NCBI GenBank assembly: GCA_017938885.1
Contig: JAGBAS010000116.1
Coordinates: forward strand, 2,760-66,759
Source: Clostridia bacterium
GTDB lineage: Bacteria; Bacillota; Clostridia; Oscillospirales; CAG-272
Direction of reading: 5' to 3'
Length of the DNA stretch: 64,000 bases
Shown one piece after another: positions 1 through 64,000 of the stretch (positions within the stretch are counted from its first letter, which is position 1; the number at the start of each line of letters is the position of its first letter). Position numbers and translations under genes: made by a program. The notes beneath the pieces were generated by a model. It ran no database searches and was not told where the DNA came from. It saw only the letters and a list, made by a program, of their open reading frames with translations.

Positions 1-746
1 CCGACCCCGAGGCAGAAGGTCTGGTTATAGGCCGTAACGCCGTCCGCGAGCTGCTCCGCTCGGACCGCACCGTGGACAAGCTCCTGGTGCGCCGCGGCGA
101 CCGCGAGGGCTCCATCGTGGCTCTGGTAGCCGAGGCGGTGGAGAAGAACATCCCCATCGTGGAGGTGGACAAGGCCAAGCTGGACTCCCTGGCGGGCTTT
201 GTGCCCCATCAGGGCATCATCGCCATGGTGGCCCAGAAGGACTACTGCACCGTGGAGGACATCCTGGCTATCGCCACCGAGCGGGGAGAGGCCCCCTTCA
301 TCGTCATCGCCGACGGCATCACCGACCCCTATAACCTGGGTGCCCTGATCCGTTGCGCCGAGGGATGTGGCGCCCACGGTCTCATCATCCCCCGCCGCCG
401 CGCCGTGGGGCTGACCGCCCTGGTGGCCAAGTCATCGGCGGGTGCCATGGAGCATCTGGCGGTGGCCAAGGTGGCCAATATCCACCAGACCGTTCTTGAC
501 CTGCAAAAGGAGGGTATCTGGGTCTACGCCGCCGAGGCGGGAGGCTCCGCTCACTACGACACCAATTTCAAAGGCCCCTGCGCCCTGGTCATGGGCAGCG
601 AGGGGGAAGGCGTGTCCCGCGTGGTGAAGGATACCTGTGACGGGATCGTCTCCATTCCCATGTACGGTCACGTCAATTCCTTCAACGTCTCCACCGCCGC
701 TTCGGTCATCCTGGCCGAGATCGCCCGCCAGCATCATATGGAATAA
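1..746 (+). CDS. rlmB: 23S rRNA (guanosine-2'-O)-methyltransferase RlmB (SpoU/TrmH family), 5'-truncated by window edge
   Basis: The frame is open from nt 3 (..GRNAVRELLRSDRTVDKLLV..), upstream of the GTG at 72 used in the ORF track. SpoU motifs are present: DPYNLGALIRCAEG, LVMGSEGEGVS, IPMYGHVNSFNVS. Confidence 0.85.
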   Translation, partial: DPEAEGLVIGRNAVRELLRSDRTVDKLLVRRGDREGSIVALVAEAVEKNIPIVEVDKAKLDSLAGFVPHQGIIAMVAQKDYCTVEDILAIATERGEAPFIVIADGITDPYNLGALIRCAEGCGAHGLIIPRRRAVGLTALVAKSSAGAMEHLAVAKVANIHQTVLDLQKEGIWVYAAEAGGSAHYDTNFKGPCALVMGSEGEGVSRVVKDTCDGIVSIPMYGHVNSFNVSTAASVILAEIARQHHME

Positions 747-794
747 TTTGAGTTATGCTCCATCACAGAAAACAAAACGAAGGGAGGGAATCAC

Positions 795-3635
795 TTGCCC
801 GAGTCGAAAAAAACAACCAAAAAGCCTGAAACAACCTCCGCAAACGTGGATTGGGCGGAGCGGCTGAAGGCGTCCATGAATCAAACCCTCGGCGAGCGTA
901 CCGCCTCCGCGCCCATGGCGGAGGAGGATGATCTGGCTGCCCTGCTCCGCGCCCAGCTGGCGAAAAGGGAGGAGCCGCTTCCGACCGTGAATCAACCGGA
1001 CCTTGAGGGATTCGAGCAAGAAGAGCCGGCAGTACATACCGAGGAGCCGACCGTTGAGACGGCGTCCCCCGATCCCGTCGGGATGCCCGACTCTGTCAAA
1101 GAGAATGCCGGGGAGCCGACTGACGAGGCAGCATTCCATGAGCCCGCCGAAGCCTTTGTCCCCGCCGAAGCCTTTGTCCCCGCCGAAGCCAATATCGAGG
1201 AGCCGACCGTTGCGGTGAAGTCCGACGCCCCCGTCGAGAGCCTTGCTCCTACCGAAGCCGATAACGCCGTATCGGCGGGCAACAGAGCTGAAGTCCCCTG
1301 TCCGGAGGCACTTCTGTCCATGCCGACCGACGGGGAAGAGGACCTGCTTTCCCCCGACGGAGTTATCGGGGATCCACGGCTGGTCGCGGCCGAAAGGGAG
1401 AGCGCGCGTCTGCTGGAGGAGCTGTATCCGGAGGAGCCTGCCCGCAAGGAGGATGAGCTTCCCCCGGCTGAGGACGGGCTTGCGGAGGAGCCGTTCTCTC
1501 AGCCCTCAGAGCCATCGGATCGGGGAGACGCCGCCGTGCCGCCCTCCATCGACCCCTTGCAGCTGGGGCTGGACGACATCCTGCCCCACGGCGAGACCGT
1601 CGGCCTGCTCCGCGAGGAGGCGTCGGACGGATCTGCCTCGGGAAGCTACGCCGCTTCCATGATCCGAACCTCCCAGGAGAGTGCCGTACAGGATACCGAG
1701 CTCTACCTGAGCCTGGGCTATGAGGAGCAGATCGCCCGAACCGACCGCCATGCCGTCCTGGAGGAGGCGCGCCGCCGTGCGCGGGAGAGGGCGGAGCAGT
1801 CCTCCCGAAATGAAACCGCAACCGTCAAGTCCCGCCGTGAATATACCGACCGCTCCCAGACTCCCGGGATCGAGGGCTCCTACAGCCGCGCCAAGCGTGG
1901 GGGGATGGCCCGTCTGTGCGTGGCGGCGGTGGGGGCTCTGTTCGGGCTTTTGTACGATCTTTTGGGCGTTCTGAACCTCTTGCCGGGATTATTCGTCGAT
2001 CCGACTGTTCCGCTGTATCCGCTCCTTAGCGTGCTGTGGACGCTGTTTGTCTGTATCCCTTTTCTGAGCCGCCTCGGACGGGGGCTGAAGAGCCTGATGG
2101 ATTTTGAGCCGACCCGCTATGCGGTGTCTGCGGTGGCTCTCCTGGCGGCCGTTGCCTACGGCATCCTGGGGATCTTTATCCCCATGCCCTGCCTGTACGG
2201 CGGAGTCGCTTTGCTGATGCTGACAGTCGCCGCCGCTTCGGAATATATGACGGTCATAGCCGAGAGCCTGGCCTTTTCGGTGGTATCCGCCGGGAAACCC
2301 GTGTACACTCTCACCGACGAATTGACCCCCGCTTCTGCGGCCAATGCAGAGGCAGCGCCCAAGGAGCGCACCCTGACCGCCGTCCGCGCCGGAAGACTGG
2401 CGGATTATTTCGCGCGCACCGGACGGTATAATCCCTACATGGGTCGCTTGAATTACCTCCTTCCCGTTGCTCTGCTGGCCGCGATCCTTTGCGCGGGACT
2501 GGCACTTCTGCGGGGCGGGAGCATCATGGCGCACGCTCTGCCCGTTTTCATGGGAACCTACCTGCTTTGCCTGCCCGCCGCATACCTGGTGGCCATGTGC
2601 CTGCCGCTTTTACGGGCGAACGGCCTTCTGGGGCGAAAGGGGGCTGCGGTGATCGGAGCTGCCGCGCCTGCGGACACCGTGCAGAAGGGAAGCACGCGCA
2701 TCTTGATCCCCGACGGGGATGCTCTGGGCGGCCTCAACCGCAAGGAGATCACCCTGCGGGACGATCCGCACATCTCTCTTTGGCGTCATAAGGCCAACTG
2801 CCTGTTTTTGCTGCTGGAAAGCACGCTGAGCCGCGAGCCTGTCTCGGGGCAGGAGGGAAGCGAGGGCTTTGCGGTTGAGGTCGCAGAGACCGAGGAGGGA
2901 TACGCACGGCTGTATCTGGTGGATCTGCGGGGGGGAGACACCACCGAGATCATGATGGGCTCCCGCGATGCCCTGTCCCGCCGTGGGATCCGCCTTCCCA
3001 AGGCATCCATGGAGCGGGTCTACAAGAAGACCGAGGACAGTCAGGTGATCTACCTGGCCTTTGACCGCACCTTCCGCATTGCCTATTCGGTGGAGTACCG
3101 CGTGGGCCGCACCTTCGCCCGCGCTGTCTCCGGCCTTGCCTCCATGGGGGATACGGCCGCCGTGGTGACCTATGATCCCATGGTCAGCGCCGCACTCCTG
3201 GAAGCGGAGGGTCTTGAATCTGCCGCCGGGGCAAGACTGCTGCGCCCCTCTTATGCGGAGCCCTTCTGCCGTTTTCGCTCGGGCAATACCGTCGCAACGG
3301 GACGGAGCCTGGATCTTCTCTACCCCTACGCCGCCTGCCGCCGTATGCGTCGCGTATACCGTTTGGCGCACTGGTTGGCCTGGCTGTCCTTGCCCTTTTC
3401 GGTGGGAATCGCTGTACTGGCGGTGCTCACGGGGCAGGATATCCTGCTGTCCTCCGCCGCCGTATCCGCATGGCAGCTTCTTTGGACGGGACTGCTCACC
3501 CTGGTCAGCCTGTCCTCTGTGACCCGCAAAGCTCTGTTTTTGCCGTCGGATCGGATGGCCAAGCGGCCTTCCGAACCGATTCCCGAGGCGACTCCATCCC
3601 AAACCAATACAGATAAGGATCAAACATCATCATGA
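795..3635 (+). CDS. Large multi-pass membrane protein of unknown function with acidic Pro/Glu/Ala-rich N-terminal region
   Basis: 946-codon ORF with a TTG start 7 nt after GGGAGGG. The N-terminal ~350 aa are low-complexity and acidic. Several hydrophobic helices follow (LCVAAVGALFGLLYDLLGV, LLAAVAYGILGIFIPMP, etc.). The stop overlaps the next start (ATGA). Confidence 0.7.
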   Translation: MPESKKTTKKPETTSANVDWAERLKASMNQTLGERTASAPMAEEDDLAALLRAQLAKREEPLPTVNQPDLEGFEQEEPAVHTEEPTVETASPDPVGMPDSVKENAGEPTDEAAFHEPAEAFVPAEAFVPAEANIEEPTVAVKSDAPVESLAPTEADNAVSAGNRAEVPCPEALLSMPTDGEEDLLSPDGVIGDPRLVAAERESARLLEELYPEEPARKEDELPPAEDGLAEEPFSQPSEPSDRGDAAVPPSIDPLQLGLDDILPHGETVGLLREEASDGSASGSYAASMIRTSQESAVQDTELYLSLGYEEQIARTDRHAVLEEARRRARERAEQSSRNETATVKSRREYTDRSQTPGIEGSYSRAKRGGMARLCVAAVGALFGLLYDLLGVLNLLPGLFVDPTVPLYPLLSVLWTLFVCIPFLSRLGRGLKSLMDFEPTRYAVSAVALLAAVAYGILGIFIPMPCLYGGVALLMLTVAAASEYMTVIAESLAFSVVSAGKPVYTLTDELTPASAANAEAAPKERTLTAVRAGRLADYFARTGRYNPYMGRLNYLLPVALLAAILCAGLALLRGGSIMAHALPVFMGTYLLCLPAAYLVAMCLPLLRANGLLGRKGAAVIGAAAPADTVQKGSTRILIPDGDALGGLNRKEITLRDDPHISLWRHKANCLFLLLESTLSREPVSGQEGSEGFAVEVAETEEGYARLYLVDLRGGDTTEIMMGSRDALSRRGIRLPKASMERVYKKTEDSQVIYLAFDRTFRIAYSVEYRVGRTFARAVSGLASMGDTAAVVTYDPMVSAALLEAEGLESAAGARLLRPSYAEPFCRFRSGNTVATGRSLDLLYPYAACRRMRRVYRLAHWLAWLSLPFSVGIAVLAVLTGQDILLSSAAVSAWQLLWTGLLTLVSLSSVTRKALFLPSDRMAKRPSEPIPEATPSQTNTDKDQTSS
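1143..1190 (+). repeat. 18-bp in-frame tandem repeat (2.7 copies) encoding PAEAFV-PAEAFV-PAEA
   Basis: cccgccgaagcctttgtc occurs at 1143-1160 and 1161-1178, with a partial copy at 1179-1190. Confidence 0.9.
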
Positions 3636-5491
3636 ATCAGAACCAAAAGCGTATGCTTCTGACCTCCGTCTCCCGCCCCGGCCGTTACGCGGGCGGTGAG
3701 TACGGGCAGATCATCAAGGATAAGACCCAAGTCAAGGCGCGGTTCGCCTTCGCCTTCCCCGATTCCTACGAGATCGGTATGTCCAATCTGGGCGTCCGCA
3801 TCCTCTACCATTGCCTCAACCTCCACGACGACATCTGGTGCGAGCGCACCTACGCCCCCTGGGTGGATATGCAGGAGAAGATGCGTGAGCAGAACGTCCC
3901 CCTCACCTGCCTGGAGAGCGGCGACCCCGTCTCCGACTTCGATTTTCTGGGCTTCACCCTCCAGTACGAGATGTGCTATACCACCGTCCTCAATATGCTG
4001 GAGCTTTCGAAGATCCCCCTCCGCGCGGCGGACCGTGGAGAGGATTGCCCCCTGGTCATTGGCGGCGGCCCCTGCGCCTATAACCCCGAGCCCGTGGCCG
4101 ACTTCTTCGACCTCTTCAACATTGGCGAGGGCGAGGAGATGCTTCCCGAGATCGTCCGCCTCTACATCAGGATGAAGGATGAGGGCACCTACACCCGCGC
4201 CGCCTTCCTCCATGAGGCCGCCCGCACCATCCAAGGCGTCTACGTCCCCTCCCTCTACACCATTACCTATAACGCCGACGGCACCGTGGCCGCCTATACC
4301 CCCGTCTACGACGATATCCCGAAGACCGTCACCAAGCGCATCGTGAAGGACCTGGACAAGACCCCCTTCCCCGATAAGGTGGTCATGCCCTACATCGAGA
4401 CGGTCCAGGACCGCATCACCGTGGAGGTGGGGCGCGGCTGTATCCGTGGCTGCCGCTTCTGTCAGGCGGGTATGGTCTACCGCCCCGTCCGTGAAAAATC
4501 TCCCGAGGTGGTGGACTGCCAGTGCCGCGCCATCTTCGAGTCCTCGGGCTACGAGGAGATGTCCCTCTCCTCCCTGTCCATCAGCGACTACACCAAGGTA
4601 AACGAGCTGACCGACAGCCTCCTGTCCTGGTCCAACCCCAACATGGTCAGCCTCTCCCTGCCTTCTCTCCGCGCCGACTCCTTCACCCGCGAGCTCATGG
4701 ACAAGGTGGCCTCCATCCGTAACTCCACCATCACCTTCGCCCCCGAGGCAGGCTCCCAGAGGTTGCGCGACGTCATCAACAAGAACCTCTACGAGGAAGA
4801 CCTTATGCGGGCGGTGAACGTGGCCTTCGACGTGGGCAAGAATCAGGTCAAGCTCTACTTCATGCAGGGCCACCCCACCGAGACCGACGAGGACCTGGCC
4901 GAGATTCCCGAGCTGGCCCACCGCGTGGTCTCCGCCTACTATCAGAACCCCAACCGCCGCAAGGGTCAGCACCCCCAGGTCACCATCAGCGTCTCCCCCT
5001 TCATCCCTAAGCCCTTCACCCCCTTCCAGTGGGAGCCCCAGGACACTTTGGAGGAGATGGAGCGCAAGCAGGCCTTCGTGGGCTCCTGCGTCCATGACCG
5101 CCGCGTGAAGTACAACTACCACAACGCCAAGACCTGCCACCTGGAGGCCGTTCTGGCCCGAGGCGACCGCCGTCTCGCCCCCGCCCTGGAGGAGGCCTGC
5201 CGCCGAGGCTTCAAGTTTGAGGCCTGGTCGGAGTTCTTCGACTACGAGGGCTGGCTGGACATCTTCGCCGCCACGGGCATCGACCCCGCCTTCTACGCCA
5301 ACCGCCGCTACGGTCTGGATGAAGTCCTTCCTTGGGACGTCATCGACTGCGGCGTGACCAAAAAGTTCCTGCAAAGAGAAAACGCCCGTGCCCATGAGGG
5401 GAACACCACCCCCAACTGCCGAGAGAACTGCTCGGGCTGCGGAGCCAATAAGATGGGAGGTGAGCGCGCATGCTGTCCCAAGGTAAAGTGA
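3632..5491 (+). CDS. B12-binding-domain radical SAM protein, TIGR03960-like
   Basis: The N-terminus VSRPGRYAGGEYGQIIKDK is typical of the family. A radical-SAM Cys cluster is present (GRGCIRGCRFCQAG). It is followed by its usual DUF2344 partner. Confidence 0.8.
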   Translation: MNQNQKRMLLTSVSRPGRYAGGEYGQIIKDKTQVKARFAFAFPDSYEIGMSNLGVRILYHCLNLHDDIWCERTYAPWVDMQEKMREQNVPLTCLESGDPVSDFDFLGFTLQYEMCYTTVLNMLELSKIPLRAADRGEDCPLVIGGGPCAYNPEPVADFFDLFNIGEGEEMLPEIVRLYIRMKDEGTYTRAAFLHEAARTIQGVYVPSLYTITYNADGTVAAYTPVYDDIPKTVTKRIVKDLDKTPFPDKVVMPYIETVQDRITVEVGRGCIRGCRFCQAGMVYRPVREKSPEVVDCQCRAIFESSGYEEMSLSSLSISDYTKVNELTDSLLSWSNPNMVSLSLPSLRADSFTRELMDKVASIRNSTITFAPEAGSQRLRDVINKNLYEEDLMRAVNVAFDVGKNQVKLYFMQGHPTETDEDLAEIPELAHRVVSAYYQNPNRRKGQHPQVTISVSPFIPKPFTPFQWEPQDTLEEMERKQAFVGSCVHDRRVKYNYHNAKTCHLEAVLARGDRRLAPALEEACRRGFKFEAWSEFFDYEGWLDIFAATGIDPAFYANRRYGLDEVLPWDVIDCGVTKKFLQRENARAHEGNTTPNCRENCSGCGANKMGGERACCPKVK

Positions 5492-6225
5492 ATCGTATCT
5501 CCAAATTCGACCGCGAGAAGCTGGATGCCCCCATCACGGTCCGCGTGGTCTTCCAGAAAACGGGCAACCTCCAGTATTTCTCCCACCTGGACCTCCAGCG
5601 TACCTGGCAGAGAGTCCTGGTCCGCGCCTCCATCCCCATGTGGTATACCCAGGGCTTCAACCCCCACTCCAAAATCACCTTTGGCGTCCCCCTCCCCGTA
5701 GGCTCCGAGGGTATGGAGGAGATGGTGGATCTTCGCATCGACCGTCAGATCACCCCCGCCGAGATCAAGGCCCAGCTCAACGCCGAGCTGACGAGTGAGA
5801 TGCAGGTCTCCGAGGTCTATATCCCCACCACCGCCTTCTCGGATATCGCGTGGGGCACCTACCAGATGACGGTCAAGACCCCCGGCGACCCCATCGACAA
5901 CGCCGCCGCCATCAATAAGATCTTCGCCCCCGACGCAGAGCCCATCATCATGACCAAGCGAAGCAAGTCGGGGGACAAGGAGGTCAACATCCTCCCCATG
6001 ATCCACAGCGTCAAGGCCGTGGCCGCCGACGGACTCATCAAGATCCGCGCTACTCTGCGCGCGGGCAACACCGAGAACCTGAATCCCGAATACCTCATCA
6101 AAGCCATGCGGGATCGGCTGGGTATACTCCCCGAGGACGGAAGCACCGAGGAGGTCTGGTACCGCATCCTGCGCATTGGGTTCCACGATGAGAAGGGCGT
6201 TGCGGTAGGGAAGTGGTTCCGATAA
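5470..6225 (+). CDS. Radical-SAM-associated protein, TIGR03936/DUF2344-like
   Basis: Motifs FSHLDLQRTWQRVLVRASIPMWYTQGFNPHSKITFGVPLPVG. It overlaps the upstream radical SAM gene by 22 nt. Confidence 0.8.
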   Translation: MLSQGKVNRISKFDREKLDAPITVRVVFQKTGNLQYFSHLDLQRTWQRVLVRASIPMWYTQGFNPHSKITFGVPLPVGSEGMEEMVDLRIDRQITPAEIKAQLNAELTSEMQVSEVYIPTTAFSDIAWGTYQMTVKTPGDPIDNAAAINKIFAPDAEPIIMTKRSKSGDKEVNILPMIHSVKAVAADGLIKIRATLRAGNTENLNPEYLIKAMRDRLGILPEDGSTEEVWYRILRIGFHDEKGVAVGKWFR

Positions 6226-6280
6226 GGTATACAAAGTTACAATTACAAGAAAGGCTTGAGTTTGAAGGAGAATACACACT

Positions 6281-6802
6281 ATGAAGAACCGTGAAGTCCG
6301 CATCCACGCGGAATTCAAAGGCGAAGTCTCCCCCGAGAACCGCCGCCTGCTGGTCCGCCGCGTGGCCATCCGTTCCACCCTGTCCTTTCTGGCTCTCATG
6401 CTCCCGCTTATCGTCATCTTCTTGCTCATTCTGATTTGGGAATGGGGCTGGGGAGAGCGGTGTGCTTTCATGACGGTCTTCTGCTTTGGACTTTGCCTAC
6501 TGGGCGCTCTCCTGATCTTCGCCCTGTCCTTCACCAAGAAGCAACAAAATGAGCTGTTCCCCACCCGCGCCGTCTTCTACGCCGATCGGGACGAAAGCGT
6601 TCTTTTCGAATGTCCCAAACGCCGCCTGGAGCTGTACCGTGAGGACATCCGCCGCGTGGTGGACATGGGCGCCTACTACTACCTCGATATCCCCGCCCAG
6701 AGCGGCCGAGGCATGGTTTGCCAGAAGGACCTCATGACCATTGGCACCGAGGAGGCCTTTGAGAAGCTGTTTGAGGGGAAGATCGAGCGCAACCAGAAGT
6801 AA
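6281..6802 (+). CDS. Hypothetical two-helix membrane protein
   Basis: SD GAAGGAG lies upstream. Two hydrophobic helices (LSFLALMLPLIVIFLLILIW, VFCFGLCLLGALLIFALSF) precede a soluble C-terminal domain. Confidence 0.7.
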   Translation: MKNREVRIHAEFKGEVSPENRRLLVRRVAIRSTLSFLALMLPLIVIFLLILIWEWGWGERCAFMTVFCFGLCLLGALLIFALSFTKKQQNELFPTRAVFYADRDESVLFECPKRRLELYREDIRRVVDMGAYYYLDIPAQSGRGMVCQKDLMTIGTEEAFEKLFEGKIERNQK

Positions 6803-6817
6803 ACAAGCATAGCAAAA

Positions 6818-6841
6818 GGGCGATCCCCGTGGGGATCGCCC
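6818..6841. terminator. Bidirectional hairpin between convergent genes
   Basis: gggcgatcccc-gt-ggggatcgccc is an 11-bp perfect inverted repeat between the stops at 6802 (+) and 6852 (-). Confidence 0.7.
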
Positions 6842-6851
6842 TAAATGAAGG

Positions 6852-8846
6852 TTAGTACGCCTCAATTTCTCCCATAGACTCATACCCCGTATAAGTCGAA
6901 GGATGAATCACGCCGTCCACCACCGTACCCGTGGCAGACCCGCCGCCCACGATGGAGTAGGTCTCCCCCGCCGTCAGGTCAGCCGAGCTGAAGACGATGG
7001 AGGAAATGGCCTTGGGCAGCTCGAAGGCCGCCAATACTTTGCCGTCGCTGTCCACGATACCGATGGTCTCGCCTGCGGATATGCCTCCGCTTCGCCAGGA
7101 GGCCGCCAGCACCGCCTGCCCCGCATTCTCGGCCGACTCGGCCATGCCGTTACTGCCCACGGCCAGAAGGGTACCGCCCGAGACCGTAACGCCGTAATTC
7201 CCGTCGCCCGAATCAATGGGGCCGTTACCGTTGTCGGTGGGGCCGTAGACGATCACCGTACCGCCCGAGATCACGATGTTTCCGTTGGAATCAATGCCGT
7301 CACCCGCCGCGTTGAAGACCGAATAGCCTCCCGCGAAGGTGAGAACAGGTGTCTCGGTAGAGACCGAAGTATCGGTACTGCCGCTGTTGGAGCCTTGGCC
7401 CCACCAGCCACCCATACCGCCGGGTCTGCCCCCGCCGGGGCCGCCCATCATACCGCCGCCCGTGCCGTTTGTGGCATTAGCGCCGTCGTCGGAGGAAGTG
7501 ATGCGGTTGGTACCCCCCAGGATGTTGATGTGAAGGGCCTCCAGGCCCTCATAGCTTTGAGCGACCGTAAGGACGCCGCCGCTGACCGTCAGCTCCTTCT
7601 CGGCGTGGATGCCGTCGTCCGCCGCGCGGATGTGGAGAGTGCCGTCGGCGATGTGGACGTCGCCGTCGCTGTGGATGCCGTCGTCCTGAGCCACGATGGT
7701 GACCTTACCGCCCTTGACGGTGAGGGTCCCTGCGGCCTTCAGACCCTTGGCGCTGATGGCGGCCTTGTCGGCAGAGCTTTCACCCATACCGCCGGGTCCC
7801 CCGGGTCGGCCGCCGCCGCCCATGCCCCCGAAGCCGCCCCCCATAGAGCCGCCGGTGGGATTGCCCGAAGATTCCTCCAGCACTACGCCGTCGGTGTCGG
7901 TGGTGGTCAGCACCAGGTTCCCGCCGCTGACCGTGAGATCGGTAGCCGCCGAGAGCCCGTCGCCCTTGGCGGTGATATAGAGGGAACCGCCCTCGACCGT
8001 GAGGTATCCCTTACCCTCGGTCTCGGTGTTGGCGGTCTTGACGCCGTCCCCGCCCGAATTGACAGTGACGGTGCCGCCGCTCATCTCCAGGGAATCATTG
8101 GCGCGGATGCCCACGCCCGCTGACGTGACCGTGACGGTTCCGCCCTTGATTTTGAGATCGTCCTTGGTGTTGATGCCCTTGTCGGCGTTGCCCGTGATGT
8201 GGAGCTCGCCGTTACCATCCAATTCCAGATCCTCGCAGGAATAGATACAGGCGTTGGGGTAGATCTCTCCCTCCGCCTGCTCCTCGTCGGGAACGACATA
8301 ACCCGAGCCGTCCGAGAGGAGGTTCACCGAGCCCGCCACGGTGGAGATGACCACCTTCTTGGGGGCTGACCGAATATATACTGCGGGCCCCGTAGGGCAG
8401 AACAGCGAAACGCCGTTGAGGATCAAGGTGACCTTTTTCTCGTCAGCTGTATCCACAATGAGCTGACCGTCTGTGAGACTCCCCTCGATGAGGTAGGTGC
8501 CGGCGCTCGTCACAGTCACAACAGAGCCGTTTGCAGCTGCGCCTGCGCCGGTCACGGTAACGGTTTCGCCTAAAGTGATGACGGTTTCGGTGGTTGGCTC
8601 ATAGGAGCCCGCAGTAGGTGTATCAGCGGTGGCCGCCTCGGGAGCGGTTTCGGGCTGGGCGGAGATCTCCGCGTTGCCTGTGGTGGGTTCCATAACGGTC
8701 CCGTTCACCACAGCGGTGGCGGGGGTGGAAGCGGAGTCTGTGGCATCGCCTTCGGTGTGGCCGTCCGGTCTTTCCCCGCATGAGGTCAGCAGGGCAAGGG
8801 TGACGGCCAAGGCGAGACAGGCAGAGGCTTGGCGGGAATGTTTCAT
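6852..8846 (-). CDS. Secreted lipoprotein with beta-helix-like repeats and Gly-rich linkers (carbohydrate-binding Cthe_2159-like family)
   Basis: Signal/lipobox MKHSRQASACLALAVTLALLTSC. Repeated ..VTVSGG/TVTVTSAG.. strands and GGxGGP-rich linkers are present. I prefer the ATG at 8846 (AGGA 11 nt upstream) over the ORF-track start at 8879. Confidence 0.7.
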   Translation of the reverse strand: MKHSRQASACLALAVTLALLTSCGERPDGHTEGDATDSASTPATAVVNGTVMEPTTGNAEISAQPETAPEAATADTPTAGSYEPTTETVITLGETVTVTGAGAAANGSVVTVTSAGTYLIEGSLTDGQLIVDTADEKKVTLILNGVSLFCPTGPAVYIRSAPKKVVISTVAGSVNLLSDGSGYVVPDEEQAEGEIYPNACIYSCEDLELDGNGELHITGNADKGINTKDDLKIKGGTVTVTSAGVGIRANDSLEMSGGTVTVNSGGDGVKTANTETEGKGYLTVEGGSLYITAKGDGLSAATDLTVSGGNLVLTTTDTDGVVLEESSGNPTGGSMGGGFGGMGGGGRPGGPGGMGESSADKAAISAKGLKAAGTLTVKGGKVTIVAQDDGIHSDGDVHIADGTLHIRAADDGIHAEKELTVSGGVLTVAQSYEGLEALHINILGGTNRITSSDDGANATNGTGGGMMGGPGGGRPGGMGGWWGQGSNSGSTDTSVSTETPVLTFAGGYSVFNAAGDGIDSNGNIVISGGTVIVYGPTDNGNGPIDSGDGNYGVTVSGGTLLAVGSNGMAESAENAGQAVLAASWRSGGISAGETIGIVDSDGKVLAAFELPKAISSIVFSSADLTAGETYSIVGGGSATGTVVDGVIHPSTYTGYESMGEIEAY

Positions 8847-9023
8847 AGTCCAATACATCCTTTTCTTGGTATCTGCCACCAGTATACCCGTTTCCTGTGT
8901 TCAAAAAAAGAACGAATAATTGAAGAAATTTGAAGCTTTCGTGAACTTTTTCAAAACCGAAAACCGAACGGTCATACCTATGACCGAATGACGATATTTC
9001 ATTGATGCGAAAGGAAAAATTGC

Positions 9024-10283
9024 ATGAAATTGATTCTTGTGGCCACCTGTATGTTCGGACTGGAAAAGCTCCTTGGCGAGGAGATCGATGCCCTGGGACT
9101 CAAACGCCTGGAGACCATGGACGGGCGCGTGACCTTTGAGGGCACCGAGACCGATATCCCCCGCGCCAATATCAACCTGCGGTGCGCCGAGCGGGTGTTC
9201 GTCCATATGGGCGCATTCCCCGCCCACAGCTTTTCCGAACTCTTCGATGGTGTAAGGTCTCTTCCTTGGGAGGATTGGATTAGCCGCGCCGACGCCTTCC
9301 CCGTGAAGGGACACTCTATCAAGAGCGGCCTGACCTCTTTGCCCGACTGCCAGAGCATCGTCAAAAAGGCGGTGGTGGAGCGGCTGAAGGAGCGGTACGG
9401 TATTTCCTGGTTCGAGGAAACGGGAGCAAAATATCAGATCGAATTCTTCATCTTCAAGGATATGGCTCACCTTATGATCGACACCTCGGGCGTGGCGCTC
9501 CACAAGCGTGGCTACCGTCCCGAGGCGGGAGCCGCCCCTTTGCGCGAGACCCTGGCCGCCGCCCTGGTCATGACCGCCCGCCCCCGTGAGGATATCCTTT
9601 TCTGGGATCCCTTCTGCGGCTCGGGGACCATCGCCATCGAAGCCGCCATGCTGGTCAGCGGACGTGCGCCGGGTCTGGGACGCAGCTTTGCGGGGGAAGC
9701 CTTCGCCAATATTCCCGGGGCTCTTTGGGCGAATGCCCGCGCCGAGGCGCAGGGAAGGATCCGCACCGACTGTAAATTCGAGGTCTACGCCTCGGACATC
9801 GACGAGGACATCCTGGACATCACCTACGAAAACGCCCTGCGCGCCGGGGTGGAGGAGTATATCAACATATTCCAAGCCGATGCCCGTCAGATCAAAAAGG
9901 AGGACAGAAAGGGAACTGTGGTCTGCAATCCGCCCTACGGCGAGCGTATGGGGGAGCGAGAGGAGATCGAGCGGCTCTACCAACAGCTGGGCGGAAGCTT
10001 CAAGGCTTTGTATCCTTGGCAGATCTACGTCCTGACCTCCTCTGACCGCTTCGACCGTCTCTACGGTCAGCGGGCGGATAAGGTCAAGAAGCTGTACAAC
10101 GGTATGCTCCCCTGCTACCTCTACGAGTACTTCAAGCCCGCCGAGGCACGGAGCAACGGGGCAAGGACGGCCAAGGAGATTTTCGACCGCAAGCCTGACC
10201 GCCGTCCCGAGGGCAGAGACCGTGACCGTAAGCCCTACGGCCCCCGGAATGACCGCGCCGATCCTCCGAAAAAGAAATTGTAA
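9024..10283 (+). CDS. THUMP-domain class I SAM-dependent RNA methyltransferase (RlmL/YpsC-like) with basic C-terminal tail
   Basis: N-terminal THUMP-like region (ATCMFGLEKLLGEEI..). Methylase motifs DPFCGSGTIAIEA and a catalytic NPPYGERM are present. Confidence 0.85.
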   Translation: MKLILVATCMFGLEKLLGEEIDALGLKRLETMDGRVTFEGTETDIPRANINLRCAERVFVHMGAFPAHSFSELFDGVRSLPWEDWISRADAFPVKGHSIKSGLTSLPDCQSIVKKAVVERLKERYGISWFEETGAKYQIEFFIFKDMAHLMIDTSGVALHKRGYRPEAGAAPLRETLAAALVMTARPREDILFWDPFCGSGTIAIEAAMLVSGRAPGLGRSFAGEAFANIPGALWANARAEAQGRIRTDCKFEVYASDIDEDILDITYENALRAGVEEYINIFQADARQIKKEDRKGTVVCNPPYGERMGEREEIERLYQQLGGSFKALYPWQIYVLTSSDRFDRLYGQRADKVKKLYNGMLPCYLYEYFKPAEARSNGARTAKEIFDRKPDRRPEGRDRDRKPYGPRNDRADPPKKKL

Positions 10284-10467
10284 GTGTGTATGGCAAGGCC
10301 GTTTGTCGAATCGATCAACGGCCTTGGGTAAACTTGCACATCATATCCTTGACCTACCACATAATCACCAACCGTCAGCTTTGGGACATTTGCCCCCGCC
10401 TCTCGGGGAGAATAAGAAGAAATTGTAAATAATGACACCTTTCTTGCCCAAAATCACAAAAAACCTG

Positions 10468-10496
10468 TTGACAAATTGGTGATTTTGTGGTATAGT
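10468..10496 (+). promoter_or_regulatory. Sigma-A-type promoter (TTGACA-17-TATAGT, TGn-extended)
   Basis: ttgaca at 10468-10473, a 17-nt spacer ending in tgg, and tatagt at 10491-10496. It sits ~150 nt upstream of rsmE. Confidence 0.7.
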
Positions 10497-10653
10497 ATTT
10501 TCGACAACAAGACGGAAATGTTTGTGAATTGTCACTATGGCCCGCAAAACCTCCGTCAAAACCCACGAAAACCCCGATCTTGCCCGCCCCGCGACCCGCA
10601 AGTCGGGTTTTCTGTCCGCATAACGAGCTTCAAAAGGGAAAGGAGTGAGACCC

Positions 10654-11415
10654 GTGCCGCGTTTTTTCATAGAGCCCTCCGATGTCCGTGACGGAACCGT
10701 CACACTGACGGGGGAAAACGCTCATCACGCCTCCTATTCCCTGCGGCTTGCCCCCGGAGACAGGATAAAAGTCTGCGACCAGCAGACCGCCTACCTCTGC
10801 GAGATGGTCTCCTTCGACGGGGAGACCGCTACGGCCCGGGTGCTCTCCTCCTCCCCTATTGACACCGAGCCCCCCTTTGCCGCGCGCCTCTACCAAGCCC
10901 TCCCCAAGGGAGATAAGCTGGATACCATCATCCAGAAGGCGGTGGAGTGTGGTGTGTGCCAGGTCATTCCCTTTGAGTCCGGCCGTTGTATCGTCCGTGC
11001 CAAGCCCGAGGCCGAGGCAAGAAAGACCGAACGACGGTGCCGTATCGCCGAGGAAGCCGCCAAGCAGTGCGGGCGGGGGATTATCCCAACCGTCAAGCCT
11101 ACGGTTCCCTTCAGCGAGGCTCTGAAGGCCGCCGAGGGAGCCGACCTTGTCCTGTTCTGCTACGAGGGAAGCACGGTTACCCCTCTGCCTGTTCTGGTCG
11201 AGCAGGCAAGACCCCGGCTGGATGCCATCCTCGCCGAGGGCCGTACCCCCGAGATCGCCATTTTCGTAGGCAGCGAAGGAGGCTTCTCCCCCGAAGAAGC
11301 CGAGACCGCCCGCGCCCTGGGCTTTGCCATGACGGGGCTGGGCAAGCGTATCCTGCGCACCGAGACCGCCTCGGGCTTCGTCCTGAGCTGTCTGATCTAT
11401 GCCCTTGAACTTTGA
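10654..11415 (+). CDS. rsmE: 16S rRNA (uracil1498-N3)-methyltransferase RsmE
   Basis: Starts MPRFFIEPSDV (GTG at 10654, 9 nt after GGAG; the ORF track begins at 10645). The C-terminal region FVGSEGGFSPEEAE...GLGKRILRTETA fits the family. Confidence 0.85.
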   Translation: MPRFFIEPSDVRDGTVTLTGENAHHASYSLRLAPGDRIKVCDQQTAYLCEMVSFDGETATARVLSSSPIDTEPPFAARLYQALPKGDKLDTIIQKAVECGVCQVIPFESGRCIVRAKPEAEARKTERRCRIAEEAAKQCGRGIIPTVKPTVPFSEALKAAEGADLVLFCYEGSTVTPLPVLVEQARPRLDAILAEGRTPEIAIFVGSEGGFSPEEAETARALGFAMTGLGKRILRTETASGFVLSCLIYALEL

Positions 11416-11503
11416 ATCCCGCTGATCTTTCTTTCGTACCTGCTTCCGCGCGGCGGATGAAAATATTATAAGTATGTAAATAAACAAAGAGAGGTAAAAG
11501 TCT

Positions 11504-12589
11504 ATGTCTAACAGACTGTTCCAGAGCGTGATCCACCAAATGAAGGATGCGGTTGACCGCACCATCGGCGTCATCGACGAGACCGGCGTCATCATCGCCT
11601 GCTCCGAGCTTGTCAAGATCGGTGAAGTCCGCCAGAGCGTCCGCGACGAGCTGGCCTACACCACCGATATGGTGGTATCGGGCGGCTTTACCTACCGCCC
11701 TCTGTCGGGCGGTACCAAGCGCGAGTACATCGTTTTCGTGGAGGGCGAGGACGCCGAGGCTGATAAGACCTCCCGCCTTTTGTGCATCGCCCTGGGCAAT
11801 ATCAAGAATCTCTACGACGAGAAGTATGACAAGGGATCCTTCATCAAGAATATCATTCTGGATAACATCCTGCCCTCGGATATCTATATCAAGTCCAAGG
11901 AGCTGCATTTCAACGCAGAGGAATGCCGCGTGGTCTTCCTGGTCAAATTCATGGGCAAGACCGACATGATGCCCTTCGAGATGCTCCAGAATATGTTCCC
12001 CGACAAGGCACGCGATTACGTCATCAGCGTGGGCGAGCACGACATCGTTCTGGTCAAGGAGGTCAAGGCCGGCTCCGAGAACCGCGATATGGAAAAGGTC
12101 GCCACCAACATCGTGGATACCATGTCCTCTGAGTTCTATACCAAGGTCTCCGTGGGTGTTTCCACCATTGTGGACAACATCAAGGATCTGGCCCGCGCCT
12201 ACAAGGAGGCTCAGATCGCGCTGGACGTTGGCAAGGTCTTCGAGAACGAAAAGAGTGTCGTCAGCTACGAGAACCTGGGCATCGGCCGTTTGATCTACCA
12301 GCTTCCCACCACCCTCTGCGAGATGTTCCTCCAGGAGGTCTTCAAGAAGGGTAGCCTGGAGTCCCTGGACCGCGAGACCCTCATGACCATCCAGTGCTTC
12401 TTCGAGAACAACCTCAACGTCTCCGAGACCTCCCGTAAGCTCTTCGTCCACCGCAATACCCTGGTGTACCGCCTGGAGAAGATCCGTAAGCTGACGGGTC
12501 TGGATCTCCGCGAGTTCGAGCACGCCATCACCTTCAAGGTGGCCCTTATGGTCAAGAAGTACCTCAGCTCCAAGCCCTCCAAGTATTAA
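11504..12589 (+). CDS. PucR/CdaR-family transcriptional regulator
   Basis: C-terminal HTH NVSETSRKLFVHRNTLVYRLEKIRKLTGLDLREFEH. Confidence 0.8.
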   Translation: MSNRLFQSVIHQMKDAVDRTIGVIDETGVIIACSELVKIGEVRQSVRDELAYTTDMVVSGGFTYRPLSGGTKREYIVFVEGEDAEADKTSRLLCIALGNIKNLYDEKYDKGSFIKNIILDNILPSDIYIKSKELHFNAEECRVVFLVKFMGKTDMMPFEMLQNMFPDKARDYVISVGEHDIVLVKEVKAGSENRDMEKVATNIVDTMSSEFYTKVSVGVSTIVDNIKDLARAYKEAQIALDVGKVFENEKSVVSYENLGIGRLIYQLPTTLCEMFLQEVFKKGSLESLDRETLMTIQCFFENNLNVSETSRKLFVHRNTLVYRLEKIRKLTGLDLREFEHAITFKVALMVKKYLSSKPSKY

Positions 12590-12646
12590 ACCTCACAGCC
12601 GCAGTTTTTCGTATATTTCGCGGGTACATAGACGTATACTATACCT

Positions 12647-14356
12647 ATGCCCGTACCCATCCCCATCCCTGTGCGTAATAAGGATCAATTACCTTTCATG
12701 AAACAAGTTACCTATGAAATCCGAGGTCTGGTCATCGAGACCATGATCCCTGCCATCGTAGCATCCTGCGAGAGTCTTGCCGGGATCCGCAACGTCCGCG
12801 TGACGGTCAAGGATACCGATACCGCCCTCCTGACCCTGGTGGTGGAGGGGGAGATCACCGATGCCCTGGAGCGTGATTTGAGCCATATCATGACCGCCAA
12901 GGGGCTGGAGCTGGTCACGCCTGCCGCCGAGGGAGAGCCTGTGCCCCCCCCCGAAGAGCCCTCCGCAGGCAAGGGAGATAGCCAAGGCTCTGCATATACG
13001 GCTCAAACGCCCCCCGAAAAGGGCAAAAAGATCAGCCTGACCGCCGCCCTCTCCACCGTCATCGTCTCGGTGGTGCTGGCCGTTCTGTTGACCTTCTCCC
13101 TGACCACCTCCTATATGAAGAACAATACTCCCACTACGGTCACGCCCGGACAGGGGGAGGCCGAGGAGGGGCCGTTCGATCAGATCGAGATCATCGACCG
13201 CCTGTTCCGCTCGGCTACCGTGCTGGAGCTGGACGACGAGGCCTTGCTCGCGGGTGTGTTGAAGGGCTACGTCGCCGCTACGGGTGACGTGTACGCCGAG
13301 TACTTCACCGCCGAGGAATACGCCGACCAGAACGCCGCCAACAATGGCGAGATGTGCGGTATCGGCGTCAGCGTGGTCAACGGTACCCTGACCCTGGACG
13401 GTGTGACCTACCAGGTGGTGACCATTGCCAACGTCTACCCCGATTCCCCTGCTGAAGCCGCCGGCGTTTTGCCCGGAGACCACATCATGTATATCGGCAA
13501 AGGCGAGGACAAGGTCACCGTTCATTCGGTAGGCTATACCGAGGCGCTCAACCGCATGAAGGGCGAGGAGGGCACCGAATGCGCCTTTACCGTCCTGCGC
13601 CGTCCGGCAGGTGCTTCCGAGGGCGAGCCCTACGAGGAGGTGGAGATCACCGCCATCCGGGAGAAGTTCACCACCCGCTCGGTCACCTTCCGCCGCTACA
13701 GCGAGGACGAGACCGTGGGCATTATTCGTCTGACCGGCTTCGACAACACCACCCGCGACCAGTTCGTAGAGGCGGTGGAGACCCTCAAGAGCGAGGGATG
13801 TCAATCCTATGTTCTTGATCTGCGCGGCAACCCCGGAGGTCTTTTGTCTTCGGTGGAGGATATTCTGGTCTTCTTCCTACAGGAGGATGACGTCATCATC
13901 ACTACCAAGAACGCCGCGGGCAAGGAGACCAGCGATACGGTCACCCGGAACAAAGCGGGCAACCTCCTGTGCGGCACGGGTCAGCTCACCGCCGAGGACA
14001 TCGGCAAGTACCGCGACCTCAAGATCTCGGTGCTGGTCAACAAGTATTCCGCCTCCGCCGCCGAGCTGTTCACCTCCAACATTCGCGACTATGAGCTGGG
14101 TACGATCGTGGGTACCACCACCTACGGTAAGGGCTGCGGACAGACTACCTACTCCCTGTCCCGCTACGGCTACGACGGTGCCCTGAAGCTCACCACCTTC
14201 TACTACTCCTCCCCCAAGGGCGACTACTACGACGGCGTGGGCATCACTCCCCACATGCAGGTCGAGCTGTCCGAGGAGGCTCAGAAGTATAACATTAACC
14301 TCCTCCCCGACAATCTGGATAACCAGCTGGCGGCTGCGGTGGACGCAATGAAGTGA
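12647..14356 (+). CDS. S41-family C-terminal processing peptidase with an N-terminal ferredoxin-like domain and a TM anchor
   Basis: PDZ region (GIGVSV..VYPDSPAEAAGVLPGDHIM). Catalytic region LDLRGNPGGLL ... NKYSASAAELF. An alternative start exists at 12698 (MKQVTYEI). Confidence 0.8.
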   Translation: MPVPIPIPVRNKDQLPFMKQVTYEIRGLVIETMIPAIVASCESLAGIRNVRVTVKDTDTALLTLVVEGEITDALERDLSHIMTAKGLELVTPAAEGEPVPPPEEPSAGKGDSQGSAYTAQTPPEKGKKISLTAALSTVIVSVVLAVLLTFSLTTSYMKNNTPTTVTPGQGEAEEGPFDQIEIIDRLFRSATVLELDDEALLAGVLKGYVAATGDVYAEYFTAEEYADQNAANNGEMCGIGVSVVNGTLTLDGVTYQVVTIANVYPDSPAEAAGVLPGDHIMYIGKGEDKVTVHSVGYTEALNRMKGEEGTECAFTVLRRPAGASEGEPYEEVEITAIREKFTTRSVTFRRYSEDETVGIIRLTGFDNTTRDQFVEAVETLKSEGCQSYVLDLRGNPGGLLSSVEDILVFFLQEDDVIITTKNAAGKETSDTVTRNKAGNLLCGTGQLTAEDIGKYRDLKISVLVNKYSASAAELFTSNIRDYELGTIVGTTTYGKGCGQTTYSLSRYGYDGALKLTTFYYSSPKGDYYDGVGITPHMQVELSEEAQKYNINLLPDNLDNQLAAAVDAMK

Positions 14357-14362
14357 TCCCGT

Positions 14363-14386
14363 CGGAGCGGGCATATGCCCGCTCCG
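14363..14386 (+). terminator. Perfect 24-nt palindromic hairpin after the S41 peptidase gene
   Basis: cggagcgggcat|atgcccgctccg lies 7 nt after the stop. There is no clear U-tract. Confidence 0.5.
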
Positions 14387-14452
14387 AAAGGGCGTATTCG
14401 GAGAAATATCCCCACATATTTTACAATTTTCCATTAAAGGAGACCAACTACC

Positions 14453-14941
14453 ATGGCAGAGAACATCAAGCAAATGTATACCAAGCAGGGCTATCAGGAC
14501 CTGGTTGACGAGCTGAAATACTTAAAGCTGACGAGACGCGAGGAGATCAAGGAGCAGATCGCCGTTGCCCGCGGCTTTGGTGACCTTTCCGAGAACGCCG
14601 AGTACGACGAGGCCAGAAACGAGCAGGCCAAGGTCGAGGCTCGCATCCAGGAGCTGGAGGCCCTAATCGAGAACGCCGAGATCATCGACGAGAGCGCGAT
14701 GGATGTCCGCTCCATCAGCTTGGGCTCGGTGGTCAAGCTCTACGACGAGGACTTTGAGGAGGAGATCACCTACAGCATCGTGGGCTCCAACCAGGCAGAC
14801 CCCCTGGAGCAGAAGATCTCGGATCAGTCCCCCATCGGCCGCGCCCTCATGGGCAAGAAGGCAGGGGATAAGGTTACCGTCACCGCACCCGCAGGGGAAT
14901 TGCACTTCAAGGTTCTGGAAGTCACTCGCGCCAACCACTAA
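14453..14941 (+). CDS. greA: Transcription elongation factor GreA
   Basis: YQDLVDELKYLKLTRREEIKEQIAVARGFGDLSENAEYDEARNEQ, plus a C-terminal ISDQSPIGRALMGKKAGDKV. Confidence 0.95.
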   Translation: MAENIKQMYTKQGYQDLVDELKYLKLTRREEIKEQIAVARGFGDLSENAEYDEARNEQAKVEARIQELEALIENAEIIDESAMDVRSISLGSVVKLYDEDFEEEITYSIVGSNQADPLEQKISDQSPIGRALMGKKAGDKVTVTAPAGELHFKVLEVTRANH

Positions 14942-14957
14942 TCTGATTCAACATACA

Positions 14958-15020
14958 GGGGAAGGAAGGGACGCCCCACAATCGGCTGCACAACGCGAGC
15001 CGCGGCGGCCTTCCTTCCCC
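14958..15020 (+). terminator. Long-loop hairpin after greA
   Basis: ggggaaggaagg (14958-14969) pairs perfectly with ccttccttcccc (15009-15020). The following T-tract is weak. Confidence 0.45.
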
Positions 15021-15025
15021 TTGTC

Positions 15026-15118
15026 AATTCGTAATTCGTAATGAGGGAATGGCGGCTGTATGCAGAAAGCAAACTGTTCTTCCACGGAAAACAGCGGAAT
15101 CATGACGAATTACGAATT
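15026..15118 (+). promoter_or_regulatory. 14-bp perfect inverted repeat enclosing ~65 nt in the leader of the membrane-protein/DMT operon
   Basis: aattcgtaattcgt (15026-15039, itself a tandem AATTCGT) and acgaattacgaatt (15105-15118). Internal small helices are present (CUG-UAUG-CAG, CUGUU..AACAG). Confidence 0.5.
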
Positions 15119-15140
15119 CCCACATAGAAAGGAACCCATC

Positions 15141-15962
15141 ATGTCCAACTACAATGTCAACTACCGCCATAACCCCATCGAGCCCCCCGAGCCCGAGCGG
15201 GAGCCCCAAAACGACAGCGACAAGCTGGAGGCGGGCGACATCAAGGTCGCCTCCCCCGCCCTGCGCTGGCTGGATAATTTCTGGTATCACTATAAATGGA
15301 CGGTTATCGTGGTGGCCTTTTTCGTCACGGTTGCCGTGGTGGGTATCGTACAGATGGTGAACCGCCCAAGCTACGATACCTCGGTCTGTCTGGCCTCCAC
15401 CTATCGCCTGAATAAGGAGGAGCGCGCAGATTTCGCAGCCCTTCTGGAGCGGGTCTGCCCCGAGGACTTCAATGGGGACGGAGAAACCCTCATCAACATG
15501 GTGGAATACCAGATCTATTCCGAGGAGGAATTCAACGCTGAGGCAGATCGGTACGAGACCGTGACGAACGAAAACGGCGAGGCCGACCAGTTTCAGATCA
15601 ACCGCAAGTATAACTCGGACGAATACAACAATTTTTCCCGATTTACCATGACGGGGGAGACCTCGGTCTACATCCTCAGCCCCTATCTCTACGGCATCCT
15701 CCGCGACGCCGACCGCCTCAAGCCCCTCTCGGAGGTCTACACCGATGGGAATCTCCCTGCGGGTGCCCTCCCCGACGGCTTCGGCATCGCCCTGAAGGAC
15801 ACCGACTTCTACAAGTACAACCCCGCCGCCCAGGTCTACCCCGAAAACGCCATCCTCTGCCTCCATAAGCCCACCATCTCGGGACGGAGCAAGAACGAGG
15901 CCCGCTACGCCGAGGATATGGCGTTCTTCAAGGCCATTGCGGATTTTGAGGTTCGGGAATGA
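15141..15962 (+). CDS. Hypothetical single-pass membrane protein
   Basis: SD GAAAGGAA sits before the ATG at 15141 (the ORF track starts at 15060). One TM helix (WTVIVVAFFVTVAVVGIVQMV) is followed by a soluble domain. Confidence 0.65.
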   Translation: MSNYNVNYRHNPIEPPEPEREPQNDSDKLEAGDIKVASPALRWLDNFWYHYKWTVIVVAFFVTVAVVGIVQMVNRPSYDTSVCLASTYRLNKEERADFAALLERVCPEDFNGDGETLINMVEYQIYSEEEFNAEADRYETVTNENGEADQFQINRKYNSDEYNNFSRFTMTGETSVYILSPYLYGILRDADRLKPLSEVYTDGNLPAGALPDGFGIALKDTDFYKYNPAAQVYPENAILCLHKPTISGRSKNEARYAEDMAFFKAIADFEVRE

Positions 15963-16165
15963 TCCTTGATCCAGTCGTTGTCATCATCGCCTTCCTTCTG
16001 TGGCTGATGCTGATCATAGTATCCGTGATCCTTGAAGAGAGCTACGCCAAGCGGATCCCCGCCCACAAGCTGCGGTTTCCCCGTTACCTTGGAGCCGTGG
16101 GGATCGGTTTTCCTAACCATACCCTAAACGCCACCAATCCCAAGCAAAGGAACCCACCCCCATGA
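15959..16165 (+). CDS. Small membrane protein (68 aa), translationally coupled on both sides
   Basis: ATGA overlaps occur at 15959-15962 and 16162-16165. Hydrophobic helix VVVIIAFLLWLMLIIVSVIL. Confidence 0.5.
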   Translation: MILDPVVVIIAFLLWLMLIIVSVILEESYAKRIPAHKLRFPRYLGAVGIGFPNHTLNATNPKQRNPPP

Positions 16166-17094
16166 GATCCAAACTCACCGCCACCGTCATGCTCTTCACC
16201 ACCGCCATCATTTGGGGCTTCGCCTTCGTGGCCCAGGTGTTGGGGAGCGACCATGTGGAGCCCTTCACCTTCAACGGCATCCGCTTTATGCTGGGTGCCG
16301 CCTCCCTGATCCCCGTCTACTGCATTTTTGAAAAAGAGTCCGGTCTGACCCCCGCCGAGAAGAAGCAACGCCACAAGCATACCGCCCTGGGTGCTGTCTG
16401 CGGAGGCCTCTGCCTGTTCATCGCCTCGGCACTTCAGCAGTTCGGTGCCGATCTGACCCGCGACCCCGGCAAGGCTGGCTTCATTACGGGCCTGTACACC
16501 GTCCTCACCCCTGTGTTCTACTTTCTGATTTTCCGCAAGAAATCGGGCTGGAATATCTGGCTGGGTTGCATCCTCGCTACCGTGGGACTCTACCTCCTCT
16601 GCCTGCGCCCGGGCGAGGCTATCTCCTTCGGCCCGGGTGAGCTGGTGTTGCTCATCGGCTCTTTCTTCTGGGCAGGGCATATTCTGATCGTGGACCGCTT
16701 CATCGACCGCGTCTCCCCCCTGCGCTTCTCCTCCTGGCAGTTCTTTATCAGCGGCGCGCTGGGGCTTCTGGCGGGGGTGATCTTCGAGGACACCACCTGG
16801 AGCGGCGTGTGGAACGCCAAGTGGGCCATCCTCTTCTGCGGCATTCTGTCGGTGGGGGTAGCCTATACCCTCCAGGTCCTGGCTCAAAAGCGCTCCGACC
16901 CCACCTACGCCGCCATCATCTTCTCCACCGAGTCGGTCTTCGCCGCCATCGGCGGGATCCTCTGGAACCTCGCCACCCCCGAAAGCTTCCATGTGGACCA
17001 AGAGATATTGCCCATTGGGTATCTGGGATGCCTCATCATCTTCGCGGGCATTATCTTGTCGCAGTTGAACCTCACCAAAAAGAAGCAGGCGTGA
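16162..17094 (+). CDS. DMT-superfamily (EamA-like) transporter
   Basis: About 10 predicted TM helices in two EamA-like halves (TTAIIWGFAFVAQ.., FCGILSVGVAYTLQVLAQK). Confidence 0.85.
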   Translation: MRSKLTATVMLFTTAIIWGFAFVAQVLGSDHVEPFTFNGIRFMLGAASLIPVYCIFEKESGLTPAEKKQRHKHTALGAVCGGLCLFIASALQQFGADLTRDPGKAGFITGLYTVLTPVFYFLIFRKKSGWNIWLGCILATVGLYLLCLRPGEAISFGPGELVLLIGSFFWAGHILIVDRFIDRVSPLRFSSWQFFISGALGLLAGVIFEDTTWSGVWNAKWAILFCGILSVGVAYTLQVLAQKRSDPTYAAIIFSTESVFAAIGGILWNLATPESFHVDQEILPIGYLGCLIIFAGIILSQLNLTKKKQA

Positions 17095-17118
17095 AGCCTT
17101 GACCGAAAGGAGCCTCCC

Positions 17119-18978
17119 ATGCAGGATCTGATCCCCACCCGAGCCCTCCACTTCCTCGGCAACGGCCGCGTAGCCATGGCAGGAGACGGCGCCGATATCG
17201 TCCAGCTCTTCGCCCCCTGCTACTCCCTGCCCAGCGTCCTGACCCTCCGCCTCACCGACCCTACGGTCAGCACCCAAAGCTACCGCATCGGTGGCTCGGC
17301 GGGCTATCTCACTAAGCTCACCCGAAACGGCAATCCTGTGGGGGAGATTACCGACTACACCCACCCCACTCTCCCCGTCTTCATCCGCCGTCTGACCCTC
17401 ACCGCCCCCCTGACCTTCGCGCTGGACTCCCCCTTCCCCAAGACCAACACCGATGCTGTCTACGGGGGCTGCGCTAAGTCCTACCTCTTCGAGATCCCCG
17501 ACGGGACCGTGGTCTTCTCCAAGTCCAAGACCGACAAGGAGACCTACTGCCAGCTCCTCCTCTCGTCCAACTGCGAGATCGAGGAGGGAAGCATCACCTT
17601 CCCCGCAGGGCAGTCTCACTTGATCTTCGTGGGTGGTGACTACGGCGAATTGGGAACGGCCAGCTTCGCGGGCTGCATGACTCTCTCGGAGTCCATGCTT
17701 ACCGCCGACCTCAAAGAAATCTACACCGACTTCCTCGCCCATTGGGGTGAGATTTTCAACTCCATCAAGGTGGATCCCGTCGCCCTGTCCCCTGTCCCCT
17801 CCGCCGACGAGCTGATCGAGTCGGTAGCCGCCGCCCTCATCACCCAAACCTCGGCGGAGGGCGGTGTCATCGCGGGAGCCTTCTACCATCTGGCCTACGG
17901 ACGGGATATGTACGGTGTTTTTCGCGGCTACATGGCCCTGGGTCTGCATGACTACGCCCGCCGCATGGTGGCCTATATGTGCGACACCTACCGTGAGAAG
18001 GGCTTCATGCCCAACGCCTCAGGCATGGGGATGTCCTGCTCCCACCGCCACGAGAACGACGAGGTGGAGCAGACGGGCTACTACCTCTTGGAGCTGCTGG
18101 ACTACGCCGACCGGACGGGGGACGTGGAATTCCTCCGCGACCGCATGGATTACGCAAGCTACCTCCTCACCGCCCAGGAAAAGCACCTCAAGGGTGGCAC
18201 GATCCCCTTCAACGGCGACGAGACCTACATAGCGGGGGGCCTCTTCCCCCGAAGCGGCATCGACCACGGCTCCATGGAGGCCACCGCCCTCTACGTCGGC
18301 TCGGCCACCCGCCTACTGGACGCCTGCGAGAGGTACGGTCTTATGCCCCCCGCCGAGATCGCCGCACACCGCGTTAAGGTAGCGGAGGCCCGCGACCGCT
18401 TCACCGAGAACTTCACCGATGGGGATACCGTCTACATCAATGATCCCCGTCGCGCCGAGATCGGTGATGCTCCCACCTACCGCCACGGTGTCTGCCACCG
18501 TTGTAACCTCATGACCAACCTCCTTCGCGCCCCCGAGGGCGGCTACCTATGCCCCGACTGCTATGGCAAAGCCCCCGCCCCCGTGACTTCTACACGCTAC
18601 AGCACCGACTGTGCCCTCTGGATGGCGGTTTTCGCGGGCTGTACCCTCCTTCCCGCAAGCACCCTCAAAGCCGCCCTCGCCCGCTCGGTGAAGTCCATCC
18701 GCAACAGCGGCTACGGGGCGACAAACCCCGCAAACACCGTGGGCTATGAGTACGGCGTCATCCTCTACACCCTGGCCCGCCTCCTCCCCGCCGCCGACCT
18801 CCCCGCCTACCGCGACTTGCTGGACGAGCTTCTCGCCGACCGCGTAGAGGGAGCCGTCTGGACGGAATACTACCGAAACGGCAGTCCCTCTCCCGCCTCC
18901 TGCCCCTACCGCCCCTGGGAGAGTGCCATCAACCTGTGCGGTATCCTCGCCTATCTTGAAAAGGCCGAGGAAGCCTGA
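17119..18978 (+). CDS. Hypothetical cytoplasmic protein, possibly an (alpha/alpha)6-barrel glycosidase-like fold, with an inserted CxxC..CxxC knuckle
   Basis: 619-codon ORF with SD AAAGGAG. The fold guess rests only on helical-repeat-like segments (YGRDMYGVFRGYMALGLHDYARRMVAYM, GYYLLELLDYADRTGD). Cys knuckle: CHRCNLMTNLLRAPEGGYLCPDC. Confidence 0.55.
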   Translation: MQDLIPTRALHFLGNGRVAMAGDGADIVQLFAPCYSLPSVLTLRLTDPTVSTQSYRIGGSAGYLTKLTRNGNPVGEITDYTHPTLPVFIRRLTLTAPLTFALDSPFPKTNTDAVYGGCAKSYLFEIPDGTVVFSKSKTDKETYCQLLLSSNCEIEEGSITFPAGQSHLIFVGGDYGELGTASFAGCMTLSESMLTADLKEIYTDFLAHWGEIFNSIKVDPVALSPVPSADELIESVAAALITQTSAEGGVIAGAFYHLAYGRDMYGVFRGYMALGLHDYARRMVAYMCDTYREKGFMPNASGMGMSCSHRHENDEVEQTGYYLLELLDYADRTGDVEFLRDRMDYASYLLTAQEKHLKGGTIPFNGDETYIAGGLFPRSGIDHGSMEATALYVGSATRLLDACERYGLMPPAEIAAHRVKVAEARDRFTENFTDGDTVYINDPRRAEIGDAPTYRHGVCHRCNLMTNLLRAPEGGYLCPDCYGKAPAPVTSTRYSTDCALWMAVFAGCTLLPASTLKAALARSVKSIRNSGYGATNPANTVGYEYGVILYTLARLLPAADLPAYRDLLDELLADRVEGAVWTEYYRNGSPSPASCPYRPWESAINLCGILAYLEKAEEA

Positions 18979-19013
18979 CCCTACCCCTCAAGCATGACAG
19001 AAAGGAACCACCC

Positions 19014-19946
19014 ATGTCCAACATCAAGACCTCCGTGGATCAGCTCATCGGCCACACCCCCCTTTTGGAGCTGACCCATATTGAAAAAGAATACGACCTC
19101 TCCGCCCGCCTCATCGCCAAGGTGGAGTCCTTCAACCCTGCCGGCTCGGTCAAGGATCGGGTGGCCCTGTCCATGATCGAGACCGCCGAGGCCGAGGGGA
19201 AGCTCGCGCCCGGTTCGGTCATCATCGAGCCGACCTCGGGCAATACCGGCATCGGTCTTTGCGCCGTGGCCGCCGCCAGGGGCTACCGCGCCATCATCGT
19301 CATGCCCGATACCATGTCGGTGGAGCGCGTGAAGCTCATGAAGGCCTACGGTGCCGAGCTGATCCTCACCGACGGTGCGGGGGGGATGGCCGCCGCCATC
19401 GCCAAGGCTGACGAGCTGGCCGCCGAAATCCCGGGTGCCATTGTGGCGGGGCAGTTTATCAACCCTGCTAATCCCGCCGCCCACGAGGCCACCACCGGCC
19501 CCGAGATCTGGGCAGACACCGACGGGGAGGTGGACATCTTCGTCTGCGGCGTGGGCACGGGCGGTACTATCACGGGCACGGGACGCTATCTCAAGACGCA
19601 GAAGCCCGACCTCAAGGTCATCGGTATGGAGCCCGCCGGCTCTGCGGTACTGTCGGGCGGAAAAGCAGGCCCCCACGGCCTCCAGGGCATCGGCGCGGGG
19701 TTCGTGCCCGAGGTGCTGGATGTGAGCGTCATGGACGAGGTGGTCACCGTCACCGAGGAGGAGGCTTATGCCGCAGGGCGGTTGCTTGCCCGCCGTGAGG
19801 GCATTCTGGCTGGGATCTCCTCGGGAGCGGCGTTGCACGCGGCCATTGAGGTGGCGGCGCGGCCCGAGAATACCGGCAAGACCGTGGTGGTGCTGTTGCC
19901 TGACACGGGGGACAGATACCTTTCTACTCCTTTGTTCGGGGAGTGA
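19014..19946 (+). CDS. cysK: Cysteine synthase A (O-acetylserine sulfhydrylase)
   Basis: LIGHTPLLEL..KVESFNPAGSVKDR (PLP lysine motif), TSGNTGIGLA-like (TSGNTGIGLC), GVGTGGTITG. Confidence 0.95.
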   Translation: MSNIKTSVDQLIGHTPLLELTHIEKEYDLSARLIAKVESFNPAGSVKDRVALSMIETAEAEGKLAPGSVIIEPTSGNTGIGLCAVAAARGYRAIIVMPDTMSVERVKLMKAYGAELILTDGAGGMAAAIAKADELAAEIPGAIVAGQFINPANPAAHEATTGPEIWADTDGEVDIFVCGVGTGGTITGTGRYLKTQKPDLKVIGMEPAGSAVLSGGKAGPHGLQGIGAGFVPEVLDVSVMDEVVTVTEEEAYAAGRLLARREGILAGISSGAALHAAIEVAARPENTGKTVVVLLPDTGDRYLSTPLFGE

Positions 19947-20010
19947 GGGGATCGTTGTGGGTTGGTAAATTGGGGTTTATAGGGATGTTGATTCTTGTTG
20001 CCCTTAGGGG

Positions 20011-20156
20011 TTGCCCTCTCACCCGCCTGCGGCGGGAGCTCCCCCAGAGGGGGAGCCTTTCGTGCCAAACTCCAAAGATCCCATTTGCCCTCAAGTGTTT
20101 TCCGCCGTCCCAAGGCTCCCCCTTTGGGGGAGCTCCGCGCAGCGGTGAGAGGGCAA
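20011..20156. repeat. Nested-palindrome intergenic element (REP/MITE-like)
   Basis: Imperfect ~45-49-bp inverted arms at 20011-20059 (ttgccctctcacccgcctgcggcgggagctcccccagagggggagcctt) and 20112-20156. Each arm contains its own small hairpins. Confidence 0.8.
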
Positions 20157-20264
20157 ATAACGCGGGCAAGCCACAAACATACCGTTTTAAACAGCCCGAC
20201 AAACCCAGATTAGAAATTCTCCTCCCACATCCGCTCCAACATGGACAAAATTTTCTCGATCCAC

Positions 20265-20293
20265 TTGCAAAATCCCATAAAATATGGTATAAT
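20265..20293 (+). promoter_or_regulatory. Sigma-A-type promoter (TTGCAA-17-TATAAT)
   Basis: ttgcaa at 20265-20270, a 17-nt spacer ending in tgg, and tataat at 20288-20293, upstream of the 20349 start. Confidence 0.65.
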
Positions 20294-20348
20294 AAAGACA
20301 GGAAGAGCATATTCTTGCTTGATACACCCCCACAAAGGAGGCTTGACT

Positions 20349-20954
20349 ATGAAAAAGCGCATCATCACCATCAGCCGCCAGTTCGGTAGCGGCGGACACT
20401 CCATCGCCAAGGCTGCCGCCGAGCGCATGGGTATCGCCTTTTACGACAACCAGCTCATCACCGAGGTCGCCCGACAGAGCGGACTTTCGGAGGAATTCAT
20501 CCGGGAGAACGAGGAGTACGCCTCCCATTCCAGCAGCTTTCTCTACCAGCTTGCCATGAGTACGGCGGGAACCTACGGTTACCCCTCGGTCTACCAGAAG
20601 CTCTACGAGGCCCAGACCAAGGTCATCCAGGAGATCGCCGACAAGGAGCCCTGCATCATCGTGGGTCGCTGTGCCGACTATATCCTGCGCGACCGTGCCG
20701 ACTGTCTCCACGTTTTCATCCATGCCGACAACGAGCACCGCGCCAAGCATATTCTGGAGAAGTACGGCCCCTCAGAGAAGACCATTTCCCAGCGCATCAA
20801 GGATAAGGACAACCGCAGACGGAACTACTACCGCTTCCACACCGACCGCGAGTGGGGTGTGGCGGCCAACTATCATTTGTCGCTCGACAGCGGTATGTTG
20901 GGAGAGGGACTTTGTGTGGATTTGATTTGCAAAGCGATGGAGAATGGAGATTGA
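20349..20954 (+). CDS. Cytidylate-kinase-like family (AAA/P-loop) protein
   Basis: SD AAAGGAGG before the ATG at 20349. N-terminus MKKRIITISRQFGSGGHSIAKAAAERMGIAFYD is typical of the family. Confidence 0.8.
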   Translation: MKKRIITISRQFGSGGHSIAKAAAERMGIAFYDNQLITEVARQSGLSEEFIRENEEYASHSSSFLYQLAMSTAGTYGYPSVYQKLYEAQTKVIQEIADKEPCIIVGRCADYILRDRADCLHVFIHADNEHRAKHILEKYGPSEKTISQRIKDKDNRRRNYYRFHTDREWGVAANYHLSLDSGMLGEGLCVDLICKAMENGD

Positions 20955-21011
20955 TCCCCTTATATACAGAACACCCACGGCGAAAAAACCGTGGGTGTTC
21001 TATTGCGTGGG

Positions 21012-21353
21012 TCAGTCCCTTTCCTGGTCGTAAGACGGTGCGCACATATGGCGCTGGTTGCAGTGGGGGCATTTCAGCACGCAGTGATCATTTGCGTGAA
21101 GGGAGAACAGGAGAACGGCGGAGGAGGGCTTGAATTTTCGGTTGCATCCGGGGCAGGTGAACCATACGCGTCGGGTATTTTTCAAGGCAGGAACAAGAAT
21201 GATGAGCAGAACCGCGCAAAGGAGGACCAGAATGACCCACCACGGAACCTCGTAGAGCGTGTCTCCGAAGCGGAGCTTACAGGCGGTAAGAAGAGGAACG
21301 AGGACAAGGAGTGAAAGCAGACGGATGTGTTTCACGGTGGTTTCTCCTTTCAT
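21012..21353 (-). CDS. Hypothetical membrane protein with C-terminal zinc ribbon
   Basis: Signal/TM segments are present. Cys pairs CPGCNRKF ... CPHCNQRH. Confidence 0.6.
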   Translation of the reverse strand: MKGETTVKHIRLLSLLVLVPLLTACKLRFGDTLYEVPWWVILVLLCAVLLIILVPALKNTRRVWFTCPGCNRKFKPSSAVLLFSLHANDHCVLKCPHCNQRHMCAPSYDQERD

Positions 21354-21359
21354 GGAAAG

Positions 21360-21764
21360 TCAGGACAGGCGATTTCCGCTGTCACGGCGGAGGGGGAAGC
21401 CAAAGGGATCGAAATTCTTTTTTAAAGCCCGTTCGGTGGCTATCACGGAGCCGATCATGGTCAGAATGGGGAGTACGCACAGCAGAGCACCCACGTAGCC
21501 TACGGTATCGGTGTCACGGCCAATCACGCAGAGCATGGCGATCAGTGCGATGGGGATCAGGATCAACCCGCTCCACAGCCATATTTTGCCGCAATATCTA
21601 TGGGCGAATACCCAGGTTTGTCGGCTCAGCATGGAGCGGCGGGTGCGGTAGCCGACAAGCAGATTGATATGATGCGGGGCTTTCTTGCGGAAAATCGTCC
21701 CGATTGTTGTCATGGTTATGGGCAGTAAAAGCGATAAGGCGAGCATATAGAACCAGAATAGCAT
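21360..21764 (-). CDS. SdpI/YhfL-family membrane protein
   Basis: SD GAGGAG upstream. Four TM helices. Motif INLLVGYRTRRSMLSRQTWVFAHRY is typical of SdpI-like proteins. Confidence 0.75.
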   Translation of the reverse strand: MLFWFYMLALSLLLPITMTTIGTIFRKKAPHHINLLVGYRTRRSMLSRQTWVFAHRYCGKIWLWSGLILIPIALIAMLCVIGRDTDTVGYVGALLCVLPILTMIGSVIATERALKKNFDPFGFPLRRDSGNRLS

Positions 21765-21898
21765 AGGAAATCTCCTCTGTGACGTTTCGGGTAGCTTTGT
21801 GATCCAGGAGCTTCACCTTCCCCGCCGGATCTTAATTACATTATACCACATAACGTAGGGTCCATGTCAAGTCTCTTTTTCAAAAAATCACGAAAAAA

Positions 21899-21920
21899 GG
21901 ACCCCGCCGGAGCGGGATCC
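21899..21920 (-). terminator. Rho-independent terminator of the SASP gene
   Basis: On the minus strand: ggatcccgc-tccg-gcggggtcc followed by ttttttcgtgatttttt. Confidence 0.85.
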
Positions 21921-21935
21921 CTGTAAAAGCAAGAC

Positions 21936-22148
21936 TTACTGATTCTGGTTCTTGCCGGCCAGACCGTTCTCGTAGGACTGGATCATCTTCTTGACCATCT
22001 GCCCGCCGATGGAACCGGCCTGAGCGGAGGTCAGCTGACCGTTGTAGCCCTGATTCAGGGTAACGCCGACCTCGTTGGCGGCTTCCATCTTGAACTGGTT
22101 GAGAGCCTGCTTAGCCTCGGGAACGAGGGTCTTATTGCTTCTTGCCAT
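21936..22148 (-). CDS. Alpha/beta-type small acid-soluble spore protein
   Basis: MARSNKTLVPEAKQALNQFKMEAANEVGV..LTSAQAGSIGGQMVKKMI. SD AAAGGAG before the ATG at 22148 (the ORF track starts at 22220). Confidence 0.9.
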   Translation of the reverse strand: MARSNKTLVPEAKQALNQFKMEAANEVGVTLNQGYNGQLTSAQAGSIGGQMVKKMIQSYENGLAGKNQNQ

Positions 22149-22548
22149 GGTAATTGACTCCTTTGTGTCTGAACTTGGGTGCTCAACTCCTACCTTCGCG
22201 CCTGCGACTCGGCACGTCAAGGGAACTGCGTCGGGCTTTAGCCTCGCGCCGCGTTACACGCATAATACGGAATCGCGTTTTCGTTTTGCTCGGAACCGCG
22301 TTCTCGCGTTGCTTGGAACGCCGTATGCCTTACGCCGCTGACTCGGCAGAAGTGTGGCGAATCTATATGATCGAGACTCCGAAGGACTCGCCGCGGCACT
22401 CCCTCGGAGTCTCCGTGTCTTGCGCCCTTCGCGTCTCTGGTATTATTGTGTTCTGTTTTCGGAGAAACATGAATGGGAAAATCAGGCATGGAGTTTTGTT
22501 TATGTTCATGGAAAATGCAATTTTCGTCTGTTCATCCTGCAAAAACCG

Positions 22549-22577
22549 TTGACTTTTTTCTTGTATTGTGTTATACT
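22549..22577 (+). promoter_or_regulatory. Sigma-A-type promoter (TTGACT-17-TATACT, TGn-extended)
   Basis: ttgact at 22549-22554, a 17-nt spacer, and tatact at 22572-22577, upstream of the RpiR gene. Confidence 0.65.
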
Positions 22578-22639
22578 AAATATGTATGCGATCATCTCGC
22601 AAAACCGAATTCGTTGGATCAAAGGACGGAAAACAGATC

Positions 22640-23503
22640 ATGAAACGTGACATCCTGCGCACCATAGAAGAGAATATGGACGGCTTTTCCAAGGGCCAGC
22701 GGCAGATCGCCCGCTACCTCCTTGCCCACTACGACAAGGCCGCCTACATGACCGCCGCTAAGCTGGGGTCAGAGGTCAGCGTGTCCGAGTCCACCGTGGT
22801 GCGCTTCGTGATGGAGCTGGGCTATGCGGGCTACCCCGAGTTTCAAAAGGCACTCCAGGAACTCATTCGCACCAAGCTTACCTCCTTTCAGCGCATGGAG
22901 GTCACGAATCACCTGATCGGTGACGGCGACGTGCTGGAGAAGGTGCTGAACACCAACGTGGACAACATCCGCCACACCCTGGAGAGCATCAGCCGCACTG
23001 CCTTCCGCGACGCTGTGGATGCCCTGGTCAAGGCTAAGAACATCTACATCATCGGCGTGCGCTCCTCGGCCATGCTGGCCAATTTCTTCAGCTACAGCCT
23101 TCAGATGATCTTCGATAACGTCCGCCTCATCGACACCACGGCGGGCAGTGAGCTGTTCCAGCAGATGATGGCCATCGGAGAGGGCGACGTCCTCTTCGCC
23201 ATCAGCTTCCCCCGCTACTCCAAGCGTGTCATCAAGGCGGTGGAGTTCGCTCGCCGCGCGGGAGCCGACGTGGTAGCCCTCACCGACTCACCCGAGTCCC
23301 CCATCGCACCCTCCGCTCAGCAGGTGCTCATCGCCCAGAGCGACATGGCCTCCTACGTGGATTCCCTGGTGGCTCCCTTGTCCTTGCTCAACGCCATCAT
23401 CGTGGCGGTCTCCCGCACCCGTGAGGACGAGGTCAGAGAGAGGCTTCAGAAGCTGGAGCATATTTGGGATGAGTACGATGTGTACGACAAGAACCAAGGG
23501 TGA
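22640..23503 (+). CDS. MurR/RpiR-family transcriptional regulator (HTH + SIS domain)
   Basis: HTH SKGQRQIARYLLAHYDKAAYMTAAKLGSEVSVSESTVVRF. SIS region IYIIGVRSSAMLANFF. Confidence 0.85.
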   Translation: MKRDILRTIEENMDGFSKGQRQIARYLLAHYDKAAYMTAAKLGSEVSVSESTVVRFVMELGYAGYPEFQKALQELIRTKLTSFQRMEVTNHLIGDGDVLEKVLNTNVDNIRHTLESISRTAFRDAVDALVKAKNIYIIGVRSSAMLANFFSYSLQMIFDNVRLIDTTAGSELFQQMMAIGEGDVLFAISFPRYSKRVIKAVEFARRAGADVVALTDSPESPIAPSAQQVLIAQSDMASYVDSLVAPLSLLNAIIVAVSRTREDEVRERLQKLEHIWDEYDVYDKNQG

Positions 23504-23526
23504 GTGTGCGTAGAACACAGGCTTGA

Positions 23527-23695
23527 GGGCGCACACATAGGTGCGCCCCTACCCCCGTTATCGAAACCGACGCATTCCGCCGACACGGTTGCCATCGGTA
23601 AGGGCATACATGGGGTGCGTCCTATCCCAATAGAGCGCTTCAATATACCCCTTTAAGACATTACCTCCGGTAGGGGCGCACCTATGTGTGCGCCC
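23527..23695. repeat. MITE-like element with 27-bp perfect terminal inverted repeats
   Basis: gggcgcacacataggtgcgcccctacc (23527-23553) and its exact reverse complement (23669-23695). Each arm is itself a hairpin (GGGCGCAC..GTGCGCCC). Confidence 0.85.
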
Positions 23696-23739
23696 GACAA
23701 CCGTATCCGAATATCATATGGAATCATAAGGAAAATTCT

Positions 23740-25020
23740 ATGTCCGATAAAAGAACCATCATGCGACGTGTCGCGATCATCGGCGGAGGAGCCGCAGGCC
23801 TCATGGCCGCCGCCTACGCCGCCGAGATTTGCGACCCCGATACCGACGAGATCCTGCTCATCGAGCAGAACGACCGCATGGGCAAGAAGCTCCGCATCAC
23901 GGGCAAGGGACGGTGCAACCTCACCAACGACTGCGACCGCGACGAGTTTTTGTCCAACGTCCCCACCAACCCCCGATTCCTCTACGCCGCCCTGGCGGGC
24001 TTTGATACCAAGGATACCCAAGACTACTTCGAGTCCCTGGGAGTCCCCCTCAAGGTGGAGCGGGGCAAGCGGGTCTTTCCCGTGTCCGACAAGGCGGGAG
24101 ACGTGGTGGAGGCTCTGGTCCGCCGTTGCCGCGAGCTGGGGGTCAAGACCCTCCGGGGCCGCGTGACCTCGGTCCATGCCGAGGAGGTGGACGGAAAGCC
24201 CACCGTCACCTCGGTCCGCGTAGGCGGGAAGGATATCCCCGTGGCCGCCGCCATCCTCTGTACGGGGGGCTGCTCCTACCCTGTGACCGGCTCCGACGGA
24301 AATGGCTACAAGCTGGCTGAGTCCCTGGGTCATACCATCGTCACCCCCAAGGCCTCCCTGGTGCCCCTGGTTTGCGAGGGCAAGCTTTGCGGACGCATGA
24401 TGGGTCTATCTCTCCGCAACGTCAGCCTGAAGGTGGTGGATACCGCCAAGAATAAGTGCATCTACGAGGACTTCGGGGAAATGCTCTTCACCCACTACGG
24501 CGTGACGGGCCCCCTGATCCTCTCGGCCTCCGCCCACATCCCCGACGTGGAATCGGGAAGGTATGAGCTGCATATCAACCTCAAGCCCGCTCTGGATGAC
24601 GCCGCCCTAGACGCCCGCATCCTATCGGACTTCAAGAAGTACGCCAACAAGGACTTCATCAACGCCCTCTCCGACCTCCTCCCCGTCAAGGCCATCGAGC
24701 CTGTGGTGGAGCTGACCGGCATCGACCCTCGGGTGAAGGTCAACGCCATCACCAAGGAGCAGAGACGCGCGCTGGTGTCCGTTCTCCACGATATCACCCT
24801 CCGCCCCATCCGCACCCGCCCCATCGCCGAGGCCATTGTCACCAAGGGCGGCGTCAAGGTCAGCGAGGTGGACCCCAAGACCATGGAGTCCAAGCTGGCC
24901 CGCGGCTTCTACTTTGCGGGGGAAGTGCTGGACGTGGATGCGTATACGGGTGGGTTTAACTTGCAGATCGCTTTCTCTACCGCAAGACTGGCGGCGCAGT
25001 CGGCGGTTTGGGGGGTTTGA
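23740..25020 (+). CDS. HI0933/YhiN-family NAD(P)/FAD-dependent flavoprotein
   Basis: Rossmann motif VAIIGGGAAGLMAA, then ITGKGRCNLTN, and C-terminal FAGEVLDVDAYTGGFNLQIAFST. Confidence 0.85.
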   Translation: MSDKRTIMRRVAIIGGGAAGLMAAAYAAEICDPDTDEILLIEQNDRMGKKLRITGKGRCNLTNDCDRDEFLSNVPTNPRFLYAALAGFDTKDTQDYFESLGVPLKVERGKRVFPVSDKAGDVVEALVRRCRELGVKTLRGRVTSVHAEEVDGKPTVTSVRVGGKDIPVAAAILCTGGCSYPVTGSDGNGYKLAESLGHTIVTPKASLVPLVCEGKLCGRMMGLSLRNVSLKVVDTAKNKCIYEDFGEMLFTHYGVTGPLILSASAHIPDVESGRYELHINLKPALDDAALDARILSDFKKYANKDFINALSDLLPVKAIEPVVELTGIDPRVKVNAITKEQRRALVSVLHDITLRPIRTRPIAEAIVTKGGVKVSEVDPKTMESKLARGFYFAGEVLDVDAYTGGFNLQIAFSTARLAAQSAVWGV

Positions 25021-25084
25021 GAGTTTGTTGAGAGAATAATAAATTGGGGTTTATCGAACAGTTTGAACCAAGAGAAAACCTTTT

Positions 25085-25284
25085 GTGTGACCCTCATCCG
25101 TCACGCCCTACGGGCGTGCCACCTTCCCCTTAGGGGAAGGCAAGACTATGAGGAAAGCTCTCTTTTCCTTGATTCATAAAGTAAAAACAAACTTTTGGCG
25201 GTAAGGGAGAGCGCCCATTCCCTCATGCCTGCCTTCCCCCGGGGGAAGGTGGCACGCCGCAGGCGTGACGGATGAGGGTCACAC
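25085..25284. repeat. Nested-palindrome intergenic element (REP/MITE-like), ~57-bp imperfect inverted arms
   Basis: Left arm 25085-25142 (gtgtgaccctcatccgtcacgccctacgggcgtgccaccttccccttaggggaaggca). Right arm 25230-25284 is its near reverse complement. Confidence 0.8.
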
Positions 25285-25412
25285 GGTCCATTTCCTCTCT
25301 GTTCTGTCAGTCCGACAAACCCAAATTTGAATTTCCATCAGTTTTTCTGAAAGAATTCCACAGAACATTTCGTCTTATATAGTGAAAACCACTACGTATA
25401 AGGAGGAACCTC

Positions 25413-25685
25413 ATGAAATCCAAATTAAAGCTCCTCCTGCTCTGGCTCGCCGTATTCGCCGCCTGCTTTGTCATCATATACTTAATTGTCTTTTTTGGCG
25501 GCGCGAAGCTCTTTGAGAGCGGAGACCCCATTCTGATTGAACTGGGAGCCGCGCTGATCCTTTCGGTGTTCGTATCCGTGATCCTCCATGCCATGGAGGC
25601 GCAGTCCAAGCGGATCGACGCATTGGAGAAGCGCGTGAAGAGGCTGGAGAAGCTGTCCGACCGTATTGATACCCTTGACAACTAA
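25413..25685 (+). CDS. Small membrane protein with C-terminal coiled coil
   Basis: SD TAAGGAGG upstream. Two TM helices are followed by KRIDALEKRVKRLEKLSDRIDTL. Confidence 0.65.
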   Translation: MKSKLKLLLLWLAVFAACFVIIYLIVFFGGAKLFESGDPILIELGAALILSVFVSVILHAMEAQSKRIDALEKRVKRLEKLSDRIDTLDN

Positions 25686-25710
25686 CTCAATGAATCATAA
25701 GGAGTCCATC

Positions 25711-26406
25711 ATGCCTCACATCCAAATCGCCATCGACGGCCCCAGCGGAGCCGGTAAGTCCTCTCTCTCCAAGGCCGTGGCCCGCGCCCTCGGCATCATC
25801 TACGTGGATACGGGTGCCCTCTACCGCACCGTGGGCTATTACGCCCGCGAAATCGGCCTCCCCGCCGGCAAGGTTGAGATCGCCCCCATCGTCTCCCACC
25901 TGCACGAGATCACCATTGAGGTGAAGTATGAAAACGGCGTCCAGTGCGTCTATCTCAATGGCGAGAACCTGGGCGACCGCATCCGCTCCTCGGATATGTC
26001 CATGTACGCCTCCGCTGTCTCCGCCGTCCCCGAGGTCCGCGCGTACCTTTTGGATACCCAGAAGGATATCGCCGCCAAGAACTCGGTCATCATGGACGGC
26101 CGCGATATCGGAACCGTCATTCTCCCTGATGCCGACGTAAAGATCTTCCTCACAGCCTCCAATGAAGTCCGCGCCCGCCGCCGCGTCAAGGAGCTGGCTG
26201 AGAAGGGTATGCCCGACACCTACGAGAATGTCCTGGCCGACATGATCCGCCGCGACGAGCAGGATCGCAGCCGTGATGTGGCTCCCGCCATCGCCGCCCC
26301 CGACGCTATTCATTTTGATAACTCCTACGAGGGCTTCGACGAGGCCGTGGAGGCTCTGCTGGCCGTGATCCGTGAGGGGCTTACCAAGAAAGGGAAGGAG
26401 ATCTGA
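25711..26406 (+). CDS. cmk: Cytidylate kinase
   Basis: IAIDGPSGAGKSSLSKAVARALGIIYVDTGALYR and MDGRDIGTVILPDADVKIFLTAS. SD AAGGAG before 25711. Confidence 0.95.
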   Translation: MPHIQIAIDGPSGAGKSSLSKAVARALGIIYVDTGALYRTVGYYAREIGLPAGKVEIAPIVSHLHEITIEVKYENGVQCVYLNGENLGDRIRSSDMSMYASAVSAVPEVRAYLLDTQKDIAAKNSVIMDGRDIGTVILPDADVKIFLTASNEVRARRRVKELAEKGMPDTYENVLADMIRRDEQDRSRDVAPAIAAPDAIHFDNSYEGFDEAVEALLAVIREGLTKKGKEI

Positions 26407-26408
26407 CC

Positions 26409-27053
26409 GTGAGTAAGACCGAAAAAAGAAAGCCCGTCAAGCCCATCAGCGGGCTCTACCGGGTGGTGAAATTCACCTTGACCTACCCCGTCCGCTTCCT
26501 GTGCCACATGAAAGTCAGAGGGGCCGAGAACGAGCCCACCCCCGACCAGGGTACCTATCTGGTCATCGCCAATCACCGCACCTGGGCGGATCCCATCTAT
26601 CTTTGCTGTGCCCTCAGACACCAACAGCCCCATTTCATGGCTAAGAAGGAGCTGTTCAAGATCCCCCTTCTGAATCTGCTGATCCGAGCTCTGGGAGCCT
26701 ATCCCGTCAACCGGGGCGGTGCTGACGTGGGGGCTGTCAAGCGTACCATCGAGATGCTTAAAGCAGGCGTCTGCGTGGGGATGTTCCCTCAGGGGCACCG
26801 CTACAACGGCGTGGATCCCCGCACCACTCCGGTCAAGACCGGAGCGGCTATGATCGCCCTCAAGGCCGGCGTACCGGTTCTGCCCGTGTTCGTCAAGGTC
26901 AAGGACAACAAGCATTTCTTCCTTTGCAAAAAGGAAGTGATCGTGGGTAAGCCCATAACCCCGGAGGAAATGAATTACAACCCCGAGGCTCCCGGCGAGT
27001 ACCAGAGAGTCGCGGACTACCTCTTCGAGCGTGTCTGCGAGCTGGGGGACTGA
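26409..27053 (+). CDS. plsC: 1-acyl-sn-glycerol-3-phosphate acyltransferase (lysophospholipid acyltransferase family)
   Basis: Acyltransferase HX4D motif NHRTWADP. Also FPQGHR and the GAAMIALKAGVPVLPV block. Confidence 0.85.
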   Translation: MSKTEKRKPVKPISGLYRVVKFTLTYPVRFLCHMKVRGAENEPTPDQGTYLVIANHRTWADPIYLCCALRHQQPHFMAKKELFKIPLLNLLIRALGAYPVNRGGADVGAVKRTIEMLKAGVCVGMFPQGHRYNGVDPRTTPVKTGAAMIALKAGVPVLPVFVKVKDNKHFFLCKKEVIVGKPITPEEMNYNPEAPGEYQRVADYLFERVCELGD

Positions 27054-27059
27054 TCCGCT

Positions 27060-27728
27060 ATGGATATCCAAGTCTATCTGAGCCGCTTGATGGGCGGGCT
27101 GACCCATACCTTCGGTGACCGCCTGCTCTACGTGGGATTGCAGGGAAGCTACCTGCGGGGTGAGGCCACCGAGACCAGCGATATTGACGTGATGGTCATA
27201 TTTGATGAAATTGATGCCTCCACGCTGGACACCTACCGTGAGCTATAGATCTCGGTAGGGGACTACGACCGCTCCTGCGGCTTTGTCTGTAGTCGGGAAG
27301 ATATGGCGGCATGGAATACCCCGGAGGTGTGCCATCTGCTCCATACCACACGGGATCTCTACGGCCGTCTGGCTGATTTCGTGCCCGCCTATACGCGGGA
27401 GGACGTGATCCAATACGTCAAGGTCAGCGTCGGGAACCTCTACCACGAGCTGTGCCATCGGTATATCCACGCCTCCCGCGAAACGAATCAAAGCCATCTG
27501 CCCATGACCTGTAAGGCGGTGTTCTTCATTCTGCAGAATGTCCACTACCTGAAAACGGGGAGCTTCGTAGCCACCAAAAAGGAGCTTTTGGAGGCACTGG
27601 AGGGGGATGATCGGGAGATCCTGGCCCTGTCCCTGCGGCTTTCGGAGGGGGAATCCCTGGATTTCGACAATGCCTTCGCGGGGCTTCTGCGCTGGTGCCA
27701 AGGGACTTTGACCCAATGGAGCCAATGA
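27060..27728 (+). pseudogene. Nucleotidyltransferase-domain protein interrupted by one in-frame TAG (27246-27248)
   Basis: The 27060-27248 and 27303-27728 ORFs share one frame. Reading through gives ..LDTYREL*ISVGDYDRSCGF... N-terminal NTase motif GLQGSYLRGEATETSDIDV. Confidence 0.7.
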
Positions 27729-27765
27729 AGGAAAGCACCCACCGAAACCCAATAAGGAGTACACC

Positions 27766-29841
27766 ATGAGCCATACACCCACCGTCATCGTCGCAAAGAA
27801 CGCGGGCTTCTGCTTCGGTGTCGCCCGCGCCACCAAGGCCGTGGAGACCGAAATGGCGGAGCACCCCGCGGGGGAGCGCATCTTCACCTTGGGCCGCCTG
27901 ATCCACAACGAGATCTACAATCAACGCCTGGCTGCGGGAGGCGTGACCGTCATCTCCGCCGAGGAGCTCCCCCGCCTGGCCGCCGAGGCCACTCCCGAGG
28001 CCCCCGTCAAGGTCTTTGTCCGTGCCCACGGCATGACCAAGGAGACCGAGGCACTTCTCACCGCCTGCGCCGCAAAGAACCCCGCCTTTTCCTTCGTGGA
28101 CTGCACCTGTTCCTTCGTCAAGAAGATCCACCGTATCTGCGCCGAGCATAACGAGTTGAATGAAAACGCCCGCCGCGAGACGGGAAAGGACGACCGCATC
28201 CTCGCCGTTCTGGGCTCTGCCGATCACCCCGAGGTCGTGGGATTTCTCAGCCGTTTCGAGGGGAAAAAGGTGGTTTTTAGCAATGCCGCCGAGGCTGAGA
28301 CGCTTCTGTCCGACGGTACCGTCCCCACAGATGGTTCCGTGATCCCCGTTCTGGTGGCACAGACGACCCAGAATATCACCGAATGGGAAAAGACAAAAAA
28401 AATTTACAATTTAATCTTTACGCGTCCATATATTTATGATACAATTTGCAGTATTACGGACTCCAGACAGAACGAAGCCGCTGAGCTCGCACGCAAATGC
28501 GATCGCATCATCGTGATCGGGGGCAGAGACAGTTCCAACTCTGCCAAGCTCTATTCGATCTGTAAGAACATTTGTGCTGACACCGTGTGGGTGGAGCGCG
28601 CAGACGAGCTGCCTGAGAATAGTCCGCCCTATCAAAGAATAGGGATCGTGGCAGGAGCATCGACTCCCCGCGATATCATTGAGGAGGTAACAAACAAAAT
28701 GAGCGAGACCATGAACGAAAACTTCGCGGAGCTGCTTGAGGATTCCCTCAAGACATTAAATACAGGAGATACTGTGACCGGTATTATTACCAGCATTAGT
28801 GCAGGCGAGATCCAGCTTGACCTCGGCGCCAAAGTCACCGGCGTTATCAAGCAGGAACAGATCACCGATGATCCTTCCGCAAAGCTGAGCGAGATGTTCA
28901 AAATCGGAGACCAGGTGGAGGCATTCGTGATCCGTGTCAGCGACCGCGACGGCTTCGCTGAGCTCTCCAAGAAGCGCGTTGACTCCGACAAGAACTGGCA
29001 GAGCATCGTTGCCGCATACGAGGCAGGCGAGAATCTGGAGGGTAAGGTCATTTCGGTCAACAAGGGCGGCGTTGAGGCCATTGTCCGCGACAACCGCGTA
29101 TTCATTCCCGCAGCCCACACCGGTATTCCCCGTGAGGGCGATCTGTCCACTCTGGTCGGTCAGACCGTGACTCTCCGCATCCTGGAGATCGGCGACCGCA
29201 AGAGAGCCAAGGGCTCCATCCGTCTGGTTCTCCGCGACCAGAAGCGCGCCCAGGAGAAGGCTTTCTGGGAGGAGATCGAGGAGGGCAAGATCTACACCGG
29301 TACCGTCAAGTCCATGACCAGATACGGCGCATTCGTGGATCTGGGCGGCGTGGACGGTATGGTTCACTGCTCCGAGCTGTCCTGGAAGCGCATCAAGTCT
29401 CCCGCTGAGGTTCTGGCTATCGGCGACGAGATCACCGTCTTCGTCAAGAGCTACGACGCTGAGAAGAAGCGCATTTCTCTGGGCTACAAGACCGAGGCTA
29501 CTAACCCCTGGTTCATCTTCACCCACCAGTACGCCATCGGCGATACCGCTCCCGTTAAGATCGTCAGCCTGATGCCCTTCGGCGCATTCGCTGAGATCGT
29601 GGACGGTGTGGACGGTCTGATCCACATTTCCCAGATTGCTGACCACAAGATCGGCAAGCCCGCCGACGTTCTGGAGGTTGGTCAGGTCGTGGATGCCCGC
29701 ATCATCGACATCGACAACGACAACCAGAAGGTCAGCCTGTCCATCCGCGCTCTGCTGGAGGAGGCTAAGGCCGCCGAGGAGGCTGCTCCCGTCGAGGAGA
29801 CCCCCGCCGAGGACGGCGTGGTCTACACCACCGAGGAGTAA
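27766..29841 (+). CDS. ispH: Bifunctional 4-hydroxy-3-methylbut-2-enyl diphosphate reductase (IspH/LytB) / ribosomal protein S1 fusion
   Basis: N-terminal IspH (AKNAGFCFGVARA, VAQTTQ, DTICSITDSRQ, GGRDSSNSAKL). The C-terminal part has four S1 repeats (GDTVTGIITSI.., GKVISVNKGG.., YTGTVKSMTRYGAFVDLGG, APVKIVSLMPFGAFAEI). Confidence 0.9.
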   Translation: MSHTPTVIVAKNAGFCFGVARATKAVETEMAEHPAGERIFTLGRLIHNEIYNQRLAAGGVTVISAEELPRLAAEATPEAPVKVFVRAHGMTKETEALLTACAAKNPAFSFVDCTCSFVKKIHRICAEHNELNENARRETGKDDRILAVLGSADHPEVVGFLSRFEGKKVVFSNAAEAETLLSDGTVPTDGSVIPVLVAQTTQNITEWEKTKKIYNLIFTRPYIYDTICSITDSRQNEAAELARKCDRIIVIGGRDSSNSAKLYSICKNICADTVWVERADELPENSPPYQRIGIVAGASTPRDIIEEVTNKMSETMNENFAELLEDSLKTLNTGDTVTGIITSISAGEIQLDLGAKVTGVIKQEQITDDPSAKLSEMFKIGDQVEAFVIRVSDRDGFAELSKKRVDSDKNWQSIVAAYEAGENLEGKVISVNKGGVEAIVRDNRVFIPAAHTGIPREGDLSTLVGQTVTLRILEIGDRKRAKGSIRLVLRDQKRAQEKAFWEEIEEGKIYTGTVKSMTRYGAFVDLGGVDGMVHCSELSWKRIKSPAEVLAIGDEITVFVKSYDAEKKRISLGYKTEATNPWFIFTHQYAIGDTAPVKIVSLMPFGAFAEIVDGVDGLIHISQIADHKIGKPADVLEVGQVVDARIIDIDNDNQKVSLSIRALLEEAKAAEEAAPVEETPAEDGVVYTTEE
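28417..28445 (+). promoter_or_regulatory. Candidate internal promoter (TTTACG-17-TACAAT, TGn-extended) inside ispH, upstream of the S1 moiety
   Basis: It lies in an AT-rich patch within coding sequence. 250 nt downstream is GAGGAGG, then 11 nt, then an in-frame ATG at 28699 (MSETMNENFAELLEDSL, an S1-like N-terminus). Confidence 0.4.
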
Positions 29842-29856
29842 TTCCTACATGAAAAT

Positions 29857-29910
29857 CCCCTTAGAACAACACAAGGCTATGTATCAGTGCTGTTCTGAGG
29901 GGGTTTTATT
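29857..29910 (+). terminator. Rho-independent terminator of ispH-rpsA
   Basis: ccccttagaaca (29857-29868) pairs with tgttctgagggg (29891-29902, one G-U pair), followed by gttttattatgtttt. Confidence 0.8.
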
Positions 29911-29915
29911 ATGTT

Positions 29916-29940
29916 TTGGTACGGGTAACAGGACTTGAAC
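29916..29940 (-). repeat. att-core copy A: 3'-terminal fragment of a minus-strand tRNA
   Basis: ttggtacgggtaacaggacttgaac. Its reverse complement reads TTCAAGT-CCTGT-TACCCGT-A-CCA (T-loop, T-stem 3' strand, acceptor 3' strand, discriminator, CCA). There is no matching T-stem 5' strand or cloverleaf. Confidence 0.8.
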
Positions 29941-30074
29941 GTCCTCGCTTCGCTCGGGGGCAAGTTGCGAGAACAGAGCATAAACAGGAGCTTTACGGGC
30001 AACTTGCACAGGTTCTTCATAACCCATTACCTGTACCAATAGAAAGAGGAGGGAACAAGCCCCTCCCCTTTCTA

Positions 30075-30099
30075 TTGGTACGGGTAACAGGACTTGAAC
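30075..30099 (-). repeat. att-core copy B (attL of the prophage): tRNA 3'-end fragment next to integrase
   Basis: Identical 25 bp. Here the next 5 nt complete the T-stem (ACAGG/CCTGT), but no D or anticodon arm or acceptor 5' strand follows. Confidence 0.8.
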
Positions 30100-30107
30100 C
30101 TGTTCGG

Positions 30108-30167
30108 AACAAGAAAAAACAGATATCAAACAAGAAAAAATTAAAATCGTTTCGCAAAACGTTTCGC
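30108..30167. promoter_or_regulatory. Putative integrase arm-type sites between att and int
   Basis: Direct repeats aacaagaaaaaa (30108-30119, 30129-30140) and cgtttcgc (30148-30155, 30160-30167). Confidence 0.4.
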
Positions 30168-30172
30168 GGAAA

Positions 30173-31249
30173 CTATTTTGAGAGAAATTTGCAGAAATAT
30201 TCCTGCATCTGATCCTCCACAGATGTCTTTTTCGATGCCATGATATGGCCATAAACCTTATCGATCATGTTCTCGCTTTCGTGACCAACATAATCCGCAA
30301 TATACTTCTTCGGGATATTTAAAGATAGCATGACGGACACGGTGTAATGCCGCAAGTCGTGAAACCGGTAGTGCGGTAGATCATGCTTTTTCAGCAACCG
30401 GGGAAACTGGTTGCTGATGATATTCGGGCGCGGGGCTATGTAGTCGCCCGTGTCCGGGTGGGTCTCCTTATAAGTTTTCAGCGCGTCGCTGACGAGAGGG
30501 AACATGCGGATCGTTCGGGTGCCGGCGGCTGTTTTGGTGGTCTTTTCAACGAAATCGTTTTTATCGTTGATAACCACGGCGTGATTGATGGAGATCGTGT
30601 TCCGGACGAAATCGATGTTGCTCCATTTGATGGCGCAGATCTCCGAGCGTCGAAGGCCGCAACAGGCGGCCAGAAGGATAGGGATCTCCAGATCCGAACC
30701 GACTGAGATTTCAAACAACCGCTTTACATCCTCTTCTGTTGGCACAGTGATCTCGCTTTTTTTCTTTTGCGGGAGCGTAGTCGCAAAAGTAAAGTCCGGG
30801 CGATAGATCGAAAAAACAGACGAAAGAAAGCCGTGGAGGTTTCGCACGGTTTTCGGAGATCGGGTGATGGAGATCTTGTTGATTTCCACCTGGATCTGCG
30901 CCGGGGTGATTTTTTCAATGGGGGTGTTGCGCAAATCGTCGAAATGGTTCTTGGCGAAGCCTTGGTAAAGCCGGAGTGTTGTGGGAGATAACACGCCCGT
31001 TTTCATGGAGACAAATTCCGTCATAGCCTCACCGAGGGTGGGGCTTTTCTTTGCGCCCTCGATCTTTTCGCGCTTTTTGTCAGCCTTGAATTGCGCAACC
31101 TCCAAGAGCACAGCGTTATAATCATAGCTTGTGAACGACTCATACCGCCTCTTGCCGTCTGCGTCTGTGTGGCTGTAGACCTTGGCATGGTACGCCCCGC
31201 TTGGCAGCTGCTTGATGGCGGGCAACCTGGTGTTTCGTTTTTTCGGCAT
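30173..31249 (-). CDS. Tyrosine-type site-specific recombinase (phage integrase)
   Basis: N-terminal SAM-like/arm-binding region. Catalytic region ..AACCGLRRSEICAIKW.., HDLRHYTVSVMLSLNI, VGHESENMIDKVYGH (R..HxxR..Y pattern). Confidence 0.9.
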   Translation of the reverse strand: MPKKRNTRLPAIKQLPSGAYHAKVYSHTDADGKRRYESFTSYDYNAVLLEVAQFKADKKREKIEGAKKSPTLGEAMTEFVSMKTGVLSPTTLRLYQGFAKNHFDDLRNTPIEKITPAQIQVEINKISITRSPKTVRNLHGFLSSVFSIYRPDFTFATTLPQKKKSEITVPTEEDVKRLFEISVGSDLEIPILLAACCGLRRSEICAIKWSNIDFVRNTISINHAVVINDKNDFVEKTTKTAAGTRTIRMFPLVSDALKTYKETHPDTGDYIAPRPNIISNQFPRLLKKHDLPHYRFHDLRHYTVSVMLSLNIPKKYIADYVGHESENMIDKVYGHIMASKKTSVEDQMQEYFCKFLSK

Positions 31250-31252
31250 ACT

Positions 31253-31735
31253 CTACCTCCGTAAAAACCCAATGTCCCCGTGAAACACATCTACCACAAA
31301 GTAAGCCGTCAGAGCGATACAGCAGCAGCACAGCACCGCGCCGAGCACGAAAACCACCGCAGTCAGCTTGGCGTTGTTCTTTTCGTATCGGGCGTTACGG
31401 TCCCGTACCTCGGCCAACAGTTTTTCCATTTCGACGAGCTGGGCCTCCTTGACCTTGAGCACGGTATCGTAGGACTCGACCACGGTCTCCACCTCCTTGG
31501 GCGGCTCCTCGCCGGGGAGAGCCACGGAAAGGATCTTGTCTACGGATATGCCCAGGGCGATGGCGATGGTCAGGACGTTTTCAAAGCCGGGCCGCTTGCT
31601 CGCGCCGCTTAGGATGCGGGAGACGGTGGTCTCGGGGATGTGGGTCATCTCGGAAATATCCTCGTTGGACAGGTGCTTGGATTTTTTGATCTCTCGGATT
31701 CTCTCAATAAGAATTTGTGTGTAATCCATTTTCAT
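31253..31735 (-). CDS. XRE-family HTH protein with coiled coil and C-terminal transmembrane anchor (membrane-tethered repressor candidate)
   Basis: HTH LSNEDISEMTHIPETTVSRILSG; coiled coil KVKEAQLVEMEKLLAEVRD; TM LTAVVFVLGAVLCCCCIALTAYFVV. The stop lies 4 nt before the int start. The exact start is uncertain (31735, 31729 or TTG 31750). Confidence 0.7.
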   Translation of the reverse strand: MKMDYTQILIERIREIKKSKHLSNEDISEMTHIPETTVSRILSGASKRPGFENVLTIAIALGISVDKILSVALPGEEPPKEVETVVESYDTVLKVKEAQLVEMEKLLAEVRDRNARYEKNNAKLTAVVFVLGAVLCCCCIALTAYFVVDVFHGDIGFLRR

Positions 31736-31769
31736 CTCACTTTCTTGCAATTTTAGTATCGAAAAATTT

Positions 31770-31805
31770 AAAAAATCATTTTTTCACCCCTAAAAATCAT
31801 TTTTG
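31770..31805. promoter_or_regulatory. Two copies of a near-palindromic operator AAAAATCATTTTT, 21 bp apart
   Basis: Copies at 31770-31784 and 31791-31805, in the divergent region between the HTH-TM gene (-) and the 31866 promoter (+). Confidence 0.55.
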
Positions 31806-31865
31806 CATCCGCAAAAACGGTGCTCAAGGATGAAAATAAGATGCCCAAAAAAACCAGTTTCGCTC

Positions 31866-31894
31866 TTGAGACTTTTTTGGGTTTTTGCTATAAT
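31866..31894 (+). promoter_or_regulatory. Sigma-A-type promoter (TTGAGA-17-TATAAT)
   Basis: ttgaga at 31866-31871, a 17-nt spacer, and tataat at 31889-31894. Confidence 0.7.
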
Positions 31895-31941
31895 ACAGCC
31901 ATCAAAACAACACAGCGCCCACGGCGCGGAAAGGAAGAGAT

Positions 31942-32140
31942 CATGACCGACAGCCGAAACTACAGAGACGAGCATGAGAGCCGCGACGCAGACCGTCGCA
32001 CCGAGGAGACCAGAGTCCGCGTCAAGGACAAGCTGTACAAGGCCAAGGCGGCCGGGCAGCTGGACGACGACGACGAAGACCTGATCCTGCAATACGCGCT
32101 GGGAGTCGTGACCCGACGCGGGAGACATACGCAGGAGTAA
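31942..32140 (+). CDS. Small charged protein (66 aa), paralog of the 42474-42626 product
   Basis: SD GAAAGGAAG before the ATG at 31942. The C-terminal block VKDKLYKAKAAGQLDDDDEDLILQYALGVVTRRG matches LKEKLYAAKASGLLTESDEALILEYALSIIRRRK. Confidence 0.6.
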
Positions 32141-32187
32141 GGCTTTGATATATGCGTTATTTCAATGGGAAGGAGTGAAGTTCGTGG

Positions 32188-32211
32188 GCACCCCGCCGAG
32201 AGGCGGGGTGC
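32188..32211 (+). terminator. Rho-independent terminator
   Basis: gcaccccgcc-gaga-ggcggggtgc followed by ttacattttgtt. Confidence 0.8.
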
Positions 32212-32216
32212 TTACA

Positions 32217-32236
32217 TTTTGTTGACGTCAACAAAA
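32217..32236. repeat. 20-bp perfect palindrome ttttgttgacgtcaacaaaa
   Basis: It is self-complementary around the central GACGTC and lies directly between the terminator and the iterons. Confidence 0.9.
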
Positions 32237-32239
32237 TGC

Positions 32240-32320
32240 GGAACGATAGGAGGTATTTGTGGAACGATAGGAGGTATTTGCGGAACGATAGGAGGTATTT
32301 GCGGAACGATAGGGGGTTAT
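32240..32320. repeat. Four tandem 21-bp iterons ggaacgataggaggtatttg(t/c)
   Basis: Copies at 32240-32260, 32261-32281 and 32282-32302, with a degenerate copy at 32303-32320. They are intergenic or abut the stop of the SWIM gene. Confidence 0.9.
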
Positions 32321-33411
32321 TTTTTGGGAACAGGTGTTGTGCGTAGCTTATCAAAATATATTTTCATGGAATTCTCAAATAGATCTTTTCGAACCGACAG
32401 TACGCCAGCATGGTATGCCAAAAACAGCATATGCTTGCACGGCTGTTTTGTTTTTGCGTAATCGGTACAATTACAACGAGTCAAAGATGTATCGTGATAT
32501 GCGCCAGTTTCAGACCGAACTGTTGCGCTGATGTGAATACTACCCAAAAACTCAATATTTTCGATTTGAGAACGATGAAACCTTTTGTCTTTGACGCGCT
32601 CGTAAAAATCAAACATAGTAGGATAACGATAGAACCGTTCAGCACCTGTCTCCAACCGATTTAAAGCATCTAAATACAGGGCACTAATAGAGTCTTCATC
32701 TATAAGGTTAGTTTGAGTAGAAAGATTCACTGAATGTTTCTCGCCTGCTTTTTCAGCTTCTTTTTTATAAAAAGTAAGGTGATCGTCTAATCTTTTGATT
32801 GTAGCGTTTTTCTCGGCTATTTCCTTCTTGTATCTTTCTTCAGAGGATTTGTAAGAGCGAAGTTGAACATTCAGCCAGTCAATCTCGCTTGCGGATTTCA
32901 AATCTCGTAATTTGGATATTTCGTCTCGAAGTTCTTTTTCAGTTTGCTTTTGGATAGATAAACTTATTTCAAGGCTTTTTTTATCACTTTCTAAAAACCT
33001 GATCTTGGATTCGTAATCTGAAATGATCTTCCGAAGCGAATTGTTTTCCTGCTTGTATGTGCTGATTCTCGCATCAAGGCTTTTCTCTTGCTCTTTAAGA
33101 CGTTTTTCAAACTCTTGCAGTTCCAGTTGCTTTTTTTGTGCTTCTGAGGCTTTTTTGGTCGCATCTGACATTCTCATATTATAGGCAAGTTCTTTTTGTA
33201 TGCGATCACGAGCCTCATCGGAAAGATTTAAAGAGCCTTCAGAACTCTTTTTAATTTCATCTGTTCCTCGCAAAGGTAAACCAACCAACCTGCGATATTT
33301 GTTCTCCCACACCTGGGATTCTTTTTTGCAAGCGGATAAGTTGCAAGCCAAAACAATTATTGCAATGACGGCAGCAGGAGTTGCTAATCCAACGAGATAC
33401 AGAAATTCCAT
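32317..33411 (-). CDS. Membrane-anchored long coiled-coil protein with C-terminal SWIM zinc finger (unknown function; low-GC moron)
   Basis: N-terminal TM LVGLATPAAVIAIIVLAC. About 200 aa of heptad-rich K/E/L sequence follow. SWIM CxCxnCxH: CNCTDYAKTKQPCKH. A 60-nt sample (32701-32760) has 22/60 G+C against 43/60 at 33901-33960. Confidence 0.75.
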   Translation of the reverse strand: MEFLYLVGLATPAAVIAIIVLACNLSACKKESQVWENKYRRLVGLPLRGTDEIKKSSEGSLNLSDEARDRIQKELAYNMRMSDATKKASEAQKKQLELQEFEKRLKEQEKSLDARISTYKQENNSLRKIISDYESKIRFLESDKKSLEISLSIQKQTEKELRDEISKLRDLKSASEIDWLNVQLRSYKSSEERYKKEIAEKNATIKRLDDHLTFYKKEAEKAGEKHSVNLSTQTNLIDEDSISALYLDALNRLETGAERFYRYPTMFDFYERVKDKRFHRSQIENIEFLGSIHISATVRSETGAYHDTSLTRCNCTDYAKTKQPCKHMLFLAYHAGVLSVRKDLFENSMKIYFDKLRTTPVPKK

Positions 33412-33412
33412 A

Positions 33413-33757
33413 TCAGTCGCCCTTCTTCCTACTCAATATAAACTCCGCATATCTTTCCAGATCAGCCAGCTCCTCCGCGCTCATGCTGTCGATCAGAGAG
33501 AGAAGCTTCGGGTCTACCGTTACGGTAGGCTCTTTTTCTTTTTCAGCGAAGCGTTGAAGATCCAGCGGCACATTGCCGAGCAGGTAGTCCACGCTTACAC
33601 CGAAGTAGTCGGCGACTTTCTTCAAAGTGTTGTTTCGAGGGGTAGCCCCGTTTTTCCACTTTGTTGCCGTAGCGTTGGACAACCCCAACTCGGCGCACGC
33701 ACCGTTAGGCGAAATACCTTTAACGGTACAAAGAGACACGAATGTTTCCCAAAACAT
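33413..33757 (-). CDS. XRE/cI-like HTH repressor
   Basis: SD AAAGGAGG before the ATG at 33757. HTH ISPNGACAELGLSNATATKWKNGATP..LKKVADYFGVSVDYLLG. The stop lies 1 nt before the SWIM gene start. Confidence 0.8.
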   Translation of the reverse strand: MFWETFVSLCTVKGISPNGACAELGLSNATATKWKNGATPRNNTLKKVADYFGVSVDYLLGNVPLDLQRFAEKEKEPTVTVDPKLLSLIDSMSAEELADLERYAEFILSRKKGD

Positions 33758-33818
33758 AATAACCTCCTTTGTTTTGTAAAAACTAACTAATTCTAAATAT
33801 TTGCTTGTGTGCCATTTG

Positions 33819-33838
33819 CTGAAATTAGAAAAATTCAG
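33819..33838. promoter_or_regulatory. Imperfect 20-bp palindrome (candidate operator) between repressor gene and early promoter
   Basis: ctgaaattag|aaaaattcag has 7 of 10 symmetric positions. It sits 10 nt upstream of the -35 at 33848. Confidence 0.4.
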
Positions 33839-33847
33839 AAAAAGCAC

Positions 33848-33876
33848 TTGACAAGTTAGACAAAGTAAGATATAAT
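33848..33876 (+). promoter_or_regulatory. Consensus early promoter (TTGACA-17-TATAAT)
   Basis: ttgaca at 33848-33853, a 17-nt spacer, and tataat at 33871-33876. It is divergent from the cI-like gene. Confidence 0.8.
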
Positions 33877-33882
33877 GACAGT

Positions 33883-34010
33883 ACCACCTCCGCCGAGGGA
33901 TCAGCCGAAACGGTCAACCACCCCGTTCCGCCCTCCGGCGAGAAGGCGGCCCGCCGCTTGAAAAACGGGTTCGGGCCAGCCGATAATCAGCCGTCCGAGG
34001 CGGAGGTGGT
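33883..34010 (+). ncRNA. Candidate structured RNA/leader closed by a 12-bp perfect helix, starting at the predicted +1 of the early promoter
   Basis: accacctccgcc (33883-33894) pairs with ggcggaggtggt (33999-34010). Inside are AACGG..CCGUU and CCGCC/GGCGG-type helices and a duplicated AUCAGCCG. No credible ORF is present. The strand is not resolved, because the arms are perfectly complementary. Confidence 0.45.
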
Positions 34011-34036
34011 GCCAAGCTCCCCTGGCTTTCTTGTTC

Positions 34037-34082
34037 GAATTTTCCCCCCTGCTCGTGGTGCCATACGGGCGGGGGAAAATTC
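34037..34082 (+). other. 12-bp perfect hairpin downstream of the structured element
   Basis: gaattttccccc (34037-34048) pairs with gggggaaaattc (34071-34082) across a 22-nt loop. No U-tract follows. Confidence 0.5.
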
Positions 34083-34138
34083 GGGGCGGGGGCGTTAAAA
34101 AGTAACGGAATATAATATAAGGAAGGGAAGGTGAAGGA

Positions 34139-34465
34139 ATGGAAGATGTGAAGAGGGTCAACGTGGACGGTGAGGAATACGTGATCGTACCGATCTGCCC
34201 TATGACGGGATACCCGGAGCGGTATACCAAGGGAAGGACCGAGGAGGAGATCGCGGATTTTCGTGAAAGTATTCGAGATATACTGGGACGAAGTATCTAC
34301 GACTACGCTGAGCGGTGCGGAGCATTGAAGAGAACCGACACCGTTTATGAAAATGGGGATACGATCATCGAATGCGAGTTGCAGGTGCTTGTCAAGGCTC
34401 AGGCTTGGGAGGAAGCGGTCCACGAGGATCAAGAACGGAATCCTCCTTGTAATCGTGATACATGA
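34139..34465 (+). CDS. Hypothetical phage early protein (108 aa)
   Basis: Coding-like codon pattern (gaa gat gtg aag agg gtc aac gtg gac..) and a purine-rich SD region. Its 3' end overlaps the convergent 34392-34646 gene by 74 nt. Confidence 0.6.
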   Translation: MEDVKRVNVDGEEYVIVPICPMTGYPERYTKGRTEEEIADFRESIRDILGRSIYDYAERCGALKRTDTVYENGDTIIECELQVLVKAQAWEEAVHEDQERNPPCNRDT

Positions 34466-34646
34466 GGTATTCCATCAAGAACTTGCGGCATTGCTTGCAA
34501 GGCTCGGAGTAAACGTGAATGTCACAGCCTTGAGGATCCGGAACAGGGCCAAGAGGAGAATGGTACATATCAACGGGAGTTGATCGGATCGTTCGGAAAT
34601 TGTCGCGGCAACAGCGGATGCGGACGGAGATACGGTCTGCACTCAT
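34392..34646 (-). CDS. Hypothetical Cys-rich small protein (84 aa)
   Basis: Canonical SD GGAGG, 6 nt, then the ATG at 34646. MSADRISVRIRCCRDNF...GCDIHVYSEPCKQCRKFLMEYL. Confidence 0.6.
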   Translation of the reverse strand: MSADRISVRIRCCRDNFRTIRSTPVDMYHSPLGPVPDPQGCDIHVYSEPCKQCRKFLMEYLMYHDYKEDSVLDPRGPLPPKPEP

Positions 34647-34648
34647 AG

Positions 34649-34683
34649 GAAACCTCCAACAAGAAAAATAGGGAAAGGACGGT
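34649..34683. repeat. 35-bp repeat (copy 1) forming a bidirectional RBS spacer between head-to-head starts
   Basis: gaaacctccaacaagaaaaatagggaaaggacggt is identical to 35070-35104. It carries GGAGG for the minus gene and GAAAGGA for the plus gene. Confidence 0.9.
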
Positions 34684-34689
34684 GAAGGA

Positions 34690-34863
34690 ATGGAAGATGT
34701 GAAGAGGGTTGTAAACAAGAGAAACGAGGAGTTCCGCAGATCGTTTCTAAAGGATGTTTATCGACCGATCCTTACGAATCTGCGATGTCAGCCAGACCAT
34801 GGTACAGCCTTTTCAGCTTGGCTGGATCGTAGGCTGTTGGATAGGAGTTTACGGCATATGTGA
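34690..34863 (+). CDS. Possible small ORF (57 aa) sharing its first 7 codons with the 34139 gene
   Basis: The 29-bp repeat ggtgaaggaATGgaagatgtgaagagggt (34130-34158 = 34681-34709) supplies the SD and MEDVKRV. The ORF is below the track threshold. It overlaps the convergent 34772-35068 gene by 92 nt. Confidence 0.3.
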   Translation: MEDVKRVVNKRNEEFRRSFLKDVYRPILTNLRCQPDHGTAFSAWLDRRLLDRSLRHM

Positions 34864-35068
34864 TTGCCATACACAAGACCATGGCTTCGATTTGCGTGAG
34901 CGGTTGATTCAGGAGGACGGAAGAGATCTTCGTGAGGGCCACAGAGATATATTCTTTTTGAGAATCGGTGTCCATGATCGGAAAGGGGGAGGGAACATTA
35001 AATCCGTCATGGGAATACAGCGAACAACAGTGCCGAATGAATTCAATGTCGTCACGAGTAAATTGCAT
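34772..35068 (-). CDS. Hypothetical phage protein (98 aa)
   Basis: SD GGAGG, 5 nt, then the ATG at 35068 (MQFTRDDIEFIRHCCSLYSHDGF..). The ORF track starts 5 codons upstream. Confidence 0.6.
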   Translation of the reverse strand: MQFTRDDIEFIRHCCSLYSHDGFNVPSPFPIMDTDSQKEYISVALTKISSVLLNQPLTQIEAMVLCMAITYAVNSYPTAYDPAKLKRLYHGLADIADS

Positions 35069-35069
35069 A

Positions 35070-35104
35070 GAAACCTCCAACAAGAAAAATAGGGAAAGGA
35101 CGGT
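35070..35104. repeat. 35-bp repeat (copy 2), bidirectional RBS spacer
   Basis: Identical to 34649-34683. It lies between the minus start at 35068 and the plus start at 35111. Confidence 0.9.
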
Positions 35105-35110
35105 ACAAGA

Positions 35111-35443
35111 ATGAAAGGTTTATCAAACGAGCACGTAGCCATGCTGAACAAGGAAGACCTCATCCGCATCAAGGGGACGCTGAAGCGGGTGTACGAAAAG
35201 CAGGGAAAGGCGGAGCAGCTGAAGGAGCTGTATCCCTGCCCCTACCGCAAGCTGGAAGCACTCATCAAGGAGTGGGACGCAGAGACCGAGATGGCGTCGC
35301 TGATGGCTCTCTGCTTTACAATCGCATTCAGAAAGACCGAGGATTATACCTTGGCAGACACGATGGGAAACGCGCTGATCGGCATCGTCAAGAAGGCCAT
35401 CAAGGAGATCGACGAGTTTGAGTTCGGTTGCCGGTGCCATTAA
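35111..35443 (+). CDS. Hypothetical phage early protein (110 aa)
   Basis: SD GAAAGGA upstream. The protein looks plausible (MKGLSNEHVAMLNKEDLIRIKGTLKRVYEKQG..). The opposite-strand ORF looks like an antisense shadow. Confidence 0.65.
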   Translation: MKGLSNEHVAMLNKEDLIRIKGTLKRVYEKQGKAEQLKELYPCPYRKLEALIKEWDAETEMASLMALCFTIAFRKTEDYTLADTMGNALIGIVKKAIKEIDEFEFGCRCH

Positions 35444-35507
35444 AGAATCTGTGAAAAAATAACGGCACACAAGAAACAAATAGCCCGCTGGAACCGGGCG
35501 ATATACC

Positions 35508-35536
35508 ATTATACCACAAAAACCTTGATGTGTCAA
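35508..35536 (-). promoter_or_regulatory. Consensus minus-strand promoter (TTGACA-17-TATAAT) facing the early promoter
   Basis: The minus strand reads cccTTGACAcatcaaggtttttgtggTATAATggtatat. The -35 is at 35536-35531 and the -10 at 35513-35508. It is followed by a 5-bp GC hairpin (GCCCG..CGGGC) and a U-rich tract. Confidence 0.7.
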
Positions 35537-35562
35537 GGGATTTTCAAAAAAGGAGAAAGCAA

Positions 35563-35964
35563 ATGCAAAGAAACTACTTCAAGGAGCGGGTGGAGCTCCG
35601 CATGGCCGCGTTGGGCATCGTCCAGAAGCAGCTGGCCGAGAAGCTCGATAAGCCCATCCAGAGACTCACCGAGGCCCTGCGCGGGGACAACACCGCCGCC
35701 GCACAGAGCCTGCGGGTCAAGATCGACCTGGCCCTCACGGGGATGTGCGACGAGAAGCGCGAGCAGATGGCCGCAGAAATCGAGAGGGTCAGAGCGGTGC
35801 AGTGCCCCCACCTCACGGGCAAGCTCTCGGTGATCCTCCCCGAGGACACCATCTACATCGTCACCGAGGACGGGATCCCCGTGGGCTCCTGGAACCCCGT
35901 GACCAACACCTACAGCGAGCTGGACGCGGTGCTGATGCCCGTGGTGGGGAGGAGGATAAAATGA
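35563..35964 (+). CDS. HTH (Cro/XRE-like) early regulator with C-terminal extension
   Basis: SD AAGGAG before the ATG at 35563. RMAALGIVQKQLAEKLDKPIQRLTEALRG. Confidence 0.65.
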   Translation: MQRNYFKERVELRMAALGIVQKQLAEKLDKPIQRLTEALRGDNTAAAQSLRVKIDLALTGMCDEKREQMAAEIERVRAVQCPHLTGKLSVILPEDTIYIVTEDGIPVGSWNPVTNTYSELDAVLMPVVGRRIK

Positions 35965-36158
35965 ACAGAGAAGAAAAGATTCAGGAGTGCCTGACCGCTT
36001 TTGAAAATACAATGGCCGAGCTGTTGTCGATAGCAGAAGATGAGATAGATATGGTATCTATCATGCTTATTTTCAGAAAGGAAATGGGCGCGTTGGCCGA
36101 GAGAGCGGGGGAAAGAGCTTGTAGAATGATCGAAGAACGCAGGAAGGAGAGGAAATGA
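35961..36158 (+). CDS. Hypothetical small phage protein (65 aa)
   Basis: ATGA overlap with the upstream stop. SD GGGAGGAGG. Confidence 0.55.
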   Translation: MNREEKIQECLTAFENTMAELLSIAEDEIDMVSIMLIFRKEMGALAERAGERACRMIEERRKERK

Positions 36159-36325
36159 AGAACTTCCTTGACCTCCTCCTCTACCTAATCTGCGGCATCC
36201 CCGTAGTCTTCGCCGTAGACGAGGACGACCCCGAACTGGACAATAACCCCAGAAAGAAAGCACGCATTCGCCGCCGGATGGAGCGGCGGGAAAGGAGAAA
36301 AAGTGGCAAAAAAGCAGACGTATAG
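36155..36325 (+). CDS. Possible small membrane protein (56 aa) with Arg-rich tail
   Basis: ATGA overlap and SD AGGAAGGAGAGG. MKNFLDLLLYLICGIPVVFAV... The ORF is below the track threshold. Confidence 0.4.
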   Translation: MKNFLDLLLYLICGIPVVFAVDEDDPELDNNPRKKARIRRRMERRERRKSGKKADV

Positions 36326-36563
36326 GAAAACGGGCATCGGCGCGACCTTCGCCGCCAATCTGAAGCTGATCTGTGACGTGCGACACGTCACCGACGAGCA
36401 GGTCATGGACTACATGGGCATCTGCCGCGCGACCTTTTACAAGAAGATGCGCCTGCCGGGCGAATGGAAGATGGAGGAGGTGGCCAGCGCGTCCAAGCTC
36501 TTCAAGATCCCTCAGGCCGATCTGGTATCGCGGATGCTGACCCCGGAGGAGGTGGCGGCGTGA
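36303..36563 (+). CDS. Hypothetical phage protein, HTH-like
   Basis: GTG start 5 nt after GAAAGGAG. ..VTDEQVMDYMGICRATFYKKMRLPGEW.. Confidence 0.55.
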   Translation: MAKKQTYRKTGIGATFAANLKLICDVRHVTDEQVMDYMGICRATFYKKMRLPGEWKMEEVASASKLFKIPQADLVSRMLTPEEVAA

Positions 36564-36769
36564 CCAAGAAGGCAACGTGGAGAGTGATCGGAGATCACCC
36601 CGCCGGCAAGCTGATCGGCTACTATCTGGACGGGATTAAGCAGTGCACCTTTGTAGGGCGGTTTGACGGCCAAAACAAGTTCGACCTTAGGCTTGACAGC
36701 CGGGAGTACTACGGCACGGTGCCGAAGGAGAGAGTGATCTACCTTGCGGATCTGGAGAGGACGAAATGA
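36560..36769 (+). CDS. Hypothetical small phage protein (69 aa)
   Basis: GTG start overlapping the upstream stop (GTGA). SD GGAGGAGG. Confidence 0.5.
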   Translation: MTKKATWRVIGDHPAGKLIGYYLDGIKQCTFVGRFDGQNKFDLRLDSREYYGTVPKERVIYLADLERTK

Positions 36770-36972
36770 CACAAGCCGCCATAGACGCGGTATTCGCCGA
36801 CGAGCGGTACCGCCGCAAGTTTACCAGTCCTCGGAGGGACAAAGCCATCTGCGAGGAGCGGATGGCGGGGATGATGTGGAAGGACATCGCCCGAAAACAT
36901 AAGAAATCCGAGTACTACTGCCGAGAGGTCACGAGACGGGCTAAGCGGCTGTATGAGGTATTTATAGCGTAA
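36766..36972 (+). CDS. Small HTH protein, sigma-70 region-4-like
   Basis: ATGA overlap. ..ERMAGMMWKDIARKHKKSEYYCREVTRRAKRL. Confidence 0.5.
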   Translation: MTQAAIDAVFADERYRRKFTSPRRDKAICEERMAGMMWKDIARKHKKSEYYCREVTRRAKRLYEVFIA

Positions 36973-36994
36973 AAACGAGAAAGGAACAAGAAAA

Positions 36995-37216
36995 ATGGGA
37001 TTAGAACAGTTTACTCCAGGATATGGAAGTAAATGCCCTCTGTGTGGCAGCGAAAACAAGTTGTACATTGATGTATCAGCACCTAACTGGACGTGTCTCA
37101 TTGCTCGTGGGAAGGGGTCAATAACGATTTTAGCGTGCGCTGATTGCGGATGCGTATATGTAAGCGCAAAAGATATCAGAAAAAATAAAGACAAACTGAA
37201 AGGAACAAGAAAATGA
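36995..37216 (+). CDS. Zinc-ribbon protein (73 aa)
   Basis: CPLCGSENK ... CADCGC Cys pairs. SD AAAGGAA. Confidence 0.6.
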   Translation: MGLEQFTPGYGSKCPLCGSENKLYIDVSAPNWTCLIARGKGSITILACADCGCVYVSAKDIRKNKDKLKGTRK

Positions 37217-37596
37217 GCCACACCGAAAACATGAAGCGTCTGCAGGAGCTGATCTCCGCGCAGACCAAGGGACATGAGAAGACCGCCGTCGAGTGCGTCG
37301 GCAGACAACTGCTGGACATCGCCCGGCACGAGCCCGCCAGCGCGGAGCTGCTGGTCAAGGACCTGGAGGTCTCCGGCATGGGGATCGCCGACGCCGAGAA
37401 GAAGATCAAGGCGGCCGCCGACAAGAACAGGAAGGGTAACTGCGGATTCGTGGGCTGGCACGAGGCCGACGCCATCCTGCGGAAGTTCTACGGCCTGCCC
37501 GATAGACCCGAGGAGGGTGAGGGAGAGGTCACGCCCACGGAGGAGACCGCCTCCCCTGCCGATAGCGGGACCATCGACCTGTCCGATTTCTTCTGA
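37213..37596 (+). CDS. PcfK-like protein (the family that includes AcrIIA9-type Cas9 inhibitors)
   Basis: The block KKIKAAADKNRKGNCGFVGWHEADAILRKFYGLPD resembles my recollection of the PcfK/AcrIIA9 family pattern. It sits immediately upstream of a PcfJ-like gene, the usual pairing. Assignment is from memory, not a search. Confidence 0.5.
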   Translation: MSHTENMKRLQELISAQTKGHEKTAVECVGRQLLDIARHEPASAELLVKDLEVSGMGIADAEKKIKAAADKNRKGNCGFVGWHEADAILRKFYGLPDRPEEGEGEVTPTEETASPADSGTIDLSDFF

Positions 37597-37611
37597 TGGG
37601 GGTGAGGGGAG

Positions 37612-39363
37612 ATGGCTACGAAAAAGAAGCCTCTTGACCAAGAGGAAGTAGAGCGGGTACGCCAAGCACTGCCGATGCGCCCGACCGATGCGGATATCGA
37701 AGAGCTTCAGCGGCGTGGATACCTGAAAAATGAACTGTACCTCTTTGAGAAGGACTACGTTCGCAATCCGATAACGGGAGAGAAAAAGCCCGCGGTCAAG
37801 GCTTACTGTACGGCCTGCGGCGTAAACTACTGGTATACATACGTTTCGGGTCCGAACTGTTGCCACGGTGCCTATGGAAGTAGCGAACCTTATGGGTTTT
37901 ATCTGGATGATTCGATCCCGGAAGCCAAGAAGGACGGCGACAAATTCGCTTGCCCCGAATGTGGGTGTTTGGTGACGGCAAAACGTAAAGAAAAATACAA
38001 CTATTCAAACGAGATACACGCGGAAACAAAGGAGATCTGTAAAATACAAAAGATTGAAGGACACCTGGCCGCGATCAAATGGAGAGTCTACAAGCAGTAC
38101 ACCAAGGAAGGAAAGTTGATATTGACATATAGACGGGAAGAGGCAAGCGTGGTTATCGACCGGCATCTATGTCGTTACTCGGGAAGAGGCACGTATAGGG
38201 ACTACTACAGACGAGAGAGGTGGTACACAATCCAGGAGAATAAGGACAGGATCGACAACGTAGAACGAGGGTGTGTGCTGTTCGACCATGGCGTAGAGAT
38301 CGGAACAGATAGTGAGAACTGCGGCATATCTGAGTTCTTGATGGGGATAGACAAAACCATGAACTGCAAGCCTGGGGCATACATGCAGATTTGGTGTCAG
38401 AGACCAAATGTGGAGAATCTGGCCAAGGCTGGATTGTCCAAATATTTGCAAGCGTGCATAGATGAGAGTTATAAGATCACGGGATATTATGAAAGAAAGA
38501 CGAGTTACGTTCGGGTAACAATGTTAGAAGAGGCCATTGACCTTAAAAGGGCCAAGCCGCATGAGATGCTGGGTGTGGAGAAGCCCGAGCTGGAATTGGC
38601 TCGGGATCCGATGATCAAGCCTGAATGCTTCGACTTTTACAGGAGGGTCAAGGCAGAGGCCGGCATTCGGTTGACGAAGGATCAATTGGTATTCGTCGGA
38701 TCACTTAAACTGCAAGACCTGAACCAAATGCTGTTTGTAGGCAGGAATGATTTCAAACCGCCCGTGGAGAAGACCATAAACTATCTTGCGAAGCAGGTCA
38801 AGCTGAAGGGGCCGCACATCATAACCGTGCACTATTTGCGGGACTACTGGGACGCGGTCTATAAGGTCTACGGTCGCATGGAGCCTTCCATGCTGTGGCC
38901 GAGCGATCTTGTCCGCGCCCATGACTCTATGAACAATCGAGTCAAGTGGAAGATCAACGAAGAACTGAAAGAAGGTTTCAAGAAGCGGAAGAAGGAGCTT
39001 GCGCCATTGGCGTTCGTGTCCGAGGAGCTGGGACTTGAGATCTTCCCGGCAGGGAGCGAGGCCGAGCTGATCCGCGAGGGAGACAAGCTCCACCACTGCG
39101 TGGCTCGGTATGCCAAGGATCACGCCAGCGGAAAGACAGCGATCTTGTTCATCCGCCGGCTCGCGGACCGAAAAACACCCTTCTATACGCTGGAATGGAG
39201 GGACGGAAGGATCAATCAAAACCACGGCGACAGGAACATGCCTCAGACCAAGGAAATACTCGCGTTTGAAAAGCTATGGCTGGCTCACGTTGCCTCACTG
39301 AATAAAAAGAAAGGAACCCAAGTAAATGGAACCCAAGACCAACCTACCCGCCTCGCCGTCTGA
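37612..39363 (+). CDS. PcfJ-like protein
   Basis: C-terminal LIREGDKLHHCVARYAKDHASGKTAILFIRRLADRKTPFYTLEW resembles the PcfJ domain signature. The N-terminal half is Cys-rich. Confidence 0.6.
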   Translation: MATKKKPLDQEEVERVRQALPMRPTDADIEELQRRGYLKNELYLFEKDYVRNPITGEKKPAVKAYCTACGVNYWYTYVSGPNCCHGAYGSSEPYGFYLDDSIPEAKKDGDKFACPECGCLVTAKRKEKYNYSNEIHAETKEICKIQKIEGHLAAIKWRVYKQYTKEGKLILTYRREEASVVIDRHLCRYSGRGTYRDYYRRERWYTIQENKDRIDNVERGCVLFDHGVEIGTDSENCGISEFLMGIDKTMNCKPGAYMQIWCQRPNVENLAKAGLSKYLQACIDESYKITGYYERKTSYVRVTMLEEAIDLKRAKPHEMLGVEKPELELARDPMIKPECFDFYRRVKAEAGIRLTKDQLVFVGSLKLQDLNQMLFVGRNDFKPPVEKTINYLAKQVKLKGPHIITVHYLRDYWDAVYKVYGRMEPSMLWPSDLVRAHDSMNNRVKWKINEELKEGFKKRKKELAPLAFVSEELGLEIFPAGSEAELIREGDKLHHCVARYAKDHASGKTAILFIRRLADRKTPFYTLEWRDGRINQNHGDRNMPQTKEILAFEKLWLAHVASLNKKKGTQVNGTQDQPTRLAV

Positions 39364-40465
39364 CACGGCGATCACCCGCACCCCCGCCCACGTGGCGGCG
39401 GATATCAATGCCGTAAAAACCCATGCGTCTGCGGTTTTCCGCGCCGCCGTGGATGAGGGCAAGCGCTCCTGCATCCTCATCGGCAAGCTCCTGGAGGAGG
39501 CCAAGAGCCTCGTATCCCACGGTGAGTGGGGGGCATGGCTCAAAGATAACGTGGACTACTCCGAGTCCACCGCCCAGAACCTCATGCGCTGTTACCGTGA
39601 GTTCGGCGATGAGCAGATCGACTTCTTCTCCGGCGTTTCCGATGCCGACTTCTTTTCGATCCTCACCCAGTCCCAGATGCTGGAGTTGCTGGCCCTGCCC
39701 AAGGATCAGCGGCGCGGGTTTGTGGAGGAACACCGTGCGGAGATCGAGGACGGCAGCCTCTCCACCCGCCAGATGCGGGATGAGATCGACAAGCTCAAGC
39801 GGGAGGCCGCCGCGAAGGACGAGGAGCTGGAGGCCGCCCGGGGCAAGATCCAGGGCCTCACCACCGAGCTGGATGGGGAGCGCAACAAGCCCGCGCCGGA
39901 GCCTGTGGAGAAGGTGGTGGTCACCCATCAGCCTTCCCCCGAGCAGATCGACAAGATCCGCGCCGAGGAGGCCGCCAAGGCTGACAAGCGGATCGAGGAT
40001 CTGAAAAAGGCGCAACAGCTTAGGATGGATGCCACATTGCAAGACAAGTACAAAGTCGAGGAAGCCCTCGACAAGGCCAAGAAGGCAAGAGAGAAGGCAG
40101 AAGCGGAGCGCGACGCCAAGGACGAAGCCCTCAAGAAGGCCCACACCGACCACGAGGACCAACTGGCCGCCCTGACCGAAAAGCACGAAGCCGAGCTGAA
40201 GGCCGCCCGCGAGGAAGGGAACGCCGACGCGGAGACCGCCGCCGAGGCCGCCAAGCGCATCGAGGAGCTGGAGAAGAGCCTCAAGATGGCCAATCCTGCC
40301 GTGTCCGAGTTCCGTGGCCTCTTCAGCGCGGCGAACAGCCTCATCATCACCCTGAAGGACAAGCTGGAGACCGTGCGCGGGACCGATCCTGACGCGGCGG
40401 CCAAGCTGGACCGAGCCATGGCCGCGCTGGCGGCGACCATCACGAAAAAGGAGGAATCCGCATGA
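39326..40465 (+). CDS. DUF3102-family protein with long charged coiled-coil C-terminus
   Basis: ILIGKLLEEAKSLVSHGEWGAWLKDNVDYSESTAQNLMRCYREFG. It overlaps the upstream gene by 38 nt. Confidence 0.7.
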   Translation: MEPKTNLPASPSDTAITRTPAHVAADINAVKTHASAVFRAAVDEGKRSCILIGKLLEEAKSLVSHGEWGAWLKDNVDYSESTAQNLMRCYREFGDEQIDFFSGVSDADFFSILTQSQMLELLALPKDQRRGFVEEHRAEIEDGSLSTRQMRDEIDKLKREAAAKDEELEAARGKIQGLTTELDGERNKPAPEPVEKVVVTHQPSPEQIDKIRAEEAAKADKRIEDLKKAQQLRMDATLQDKYKVEEALDKAKKAREKAEAERDAKDEALKKAHTDHEDQLAALTEKHEAELKAAREEGNADAETAAEAAKRIEELEKSLKMANPAVSEFRGLFSAANSLIITLKDKLETVRGTDPDAAAKLDRAMAALAATITKKEESA

Positions 40466-40857
40466 AACAACTTTGGCAAGATTTCAAACCCGTCATCATC
40501 CTGGCCGCCATCGCCATCCCCCTGTGCCTCACCGCCCTGATCTGGGTAGCCCACGACAAGCCCACCGCCCCCATTCGTCTCACCCTCCCCGACCCCGGGG
40601 AGGTGACGGCCTGCTACGTGATCCCCGATCTGTCCAAGCCTTATGAGCAGGAGTGGCTCGGCGGGGAGCAGCTGGAGGCGGTGCTGACCGAGCTGGCCGA
40701 GACCGAGTTCACCGAGGCCGAGGAGGATCCCGACGAGGGGGCCTTCCGCGCCGCCCTGGTGATCGCTACCAACGAGGAGCAGATCACGGTGCAGTTCGAC
40801 GAGAACTTGCGGGCGTGGGTATTTTATGAGGGGAGGTGGCTGCATGAAAAAGATTAA
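40462..40857 (+). CDS. Hypothetical membrane-anchored phage protein
   Basis: ATGA overlap and SD AAGGAGG. N-terminal TM VIILAAIAIPLCLTALIWV. Confidence 0.6.
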   Translation: MKQLWQDFKPVIILAAIAIPLCLTALIWVAHDKPTAPIRLTLPDPGEVTACYVIPDLSKPYEQEWLGGEQLEAVLTELAETEFTEAEEDPDEGAFRAALVIATNEEQITVQFDENLRAWVFYEGRWLHEKD

Positions 40858-41062
40858 AGTCATATATACCCCCAAGCGCATTTGTGGCTGCGATCCCCTT
40901 GCCTTGAAAAACACTATCGCGGTAAAAGCGGAAGTTGCCGGAGAGAAGTACGGATTTTTTTTGGAACTGGAGGACGAAGAAACGACAGTGGAAAACATCG
41001 TGCAGGTGCTTCAGGTGTGGTTCGACAGGTTGGAAGAGTTGGAAAGAGAGGCGAATCAATGA
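40844..41062 (+). CDS. Hypothetical small phage protein (72 aa)
   Basis: SD GGGAGGTGG before the ATG at 40844 (the ORF track starts at 40826). Confidence 0.55.
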   Translation: MKKIKVIYTPKRICGCDPLALKNTIAVKAEVAGEKYGFFLELEDEETTVENIVQVLQVWFDRLEELEREANQ

Positions 41063-41646
41063 AACTTACCGAAATTAAAAAACTCTGCAAGGCCTCCGGC
41101 TGTGTGAGGCTGATTGACGAGCCATCCCTGATGGAGGATAACGGAGCGGTTCCGCCTGTTCAACGCCAATGGATCTCCGATGGTGTGGCCTGCTACCCCC
41201 TGGACGGTCTGCCCTATCTGGAAGAGGAGTCCATCTGCGCGATCTTCGACATCGACAGCAAGAAGCTGGCCAAGATGACGGTCACGCACCAGCCGAGCCT
41301 CCCCGAAGGCATGGACTTCACCGATCAGCATAGTGGAGACGATCCCCTGGAGCAGCTTGACTTGCAGATGAGCCTTGGCGGAAATGCGCTGTACCTGTTC
41401 CGAGACGGTGCGGGGGCATTGGTGATGATCAAAACTGCCTACTGCAAGCCCTTCGAGGCCTGGGACGAGTGCGAGTGCTACAAGAGAGTGGACAGCGCGG
41501 GTCGGCCCTACGTGGCAGTCATGAGCGGTTGCATTCTGCGGGGCCTGATCTATCCTTACAAGGTAGGTGACGCGCTGATGGAGACCCTTGGAGAGGTATA
41601 CAACGCGGCGGGAGTGGCGGCGCAACAGGAGAAAATGAAGATATGA
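41059..41646 (+). CDS. Hypothetical phage protein (195 aa)
   Basis: ATGA overlap with the upstream stop. It is embedded in the longer 40882 ORF of the track. Confidence 0.55.
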   Translation: MKLTEIKKLCKASGCVRLIDEPSLMEDNGAVPPVQRQWISDGVACYPLDGLPYLEEESICAIFDIDSKKLAKMTVTHQPSLPEGMDFTDQHSGDDPLEQLDLQMSLGGNALYLFRDGAGALVMIKTAYCKPFEAWDECECYKRVDSAGRPYVAVMSGCILRGLIYPYKVGDALMETLGEVYNAAGVAAQQEKMKI

Positions 41647-41694
41647 GTGAAGAAAAATTGTTGCCGTGGGTATTTTATGAGGGGAGGTGGCTGT

Positions 41695-42261
41695 GTGAAC
41701 TTCCCTGATTTAAAACCCAAATATGTAACAAACATCATGATCCGAAGGCCATACGACGCGAGAGCGGATGCCTTGTCGTATATCATGAGAGTTAAGGTGG
41801 CCGAGGAGGGCTTTGTGCCTCCTCCGGTACTTGGAGTCAAGATCACCGAGGTAGGAGCCATGCCGGCCATAAAGATGCTTGAGGCCGAACTCGAACAAAA
41901 GGATCTTATACCGGAGATACGAGAAGCGAAGACAAACCTGATCAGAGACTTGCGGGAGGCGTTGGAGACCAGCGTGATGGCGTCCCTGTACGAAGTCGGG
42001 ATTGACGCCAATGCCTTGAGGTATACAGCAGAGCTCAATGACGCGCTGATCAAAGAGAATAGGATACTCAAAAAGAAGCTTGAAGACGAGGTCACTCGCG
42101 TAGCAGTCCTGTATGAAGAAAAGGACAAGGATCTGTGCGGATGCGGGTACCGATACACAGTGGACTATGTCAAAGAATTCACGACGATTTGCCCGAATTG
42201 CGGCACGAGAAATCCTCACGGCCCTGCTGATACGGATATTATAAGGAGAAAGGAAGGATGA
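41695..42261 (+). CDS. Hypothetical phage protein with coiled coil and C-terminal zinc ribbon
   Basis: The GTG at 41695 follows the same GGGAGGTGGCTG context as the 40844 start. C-terminal CGCGYR...CPNCG. Confidence 0.5.
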   Translation: MNFPDLKPKYVTNIMIRRPYDARADALSYIMRVKVAEEGFVPPPVLGVKITEVGAMPAIKMLEAELEQKDLIPEIREAKTNLIRDLREALETSVMASLYEVGIDANALRYTAELNDALIKENRILKKKLEDEVTRVAVLYEEKDKDLCGCGYRYTVDYVKEFTTICPNCGTRNPHGPADTDIIRRKEG

Positions 42262-42262
42262 A

Positions 42263-42496
42263 ATGAGCGAAAACGGAATGATAGTAAGACCAGCAATGGT
42301 GCAGGATGTTAAAAGAATATCTTGTCCATCTTGCAAGGAAAAAATCCATGGTGTGGGATTGACAAGAGGTGCGACAGTAGACGGCCTTACGTTTAAGTGT
42401 AGGCGTTGTGGCAGGTTTTGGGAAGTTAAACAAGAGAAAAGCGGAGAGCATGATGCTCTCCGCCAAGAGGGGATTACTGCTTGCGCCGCCGGATGA
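42263..42496 (+). CDS. Zinc-ribbon protein (77 aa)
   Basis: CPSCKEK ... CRRCGRFW. Confidence 0.55.
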   Translation: MSENGMIVRPAMVQDVKRISCPSCKEKIHGVGLTRGATVDGLTFKCRRCGRFWEVKQEKSGEHDALRQEGITACAAG

Positions 42497-42626
42497 TAGA
42501 AAGCGCGTATTCAAGAATCAATGCTTCGTCGGATTCGGTAAGTAAGCCACTCGCTTTGGCTGCGTATAGTTTTTCTTTCAAACGGAGGGCAATTTCGGAT
42601 GCTTCGGATATAGTATTGCTTTTCAT
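42474..42626 (-). CDS. Small protein (50 aa), paralog of the 31942-32140 product
   Basis: Minus-strand ATGA overlap with the stop of the upstream AP2-like gene. MKSNTISEASEIALRLKEKLYAAKASGLLTESDEALILEYALSIIRRRKQ. The ORF is below the track threshold. Confidence 0.55.
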   Translation of the reverse strand: MKSNTISEASEIALRLKEKLYAAKASGLLTESDEALILEYALSIIRRRKQ

Positions 42627-43141
42627 TTCTGACTCCTACTATTAGATTTTCGTGTGTTGTTCATTTGTGTATCCCACGTTGCCCAACGACAGTTTTCGGG
42701 GCAATAATTGCCATTGGGATCGATACGGTCTAAAGTGCATTGATTACGAGGAGCTTTATCATCATAACCGTGCGAATAAGCCCAATCAGCAAAGTTTTGA
42801 AAAGATTGTCGCCATTCATCACAAACGGTGATGCCACGGCCACCATAATCATTGTAATTGATGGCATTAGGATTAGAACAACGGGTGATCATGCCGTGCC
42901 AAACTCCGTATAGTCTTGATTGTGTTGCGTTGTGTGTTTTACGACTGTCATAATATTCTTTAAGTAAACAGCCGCAACTACTGATATGTCCAGAAGTAAG
43001 ATTAGATATTCGAACTTCAGCGTAATTGCCGCAATCACATTTGCAACGCCAAACAGATTGATGGCCGCTAAGTCTGTCCAACTTATAAAGTGCTGTAAGA
43101 CGACCAAAACGTTGTCCAGTAATATCTTTTATTCTTGCCAT
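42623..43141 (-). CDS. Phage-type DNA-binding protein (Cys-cluster N-domain plus YGGRGI/AP2-like C-domain)
   Basis: GQRFGRLTALY..WRCKCDCGN..SGHISSCGC, then SRLYGVWHGMITRCSNPNAINYNDYGGRGITVCDEW and DRIDPNGNYCPENCRWAT. It is AT-rich (21/60 G+C at 42901-42960). Confidence 0.65.
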   Translation of the reverse strand: MARIKDITGQRFGRLTALYKLDRLSGHQSVWRCKCDCGNYAEVRISNLTSGHISSCGCLLKEYYDSRKTHNATQSRLYGVWHGMITRCSNPNAINYNDYGGRGITVCDEWRQSFQNFADWAYSHGYDDKAPRNQCTLDRIDPNGNYCPENCRWATWDTQMNNTRKSNSRSQK

Positions 43142-43178
43142 AGTGCCTCCTTATGTTGATGATTATCGTTACAATGAT

Positions 43179-43207
43179 ATTATAGCACTAAATATTAGTG
43201 AAGTCAA
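43179..43207 (-). promoter_or_regulatory. Consensus promoter (TTGACT-17-TATAAT) for the AP2-like gene
   Basis: The minus strand reads atATTGACTtcactaatatttagtgcTATAATatc. Confidence 0.7.
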
Positions 43208-43300
43208 TATAAAAAGTGCACGAATTATTAGTGAACATTTTGGGCAAATATGACACTTGAATTTAGTGAATGAGGGTATTATAATTTACTTATTAGTGAA
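43195..43300. promoter_or_regulatory. Four direct copies of TTAGTGAA (operator candidates) across the divergent promoters
   Basis: Copies at 43195-43202, 43228-43235, 43263-43270 and 43293-43300, spaced 30-35 bp apart. Confidence 0.6.
43257..43285 (+). promoter_or_regulatory. Promoter (TTGAAT-17-TATAAT) for the small HTH gene
   Basis: ttgaat at 43257-43262, a 17-nt spacer, and tataat at 43280-43285. Confidence 0.7.
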
Positions 43301-43313
43301 AGGAGATGAAAAG

Positions 43314-43535
43314 ATGCCAATACAGTATAAGATTGATATCTTGAAAGAACTGAGAGAAAAAGGGTACACACAGTTTAGAATTAGGCAAGAAAAACTAATT
43401 GGTCAATCGTATTTACAACAGATAAGAAAAGGAGAGATTGTTTCAAAAAACTGCCTCGAGACCTTGTGCGAGTTGCTGGAATGCCAGCCGGGAGATCTAT
43501 TAGAGTATGTCTCAGATAAGAAACAGAATAAATGA
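43314..43535 (+). CDS. Small XRE-like HTH protein (73 aa)
   Basis: SD GAAAGGAG before the ATG at 43314. ..KGYTQFRIRQEKLIGQSYLQQIRKGEIVSKNCLETLCELLECQPGDLLEY. Confidence 0.7.
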   Translation: MPIQYKIDILKELREKGYTQFRIRQEKLIGQSYLQQIRKGEIVSKNCLETLCELLECQPGDLLEYVSDKKQNK

Positions 43536-43577
43536 CAGGCCGGACATGAGGCAAGAGCCAGAGTGCCGTTGAAAGAC

Positions 43578-43626
43578 GAGAGCCACACAAACACACCAGA
43601 GGGTATTTGTGTGGCTCTCATTTTAT
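43578..43626 (+). terminator. Rho-independent terminator
   Basis: gagagccacacaaa (43578-43591) pairs with tttgtgtggctctc (43606-43619), followed by attttatat. Confidence 0.85.
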
Positions 43627-43630
43627 ATAT

Positions 43631-43675
43631 CGGGATCCCGGAGGTAATAGGATGGTTCGACTCCATCCGACCCGA
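43631..43675 (+). other. tRNA-3'-half-like sequence (T-arm plus acceptor 3' strand), not a complete tRNA
   Basis: cgggatcccggaggtaatag-GATGG-TTCGACT-CCATC-CGACCCG-a. The T-arm is perfect. The first 4 nt (CGGG) can pair with the last 4 (CCCG). No D or anticodon arm is present. Confidence 0.5.
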
Positions 43676-43773
43676 AAAAACTAAATCACAACGTTGAATT
43701 GAAAGGTTCGTTACCTTTCATGGCTTGCATTACTACTATTAACTATTCAACCACCAAGAGAGAGGAGCAAGAA

Positions 43774-44289
43774 ATGGAGAGAAGGAGACCGGAAGACTAC
43801 AACGAGAACTATGGACGACCTTTTGTAAGTCAGCCCGCCAGCCCGCCTGCCAACAGGGGACGAGGGGACGCCTACTGGGTATCAGGTGACGGAGGGGCGC
43901 CTGTACCGATCCACCGCCGCCTGTCCTTCAAGGAGGCGATCACCAAGGCGGAGGATCAGATCGGATTCCACGAGTACAGCCGCCAGCACTCCTGCTACGG
44001 CATCCTGCACGATATGTGCCGCGCCATGGCAGAGGTCTACATGATGTCCCCGACCACAAAGATCAAGGTCAACGGCGAGGAGCTGGAGGCGGGGATGGTG
44101 GCCGACGTACTGGAGCAGGTGACCACGGAGATGGCCGAGATCCGCGCTGAGGAGCTGAGGGAGACCATCGCGGGCGTTACCAACATCAAGGCCTACCTGC
44201 GGAGCGCACTCTACAACAAGGTCTTTGAGTTCGAGGCCGCCGACGTCAAGCTGGAGGAGCAGGTCAAGAGGGACATGGGGCGGCGTTGA
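43774..44289 (+). CDS. Hypothetical phage protein, possibly replication-associated
   Basis: SD AGAGGAG before the ATG at 43774. The C-terminal ..NIKAYLRSALYNKVFEFEA resembles a motif I recall from replisome-organizer-type proteins (weak evidence). Confidence 0.45.
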   Translation: MERRRPEDYNENYGRPFVSQPASPPANRGRGDAYWVSGDGGAPVPIHRRLSFKEAITKAEDQIGFHEYSRQHSCYGILHDMCRAMAEVYMMSPTTKIKVNGEELEAGMVADVLEQVTTEMAEIRAEELRETIAGVTNIKAYLRSALYNKVFEFEAADVKLEEQVKRDMGRR

Positions 44290-44314
44290 CCGCCCCGGGA
44301 AAGGAGAACCGAAC

Positions 44315-45232
44315 ATGAAAAGCATGATCGAATACAGCCGCGAGACCGGCTACAACATGGGCCTGGAATACTGCGACGCCCTCCTGTACCGCGTCCGCTG
44401 TAAGCCCAAGCAGAGACGAGCCCTGGGCAAGCCCACCAGCGAGGCGCAGGCCGTCATCAACGAGAAAAACAGAAACATGAACTTCCTGCGAAGCATCAAC
44501 GCGAACTTCTTAGAGGGCAGAGATCTGTTCATCCTTTTCACCTTCCGCGAGAACCCCAAGACAAGAGCAGAGACCAAGCGACTCATGGACAACTTTCTGC
44601 GTCGGGTCAAGAGGGCGTGGGAAAAGCGCGGTCTGTCCGAGTGGGAGATCCGGCACAACAAGGGCAAGAAGCTCCCCTTTAAGTGCAGATACGTTATCGA
44701 GGGCGACGACGGCAAAAGAATGCACGTGCACACCTTTATGACGGGCGGCCTCGCATGGCAGGAGATCAAGTATCTGTGGGGGATGGCCGATGTGGTAAAC
44801 CCCCGCGTGTTGCAGGGATCCAAGAACGGATTTGAGGCCGCAGTCAAGTACGTGGCCAAGCAGGGCGGCCTTGCCAAAGGAGAGCACCACTGGTATGGTA
44901 CCCGAAATCTGGTCAAGCCCGACTACGCAGAGCGCAACAATCAGATCTCTCGCGAAGATATAGAGGAGCTGGCTGACGTGATCGAGGATATCAATGCACA
45001 CGTTGGCGAGGGCGTGACCCCCACCGAGGAGCGTTTCGCGCCCATCGAGGAGCGGTATCCCAACTACTACCTCGCGGAAGCAGACGCAAAGTACATAGAG
45101 GCTTTCGGGGAGTGGGTGATCCATATCAAACTTTACCGCAAGGACACGGAAGCCGGGAAAATCGAAGAAAACAGACGTGCGGCGGAGCTTGAGCAGATCA
45201 AGGCCCGTCGGGCGAAGTTTGGTGCGCTCTAA
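44315..45232 (+). CDS. HUH-superfamily rolling-circle replication initiator (Rep)-like protein
   Basis: SD AAAGGAG before the ATG at 44315. Motif I-like FILFTF, the HUH motif HVHTFM, and a Tyr motif AAVKYVAKQ. Confidence 0.6.
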   Translation: MKSMIEYSRETGYNMGLEYCDALLYRVRCKPKQRRALGKPTSEAQAVINEKNRNMNFLRSINANFLEGRDLFILFTFRENPKTRAETKRLMDNFLRRVKRAWEKRGLSEWEIRHNKGKKLPFKCRYVIEGDDGKRMHVHTFMTGGLAWQEIKYLWGMADVVNPRVLQGSKNGFEAAVKYVAKQGGLAKGEHHWYGTRNLVKPDYAERNNQISREDIEELADVIEDINAHVGEGVTPTEERFAPIEERYPNYYLAEADAKYIEAFGEWVIHIKLYRKDTEAGKIEENRRAAELEQIKARRAKFGAL

Positions 45233-45256
45233 ATCGGGAGCAGAAAGGAGACTGTC

Positions 45257-45400
45257 ATGAGCAACAGAGCCGACCGCCGCGCCGAGGAGCGCGAACGCAG
45301 GAACAGACGCCGCCGAGCGATGGCGGCATGGTATCAGCAGGAGCCGCCGAGATGGAGAATCTTGGCTTGGATGAGGTGGAGGGCGAGGATGCCCAGATAG
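45257..45400 (+). CDS. Possible small Arg-rich protein (47 aa)
   Basis: SD AAAGGAG 7 nt before the ATG. The ORF is below the track threshold. Confidence 0.35.
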   Translation: MSNRADRRAEERERRNRRRRAMAAWYQQEPPRWRILAWMRWRARMPR

Positions 45401-45409
45401 GAGGTGCTG

Positions 45410-45652
45410 ATGGGAAAAGGCTTTAACAGAGAGGATTGCTCCATAGATTGCCCATATTACGAGGAGATGGACTGCACAACTGTGACTTGCGCGGGCGGTC
45501 TTGTCGCGGACGCTCTGACGATAACAGTTTTTAATTCCAGGAAAAGCAAAGAGGAATATGTTAGATCCTTTTGCCAAGGATGCTACCAAGACTGCCCCCT
45601 TTTGAAGAAAAACGACAAGGATCTAGGATTCGTGAGGCCGAGAACCGCTTAA
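45410..45652 (+). CDS. Hypothetical Cys-rich phage protein
   Basis: SD AGGAGG 5 nt before the ATG at 45410. CSIDCPYYEEMDCTTVTC ... CQGCYQDC. Confidence 0.55.
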   Translation: MGKGFNREDCSIDCPYYEEMDCTTVTCAGGLVADALTITVFNSRKSKEEYVRSFCQGCYQDCPLLKKNDKDLGFVRPRTA

Positions 45653-45663
45653 AAGGCCGAATA

Positions 45664-45705
45664 GTAGACCTACCGCATAATTGCGGCGGGTCTATTTTTT
45701 GCAAG
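45664..45705 (+). terminator. Terminator-like hairpin with T-tract before the packaging module
   Basis: tagacctaccgc..gcggcgggtcta (imperfect) followed by ttttttg. Confidence 0.55.
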
Positions 45706-45877
45706 TTCATAAATTGTTTACGATTAGGAGGTGCGGGTTTTTTTCGCAAAATCTGCTATAGTAATGGCGTGATGACCAAACTGCACACTCTGCACACCGC
45801 CGCGAGCGCACAGCGGCGCGGGCACGGGCGCGGGCGTGCGCGTTTATGTGATAAAACCCCACGAAAGGAGGGATTGC

Positions 45878-46381
45878 GTGGCAAGAGGCGTTAAAATCGA
45901 GGACTGGGAGACGGAGGAGGCGTTGGCATTGCTCAAATCGGTGTCGTCGCTGACGATGGAGGAGATCGCCACGAGGGTGATCGGTCTCAAGAGCCGCAGG
46001 ACGCTCTACAACTGGTGCAACAAGTCAGAGGCCATCAACAAGGCCCTCCAGCAAAAGGTGGACGAGGAGACGCGGCGCGAGGTGGAGGCAGAGGTGATCA
46101 AGAGCTGCTTCGTTCGCAAAATGAAGGTCAAGACCAAGAAGCAGGCCCTGGACCGAGACGGCATCGTGCACGATCTTGAAGAAGTCCGGGAGTACGTCAT
46201 CCCCCCGGACTTCCGGGCGCAGGCCTACGTGCTCAATAACAGAGCGCCCGGGCGGTGGAGCCAGAAGCCTGTGGCGGAAGTCGATGATACCGCCGTCGCC
46301 GGCTTCATCCCCGTTCCCGACCTGATGGACGATCCTGATGAGGACGCCGGAGAGGATACGGAGGTCAGGGACATTGAGTAA
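45878..46381 (+). CDS. Terminase small subunit
   Basis: GTG at 45878, 5 nt after AAAGGAGGG. HTH-like MEEIATRVIGLKSRRTLYNW and C-terminal ..AYVLNNRAPGRWSQKP. It lies directly upstream of TerL. Confidence 0.7.
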   Translation: MARGVKIEDWETEEALALLKSVSSLTMEEIATRVIGLKSRRTLYNWCNKSEAINKALQQKVDEETRREVEAEVIKSCFVRKMKVKTKKQALDRDGIVHDLEEVREYVIPPDFRAQAYVLNNRAPGRWSQKPVAEVDDTAVAGFIPVPDLMDDPDEDAGEDTEVRDIE

Positions 46382-47849
46382 GACCATCTACGACCGATAC
46401 CAGACCGGCGAGATCTACGACGGTAAGAGAGCGGTCTGGGTACCCCAGCCGCGACAGGAGGAGTTCATGCGCCGTACCGAAGACGAGGTTCTTTTCGGCG
46501 GCGCGGCGGGAGGAGGAAAGAGCGACGCGCTGGTGATCGAGGCTCTACGGCAGATCAAAATGCCCTGGTATAAAGGACTGATCCTGCGCCGCACCTATCC
46601 GCAGCTCAAAGAGCTGATCGGTAAATCAAGACTATTCTACCCGCAGATAGACCCCAAGGCGGAGTTCAACAAGACCGAGCACACGTGGTATTTTTCCTCG
46701 GGGGCGCAGATCATCTTCGGATCCATGAACAACGAGGACGCAAAATACAACTACCAAGGCCAGGCGTATGACTACATAGCCTTCGACGAACTGACACAGT
46801 TCACCTTTCCCATGTACGACTACCTAAGGTCGCGGAACCGTCCTAACGGCCCGGGTATGCGGTGCTATATGAGAGCGTCCGCCAACCCCGGCGGCATCGG
46901 TCACGGATGGGTCAAGGATATGTTTATTACGCCCGCACCTCCGATGACCAGAATGTTGAAAGAGGTCGTCGTAGAAAACGATGACGGATCTGTGGAGACA
47001 AGGCGTATGTCGCGCATATTCGTGCCGTCCAAGGTCAAGGACAACCACGCGCTCATGCGGAACGATCCCAACTACATATTCCGCTTGGCCGCCATGAGTG
47101 AGGCCGAGAAAAAAGCCCTCCTGGACGGCGACTGGGACTCTTACATAGGCCAGTTTTTCGGCGAGTGGAAAAACGATCCCGATCACTACCGAGATCACGT
47201 TCATACCCACGTGATCGAGCCATTCGATCCGCCCGAGCACTGGCGGTACTACCGTAGCTTTGACTGGGGCTTCCGCAAACCTTTTTCCTGCGGATGGTGG
47301 GCGGTGGACCGAGACGGCGTGGCCTACCGCATCTATGAGTTCTACGGCTGCAAGAGAGACCGACCTGACACGGGAGTCGAGCTCAACGCTTCCGAGGTTT
47401 TCGCCGAAATCGCCAAGCTGGAGCGGACTCATCCCTACCTTAGAGGACGCGAGTTTATAGGCGTGGCTGATCCCGCCTGCTGGAATCGTCAGACAGGTAA
47501 AAGCGTGTATCAGGAGGCCGCAGAACAAGGAGTGGTGTTTACGAAAGGCGATAATGAGCGAGTAGCCGGCTGGATCCAATGCCACGAGCGGTTGAAATTC
47601 GGACCGGACGGACGAGCCCGCGTCCGCATATTCAAGACCTGCCGCGACTTCATCCGAACCGTCCCCGCCGTCATGGCAGATGAGCATCACGCCGAGGACG
47701 TAGACACAACGGGGGAGGACCACATCGCCGACGAGTTCCGATACTTTTGCATGAGGAACCCATGCGCCCCCATGAAGAGACCGCCGCCCGATCCACGAAG
47801 AAAGAATCCGGCACACACCTATCTGGACGTGCCGATAGAGGACTTGTAA
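46377..47849 (+). CDS. Terminase large subunit
   Basis: Walker A FGGAAGGGKSD, Walker B-like YDYIAFDELTQF, and a C-terminal nuclease region. The TTG at 46377 lies 9 nt after GGAGG; the ORF track's first ATG is at 46338. Confidence 0.85.
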   Translation, partial: SKTIYDRYQTGEIYDGKRAVWVPQPRQEEFMRRTEDEVLFGGAAGGGKSDALVIEALRQIKMPWYKGLILRRTYPQLKELIGKSRLFYPQIDPKAEFNKTEHTWYFSSGAQIIFGSMNNEDAKYNYQGQAYDYIAFDELTQFTFPMYDYLRSRNRPNGPGMRCYMRASANPGGIGHGWVKDMFITPAPPMTRMLKEVVVENDDGSVETRRMSRIFVPSKVKDNHALMRNDPNYIFRLAAMSEAEKKALLDGDWDSYIGQFFGEWKNDPDHYRDHVHTHVIEPFDPPEHWRYYRSFDWGFRKPFSCGWWAVDRDGVAYRIYEFYGCKRDRPDTGVELNASEVFAEIAKLERTHPYLRGREFIGVADPACWNRQTGKSVYQEAAEQGVVFTKGDNERVAGWIQCHERLKFGPDGRARVRIFKTCRDFIRTVPAVMADEHHAEDVDTTGEDHIADEFRYFCMRNPCAPMKRPPPDPRRKNPAHTYLDVPIEDL

Positions 47850-49844
47850 ATGAGCAAAGTGACAGAAAAAATCAAAAACATATTCTCGCCCAAGCCCGTA
47901 AATCCCCAGACGTCTGCGAAAGCAGAGGACGGAGGGGATGCCAAGGCGAGCCCCAAAACCACCATCGGAAAGAAAGAGATCGAGTACGCGGGCCGACTGC
48001 TCAACGAGTACGTGATGGCCAAGAGACCCACCGACAACCGAATCCTCAACGAGGAAGAGTGGTTCCGCCTGCGGCACGTTCCCGCCGATCCCGTGAACCC
48101 CAAGACAGCCTACGAGGGGGAGACGGTACCAAACGACACCGGGACCATCAAGCAGGCCTCCAGCCTCCTCCTCAACTCCGTCCGCAACAAGCACGCGGAC
48201 AGCATGGACAACCAGCCCCGCGTCAACATCCTGCCCAGGCAAGAGGACGACGAGGATGAGGCCGCCGTCCTGACCGCGATCATGCCCTCTATCCTCGCCC
48301 AAGCGAGATTTGAGCAGATGTACGACGACGCGATGTGGTCCAAGATCAAGCACGGTGTGGCGGTCTTCCACGTCTTCTGGAACCCGAAGGCGGACGGCGG
48401 CCTCGGCAGCGTCGGTATCAAGAAGGTAAACCTCCTGAATCTCTTCTGGGAGCCGGAGGCGGAGGACATCCAGGATTCCGAGAACGTGTTCTACGTCCGC
48501 AAGATGAGCATCGCCAAGATCAAGCGCAACTACCCCAACGTCAACGTGGATGAGCTCAACACCAACGCCGATACCGCCGAAGAGTACGAAGACAATCCGA
48601 AGCGTCAGATGACCACCAAGGCCGACGTGGTAGACTGGTACTACAAGATCGAGCGGGACGGAAAGACCATCCTTCATTTCGCGCAGTTTGTCGGTACGCA
48701 ACTCATCTACGCTACCGAGAACGACCCAGAGATGGCGGAAAGAGGCCTGTACGACCACGGCAAATACCCCTTCATTTTCGACGTCAACATACCCCTGGAG
48801 GGTCAGCCCATCGGCTTCGGTGAGATCGCCTGCGGTAAAGGTAAGCAAGAGTGGGTAGACGTTCTGTGGGCAAAGATCATGGAAAACACCGAGTGGTCAG
48901 CCACGGCACGGTACTTCGCCGAGCTCGGAAGCAAAGTGAATCTGAAGGATTTCTGCGACCCGAAAAAGAAGATCGTGGAATACACGGGAACGCCGGACGG
49001 GCTGGTGCGTATCGAGACCGCGCCCATCCACGGGAGCATCCTCCAGATCCTGGATATGCTCAAGGACGAGCTCAAGGAAACCACGGGGGCGAGAGACGCG
49101 GCCACCGGTGGTACGTCGGGAGGAGTGACAGCCGCGCAAGGTATCGCCATTATGAGCGAGAACAGCGGCAAGACCAGCCGAGACAGCAACCGAGGATCCT
49201 ACAGAGCCTTCGCGGAGGTGATCGAAATGGTCATCGAGCTGATCCGCCAGTTCTTCGACAAGCCGCATTACTACCGTTTCTCGGGCGAAGGATACCAAGG
49301 CTACATCCGCTACAAGAACGACGGCCTCAACTATCAGCGAATCCGCAACGAAAACGGTATTGTGTCCAACGGCGAGGCAAGACACCCGCTTTTTGACCTG
49401 GAGATCACGGTCGAAAAGAACAGCACCTACACAAGGCTCCAGCAGAATCAGCTGGTACTCCAGCTGTACAGCGCGGGCTTCTTCAACCCGCAGAATAGTG
49501 CGTCCTCCCTGACCGCCCTGGAAATGATGGACTTCGACAAGAAGAACGAGATGCTGCGCAAGATCCGTGAAAACGACTCGCGCCAGCAGCTTATGGTAAC
49601 CATTGCCCAGGAGAACGTACAGATCTGCGCCGAACTGGATCGCAAGAATGCCGAGGACGGCATCACCACCAACTTTACCGCCCAGGCACAGCAGAAGCTG
49701 GCCTACATCCAACAAGCGATGGGAGCGGTCAAGGGAGCATCTGCCCCCCCCTCCGCGCCTGTCAACACTACGGCAGGCGTACAGGAATCCTCGGCCATCA
49801 CCAAAGCCAAGGAGCGGGTAGCGCAGTCCACGTCGGCAACGTAA
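47850..49844 (+). CDS. Portal protein
   Basis: 664 aa, immediately after TerL and before the Prp/scaffold/capsid genes. Assignment is by position and size. Confidence 0.75.
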   Translation: MSKVTEKIKNIFSPKPVNPQTSAKAEDGGDAKASPKTTIGKKEIEYAGRLLNEYVMAKRPTDNRILNEEEWFRLRHVPADPVNPKTAYEGETVPNDTGTIKQASSLLLNSVRNKHADSMDNQPRVNILPRQEDDEDEAAVLTAIMPSILAQARFEQMYDDAMWSKIKHGVAVFHVFWNPKADGGLGSVGIKKVNLLNLFWEPEAEDIQDSENVFYVRKMSIAKIKRNYPNVNVDELNTNADTAEEYEDNPKRQMTTKADVVDWYYKIERDGKTILHFAQFVGTQLIYATENDPEMAERGLYDHGKYPFIFDVNIPLEGQPIGFGEIACGKGKQEWVDVLWAKIMENTEWSATARYFAELGSKVNLKDFCDPKKKIVEYTGTPDGLVRIETAPIHGSILQILDMLKDELKETTGARDAATGGTSGGVTAAQGIAIMSENSGKTSRDSNRGSYRAFAEVIEMVIELIRQFFDKPHYYRFSGEGYQGYIRYKNDGLNYQRIRNENGIVSNGEARHPLFDLEITVEKNSTYTRLQQNQLVLQLYSAGFFNPQNSASSLTALEMMDFDKKNEMLRKIRENDSRQQLMVTIAQENVQICAELDRKNAEDGITTNFTAQAQQKLAYIQQAMGAVKGASAPPSAPVNTTAGVQESSAITKAKERVAQSTSAT

Positions 49845-49853
49845 GGAGGATAT

Positions 49854-50213
49854 ATGGTAACGATAAACATCGAAAAGGACAGAGAAAATTCCCGCATTGC
49901 GATCACGGCAGAAGGCCACGCAGGAGCGGGAGACCCCGGACAGGATCCTGTTTGCGCGGGCATCTCCGCTATGATGATCGGCTATGCCAAGACGGTGATA
50001 GCCTCTGTAGCGGCGGGATTTGTGGACGAATCGCAGACCAAGATCAACGTAGGAGGACGACCGGGCCACGGACATATCGAGACGGTATGCCTCACAGACA
50101 ATGACTTCAGAATCCTTGCCTGTGCGTTGATGCCGGTCGAGCTCTTCTTCAAGGAGCTTCAAGAAAACAACCCTGAAAACGTCAAGCTTTTGTACCACCC
50201 CTGCGGGGAGTGA
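49854..50213 (+). CDS. prp: Prp-family (ribosomal-processing cysteine protease-like) protease
   Basis: ITAEGHAGAGDPGQDPVCAGISAMM (His/Cys dyad context). 119 aa. SD AAGGAGG. Confidence 0.8.
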   Translation: MVTINIEKDRENSRIAITAEGHAGAGDPGQDPVCAGISAMMIGYAKTVIASVAAGFVDESQTKINVGGRPGHGHIETVCLTDNDFRILACALMPVELFFKELQENNPENVKLLYHPCGE

Positions 50214-50264
50214 TATGAAATAAAAAACGGTGCGCCCACGTTACGGGCAGAGAGGAGGGTCCAC

Positions 50265-51098
50265 ATGATGGATACCAACACACGGGCAGAAAGGTTCGTC
50301 GTTGCCCTTGACCTGCAAATTTTTGCGGAGAGTGATTCAAGCGGGTCGAGCGGTGCGGAGAGCGGCACTGCGGAAGGCGTAAATACCGACACCGCCAACA
50401 GCGGTGCGGCTCCGTCCGAGCCTTCGGCGGAGAAGAGCGGAGGCGTCGATATCGCCTCCATCAAGAGAGAGCACAATCTCATGAGTTTTGAGGACGCGAG
50501 GGGTCGCTTTGCGAAGGACATCCGACAGTCCAAGGCATGGGAGGCAGAAGCGAGCCTGCGAAAGGCACTCGGTCAGAGGTACGGTGTGGATCCTGATGAC
50601 ATTGCCGCCATCGAGGCCGCCGTAAAAGCGGATAAGTCGTACATCAAGGAATTTGCAAGAACCAACGGCACAAGTGACGAGCTGGCGGAGAAGCATCTCC
50701 GGTACAAGGCGGACTCCGAAGCCCGAGTACGCGAGGAAACGGAACGTCAGACCGCCGCGCAGAACGAGATGATCGCGCAGGAGGAAGCCAAGGTCAAGGC
50801 TCTCTACCCGGATTTCGATATGGCCGAGGCCATGAAATCCAACCGTTTCAAAGCCATGATGGACAGCGGCATGACCATGCAGGAGGCATACGAAGCCATG
50901 AACTACCGTAGGCTTACGGATCAGGCCGTCGAGAAAGCTGTGAGAGAAGCCGAGGATAGACTTTCCAAGGCTCCCGCAACCAACAGACCGACAGAAAGCG
51001 CGTCCGTTGGCGGAGGCTCGGAAAATACGGCGGGAATCAATTTCGATCTCATGTCCGACGAGGAGCTGGAGGATTGGCTTGATAAGCACAACCACTAA
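50265..51098 (+). CDS. Scaffolding protein with L27-like N-terminal leader
   Basis: Leader ..FVVALDLQIFA|ESD. The protein is helical and acidic. It sits between the protease and capsid genes. Confidence 0.7.
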   Translation: MMDTNTRAERFVVALDLQIFAESDSSGSSGAESGTAEGVNTDTANSGAAPSEPSAEKSGGVDIASIKREHNLMSFEDARGRFAKDIRQSKAWEAEASLRKALGQRYGVDPDDIAAIEAAVKADKSYIKEFARTNGTSDELAEKHLRYKADSEARVREETERQTAAQNEMIAQEEAKVKALYPDFDMAEAMKSNRFKAMMDSGMTMQEAYEAMNYRRLTDQAVEKAVREAEDRLSKAPATNRPTESASVGGGSENTAGINFDLMSDEELEDWLDKHNH

Positions 51099-51128
51099 AC
51101 CCATGACTCTCCGCAGAGAGGAAAGAAA

Positions 51129-52265
51129 ATGAAAATCAACGTAAGACCCGATTTCGAGTTCCTGGTGGTGTTTGATTTGCAGATCTTCGCGGACGTTGTC
51201 GTTCCCGAGAACGCCGCCGGCAACATGAACACCACCACCAGCGAGGGGCTGACCGCCGACCAGAAGAACGCGATGAACACTGAGTTCATCCGCAAGGCTG
51301 AGGCGAAGCTTGTCTTCAACAAGTACGGCAAGAAGATCAACATCGGCCTGCGCAAGGGCAAGAAGATCGAGCTGTTCAAGATCGGACGTACCGACCCCAA
51401 GAACACCAAGAAGCTGGCTGAGGGCCTGACCCCCGATCCCTCCAAGATGGCGCTGGAATCCTTTGAGATCCCCGTGGCGCAGTACGGCGACTGGATGATC
51501 TTCACCGACGAGCTGCTCACCACCAGCCTCCACGATCTCTTCCGCGAGGGTAAGCGTATGCTGGCCCGTCAGCTGGCCGAGACCTACAACATGTTCACCT
51601 ATGAGCATCTGGTGGCCAATGCGCAGCGCATGTACTGCAAGCCCATCAACGCCGATGGAACGCTGGGCGCGAGACCTACCAAGACTACCGAGGTGACCGA
51701 AACCTGCCGCCTGTCCTTGAAGACCATCGTCCGCGTCGTGGCCATGCTCAAGGCGGACGATATCCCCGGTGTGATCGGGGATGACTACATCATGTACATC
51801 CACCCCCACAACTGGCACGATCTGATCCTGGATCCCGAGTGGCAGAAGTTCCACCTCAACGACTCCTCCAATATGCAGTCGGGCGAGCTGGGCCGCATTG
51901 CCAACTGCCGATTCATCGACTCTTCCTTGATCACTATCACCAAGGGTACGGTGACCATCGATGGCGCGGACGGTGAAGAGACTGTCGTCATCGGCGGCGG
52001 CGCGAACGGCTCCATTCCCCTGTACCACAACATCATCCTGGGCGGGAACGCCTACGGCGTGGTGGACATCGCCAACAAGGGGATCCGCGCAATCGACAAG
52101 GAACTCGGATCCGGCGGTGTGGACGATCCCCTGGATCAGAGAGCCTCGACGGGCGGTAAGTTCTGGTGGGGGTGCGGTATCCTCGACGAGCTGGCCCTCT
52201 ACGACGTGGTATGCACCTCCGACGAGTTCGCCGACGAGTTCGACGAGGACGAGGCCACGGCATAA
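51129..52265 (+). CDS. Major capsid protein with L27-like N-terminal leader
   Basis: Leader ..FLVVFDLQIFA|DVV. 378 aa, located after the scaffold gene. Confidence 0.8.
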   Translation: MKINVRPDFEFLVVFDLQIFADVVVPENAAGNMNTTTSEGLTADQKNAMNTEFIRKAEAKLVFNKYGKKINIGLRKGKKIELFKIGRTDPKNTKKLAEGLTPDPSKMALESFEIPVAQYGDWMIFTDELLTTSLHDLFREGKRMLARQLAETYNMFTYEHLVANAQRMYCKPINADGTLGARPTKTTEVTETCRLSLKTIVRVVAMLKADDIPGVIGDDYIMYIHPHNWHDLILDPEWQKFHLNDSSNMQSGELGRIANCRFIDSSLITITKGTVTIDGADGEETVVIGGGANGSIPLYHNIILGGNAYGVVDIANKGIRAIDKELGSGGVDDPLDQRASTGGKFWWGCGILDELALYDVVCTSDEFADEFDEDEATA

Positions 52266-52290
52266 GCTGAGGACGGAAAGGAGATAAAAA

Positions 52291-52554
52291 ATGGCAGAAA
52301 CCAAGAAAAAGACCGCAACCGTCTACGTCAAGAAGAGCGAGTATGAGACGGCATCGGGCAAGAGATGTGAGATCGTTGCCGTCAACGGCGTGAGACGGTC
52401 TCTCCTGTGTGACCGTAACAACACCACGACTCCAGCCATCGCGGCGGAGTATAAGAATCGAGTGGCGCTGAGGACCGTGGCTCTGCAGCACATTGCGGAG
52501 GCAAAGGCTAAGATGCGCAAGAAGGAAGCCGAGGCCAACGCCAACGCCGAGTGA
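52291..52554 (+). CDS. Hypothetical virion-module protein (87 aa)
   Basis: SD GAAAGGAG upstream. Located after the capsid gene. Confidence 0.55.
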   Translation: MAETKKKTATVYVKKSEYETASGKRCEIVAVNGVRRSLLCDRNNTTTPAIAAEYKNRVALRTVALQHIAEAKAKMRKKEAEANANAE

Positions 52555-52629
52555 CGTCGGCCTTACAAAGACCCAATCAATTTCTGTGGGGGCGGGCATA
52601 GCCCGTCCCCCTTTTGAAAGGAGGCAGCA

Positions 52630-53001
52630 ATGAAGATCTTCGATGCCATTGCAAAGCTGAAGCGAAGAAACCACGACGCAGACCCCTTGGAGGTAGCCGA
52701 GTGGCTGGATGACCTGGACGGTCACATCTACAACACCCTTGTGCTGGGGCACGAGGGCTACGACAAGATCAAGAAAGAAAAATACGTTGAGGGCGAGAAC
52801 GCCAGGACGGAAGCCGTCCTCCTTGCTCCCGAGCCCTACAGCGAGATGTATATACACTACCTGGAGGCCCAGAGCTACTACCGCGAGGGAGACTACGAGC
52901 GGTACAACAACGCCATGAGCCTCTACAACGCGGCGAGAGCGGAGTTTGACCGCTACTGGATCACCACCCACAGCCTGATCCAGCCCCGCGTAAGACGCTG
53001 A
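52630..53001 (+). CDS. Hypothetical head-completion/adaptor-position protein (123 aa)
   Basis: SD GAAAGGAGG. Assignment is by position only. Confidence 0.5.
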   Translation: MKIFDAIAKLKRRNHDADPLEVAEWLDDLDGHIYNTLVLGHEGYDKIKKEKYVEGENARTEAVLLAPEPYSEMYIHYLEAQSYYREGDYERYNNAMSLYNAARAEFDRYWITTHSLIQPRVRR

Positions 53002-53017
53002 CGAAAGGAGAGAGACC

Positions 53018-55003
53018 ATGCCCAACTACCTGCCTGAGCTGAGAACCAGCGGAGCGCCCCGCAGCATGGTGAATAAGTTCTGGGGACTCAACAAGACCCC
53101 GACCATAACCGACGGCGAGTTTGCCGACATGAAAAATCTGACATCGGATCGATTCCCCCTGCTGGCCGTCCGTGAGCCGAGAGGATGTCCGATCCTCAAA
53201 TACGCGGATTACGCGGATCCCGAAACCATGACCGTGACCGAGGAGCCCATCCAAGACAATGAGCAAGGAGACGCCGCGAAGCCTCGGTGCATCACCATGG
53301 CTACCGCGCCGGAAACGGACGTTTTCCAGCCCGTCTACATCGACGGCTCCAAGCTGGTGATCGGCTACCATGCCGTAGATCTTGGGATCACCGACGGGGA
53401 AAAGCAGATCGTCCACATGGGCGCGTATCTCATCGTGATCCCGGACATGGTCTACTGCAACTCGAAGGATCTCTCCGACCGAGGAAAGATCGAAGACGGC
53501 TTCTACGGAGATAAGGCCCACCCTGCGGGGGGGATGCTGACAGATGTGACCGCAACCATGACCATGTGTGACTACGATGGCAGAGACCCGGATTATATCG
53601 ATCAAGAGGAGCCGAAATTCGTTCTTTTCGAGGGTCAGTACGTAGACGATAAAGGAGTCGAGTACAATCCCAACGGCCGGCTGTGGCAGAAAACAGACGA
53701 GTACGACGGTCTGTACCGCTTTTCGACCGATGACGCGAAATGGTATAAGATCAAGTCCTACCTCAAGCTCAAGATCACGGCGAAAACCATCGCGGGACTG
53801 ACAATAAACGCGCTGACCATGAAAAAGGTCTTGCAGGAAGGCGATGCCCTCCGGTTTGAGAATCTCCACAATCTGAACGGAGGCATAACAGACGGCCCCC
53901 ATCAGGTAGCTAAGGCCTACGATCCGAAAGACGGCGGCCAGATCATCGTGGTGGAGGGCGGAACAACGGTGACAAATCTTGACATACCGCAGACCGATAA
54001 AAAAATAATCCGCGTATATCGCTACATCCCCAACCTGGACTACGCCTGCGAGAGCGGGAACCGCCTGTGGGGATGCCGATACGGAGACAACGGCATGGGC
54101 CAGTACGTCAACGAGATCTACTGCTCCGGAGCGGGAGACTTCTTCCGTTGGGGACTTGGCGAAGCCACCGATGACAGCGCCCCTGTGACCTTCTCCCTTG
54201 GATCCGATGGAGCCTTTACGGGAGCGGTCAACTACGGAGGCTACCCGACGTTCTTCAAGGAGCGGTCTATGCACCGCGTGAGCGGTTTCCTGCCGTCGGA
54301 GTTCGGGATCAGCACCGACAGCGTACCCGGCGTGGCCAGACTGGCCGCAAAGAGCCTCGCGGTAGTCGGCGGCATCCTCTACTACAAATCCCCGGGAGCC
54401 GTGATGGCCTTTGACGGCACCCAGCCCGTGTCGGTGTCCGACAAGCTGGGATCCCTGACAGCGTATCCCCGAGCCGTGGGCGGAGCCTGCGGAGACAAAT
54501 ACTACCTGTATCTGGACAAGAGCAGCCGAGCGGATCCCAATCTGTACGTGCTCGATACCAACAAGGGACTGTGGCACAGGGAGGACGAGACCGTGGTCGA
54601 GAGCATGGCAGAGGACTCCGAAAATATGTACATGATCGCCGTCAAAGGCGAAAAACACACCGTGCTGACCGTGAGAGCCAAAGGAGACCCCCAAAAGGAC
54701 AAGGTCCGCTGGTACGCCGAGACGGGACTCTTCGGCATGGAGAGCCCCGACAGAAAGTACGTCACAAGACTGGTAGTTAAGCTCAGTCCCGAGGCAGGAT
54801 CATCGGTGCGGGTCAGCATCCAGTATAATTCAACAGGCGTTTGGAAGCAGCTGTACGCCAAGGAGGGGACAGGCATGGTCACCGTGTCCGTACCCGTCCT
54901 CCCGGCACCCTGCGACCACTTCCGCCTGCGCCTGGATGGGACGGGCGGTTGTGAGGTCAATTCCATCACCAAGACCGTAAGAGACGGAGGAGAACGCATA
55001 TGA
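53018..55003 (+). CDS. Large virion structural protein (661 aa), tail/nozzle-position
   Basis: SD GAAAGGAG. Assignment is by position only, by analogy to the podovirus gene order. Confidence 0.55.
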   Translation: MPNYLPELRTSGAPRSMVNKFWGLNKTPTITDGEFADMKNLTSDRFPLLAVREPRGCPILKYADYADPETMTVTEEPIQDNEQGDAAKPRCITMATAPETDVFQPVYIDGSKLVIGYHAVDLGITDGEKQIVHMGAYLIVIPDMVYCNSKDLSDRGKIEDGFYGDKAHPAGGMLTDVTATMTMCDYDGRDPDYIDQEEPKFVLFEGQYVDDKGVEYNPNGRLWQKTDEYDGLYRFSTDDAKWYKIKSYLKLKITAKTIAGLTINALTMKKVLQEGDALRFENLHNLNGGITDGPHQVAKAYDPKDGGQIIVVEGGTTVTNLDIPQTDKKIIRVYRYIPNLDYACESGNRLWGCRYGDNGMGQYVNEIYCSGAGDFFRWGLGEATDDSAPVTFSLGSDGAFTGAVNYGGYPTFFKERSMHRVSGFLPSEFGISTDSVPGVARLAAKSLAVVGGILYYKSPGAVMAFDGTQPVSVSDKLGSLTAYPRAVGGACGDKYYLYLDKSSRADPNLYVLDTNKGLWHREDETVVESMAEDSENMYMIAVKGEKHTVLTVRAKGDPQKDKVRWYAETGLFGMESPDRKYVTRLVVKLSPEAGSSVRVSIQYNSTGVWKQLYAKEGTGMVTVSVPVLPAPCDHFRLRLDGTGGCEVNSITKTVRDGGERI

Positions 55004-55161
55004 TGAGAAAATACAAACGCCCCGCGCCGCTGAAGGGAACGGCTGACCAGAAGGTAGAGCAGCTTCGGCGGGATGTGATCGCCTTTATCAACGAGGTAGA
55101 GCGCGACATGAACGCCAGAGCGGGAGCAGATCGAAAAGAAAAGGAGAGTGCCAAGAAATGA
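55000..55161 (+). CDS. Possible small protein (53 aa)
   Basis: ATGA overlaps at both ends (55000-55003, 55158-55161). The ORF is below the track threshold. Confidence 0.4.
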   Translation: MMRKYKRPAPLKGTADQKVEQLRRDVIAFINEVERDMNARAGADRKEKESAKK

Positions 55162-56699
55162 GCTGGACCCCCTTCAAGAAAAAGAAACCGTCCGAGCAGA
55201 TCCAGGAATACCTGGACAGTAAAAAGAGTGGAGTAATACCCGGTGGAGGCAACGCGAATGCTCCTATGGCCAGGCCGTCTACACCAAATCAATACGTCGT
55301 TGGGCAAGTACAAAATCCGACCGTATCTGTTTCGAGTGGCGTAAGCGGAGGATTAAGCGGAGCGTTGAAGAGTCCCAAGCCGCCGGAAGACACCAAACCT
55401 CCGGAATATGTCCTGACGCTCCCGGAGCAGCCCCCTCAACAGGCCGAAGCAGAGAGCCAGACGCAAGGACCGACATACACGTTGACGCTGCCTACGGCGG
55501 AAGAGCAAGCATTAGCTCTTGAGCAGGCGAGGAAGCAAGCCCACATGGCCGCCTTTGCCGATCAGCTGGCCGCCATGGACGCGGAGTTCTGGCGCATAGC
55601 CCAGAATCCCGGCTCCATGCTGGGAGCCAACGAGAGCCCCTACTACAGTCTCTACATGAAGCAGTACCAGCAGAGAGCGCGGGACAGAGAGACCAACGCC
55701 TATACCCGAGCAACCGCAGGGACGGGCGGCTACGGATCCTCCTTCGCCACCATGGCGGGAGATCAGGCCTACCGTGAGACCATGCAGGAGTTTGACGAGC
55801 TGGCGCCTACCCTCATCAAGAGCAAGTCCGAGCGCATGGCCGAGATCCTGCAGGAGCGGGAAATGCTGAAGGCCATGGGAGACCGTATCAACGCAGAATC
55901 CAATACGCTGACCCTCGAAGACGGCACCACCGTAGAAGTGACCGACGCCGCCCGGGAGCTGTACGCGGGCTACCTGGACAGCTTTACCCAGGGCACCGGC
56001 TACGACACCCTGAAGACGGCCATGATCAACGGCGGCGCCAGCGAGGCCGACGCGGATCAGGCTATTGCCATGTTCAAGAAGCTGGGCGGGGCTACGGTTA
56101 CGGATAAGATCTCCGCGTTGGAGACCAATCCCACCTTGAGCGGTGCGGCTGAGGCTTACCTGGCCGCCCAACAGAACGGCACTCTTGAACAGGATGCCGC
56201 CAAGATCAGCGCAGGGGCCAGGGCCGCCGTGGAGGCCTCCCTGAAGAACGCAGGCGACAACGATGAGGCCATGAACACCGCGCTGGCCGAGGCCGCGCAG
56301 GCGGTCAAGGACGGGTACATGTCCGAGAGCGACTACGTGAGCATCATTACCGCAGACATCCACGCGGATATCAAGGATATGGAGAATGGGGAAGAGAAGA
56401 TTTCCGACCGTAAGAAGCGGAAGAGAGTGGCCCAGAGCATTGAGGGAATCATTGACGAATACGAGAATGGTGAACTTTCTGACAGAGCGTACCAAATGGC
56501 ACTTGTTGAAATGGAAGCATACATTGATAAGTATTTTACCACTGATGGTCTGAACACGGATGAAATGAGCGGTAGATCATTTGCGGCGGCGTTCGGATTG
56601 AGTGCCGGAGAAGGAGAGGCTATTTACGAGGTTGTAAAAGCTCTAAAAAAGGAAAAAGTAGGTAAAGGAACAAAGAAAGCAATTAAAGGGGGGACGTAA
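55158..56699 (+). CDS. Virion-module protein (513 aa), Ala/Gln-rich, internal-protein-position
   Basis: ORF in the same frame as the giant ORF that follows. Assignment is by position only. Confidence 0.6.
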   Translation: MSWTPFKKKKPSEQIQEYLDSKKSGVIPGGGNANAPMARPSTPNQYVVGQVQNPTVSVSSGVSGGLSGALKSPKPPEDTKPPEYVLTLPEQPPQQAEAESQTQGPTYTLTLPTAEEQALALEQARKQAHMAAFADQLAAMDAEFWRIAQNPGSMLGANESPYYSLYMKQYQQRARDRETNAYTRATAGTGGYGSSFATMAGDQAYRETMQEFDELAPTLIKSKSERMAEILQEREMLKAMGDRINAESNTLTLEDGTTVEVTDAARELYAGYLDSFTQGTGYDTLKTAMINGGASEADADQAIAMFKKLGGATVTDKISALETNPTLSGAAEAYLAAQQNGTLEQDAAKISAGARAAVEASLKNAGDNDEAMNTALAEAAQAVKDGYMSESDYVSIITADIHADIKDMENGEEKISDRKKRKRVAQSIEGIIDEYENGELSDRAYQMALVEMEAYIDKYFTTDGLNTDEMSGRSFAAAFGLSAGEGEAIYEVVKALKKEKVGKGTKKAIKGGT

Positions 56700-56702
56700 T
56701 CT

Positions 56703-59700
56703 ATGGCCGGTATCATGCGCCGAAAAGGTGAAAAAAGAGTCTACACCGGGCGAGAAGAAGTAAACACCGGAGAATACAAGGGAGGCGCACTCCGTGCTAA
56801 AGGGCAGAGCAGAAGCGGCCTCACCGTCGGTGAAACCGTAGGCTACGCCGCCAAGCGTGCCGGCACCGACTTCCTCCGCGTCGGCGAAGGCGTAGTAGAC
56901 GCCGCCCTCGTCCCCATCGACCTGATCACAGGCAACGTAGAGCAGGCCAAGTCCCGCTTCCTGGACTCCCCCGTTGACGCCATGCGTGAGCGGTTAGACC
57001 GGGAGTACAACCCCGGCAAGGTCGCGGGATTCATCGGCGATATCGCCGGCGACATCGGCCAGTCCGTGGGCTACGGTCTGATCTCCGCCATCCCCTACGC
57101 GGGGCAACCGATGATGTACTCTTCCATCATCGAGCAGAGCATATCCTCCGCTGCCGAGAAGACCGGAGAGGTAGGACTGAAGGAAGTCGGCTACGGTGCC
57201 ACGGTGGGAGGCTTGGAGGGCCTGCTGGAAAGCAAGCTCGGCGCTGGCGTGAATGCCTTCAAGGGCATCGGCTCTGCGATCCTCAAAAAGACGGGTCTCA
57301 ACGTGGCCGAGAGCGCGGCCAAGGCGGGCGGGAAGACCATGCTGAAGAGCGTGCTGACCGAGACCGCCAAGGGAGCAGCGGGCGAGTTCGCCGAGGAGGC
57401 CATCTCCGAGGCCGTGGATCCCGCCCTCCTGCGCCTGTACAACATCGACGAGAACGCGCAGTTCTCCCTGAAGGACGTGGCCTACGCGGGCCTCATCGGC
57501 GGCCTGTCGGGCGGTATGATGTCCGCAGGACCCGCCGCCATCAACTACCGTAGCTCCGTCAGCGTGGGCCGAGCCCTCCAAGAAAGCGGCATGGACGGCG
57601 ATCTGATCAACCGTGCCAAGTACACGCTATCCGCCCTTGAGGCCGCCCAGACGCGCTCTACGAGCCAAATAAAGGGCAAACCGGAGGGGGACACCAAGGA
57701 GACCGCCAAGGAGTGGCTGTCCCGCACCGCCGAGAACCGTAAGGTCAAGAGGCTGTCCAGAGAGACCAAGGAGCTGGCCGACAAGGTTCGAAAGAACATT
57801 GACGCCTACGAGAAATACAGGGCTGATCCCAAAATGTCCAATTCCGAGCCCGTGGCCGCCCTGCTGGGCGAGCTGCGCGGGAACCTGTTCCTGGTGGGCT
57901 ACGCCTACGAGGCGGACGTGATCGAGCAGGTCATGATGGACGCCACCGACGAGCAGAGACAGGCTTTCGTGGACGCCGTCAACGAGGAGCTGAAAAAGCA
58001 AGGAAAGAAGCACGACTACACCCTGGCCGACTTCGATGCCAATAAAGACGACATCCGCCGAGGCCTCGCGGGCCTGCTGATGGCTGACGAGATGCAGGGA
58101 TATACCGTAAAGTACGGCGCGGAGGCCACGGAGAGCCCCGTAGAACCCGCACAAGCCCCGCAGGACACCACAGCCGAGGAAGTGGCCGACCAAGAGGAAA
58201 ACGCCGCTACAGAGGATTTGAGCGGTATTGAGGAAGAGGTGTGGAGAGCGGTGACGGATGAAACCGTCAAGGGATACGGTACCCAAAACGAGCAGGAGGA
58301 GGCTCTCCTCCGCGCCGCCGTCTCTCAGAATGTCCCCGAAAAGTCCATTCCTCTCATGCTGGAGAGATTCCGCGAGGGAACAGACATGACCCCCGCCGAA
58401 TTCGCAGACGCTTGGGCAGACGGAGTATTACTGTTCGGACGGCTCGGCTTGAACGAGAAAAAGATCAGCCAAGAGAGCGCACTATCCCGCATGAGCGAGA
58501 AAGCGCGGCACGCCTCCATCGAATACGGTAAGTACCTTTCGGAGGAGCAGAGAGCCAAGGAGCAGGAGGCAGCCAAAAAGAAAAAGCGCCCCGTGAAAGA
58601 GGGCGCAAGCAAAAAGCCGAAGGGCGAAGTCGTGAGACACCCCGGGATCAATCTCAAGGAGGATTTGGACGACGCCCAGTTTACCGCCTACAAGGCCGCC
58701 GAGATCATGGCTCCTGCCCTGAAGGCTGACATTGAGATCCACAAGGGACTCAAGCGGGATGGCAAGGAGGTCAATGGCTACTACGATCTGAAAACCAACA
58801 CCATCCACGTCAACATCAACGCGGTGCGTGACGGAAAGCATATCGCTCTCTACACCCTCGGACACGAGGTAACGCACTACATCAAGGAGTGGTCTCCGAA
58901 GAAGTTCTACGAGCTGGGCGACTACGTAATGGATCAGCTGGGAGAGGGAGCGGAGAAAGCAGTCCGTGACAAGCTGGACTTCCTGAAAAAGAACGATCTT
59001 GTCAAGGGTCTGGACGAGACCGAAGCCTACGACCGAGCCTATGAGGAGGTCGTTGCCGATGGCATGGAGCTTGTGCTGACCGACGGAACGGTGCTGAACG
59101 AGCTTGCCCGTGAGAACAAGACCCTTTGGCAGAAGATCAAGGACAGGATCTTCGAGATCATTGAAAAAATCAAGAAGGCCTACGGCGATCTCAGCAAGAC
59201 CTCCCGCACGGCACAGATCCTTTCCGAGACCATGGACTCGCTGGACGAGATCGAGCAGCTTTTCTACGAGGGCGTAAGAGAGGCCGGAGAGAGAACGAGG
59301 ACGGCGGGAGTTGGAGAGGCTGTCGGAAACGGCAACGAAATAATTTATTCTTCCACTGAAAATTTCAAGGAAGACAAATACTTCAAATCGCAGATGGCAA
59401 AATGGGAAAATCTGAAACATGGTTCCTATGTAAAAGTAGGAACGCTTGGAGAAGGAAGCCCATTGTGTCAGGTCGGGATGCCATCGGGAACGATTCGCTA
59501 TGACGTAGACAAGTTAAAGAGAAACATAACAGATCATGACGACTATTTGACTGTTGAACTATTGAATGAAATTCCCAACATATTGGCTAATCCAGTAGCG
59601 ATCAGCGAATACAGCCAAGAAAACACAATCAGCGTTTTCGGGGATGTGTTCGTCGGAAAATCGCCTATGATGGTTGGAGTAACAATTTCGCACGACAGAG

Positions 59701-62700
59701 CAGGAAATGAAATTAGCAAGGTAAGAACATACAACACGAGAAGAGACGTTGGAAATTTAATAACCGACGAAACGGTTCTTTACCTGGGAGAAGACAAAAA
59801 AAGAACCCGTGAATGGTTCCAAGCCTGTGGGATACAAGTCCCGTTAGGGGGAACCAAATTCGGGTTCATACGTAGTATAGCACAAAGAAAGTATTCTGTC
59901 AATAGCAAATTCTCAATTTCCGAAAATATTCCTTCAACCCTTTCCGCCGAAGATCAAAACCTCCTGTTTGATGCCGACTTCTACGAGCGGTACGAGAACG
60001 AAAGCCGCGAACCCATCACGGAGACAGTGGAGGAGCTGGAAGCTGCCAAGGCCTCAGAAGCATTCGCCACAATGAGTGACGATGAAGCGTTTGACCTGAA
60101 TGCCAAGCTAAAGGCCAAGCGAGCCGGATACGATACCGTGTACGACTATTATGTAGAGACTGAAAAGGAGCGCATGGCCGAGGAGTACCGCCGCTACGTG
60201 CAGACGGGACGGAGCAACCGCACGTCGAGAACCTTGGAAGAGAAGCGGAAGAAAGCACAAAAGGAGCGCACCTTGCGTTCCAATGTGGATTCTGCAACTC
60301 CCTTGCAGAACGCCCAGTATCAGATCATTCAAGAAACCAATCCCATGTGGGACGAGTATCACACGGGCATTCGTTCACCGAAGGAGATCAAGACCTTTGC
60401 CGAGGTGGCCGAGGATCCAGACAGCTTCACGTGGGGAGACTTTACCCGCGAGGATGCACGGAAGGCTCTGCGAGACGGTACGGTTCGTGTGTACAGTTCC
60501 TACGCCATCAAGAACGGCGTATTTGTCTCTACTTCCTATCAGCAAGCCTTGGAATACGCCGGAAACGATCCTGCCCGCGTTCACAGCCGTGTCGTTGCGC
60601 TGGACAGCGTGGCGTGGATCAACGGAGACGAGGGGCAGTATGCGAAGGTTTACAAGGATGATGGGATCCGTTACTCCATCGACGAAACCCCCGAAACCCC
60701 AGACGTCTCCGATTCTGCCGCCACCGACCGAGACATGCTCCTGGCCATGGCCGAGAAGCTCGTAGGCTCCGAGGAGGAGAACAGGATCCTCACCAACTAC
60801 AAGTCTCACTACGATACCCAGAAATCCCGTCAGGCAAAACTGGACGAGCTGACCGCCGAGATGCGGGAGCAGCAGAGCACCATGATGTACGGCGAGTCCG
60901 CCGAGAGGCGTTCCGCCGCCGCCAAGAGATTACCCGCCATCTACAAAGAGATGAGCAAGATCTCCGAGCAGCTGGCCGACGCTGACCGCAAGCTCACCGA
61001 GATTGAGGGCATGAAGGCCATCCGCAACCTCCTGAAGCGGGAGTACGCCAAGGCCCGTGAGATCCAGAAGAACATCTACGATACCCGCGCCAAGGTCAAG
61101 CGGGAGGCCGCAGAGACCACCGAGCTTCGCCGAAAGACCCGCCGCATCTATAACCGAGTCCTCCGTCTGCTGGTCTCTCCCAACCGTAAACGCAACATCC
61201 CCTACGAGCTGCAGGGCATAGCCGCCGAGGCTCTGAAGACCGCCAACATGGACATAGAGGCCATGGAGCGGCTGGAAAAGCTGGAGCAGGAGCTGACCGC
61301 CTTAGAGCGGGAGGCCGTACCGAACCCCGAGAAGATCGCCCAGAAAGAGGAGGAGATCGAGGCCCAGGAGAAGAAGGTCGGCAAGACCAAGGATCACCTG
61401 CAGGTCATGATCGAGATCTTCGAGAAGGCCAAGAACATCAAGGAGGGCGTAGGCCGCAGCGTGTACGACGAGGCCGCGCTGGCCAAGCTCAAGGATCTGC
61501 AGAGCAAGATCGGCAACACCACCATCGGAAAGATGAACCGAGAGCAGCTGCAAGCCCTCAAGGATTTCTACGACATCCTCTACACGAGGATCAGCAACGC
61601 CAACAAGATGCTGTCCGAGGAGCGGGAAGCCACGGTCGAGGAGTACGGCTCCAAGGCCACCACCGAAGCCTCCGACGCCAAATCCCTGAAATTCCTCTCC
61701 CCCAAGTCCATGGAGCTGAAGGGAATGGCCAATGTGCGGCAGTTCTTCTGGAAGAACATGAAGCCCTTGACCGTCTTCGAGGCTATCGGCTCCGACACCT
61801 TCACACGGCTGTTCCAGTCTGTTCTCAACGGTGAGAACGTCTGGGCGCGGGACATCGAGGAGGCTCGCAAGAAGATCGTGGAGACCCGCGAAAAGTACGG
61901 CTATGACAAGTGGGAGCTGGACAAGAGAGTCGAGGTCAAGGACAAGGACGGCAAGACGGTACGCCTGTCGCTGTCCGAGATGATGTCCCTCTACGCCTAT
62001 ACCAAACGCAAGCAGGCCATGGGCCACTTGGAGGGCGGCGGCTTCGTGCTGGATCCCGGTGCCACAGAGATGGCGAAGGGCAAGGTGATCAGCTTTGCCG
62101 ACATGGAGCGCAGGCTCAACCATGCGGAGCGCCACGTGGTGGATCAGCTGATCATCGGCGAGATCGCCTCCAAGCTGACAGCCGAGCAGAAGGCCTACGT
62201 GGACGAGATGCAGACATACCTAACCAAGCTGGGCGAGCGAGGCAACACCGTTTCCCGCAAGCTCTACGGTATCGACATCTTTACCGAGGAGTATTATTTC
62301 CCCATCAAGGTCCAGAGCGAGTATCTGGAGTCTCACACGGGACGCACGGGAGATCCCAACATCAAGAACCGAGGCATGACCAAGGAGGTCACCCCCGAGG
62401 CGGACAATCCGCTGGTGCTCCAAGGCTTTGACGCGGTCATGGTAGACCACATCAACAGCATGGCCACCTACCACGCATTCGTCCTCCCCGTGGAGGATCT
62501 TACCCGCGTCCTCAATTACAAACCCTCCAACGCCAAGATCGACGAGGACGGCAACTGGACGGTGGACGAGTCCCGCAAGGACTACTCCACTCTCAAGGCC
62601 GTCATCGAGGAGAAGTACGGCGCGGAGGCAAACCACTACATCGAGCAGCTGATCCGCGATCTCAACGGCGGTGCGAGACGAGACGCGGCGGCCACCCTGC

Positions 62701-64000
62701 TGGACAAGGGAATCACAGGCTTCAAGCGGGCCTCCACTATGGCCTCCCTGTCGGTGCTGTTCCAGCAGCCCACCTCCCTCATCCGCGCGGCGGCCTACAT
62801 CGACCCCAAGTACCTGTTCGGTCAGGCCTCCATCGTGGATTTCGCCAACCACAAAAAGCTCTGGGAGCGGCTCTGCAAGTACGCGCCCGTGGGCATCATC
62901 AAGGAGATGGGCGGCTACGATACGGGCGTGGGAGCTCGCACCGGCGACTACCTGAACGCCAAGGTCTACAAGACCCCCAAGGAAAAGTGGGAAGCATTCC
63001 TCAAGCCTGAGCGGTTCGGCGGTGACTCCAACTACCGCGCCGAGGTATTCGGCAGGGGAGCGGCCTACGCCGACGAGATGGCATGGATCCAGATGTTCGA
63101 GGCCTGCGTCAGCGAGCAAGCCGACAAGCTGGGCAAGAGCCGAGACTCCGAGGAGGTTCTGCAGGCCGCAGGAAAACGGTTTGAGGATGTGGTGCGCCGC
63201 ACACAGGTGTATGATTCCACCCTGACCCGCACCGAGTTCATGCGATCCAAGGACACCGGCATGAAGATGTTCACGGCATTCATGGCAGAGCCCTCGACGG
63301 TGGTCTCCATGGTGGCGGATGCCATTATCAAAGGAGAACGGGGAGACACGAAATTTTGGAGAAGAACAGCGGCTGCTGTTCTTGGATCAGTCGTCCTCAA
63401 CGCCATGGCATCGTCACTCATTTACGCCATGAGAGACGATGACGAGGACAAGAGCTATGGAGAGAAATACTTATCCACCCTTGCCATGGAGACTGCAGAG
63501 GCAATCAACTTTGCCGAGTATCTGCCGTTCACCCGCGATATTATGTCACTGGTTAAGGGATACGAGGTGGAGCGCTCAGATATGGCTTTGATCGGAGATC
63601 TGGTCAATTCCATCCGACGGATCACAAGCAATAAGCAGACCGTAGGCCAAAAGATGGAGAGCGTAGGCGGAGCGGTTGCGGCGTTTTTCGGGCTTCCGGT
63701 TACCAATGTCATGCGTGATGTCAACGGGGCGATCTTCACTTTTTTCAAGACCGTGGACACCGAGAGGTTTACCGGAAAGGGTCTGTCGGTAGCCCTGAAG
63801 GAGGAATTTGACATCATGTTCGGTGTGTGGGACGATGAAATCAAGAATGGCTACCAGCTGTATCAATCGAAGCTGGACGGCGACGAAGAGCATTACAACC
63901 GCGTGGCGGCTCGTTATGAGTCCCAGAAAGACGTGGAGCTGGATCTCAGACGGGCACTGCGCTCGTTTGATCCCAGAATCCATGAAGCCGCCGAAGCCCG
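56703..64000 (+). CDS. Giant multidomain virion-type ('polyvalent'-like) protein, more than 2,432 codons, 3'-truncated by window edge; contains a HEXXH zinc-metallopeptidase motif
   Basis: I read frame 0 codon by codon from the ATG at 56703 to 63998 and found no stop. It is absent from the ORF track, presumably because it has no stop in the window. Only off-frame and antisense ORFs are listed there. HEVTH lies at 58863-58877 (..ALYTLGHEVTHYIKEW..). Confidence 0.85.
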   Translation, partial: MAGIMRRKGEKRVYTGREEVNTGEYKGGALRAKGQSRSGLTVGETVGYAAKRAGTDFLRVGEGVVDAALVPIDLITGNVEQAKSRFLDSPVDAMRERLDREYNPGKVAGFIGDIAGDIGQSVGYGLISAIPYAGQPMMYSSIIEQSISSAAEKTGEVGLKEVGYGATVGGLEGLLESKLGAGVNAFKGIGSAILKKTGLNVAESAAKAGGKTMLKSVLTETAKGAAGEFAEEAISEAVDPALLRLYNIDENAQFSLKDVAYAGLIGGLSGGMMSAGPAAINYRSSVSVGRALQESGMDGDLINRAKYTLSALEAAQTRSTSQIKGKPEGDTKETAKEWLSRTAENRKVKRLSRETKELADKVRKNIDAYEKYRADPKMSNSEPVAALLGELRGNLFLVGYAYEADVIEQVMMDATDEQRQAFVDAVNEELKKQGKKHDYTLADFDANKDDIRRGLAGLLMADEMQGYTVKYGAEATESPVEPAQAPQDTTAEEVADQEENAATEDLSGIEEEVWRAVTDETVKGYGTQNEQEEALLRAAVSQNVPEKSIPLMLERFREGTDMTPAEFADAWADGVLLFGRLGLNEKKISQESALSRMSEKARHASIEYGKYLSEEQRAKEQEAAKKKKRPVKEGASKKPKGEVVRHPGINLKEDLDDAQFTAYKAAEIMAPALKADIEIHKGLKRDGKEVNGYYDLKTNTIHVNINAVRDGKHIALYTLGHEVTHYIKEWSPKKFYELGDYVMDQLGEGAEKAVRDKLDFLKKNDLVKGLDETEAYDRAYEEVVADGMELVLTDGTVLNELARENKTLWQKIKDRIFEIIEKIKKAYGDLSKTSRTAQILSETMDSLDEIEQLFYEGVREAGERTRTAGVGEAVGNGNEIIYSSTENFKEDKYFKSQMAKWENLKHGSYVKVGTLGEGSPLCQVGMPSGTIRYDVDKLKRNITDHDDYLTVELLNEIPNILANPVAISEYSQENTISVFGDVFVGKSPMMVGVTISHDRAGNEISKVRTYNTRRDVGNLITDETVLYLGEDKKRTREWFQACGIQVPLGGTKFGFIRSIAQRKYSVNSKFSISENIPSTLSAEDQNLLFDADFYERYENESREPITETVEELEAAKASEAFATMSDDEAFDLNAKLKAKRAGYDTVYDYYVETEKERMAEEYRRYVQTGRSNRTSRTLEEKRKKAQKERTLRSNVDSATPLQNAQYQIIQETNPMWDEYHTGIRSPKEIKTFAEVAEDPDSFTWGDFTREDARKALRDGTVRVYSSYAIKNGVFVSTSYQQALEYAGNDPARVHSRVVALDSVAWINGDEGQYAKVYKDDGIRYSIDETPETPDVSDSAATDRDMLLAMAEKLVGSEEENRILTNYKSHYDTQKSRQAKLDELTAEMREQQSTMMYGESAERRSAAAKRLPAIYKEMSKISEQLADADRKLTEIEGMKAIRNLLKREYAKAREIQKNIYDTRAKVKREAAETTELRRKTRRIYNRVLRLLVSPNRKRNIPYELQGIAAEALKTANMDIEAMERLEKLEQELTALEREAVPNPEKIAQKEEEIEAQEKKVGKTKDHLQVMIEIFEKAKNIKEGVGRSVYDEAALAKLKDLQSKIGNTTIGKMNREQLQALKDFYDILYTRISNANKMLSEEREATVEEYGSKATTEASDAKSLKFLSPKSMELKGMANVRQFFWKNMKPLTVFEAIGSDTFTRLFQSVLNGENVWARDIEEARKKIVETREKYGYDKWELDKRVEVKDKDGKTVRLSLSEMMSLYAYTKRKQAMGHLEGGGFVLDPGATEMAKGKVISFADMERRLNHAERHVVDQLIIGEIASKLTAEQKAYVDEMQTYLTKLGERGNTVSRKLYGIDIFTEEYYFPIKVQSEYLESHTGRTGDPNIKNRGMTKEVTPEADNPLVLQGFDAVMVDHINSMATYHAFVLPVEDLTRVLNYKPSNAKIDEDGNWTVDESRKDYSTLKAVIEEKYGAEANHYIEQLIRDLNGGARRDAAATLLDKGITGFKRASTMASLSVLFQQPTSLIRAAAYIDPKYLFGQASIVDFANHKKLWERLCKYAPVGIIKEMGGYDTGVGARTGDYLNAKVYKTPKEKWEAFLKPERFGGDSNYRAEVFGRGAAYADEMAWIQMFEACVSEQADKLGKSRDSEEVLQAAGKRFEDVVRRTQVYDSTLTRTEFMRSKDTGMKMFTAFMAEPSTVVSMVADAIIKGERGDTKFWRRTAAAVLGSVVLNAMASSLIYAMRDDDEDKSYGEKYLSTLAMETAEAINFAEYLPFTRDIMSLVKGYEVERSDMALIGDLVNSIRRITSNKQTVGQKMESVGGAVAAFFGLPVTNVMRDVNGAIFTFFKTVDTERFTGKGLSVALKEEFDIMFGVWDDEIKNGYQLYQSKLDGDEEHYNRVAARYESQKDVELDLRRALRSFDPRIHEAAEA

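Follow-up and report, generated by a model that had tools for sequence, protein, structure and literature searches.

A low-GC block of a gut-Clostridia prophage, contained in the window (the whole analyzed stretch of 64,000 nucleotides, to which all coordinates refer), is supported as an imported, self-contained accessory cassette that brings along its own promoters, operators and terminators. On balance, we favor viewing it as a moron in the broad sense, made up of two joined units, an HTH_26 switch and a p172-p50 cargo, and having a homing or competitive role. The first unit would be a portable divergent-promoter switch consisting of the HTH73 repressor and three 15-bp palindromic operators, and the second a cargo comprising a homing-endonuclease-family gene, p172, and the translationally coupled p50.

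A variable low-GC block and its borders

Over 42,280-43,620 the block has a GC content of 0.409, whereas the genome averages 0.574 (sd 0.045); only 0.86% of the genome windows of equal size are as low. The profile runs at 0.31-0.44 over 42,500-43,550 and at 0.55-0.65 in the flanks, and GC3 is 0.30 for the p172 gene versus 0.76 for Rep. The AT-rich region singled out in the preliminary description is thus real, but the variable block is larger than described there (approximately 42,283-43,625) and takes in a Com-like zinc-ribbon ORF and the HTH73 terminator. It is laid out as a leftward operon, p172-p50, and a rightward HTH73 gene, with one terminator per arm. The intrinsic terminator of p172-p50 (42440..42464, minus strand) is a hairpin of -19.8 kcal/mol followed by UUUUCUCUU (z -5.2); read on the plus strand, the same hairpin has no U-run after it. 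The intrinsic terminator of HTH73 (43573..43631, plus strand), which had been described earlier as a strong one 3′ of this gene, indeed combines the stem GAGCCACACAAA/TTTGTGTGGCTC with a U-run (-28 kcal/mol, z -8.4) and forms the right end of the cassette proper, the same hairpin being found in L001, L003 and L017 and a different one in the cassette-less relatives.

Related phages were obtained from genome searches and IMG/VR; nucleotide searches of GenBank phages recovered no related cassette, and a first scan of genome contigs with Rep found nothing. The four-gene block lies at the same slot in the window, L001, L003 and L017, and L030 has part of it, whereas four other relatives (L013, L014, L015 and L016) have either nothing or other sequence at this slot, among them L013, which is the closest relative of the window by Rep (75%) and yet lacks the cassette. 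All ORFs are intact in the 4-5 diverged copies. In L017, p172 is replaced by a 39%-identical homolog in a conserved frame of HTH protein, p50 and Com-like ORF that are 69-83% identical. The cassette thus combines features by which morons are recognized, namely a promoter and terminator of its own, deviant composition and absence from close relatives, and the earlier view of a self-contained imported module is borne out by these features together with its variable presence at one site. The preliminary description had also held that homologs always belonging to this phage lineage, with similar GC, would speak against import: all the cassette copies found do belong to one lineage and one slot, but the copies in L001 and L003 are low in GC.

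A tRNA-like minihelix with an acceptor-like stem and a T-arm (43631..43675, plus strand) forms the backbone leader of the g43774/Rep/terminase operon. It was found in 8 of 8 relatives, with or without the cassette, with compensatory changes in 9 of its 12 pairs; one type of sequence is shared by the four carriers and another by the four non-carriers. This element marks a fuzzy right border and is not cassette cargo; to its right, clear nucleotide homology to the cassette-less L013 starts again at 43,724. Rfam and ARAGORN searches found nothing in or adjoining the cassette. We considered the tRNA-like piece as an att core imported with the cassette and rejected this, because cassette-less relatives share the same structure.

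A divergent HTH_26 switch with three predicted operators

The rightward arm encodes HTH73 (43314..43535, plus strand), a 73-aa Cro/C1-type HTH_26 protein whose residues 11-68 match PF13443 (E 8.1e-10, 39.2 bits, cut-off 22), in agreement with its earlier assignment as an HTH protein. It is 83-92% identical between cassettes and has >1,100 close homologs, those named coming from Oscillospiraceae. The two back-to-back near-consensus promoters that had been proposed are likewise present: a leftward one, TTGACT-17-TGn-TATAAT (43179..43207, minus strand; 11/12 and an extended -10), upstream of p172-p50, and a rightward one, TTGAAT-17-TATAAT (43257..43285, plus strand; 10/12), upstream of HTH73. Nine promoter-like matches occur in the region versus 3.7 ± 1.8 in shuffles. 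The leftward promoter is conserved across four cassettes, and its 5′ UTR is predicted by folding to be unstructured.

Four copies of TTAGTGAA, described at the outset as direct repeats, start at 43195, 43228, 43263 and 43293 and have no counterpart elsewhere in the window, against a chance expectation of 0.8 copies, four being reached in 1 of 100 shuffles. The copies are real, but they mainly reflect three putative operators, as three of them are the right halves of 15-bp palindromes of the form CACTAA-N3-TTAGTG. The predicted operator O1 (43186..43200; CACTAA-ATA-TTAGTG) is a perfect palindrome with 0 mismatches, within the spacer of the leftward promoter; O2 (43219..43233; CACGAA-TTA-TTAGTG), with 1 mismatch, lies between the promoters; and O3 (43254..43268; CACTTG-AAT-TTAGTG), the weakest with 2 mismatches, overlaps the rightward -35. 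Across the genome (3.03 Mb), O1 and O2 are the only sites with ≤1 mismatch to the operator palindrome. No sites of this kind other than the three palindromes occur in the cassette region. Four cassettes keep these palindromes nearly unchanged, whereas the identity of p172 drops to 68-70% (39% in L017). The fourth TTAGTGAA copy (43293..43300, plus strand) adjoins the HTH73 ribosome-binding site, lies outside any palindrome and has no conserved equivalent in L001, L003 or L017.

HTH_26 homologs that are 66-74% identical occur in three unrelated contexts (L032, L035 and L037) with the same three operators and the same promoter layout. The O1 15-mer is identical in L032, and an O3-type site, CACTTGAT(T/A)TTAGTG, overlaps the -35 in all three. 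The divergent arm opposite these homologs holds a 92-aa gene and no p172; its product falls in phrog_6244 and matches the tail of the RecE-like phrog_434, and in L032 a sigma-like gene comes next. Because the same sites accompany HTH_26 homologs where p172 is absent, the operators belong with the HTH protein and not with p172. Judging from these sequences, the HTH_26 repressor and its three predicted operators constitute a portable divergent switch that is common in Oscillospiraceae mobile elements and carries different cargos. Accordingly, we infer that HTH73 is the repressor of both promoters.

The p172-p50 cargo and the Com-like ORF

The product of p172 (42623..43141, minus strand; 172 aa) belongs to a family labeled HNH (homing) endonuclease in PHROGs (phrog_374, E 5e-69), RefSeq and UniProt. 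This family has >8,000 homologs and matches in 1,296 phage records. A phage genome carries 1 to 4 copies, Kayvirus-like Staphylococcus phages of similar size having either 1 or 3. Relatives in BFVD match at E down to 1e-22; some of them bear an AP2 name. Residues ~10-58 of p172 form a zinc unit, W-C-x-C-x-C-G ... S-C-G-C (CxCxC-18-CxC spacing), of which homologs display 1-3 in tandem. A Cys/His-rich domain spans residues ~69-165 and closes with a beta-beta-alpha motif (DRID, loop Tyr146, NCRW, Q..NN), for which AF2 models (pLDDT 90-91) predict the elements E136-139, E151-154 and H156-161. D138, R139, Y146, N150 and N162 are invariant in 40-47 homologs, as are C88, C107 and C151 in the family, with H70 conserved in 90%, and p172 keeps every family-invariant residue. 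Where the first beta strand ends and a catalytic His would be expected, p172 has Arg139, a residue unchanged in sets of 40 and 47 homologs.

No Pfam or NCBIfam model matches p172, and AP2/ERF (PF00847) matches neither p172 nor 40 of its homologs at E ≤ 10, so the label 'AP2-like' given in the preliminary description is unsupported for a family that is otherwise labeled HNH endonuclease. HNH families are equally missing among these 40 homologs scanned against Pfam at E ≤ 10, and PF13392 (HNH_3) has no genome-wide match at E ≤ 1e-5; an hhalign comparison with five HNH_3 domains aligned DRID on HHID, but at E 0.48. In Foldseek searches of the PDB, the C-terminal domain retrieved HNH nucleases at the top, with PacI first, at non-significant scores (E 1.6, TMq 0.43), and the whole model gave spurious ribosomal matches alone; PDB sequence searches with the single protein and with profiles returned nothing meaningful. 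The CapR homology domain (PF21817) matches 1 of 40 homologs (E 3e-4) and not p172 itself. The L017 homolog has lost family-invariant residues (DRID to DLID, NCRW to NCFW, NN gone), which, with the HTH protein, p50 and Com-like ORF around it still 69-83% identical, suggests that selection may not keep catalysis. A packaging-associated HNH role for p172 was rejected because four relatives do without the cassette and the gene lies on the opposite strand.

The second gene of the leftward operon, p50 (42474..42626, minus strand), encodes a 50-aa helical protein and, as first proposed, is translationally coupled to p172, with an ATGA stop/start overlap and an upstream AGGAG inside the p172 end. It has no match in Pfam, PHROG, NCBIfam or the PDB, and a ribbon-helix-helix identity was dropped as Pfam and the PDB gave no support for it. 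Its identity to the other cassettes is 86% in L003, 78% in L017 and 64% over residues 18-50 in L001. The p50 family is tiny, with ~10 small clusters among 1.8 billion representatives in a profile search; matches of giant proteins in this search comprised 8-18 repeated stretches of 13-20 residues and were read as coiled-coil or low-complexity noise. The paralog noted earlier was recovered as a GC-rich gene (31943..32140, plus strand; 65 aa from an internal ATG), divergent from a 165-aa HTH/membrane gene (31253-31750) and 55% identical to p50 over 38 aa (32006-32119, plus strand). It adjoins lysogeny genes and is devoid of a nuclease partner, and this type makes up most of the p50 family.

The plus-strand early operon ends with the Com-like zinc-ribbon ORF (42263..42496, plus strand; 77 aa), which is convergent with p50 and overlaps it by 23 bp. 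The mapped left junction (~42,283) places the ORF inside the variable block from about codon 7. Its matches are weak, both to Zn_ribbon_Com (E 0.0012, 18.7 bits, below the cut-off of 22.9) and to phrog_6417, 'translational regulator' (E 1.2e-5). It accompanies p50 and p172 in the window, L001, L003, L017 and L030 and is missing from the four cassette-less relatives.

Proposed mode of action, alternatives and known systems

The operator layout predicts that HTH73 is on and p172-p50 off in the lysogen. HTH73 dimers would occupy O1 first, and because O1 is perfect and sits in the spacer of a very strong leftward promoter, p172-p50 would be shut off and hence silent in the established lysogen. With more HTH73, O2 and O3 would be filled, and the overlap of O3 with the -35 of the HTH73 promoter would lead to autoregulation. 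A burst of p172-p50 would be expected upon entry of the DNA into an HTH73-free cell, or upon loss of HTH73. Tight repression of this kind makes a classical moron expressed in the lysogen an odd fit. We posit that p172 is a sequence-specific DNA binder that probably cuts DNA, and that its action may be selfish or competitive, whether it homes into alleles that lack the cassette or attacks related elements that are already resident. A more specific version, which is tentative and fairly unlikely, has a switch-controlled homing-family nuclease firing only as a 'zygotic' burst, with the cassette-less tRNA-like leader or a resident related prophage as the target, the variant leader of the carrier being immune and p50 and the Com-like protein tuning or restraining the enzyme. 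If true, it would constitute a new mode of regulated homing or inter-phage warfare in temperate phages and reveal that an HTH_26 switch widespread in mobile elements of gut Oscillospiraceae swaps its cargo.

The cargo and its control also lend themselves to other explanations. p172 might be a domesticated DNA-binding protein that does not cut but acts on phage or competitor genes, as a transcription regulator or as a blocker, comparable to PLE CapR, with the HTH switch setting only its dose; we place this on the unlikely side. The family-wide change of the catalytic His to Arg, the failure of Pfam HNH models to match, the one homolog matching the CapR homology domain and the loss of further motif residues in the L017 copy, with its frame still conserved, all suit such a role, and CapR is a documented case in which an endonuclease domain was domesticated and acts as the repressor of a phage operon (PMC8096241). 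Nevertheless, the Asp, loop Tyr and Asn needed by a PacI-type active site are invariant in 40-47 homologs including p172, virulent phages carry several copies of the family in varying number, as is the case for active homing genes, and PacI is His-less and cuts all the same (PMC5714182). It is decidedly unlikely that the cassette is a defense, exclusion or toxin-antitoxin-like module for the lysogen, in which p172 would be the toxic nuclease, with p50 and/or the Com-like protein inhibiting it and HTH73 controlling it, much like a methylase-free restriction gene under C-protein control. The coupling of a small protein directly 3′ of a nuclease-like gene does recall the immunity genes of colicin DNases, the cassette resembles a moron in its orientation, own promoter and low GC, and PacI-group enzymes work without a methylase (PMC5714182). 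However, the best operator, lying in the p172 promoter spacer, predicts silence in the lysogen, when defense is needed; the p50 paralog near the lysogeny genes has no nuclease, like most of the p50 family; and p50 remained 78% identical despite the swap of p172 for a 39% homolog, unlike a tightly co-evolving inhibitor.

In another reading, the direct TTAGTGAA repeats of the preliminary description would be sites of the 'AP2-like' p172, which would regulate both promoters in the manner of the homing endonuclease I-TevI, known to autorepress its own promoter. We consider this very unlikely: four direct copies spaced by 30-35 bp could be read by the 1-3 tandem DNA-reading units of the family, but three of the copies are halves of 15-bp palindromes typical for dimeric HTH proteins, the fourth is unconserved, the same operators go with HTH_26 homologs where a p172 gene is absent, and they are unchanged in L017 despite the 39%-identical replacement of p172. 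It is extremely improbable that the cassette is a decaying, currently functionless remnant that hitch-hikes as inert DNA; the degenerate-looking p172 copy of L017 and the dispensability of the cassette, which four relatives lack, are what one would expect of it, but the ORFs are intact throughout the diverged copies, HTH73 stays 83-92% identical between cassettes with near-invariant operators and promoters, and the p172 of the window retains every family-invariant residue.

If our favored reading of a switch-controlled, homing-family cargo holds, it bears on a family with >8,000 homologs and 1,296 phage records that is routinely labeled 'HNH endonuclease' and has no Pfam or NCBIfam model; with Arg for the catalytic His and an invariant loop Tyr, this family needs biochemical testing as a PacI-type enzyme. 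It would also imply that selfish nuclease genes of temperate phages can come under a dedicated repressor, changing when and where they act, and that the abundant modular three-operator HTH_26 switch can serve as a tractable part for regulation and as a marker in the search for accessory genes. Should the cassette prove silent, it would remain an ordinary mosaic moron.

Among known systems, the free-standing phage homing genes (T4 Mob/Seg; I-HmuI-like HNH_3) resemble p172 in being small genes with modular DNA-reading units and a beta-beta-alpha-type domain, in their low GC, own promoter and location between conserved genes, present or absent among close relatives, and in the multiple copies that the p172 family has in large virulent phages. 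p172 differs from them in the Arg for the catalytic His and the lack of a Pfam HNH match, and in being under a dedicated divergent repressor with three putative operators and having a coupled 50-aa gene; we know of no described homing gene with either such a repressor or such a coupled gene. PacI (PDB 3LDY/3M7K), an active His-less HNH nuclease using a loop Tyr, belongs to the predominantly viral group 20 (PacI group) of His-Me finger enzymes (PMC5714182). As modeled, p172 would resemble it in having a compact beta-beta-alpha domain that is rich in Cys, lacks the catalytic His and has a Tyr (Y146) in the loop between the strands, whereas the fold match is non-significant (E 1.6, TM 0.43), there is no sequence-level match and p172 has an extra N-terminal zinc unit. 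CapR of PLE, in which the DNA-binding domain of a homing endonuclease has been domesticated as a repressor (PMC8096241), likewise sits on a mobile element and has the Cys-pair zinc DNA-binding unit common to phage homing endonucleases, and one p172-family member matches its domain, PF21817. p172 itself lacks this match, has CxCxC-18-CxC rather than the CxxC-24/26-CxC spacing of CapR and possesses a C-terminal nuclease-like domain that is missing in CapR. The uncharacterized HTH_26 divergent switches of Oscillospiraceae (L032-L039) have a 66-74% identical HTH protein and three predicted operators of the same consensus in the same positions relative to the promoters, but a 92-aa cargo in place of the p172-p50 of the prophage cassette. 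The overall logic is reminiscent of P22 immI (mnt, arc-ant), a self-contained secondary control region outside the main immunity, and of lambda OR with its three graded operators: the promoters lie back to back, with a small repressor gene facing a two-gene operon, the operators are graded, and the cargo is expected to fire at entry before being shut off. Unlike immI, the cassette features proteins of unrelated families, with an HTH_26 instead of a ribbon-helix-helix protein and a nuclease-family gene instead of an antirepressor. The parts of the cassette are thus familiar, and it is their combination that appears to be new.

The low-GC block and its distribution among relatives

The G+C content falls to 0.31-0.44 over positions 42,500-43,550, against 0.55-0.65 in the flanks; the block 42,280-43,620 as a whole stands at 0.409, compared with a genome-wide mean of 0.574 (sd 0.045), and only 0.86% of genome windows of that size reach so low a value. 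The GC3 of the gene for its 172-aa protein (p172; 42623-43141, minus strand) is 0.30, versus 0.71-0.84 in neighbouring phage genes. The downstream gene for a 50-aa protein (p50; 42474-42626, minus strand) starts with an ATG overlapping the p172 TGA as ATGA, with AGGAG just upstream, and a 73-aa HTH protein (HTH73; 43314-43535) is encoded divergently on the plus strand. A promoter scan recovered TTGACT-17-TATAAT with a TGn extension reading leftward (43207..43179, minus strand; 11/12) and TTGAAT-17-TATAAT reading rightward (43257..43285, plus strand; 10/12). A good intrinsic terminator closes each arm (-28 kcal/mol, z -8.4 after HTH73; -19.8 kcal/mol, z -5.2 after p50), the 5′ UTR of the leftward transcript folds as unstructured, and a terminator scan with folding found no U-tract terminator in the plus-strand early operon ahead of the cassette. 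With the GC dip, genes, two promoters and terminators all recovered, the low-GC block flagged in the preliminary description is real; its reading as an imported switch, moron, or toxin/immunity-like or exclusion module is supported in part only.

The same block, comprising a zinc-ribbon ORF of 77 aa (Com-like; 42263-42496, plus strand), p50, a p172 homolog, the control region, the HTH gene and the same terminator hairpin, lies directly upstream of the backbone g43774-Rep-terminase genes in three related loci (L001, L003, L017). Two short contigs (L030, L031) show a more distant version, in which an additional gene of 125 aa accompanies homologs of p172 and p50 and the Com-like gene is convergent. 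In the carriers checked, the block is again low-GC within GC-rich DNA (L001 by profile, L003 by reading). All four cassette genes are absent from L013 (IMG/VR), the closest relative found (Rep 75% and DUF3102 87% identical to the window), and from the same-genus prophages L014, L015 and L016. The early operon of L013, L015 and L016 leads directly to a different terminator hairpin and then to the conserved leader, and the L014 slot is occupied by an unrelated Cys-rich gene of 138 aa (L014:4574-4990, minus strand). The left junction lies at ~42,283, a few codons inside the Com-like ORF, and L014 has the same first codons (MTENG vs MSENG) before diverging; the right junction is fuzzy, falling between the terminator (~43,625) and ~43,720, where nucleotide homology to L013 restarts. 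The cassette is an indel within this phage lineage.

The first codons common to the L014 gene and the Com-like ORF suggest cargo exchange by recombination at gene starts. Adjoining the cassette-less L015, just past the terminase genes, is a genuine HNH_3 gene (G022:C17:67443-67580; 65.7 bits); in this lineage, it is another nuclease occupying another slot.

Beside the slot, the g43774/Rep/terminase operon opens with a TATAAT-like box and, directly behind it, a tRNA-half-like minihelix (43631-43675), with an acceptor-like stem stacked on a T-arm (GGTTCRAnTCC), found in 8/8 relatives (the window, L001, L003 and L013-L017) and with compensatory changes at 9 of its 12 pairs; next come a AACAGCGTT box, likewise conserved, and a second hairpin (43697-43720). 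Being present in non-carriers too, it is a backbone feature, and we rejected it as cassette cargo. This leader is of one sequence type in 4/4 carriers and another in 4/4 non-carriers, a correlate only; it may serve as a processing signal of the RNase P/Z type or as a leader RNA.

The p172 nuclease-family protein and its companions

In PHROGs, p172 matches phrog_374 'HNH endonuclease' (E 5e-69) and, more weakly, four other nuclease-labelled phrogs. More than 8,000 homologs occur in a large protein collection, members are encoded in 1,296 phage records of GenBank, which span many host genera, and RefSeq labels these phage proteins HNH endonuclease. On this basis p172 is assigned to the phage 'HNH endonuclease' family in the sense that the databases give it. 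The earlier label 'AP2-like' does not hold: neither Pfam nor NCBIfam has a model matching p172, and an AP2-domain name is borne by some of its BFVD structural relatives (E down to 1e-22), others being named HNH or homing endonuclease. Phage genomes carry one to four family copies, with Staphylococcus phages of similar size having one or three, a pattern typical of selfish homing genes. Some GenBank records (e.g., Clostridioides phage phiCDKH02 and Staphylococcus Kayvirus-like phages) label members 'deoxyuridine 5′-triphosphate nucleotidohydrolase', which is probably a propagated misannotation.

The homologs display an N-terminal unit, LTGQRFGRL...W-C-x-C-D-C-G...S-C-G-C, in one to three tandem copies, followed by a constant C-terminal domain. 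One homolog matches the CapR homology domain, a zinc DNA-binding unit of homing endonucleases which the PLE satellite has domesticated into a repressor (PMC8096241). AlphaFold models of p172 are confident (pLDDT 90-91), and the C-terminal domain ends in a strand-strand-helix arrangement (136-139, 151-154, 156-161). Its motif, LDRID-PNGNY-CPENCRW-...Q..NN, falls in the same register as genuine HNH_3 domains of related genomes (xxHIDxN...NLxW...N), a register that hhalign also returns at non-significant strength (E 0.48). Membership in HNH_3 itself was rejected, with no Pfam model and Arg139 at the catalytic His position of the alignment. Invariant across 40-47 homologs are D138, R139, Y146, N150, C151, R152, Q159 and N162. 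A Foldseek search of the C-terminal domain against the PDB placed PacI first, followed by Cas8-HNH and colicin E9 DNase, all at E > 1. In PacI and the largely viral group around it, the catalytic His is missing and a Tyr in the inter-strand loop is used instead (PMC5714182). Y146 of p172 sits in the corresponding loop; p172 is possibly PacI-like, and its DNA-cutting activity is putative. We know of no description of the family-wide His-to-Arg change together with an invariant loop Tyr.

For p50, Pfam and PDB searches returned no fold or family match, and its family amounts to ~10 small clusters among 1.8 billion representatives. Most members are GC-rich copies like the window's own paralog (31943-32140, plus strand; consensus KxKLYxAKAxGxLTxxDExxILxYA), which lies beside the lysogeny genes, alone on its strand between an HTH/membrane gene (31253-31750) and a SWIM gene (32317-33411), both on the minus strand. 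The Com-like ORF and p50 share 23 bp at their 3′ ends, and the terminator hairpin of p50 lies inside the Com-like ORF. In 5/5 carriers the Com-like gene is linked to both p172 and p50, and it is absent from 4/4 non-carriers; it may act in translational control as in Mu com-mom, or in inhibition, or may reflect mere linkage.

Divergence within the cassette is uneven. Identity between the window and L001/L003 is 86-92% for HTH, 64-86% for p50, 55-71% for Com-like and 68-70% for p172; the respective values for L017 are 83%, 78%, 69% and 39%, and its p172 gene has no nucleotide similarity to that of the window. The nuclease-family gene is the element that changes fast or can be replaced. The L017 homolog has DLID for DRID and NCFW for NCRW and has lost the NN, and this copy may be inactive. 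A GC-rich leader of ~190 bp with a 6-codon mini-ORF (MRKTHK), of which the window has no counterpart, separates the leftward promoter from the p172 homolog in L017 (L017:7270-7453).

HTH73 and its candidate operators

HTH73 is an HTH_26 protein (PF13443, E 8e-10, above cut-off) without a sensor domain; over 1,100 close homologs are 63-86% identical, and those bearing a name come from Oscillospiraceae. Four direct repeats had been described in the control region, and four TTAGTGAA copies are indeed present in the 64-kb window, all within 43195-43300. Three of them each make up the right half of a 15-bp palindrome, CACTAA-N3-TTAGTG: O1 (43186-43200, no mismatches) within the 17 bp separating the -35 and -10 of the leftward promoter, O2 (43219-43233, one mismatch) between both promoters, and O3 (43254-43268, two mismatches) covering the -35 of the rightward promoter. 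The fourth copy (43293) is without a left half and is not kept in related cassettes. At up to two mismatches the palindrome has four matches in the window, three of them O1-O3; across all 3.03 Mb of the assembly, O1 and O2 are the sole matches at up to one mismatch. Four diverged cassette copies have near-invariant operators and near-invariant versions of both promoters, with the flanking coding sequence having drifted.

We inspected three independent contexts of HTH73 homologs (66-74% identical) in other Oscillospiraceae elements: L032-34 (L032:2942-3725), L035-36 (L035:2964-3719) and L037-39 (L037:1534-2219). In all three, the HTH gene is divergent from another gene, and the region between the two contains these three operators again; two of the three in L032 are CACTAAATATTAGTG, letter-for-letter as O1; a CACTTGAT(T/A)TTAGTG site overlaps the HTH-promoter -35 here too. 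The divergent gene encodes a 92-aa protein (87 aa in L039) matching phrog_6244 and the C-terminal tail of the RecE-like phrog_434, with a sigma-region-4-like gene following it in L032, and none of the three contexts has a p172 gene. Since the same operators accompany HTH_26 homologs lacking p172 and are retained in L017 despite its swapped, 39%-identical p172 homolog, they track the HTH protein, and we infer that HTH73 binds them. These comparisons show the HTH_26 switch to be a portable unit with cargo that differs between elements; the HTH_26/92-aa module is widespread in Oscillospiraceae and has the look of a master switch, so far uncharacterised, for integrated elements.

Proposed working of the cassette

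The working model is one that we infer throughout. Given the near-ideal leftward promoter and the unstructured 5′ UTR, strong production of p172-p50 would be expected as long as O1 is unoccupied. The best of the operators, O1 is located in the promoter spacer, so the earliest HTH73 dimers should fill it and shut off p172-p50; O3, the weakest, would mediate negative autoregulation at higher HTH73 concentrations. The simplest behaviour would be for an established lysogen to express HTH73 but not the cargo, and for a cargo burst to occur upon DNA entry into a cell without HTH73. As no U-tract terminator precedes the cassette, the early operon would read through it during lytic growth, antisense over p50-p172 and sense over HTH73, adding to cargo silencing. 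Such a burst at entry would fit lysogen protection less well than it would fit homing by a nuclease or an attack on resident relatives.

We regard the whole as a mosaic accessory cassette, in which a common uncharacterised repressor switch is joined to a homing-endonuclease-family gene. To our knowledge this combination has no earlier description; the kinds of parts that compose it are already known.

Follow-up and report, generated by a model that had tools for sequence, protein, structure and literature searches.

The 7.3-kb open frame that closes the window (the whole 64,000-nucleotide stretch of DNA analysed here) is a real gene, which encodes a prophage protein of 2,593 residues. The gene most probably specifies a phage-type polyvalent protein of a temperate podovirus-like prophage from gut Clostridia. 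In such a protein, a fixed frame would carry modules that are swapped by recombination at short motifs; the chain would be packaged in the head, ejected and self-cleaved, and its modules would act in the host.

Translation of positions 56703-64000 on the forward strand in frame 0 starts at an ATG at 56703 and continues through 2,432 stop-free codons to the window end, a run with a chance of ~1e-40 at the local base composition. The remaining five frames contain 21-108 stops each over this interval. The GC content of the gene at codon positions 1, 2 and 3 (0.58, 0.39 and 0.75, respectively) is a coding signature and is uniform. The ATG lies 4 nt after the TAA (56697-56699) that ends the preceding 513-aa gene, and a purine-rich sequence resembling a ribosome-binding site, AAAGGGGGGA, is found 8-10 nt upstream of it. 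The original prediction described this frame as still open at the window end and as missing from the supplied list of ORFs, and both statements hold. Over 56.7-64 kb the list contains antisense and off-frame ORFs only, and the giant ORF is absent from it only because ORFs running off the window end go unlisted. The prediction had also proposed that the stop be sought beyond the contig end. It has been placed 161 codons past the window, where it would occupy nt 64482-64484, because an identical gene has been called on another contig; the identical 2,593-aa protein is on record (P0001, NCBI MBP3667445.1) as "hypothetical", from a MAG of Clostridia bacterium.

Comparison with 116 relatives divides the giant protein into a conserved N block (aa ~40-875), a hypervariable middle (aa ~880-1321) and a conserved C block (aa 1322-2593). 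These parts, and the motifs that separate them, are located in the window as follows.

56703-64000, forward strand: giant gene, codons 1-2432 of 2593 (open frame, identical protein P0001, GC3 0.75)
56820-57692, forward strand: Gly/Ala-rich N-terminal domain, aa ~40-330 (conserved; no Pfam match)
57693-58619, forward strand: charged/acidic spacer, aa 331-639, less conserved (in 23 of 142 distant relatives; no Pfam match)
58620-59327, forward strand: putative zincin-like metallopeptidase domain, aa 640-875 (HExxH conservation, AF2 model)
59340-59357, forward strand: degenerate motif IIYSST, aa 880-885, at the junction of N block and middle (motif listing; homology ends there)
59355-59891, forward strand: module 1, aa 885-1063, with MuF_C (Pfam match at aa 940-1034, nt 59520-59804)
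59886-59924, forward strand: motifs RKYSVN (aa 1062-1067) and KFSISE (aa 1069-1074), between modules 1 and 2
59928-60665, forward strand: module 2, aa 1076-1321 (helical part at aa ~1079-1205, unannotated alpha/beta domain at aa 1213-1319)
60666-60686, forward strand: motif IRYSIDE, aa 1322-1328, at the junction of middle and C block (BLASTP/BLASTN, motif statistics)
60666-64000, forward strand: C block, aa 1322-2593, in the window to aa 2432 (phrog_22978, E=2.8e-195)

The boundaries of the middle are sharp among ~116 relatives (aa ~870-883 and aa 1319-1322) and can be seen in the DNA also. In relatives, the middle measures anything from 0 to ~1,450 aa. More than 240 full-length relatives of 2,100-3,600 aa are collinear in frame, and the C block matches 3,525 representative clusters (50% identity), always at the C-terminus of proteins of 1,000-4,650 aa. 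The genome matches recovered were all gut Clostridia MAGs, with farther structural matches in environmental phages. A tblastn search of 50,697 phage records returned three unannotated human-faecal contigs only. The giant protein has no match in NCBIfam; a Pfam scan of nine overlapping segments at E<=10 yielded MuF_C only, and PDB sequence searches with the single protein and with the family profile gave coiled-coil and low-complexity noise only. The gene comes from a metagenome-assembled genome and its recombining parts form a mosaic, features which could be expected from a chimeric contig or from neighbouring genes fused by annotation. Such an artefact is extremely improbable, given an identical 2,593-aa product called on three contigs, the collinear full-length relatives, a C block common to thousands of clusters and the uniform coding signature.

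A short motif, of which IRYSIDE and KFSISE are forms, separates the modules and coincides with DNA breakpoints. Protein and DNA homology to relatives breaks off at aa 862-883; homology to the relatives sharing module 2 alone starts at aa ~1055-1069. Where relatives carry other modules, BLASTP and BLASTN alignments pick up again precisely at aa 1319-1322 (nt 3964 of the gene). The motif was counted 114 times in close relatives against 2.3 expected and 66 times in distant relatives against 4.2 expected, an enrichment of about 16- to 50-fold, and 179 of the 180 occurrences are in the variable middle. Identity in the N block correlates with that in the first segment of the C block at r=0.27 only. 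Among 15 giant proteins with end blocks of just 39-95% identity, the identity of module 2 is 88-99%. The giant gene is thus a mosaic. Comparable short motifs are known from polymorphic toxins, in which VENN of CdiA and PxxxxDPxGL of Rhs proteins border the constant delivery part and the exchangeable toxin modules, at recombination breakpoints. The motif described here likewise borders a constant part and swappable modules and coincides with breakpoints. Unlike in polymorphic toxins, it recurs between several internal modules instead of preceding a C-terminal tip a single time, the variable part is enclosed by constant parts at either end, and no immunity gene is involved. Cleavage of the chain at the motif is a guess, and the motif could serve recombination only. 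Cleavage motifs of the Prp protease are present in the scaffold and capsid proteins only, with none in the giant protein.

In the full-length relatives, the corresponding position in the middle is occupied by ART-PolyVal, PBECR3, LPD3, LPD23 and MuF_C domains, and the middle of the present protein carries MuF_C and one unannotated domain. The MuF_C match (PF18819) has an E value of 2.5e-7 and 31.2 bits with the whole protein, and 7.7e-9 and 36.0 bits with the segment, for a curated cut-off of 27.6. The MuF_C of module 1 is a predicted RNase fold of PBECR type. His945 lies within one alignment column of the conserved His of the MuF_C family and Thr1009 aligns to the position of the conserved Ser; the structural model has low confidence in this region (pLDDT 50-70). 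The original prediction of a polyvalent protein is supported by this match above the cut-off and by the domains of the relatives.

Module 2 was modelled by AF2 with a pLDDT of ~95. The conserved block pointed out by the original prediction at about 60336-60650 was found there as NPMWDEYH...ALEYAG (aa 1213-1287, nt 60339-60563), in a domain that reaches aa ~1319. Its conserved motifs are YHTGIRS (1219-1225), FVSTS (1274-1278) and NGDEGQ (1307-1312). The domain has 307 homologues, mostly solo proteins of 150-320 aa. The one solo homologue examined is encoded in the head module of another phage, just upstream of the scaffold and capsid genes, and another homologue is fused to a prohead protease domain. 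In ADP-ribosyltransferases (ARTs), the motifs looked for are H/R in strand 1, then Y or S-T-S at strand 2 with a helix behind it, and E/D starting strand 5. The order in module 2, with YHTGIRS, (G)VFVSTS then a helix, and NGDEGQ at a strand start, is (near-)invariant in 24 sequences and is ART-like, a resemblance at the level of motifs only. A divergent ART-PolyVal was considered as the identity of module 2. The hhalign probability was 26% over 46 columns, and the 24 members had no Pfam ART match at E<=10 and the domain no PDB match, so module 2 was not filed as an ART. The Foldseek query covering aa 630-1340 was multidomain and probably hid any module-2 match.

Upstream of the modules, the Gly/Ala-rich domain occurs in 120 of 120 close and 73 of 142 distant relatives. 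A Gly/Ala-rich N-terminal region had been predicted, and G and A make up 0.30-0.31 of the residues over aa 101-300. The domain is a candidate signal for incorporation into the virion. The second element of the N block contains the sequence HEVTH (aa 721-725, nt 58863-58877), at exactly the position given by the original prediction for a zinc-metallopeptidase signature, within a modelled helix at aa 715-730. Of 237 relatives, 235 retain HExxH, the two exceptions beginning inside the domain, and the near-invariant columns of the domain are H, E, T, H, Y and E, E, E. An acidic and nearly invariant helix, EEVVADGME (aa 781-789, nt 59043-59069), is situated 60 residues downstream of HEVTH in a modelled helix at aa 772-793. 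Conservation in the E columns of this helix is 90% or higher, and it is a candidate for the helix of the third zinc ligand. The AlphaFold modelling suggested earlier was carried out for this domain (pLDDT ~90) and gave the order helix, three strands, HEXXH helix, helix and Glu helix, which is that of the zincin core. Foldseek comparison of the aa 630-1340 model with the PDB returned zincins weakly, namely anthrax lethal factor (E 0.03-0.5, probability up to 0.69) and Wss1 (probability 0.87, TM 0.42), matches that fall short of the significance threshold of E<=1e-3. The domain matches no Pfam peptidase model even at E<=10 and has no match in the PDB sequence search. The assignment of a zincin-like metallopeptidase is well supported, not proven, because the motif and the order of the model fit, yet the fold matches are weak and a Pfam peptidase match is missing.

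The C block is mostly helical (AF2 pLDDT 69, pTM 0.62). It starts with long charged helices at aa ~1340-1650, in agreement with the long coiled-coil stretches noticed in the original prediction, and continues with a conserved, mixed core at aa ~1650-2230 (e.g., RDLNGGARRD at 1985-1994) and with weakly hydrophobic, low-confidence helices at aa ~2190-2340 (YAMRDDDE at 2241-2248, KGYEVERSD at 2285-2293). Several hydrophobic helices had been predicted for the C-terminal region. Three hydrophobic peaks are indeed present at aa 2191-2336, but they are weak, and only that at 2222-2240 (Kyte-Doolittle 1.71) nears the hydrophobicity of a membrane span. A role as a membrane channel is therefore speculative. 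The C block has no match in Pfam or among PDB sequences, and Foldseek against the PDB gave a best E of 0.16; nothing in the PDB copy searched, any phage ejection proteins contained in it among them, matched the fold below E=0.1. Its 76 matches in BFVD are C-terminal pieces of giant phage proteins. A "structural protein" of Tenacibaculum phage Gundel_1 (BFVD rank 39, TM 0.23) was discarded as too weak.

The giant gene follows a virion module, whose genes are located in the window together with an integrase as follows.

30173-31249: integrase
46338-56699, forward strand: upstream virion module as a whole
46338-47849, forward strand: large terminase (Pfam/PHROG)
47850-49844, forward strand: P22/SU10-type portal (Pfam/PHROG)
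49854-50213, forward strand: Prp protease (Pfam/PHROG)
50265-51098, forward strand: scaffold-like protein (Pfam/PHROG)
51129-52265, forward strand: major capsid protein (Pfam/PHROG)
52630-53001, forward strand: 123-aa protein
53018-55003, forward strand: 661-aa protein
55158-56699, forward strand: 513-aa protein

The gene order runs from terminase through portal, Prp, scaffold, capsid, a ~650-aa and a ~500-aa protein to the giant gene and the tail fibres, and the order of the upstream virion module is the same in L001, L002 and L003. The giant gene is co-oriented with the virion genes and lies between tail-associated genes and tail fibres. Neither the window nor the downstream sequence of L002 and L003 yielded a gene for a tail tube, sheath, tape-measure protein, tape-measure chaperone or baseplate hub. 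The gene order read from the window, with neither tube nor tape-measure genes, has thus been recovered here and in the two relatives whose contigs continue downstream. The podovirus-like layout with a giant protein, also suggested by the original prediction, is supported by this conserved synteny and by the lack of tube, sheath and tape-measure genes.

The position of the gene is also where long-tailed phages have their tape-measure genes. Great length, a largely helical make-up and Gly/Ala-rich stretches characterise the protein, and its BFVD relatives come from contigs labelled sipho-, myo- and podovirus. It could accordingly be proposed as mainly a structural component of the tail or injection apparatus located outside the head, such as a tape-measure-like ruler, a tail needle or a central fibre, with the enzymes being secondary. 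This is unlikely. The portal is of the P22/SU10 type, the genes of a long tail are missing as described above, the giant protein matches no tape-measure PHROG or Pfam family, and the morphology labels of metagenomic contigs are automatic. A middle of 0 to ~1,450 aa among close relatives is moreover hard to square with a ruler. The identity as a tape measure in particular was rejected because tube and chaperone genes are missing and the length varies.

The polyvalent proteins of phages and conjugative elements include members with a zincin hub, for which packaging, injection and self-processing have been predicted (Iyer, Burroughs, Anand, de Souza, Aravind 2017, J Bacteriol; PMC5512222). Like them, the giant protein is very large and multidomain, is encoded beside portal-terminase head genes, has a putative zincin-like domain with HEXXH as its constant hub and belongs to a set of highly mosaic orthologues with ART-PolyVal, PBECR, MuF_C and LPD effectors. 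The families ART-PolyVal, PBECR3, LPD3, LPD23 and MuF_C were all defined from polyvalent proteins (PMC5512222). Several unrelated domains of this repertoire are carried on one polypeptide (MuF_C here, the others in collinear relatives), and the gene resides in a prophage beside terminase, portal, Prp, scaffold and capsid genes. Membership of the already known polyvalent kind is thus supported. Unlike the published set, the giant protein has a Gly/Ala-rich N domain and a 1,270-aa C block to which none of the Pfam families of PMC5512222 corresponds, and its HEVTH domain is without a Pfam peptidase match. No relevant mention of a linker or cleavage site corresponding to the punctuation motif was found in PMC5512222.

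A precedent for packaging is gp47 of the Stx podovirus phi24B, a protein of 2,811 aa and the one giant polyvalent protein of a podovirus with virion proteomics. Proteomics detected it in virions, the cryo-EM map does not show it, and it has been proposed as an internal ejection protein (bioRxiv 10.64898/2026.04.10.717836). Its likeness lies in the giant size, in the polyvalent make-up with MuF_C and LPD domains and in its origin from a temperate podovirus. Unlike the present gene, that of gp47 belongs to a phage of a Gram-negative host and is placed behind the tail genes, where the late region ends. No homology to the giant-protein family was detected by hmmsearch and hhalign, and gp47 is therefore an analogue only. 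In Clostridium clostridioforme LM41, the prophages phi1 and phi4 (~41 kb) form podovirus-like particles and contain an 8-kb ORF with similarity to polyvalent proteins (PMC11318856). This ORF can be likened to the giant gene by description only, as belonging to Clostridia prophages of that size and particle type. In phage N4, the virion RNA polymerase forms a fusion with a zincin-like domain (PMC5512222; PMC13434306). Together with gp14-gp16 of T7, it represents large proteins of podovirus heads that are expelled ahead of or with the DNA, and the likeness to the giant protein is in size and proposed role. The genes of T7 gp14-16 lie between the nozzle and fibre genes, which is comparable to the position of the giant gene. 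Unlike N4 and T7, the giant protein has no RNA polymerase or transglycosylase domain, and its C block has no PDB fold match.

Gene context and the precedents of phi24B gp47 (proteomics), T4 Alt and the N4 virion RNA polymerase suggest that the giant protein is packaged in the virion, ejected and processed. A role in counter-defence, which likewise rests on context and precedent, may be attributed to it. As packaging of the family is deduced in this manner, an unpackaged protein made in the infected or lysogenic cell could be considered instead, serving as a multi-enzyme host-takeover, superinfection-exclusion or toxin protein. ART and RNase modules are also known from toxins and toxin-antitoxin systems (PMC5512222), and the LM41 gene is near the prophage end, among ORFs that the authors regarded as accessory (PMC11318856). 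This explanation is quite improbable in view of the co-orientation with virion genes, the start codon directly behind the 513-aa gene, a position unchanged in every relative examined and the location in a head module of the one solo form of module 2 examined. A conserved frame of ~2,100 aa would in addition be costly for a purely cytoplasmic carrier of enzymes.

In the polyvalent, head-packaged reading preferred here, the giant protein would be made late, alongside head and tail proteins, and its conserved blocks would take it into the capsid interior. At infection it would be expelled through the portal and the short tail, like the T7 internal core proteins and the N4 giant virion RNA polymerase, and the conserved blocks may aid the passage of DNA across the Gram-positive envelope. 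The built-in peptidase would cut the chain, plausibly at the punctuation motifs, and the freed modules could target RNA or proteins of the host during the initial minutes of infection. The modules involved here would be the predicted RNase of PBECR/MuF_C type and the second domain, module 2. A more far-reaching proposal is tentative and on balance doubtful. The family might represent an undescribed, very widespread frame for effector delivery, with the C block as a new head-stored ejection or translocation module unlike the folds of T7, P22 and N4. The IRYS/KFS motif might then be recombination joint and zincin cut site together, and the domain of module 2 a new effector, possibly a minimal ADP-ribosyltransferase, also used as a small head-packaged protein.

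Polyvalent proteins are regarded as the earliest phage proteins to be delivered to the cell, and very few have been studied. The family described here is large, with more than 3,500 clusters at 50% identity, and both of its defining blocks are without annotation or structural relatives. Its sharp recombination joints mark natural sites of module exchange. Recognition of this family would account for many "hypothetical" genes of 7-14 kb in gut viromes.

The giant gene is real and belongs to a virion module, and its product is a polyvalent-type protein consisting of a conserved frame plus modules, with a conserved zincin-like domain. As the original prediction held, frame 0 carries no stop from the ATG at 56703 to the window end (2,432 codons), a run with a probability of about 1e-40 at the local base composition, and the other five frames contain 21-108 stops over the same 7.3 kb. 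GC at codon positions 1, 2 and 3 is 0.58, 0.39 and 0.75. The ATG is preceded by a purine-rich AAAGGGGGGA stretch and lies 4 nt after the stop of a 513-aa gene. The only reason for its absence from the ORF list is that this list leaves out ORFs running off the window end. A protein search returned an identical product of 2,593 aa (P0001; NCBI MBP3667445.1, "hypothetical protein", MAG Clostridia bacterium), called on three contigs, and the true stop therefore lies 161 codons past the window end. An origin of the frame in assembly has a negligible probability, being excluded by hundreds of collinear relatives.

The left 30 kb of the window are ordinary bacterial chromosome, encoding a radical-SAM protein, an S41 peptidase and an IspH-S1 fusion. 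Co-oriented phage DNA extends from about 34 kb rightward, and no tRNA gene was found anywhere in the window. The features of the prophage and its left border are the following:

27766-29841, host IspH(LytB)-S1 fusion gene, adjoining the integrase at the prophage left end
30173-31249, minus strand, tyrosine integrase, at the prophage left end
32317-33411, minus strand, 364-aa ORF with a SWIM zinc finger only
37612-39363, PcfJ-like protein, early region
39326-40465, DUF3102 protein, early region
44225-45232, rolling-circle-type replication initiator (phrog_3584), early region
49854-50213, Prp gene, just upstream of the scaffold-like and capsid genes
50265-51098, scaffold-like protein, DLQIFA motif at aa ~15-21
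51129-52265, major capsid protein, DLQIFA motif at aa ~16-21

Two islands inside the element, 30000-34000 and 42000-44000, have a GC content of 0.44-0.50 against about 0.57 in the rest of the prophage, and their genes may be accessory or moron genes.

The phage genes follow the order rolling-circle-type replication initiator, small and large terminase, P22/SU10-type portal, Prp cysteine protease, scaffold-like protein and major capsid protein; proteins of 87, 123, 661, 53 and 513 aa come next, and then the giant gene. In two relatives with longer contigs, the next genes downstream encode one or two tail fibres, one of them with a GDSL lipase domain; about ten small genes and then host DNA come after. 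No tail tube, sheath, tape-measure or chaperone genes were found in the window or downstream in these two relatives, the sole tape-measure hint being a 192-aa protein that marginally matches (E=3e-4) a portion of a tape-measure PHROG. The podovirus-like layout proposed earlier, without tail-tube and tape-measure genes, was upheld here and in both relatives. It is the layout of a short-tailed phage of about 43 kb, and the giant gene occupies the position of the internal core genes of T7. A tape-measure-like tail role of the giant protein is improbable, as tube and chaperone genes were not found and the protein differs in length among relatives. A non-packaged, intracellular role, slightly less probable still, is disfavoured by the placement of the gene within the virion operon. 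Packaging in the virion is the probable reading.

Prp-dependent head maturation is likely in this prophage, because the Prp gene lies just upstream of the DLQIFA-bearing scaffold and capsid genes. DLQIFA resembles the LNLQFFA|S site cut by Prp in ribosomal protein L27 and in head proteins of S. aureus phage 80alpha. A DLQIFA-type motif is absent from the giant protein. Upstream of the giant gene, the 661-aa protein (53018-55003) matches phrog_511, "internal virion protein", over its C-terminal half (E=5e-42) and has no Pfam match, which makes it a possible second protein of the ejected or nozzle type.

The N-terminal part of the giant protein is Gly/Ala-rich at aa 40-330, where no family was matched. 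Recomputation confirmed the positions of the HEVTH motif (58863-58877) and of the NPMW...EYAG block. HEVTH (aa 721-725) is the only HExxH in the protein and lies in a domain (aa 640-875) shared by every one of the 120 close giant proteins and by 117 of the 142 distant ones. Of the 237 relatives with the domain, 235 retain HExxH, and both exceptions begin inside the domain. Conservation is 90% or higher at H, E, T, H and Y, and likewise at the acidic residues of EEVVADGME (aa 781-789). In an AlphaFold model from 44 sequences (pLDDT ~90 over the domain), a helix at aa 657-673 is followed by three strands at aa 676-704; the HEVTH helix (715-730) comes next, and an inserted helix separates it from the EEVVADGME helix (772-793). 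Iyer et al. gave the same order of elements, including a variable insert between the two C-terminal helices, for the zincin core in peptidases of polyvalent proteins (PMC5512222). The claim of a HEXXH metallopeptidase stood as regards the conserved motif and the zincin-like modelled order; it was not matched by Pfam peptidase models even at E<=10, and Foldseek gave no PDB match at E<=1e-3. The Foldseek hits were anthrax lethal factor (E 0.03-0.5, probability <=0.69), also recovered by Iyer et al. for their peptidase domain (PMC5512222), and Wss1 (probability 0.87, TM 0.42). We read the domain as a real, divergent zincin of predicted fold, which is probably active.

The C block (aa 1322-2593) matches phrog_22978 (E=2.8e-195) and no Pfam or NCBIfam family. 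A HMMER search over 1.84 billion representatives recovered 3,525 clusters at E<=1e-3, of which 2,712 also passed E<=1e-30; in the best 150 of the 3,525, the proteins measure 572-4,650 aa and the match lies at or near the C-terminus. A pattern scan of GTDB species genomes found 57 loci. Gut Clostridia MAGs of ruminant and human origin account for nearly all, with Oscillospiraceae, Acutalibacteraceae, Faecousia, Ructibacterium and Enterenecus among them; one short fragment comes from a MAG with the label Staphylococcaceae. The MAG contig JAFTXX010000014.1 carries two C-block copies about 40 kb apart with equal identity to the query, L027 (70983-79337) and L028 (111169-119523), which suggests two related tandem prophages or an assembly-made repeat. 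The AlphaFold model of the block (71 sequences; pLDDT 69, pTM 0.62) is nearly all helical, with long helices first and then a core of mixed alpha/beta structure; at aa ~2235-2377, a stretch of low confidence contains the weakly hydrophobic helices and the invariant motifs YAMRDDDE and KGYE[IV]ER[ST]D. Foldseek found no relative in the PDB (best E=0.16) and 76 matches in BFVD at E<=1e-3 (best 4e-45). Among the BFVD matches listed, most are pieces from the C-terminal end of giant proteins encoded by uncultured phages, and their UniProt names follow the variable domains (Nuclease, PolyVal ADP-ribosyltransferase, MuF C-terminal domain, LPD). Given its wide occurrence in giant proteins, the C block is a hallmark of a very large family.

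BLASTP of P0001 against 116 non-identical relatives of 2,100-3,600 aa revealed three parts: aa ~50-880 and ~1320-2593 are common to all 116, and aa ~900-1300 occur in only 13-24. The edges are sharp, as N-side homology stops at aa 862-883 and C-side homology restarts at aa 1319-1322 in most relatives. DNA breakpoints coincide with those of the protein: in BLASTN against the relative at locus L002, homology covers nt 1-2615 (aa 1-871) and restarts at nt 3964 (aa 1322). The middle ranges from 0 aa in the relatives P0013, P0067 and P0103 to ~1,450 aa in P0120. The 116 middles form 70 clusters (60% identity, 80% coverage), and with 20 representatives every middle can be covered to at least half its length at >=40% identity; diversity therefore reflects the reshuffling of a limited module set. 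The giant gene is mosaic beyond its middle too: N-block identity correlates with that of the first C-block segment at r=0.27 only (97%/45% in P0020, 70%/98% in P0010). A second class of breakpoints lies at aa ~1441-1460 (window ~61023-61082), within the coiled-coil start of the C block; alignments to about 30 relatives begin no earlier than aa 1441-1467, and a further exchangeable segment is suggested at aa 1330-1440.

Module borders, the sites of the protein and DNA breakpoints, are punctuated by a short motif: IRYSIDE, RKYSVE, KFSISE or PKFSLSE. Its copies in P0001 are at aa 880 (degenerate IIYSST), 1062 and 1069 (RKYSVN, KFSISE) and 1322 (IRYSIDE); the relative P0041 has three IRYSIDE copies, one behind each module. 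Counted as x[RK][YF]S[ILVMDE][DSGNER][EDQRS], with expectation from shuffles, the motif occurs 114 times in close relatives (2.3 expected) and 66 times in distant ones (4.2 expected). Between the peptidase domain and the C block lie 179 of the 180 copies, and none is in the C block. DIRY, IRYS and YSDR are among the commonest 4-mers in the middles of distant relatives. One possible role of the motif is that of a joint for homologous recombination, comparable to VENN and DPxGL in polymorphic toxins. Another, compatible with the first, is that of a processing site of the built-in peptidase. The paper of Iyer et al. never mentions "linker", and its sole "cleavage site" is in a reference title (PMC5512222).

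The middle of P0001 comprises two modules, aa 885-1063 and aa 1076-1321. Module 1 holds MuF_C (PF18819; 36 bits against a cut-off of 27.6), placed by Iyer et al. in the PBECR clade of metal-independent RNase folds (PMC5512222). H945 lies within one column of the conserved His of the family, and Thr1009 aligns to the conserved Ser of strand 4 in a low-confidence region of the model. Module 2 begins with a helical stretch and continues into a small alpha/beta domain (pLDDT ~95). The module has 88-99% identity across 15 giant proteins with end blocks only 39-95% identical to those of P0001, which points to recent exchange. The alpha/beta domain has no Pfam family and no PDB sequence match; its 307 homologues are mostly solo proteins of 150-320 aa. 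One solo homologue is encoded immediately upstream of the scaffold and capsid genes of another phage, and another homologue is fused to a HK97-type prohead protease domain. The solo homologue P0138 (143 aa) starts with MKLNLQMFGGRG, a Prp-type leader by appearance. Processing and packaging of the solo forms with head proteins are suggested. The invariant motifs, YHTGIRS, VFVSTS followed by a helix, and NGDEGQ at a strand start, match the order of ADP-ribosyltransferase catalytic motifs, and FVSTS is similar to the S-T-S motif in enzymes of the cholera and pertussis type. The domain was not assigned as an ADP-ribosyltransferase, the sole profile evidence being a 26% probability in hhalign against ART-PolyVal domains from relatives.

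The multidomain polyvalent make-up that had been anticipated is borne out by MuF_C in P0001 and by the middles of relatives, in whose 20 representatives Pfam identified ART-PolyVal (9), LPD3 (6), PBECR3 (4), LPD23 (3), MuF_C (3), PARP (1) and DUF3990 (1). These domains lie between both conserved blocks, as checked in three full proteins. Relatives P0120, P0016 and P0027 carry a second HExxH (LLHEIQHAIQ) downstream of LPD23 in the variable middle, and two zincin-like domains would therefore exist in these proteins.

From context and precedent, the conserved blocks would bring the giant protein into the head; at infection it would be expelled, the peptidase it carries would cut it, and the modules so freed would target host RNA or proteins. 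Precedents for this scheme are T4 Alt and the virion RNA polymerase of N4 (PMC5512222; PMC13434306). The 2,811-aa polyvalent protein gp47 of phi24B was detected in virions by proteomics and is invisible in the cryo-EM map (bioRxiv 10.64898/2026.04.10.717836); no homology to the giant protein was found, and gp47 therefore supports packaging by analogy only. Prophages phi1 and phi4 of C. clostridioforme LM41 have 8-kb ORFs, and podovirus-like particles are released (PMC11318856). These ORFs are probably the nearest described relatives.

The polyvalent-protein concept already includes giant size, a zincin hub, these effector domains, mosaicism and predicted packaging, and current ideas are not overturned by these results. 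What is added is the delimitation of the constant N and C blocks of the family, both unannotated and the latter without a relative among solved folds, a measure of family size, a two-sided frame with sharp joints, the punctuation motif, and an unannotated, widely used head-module domain.
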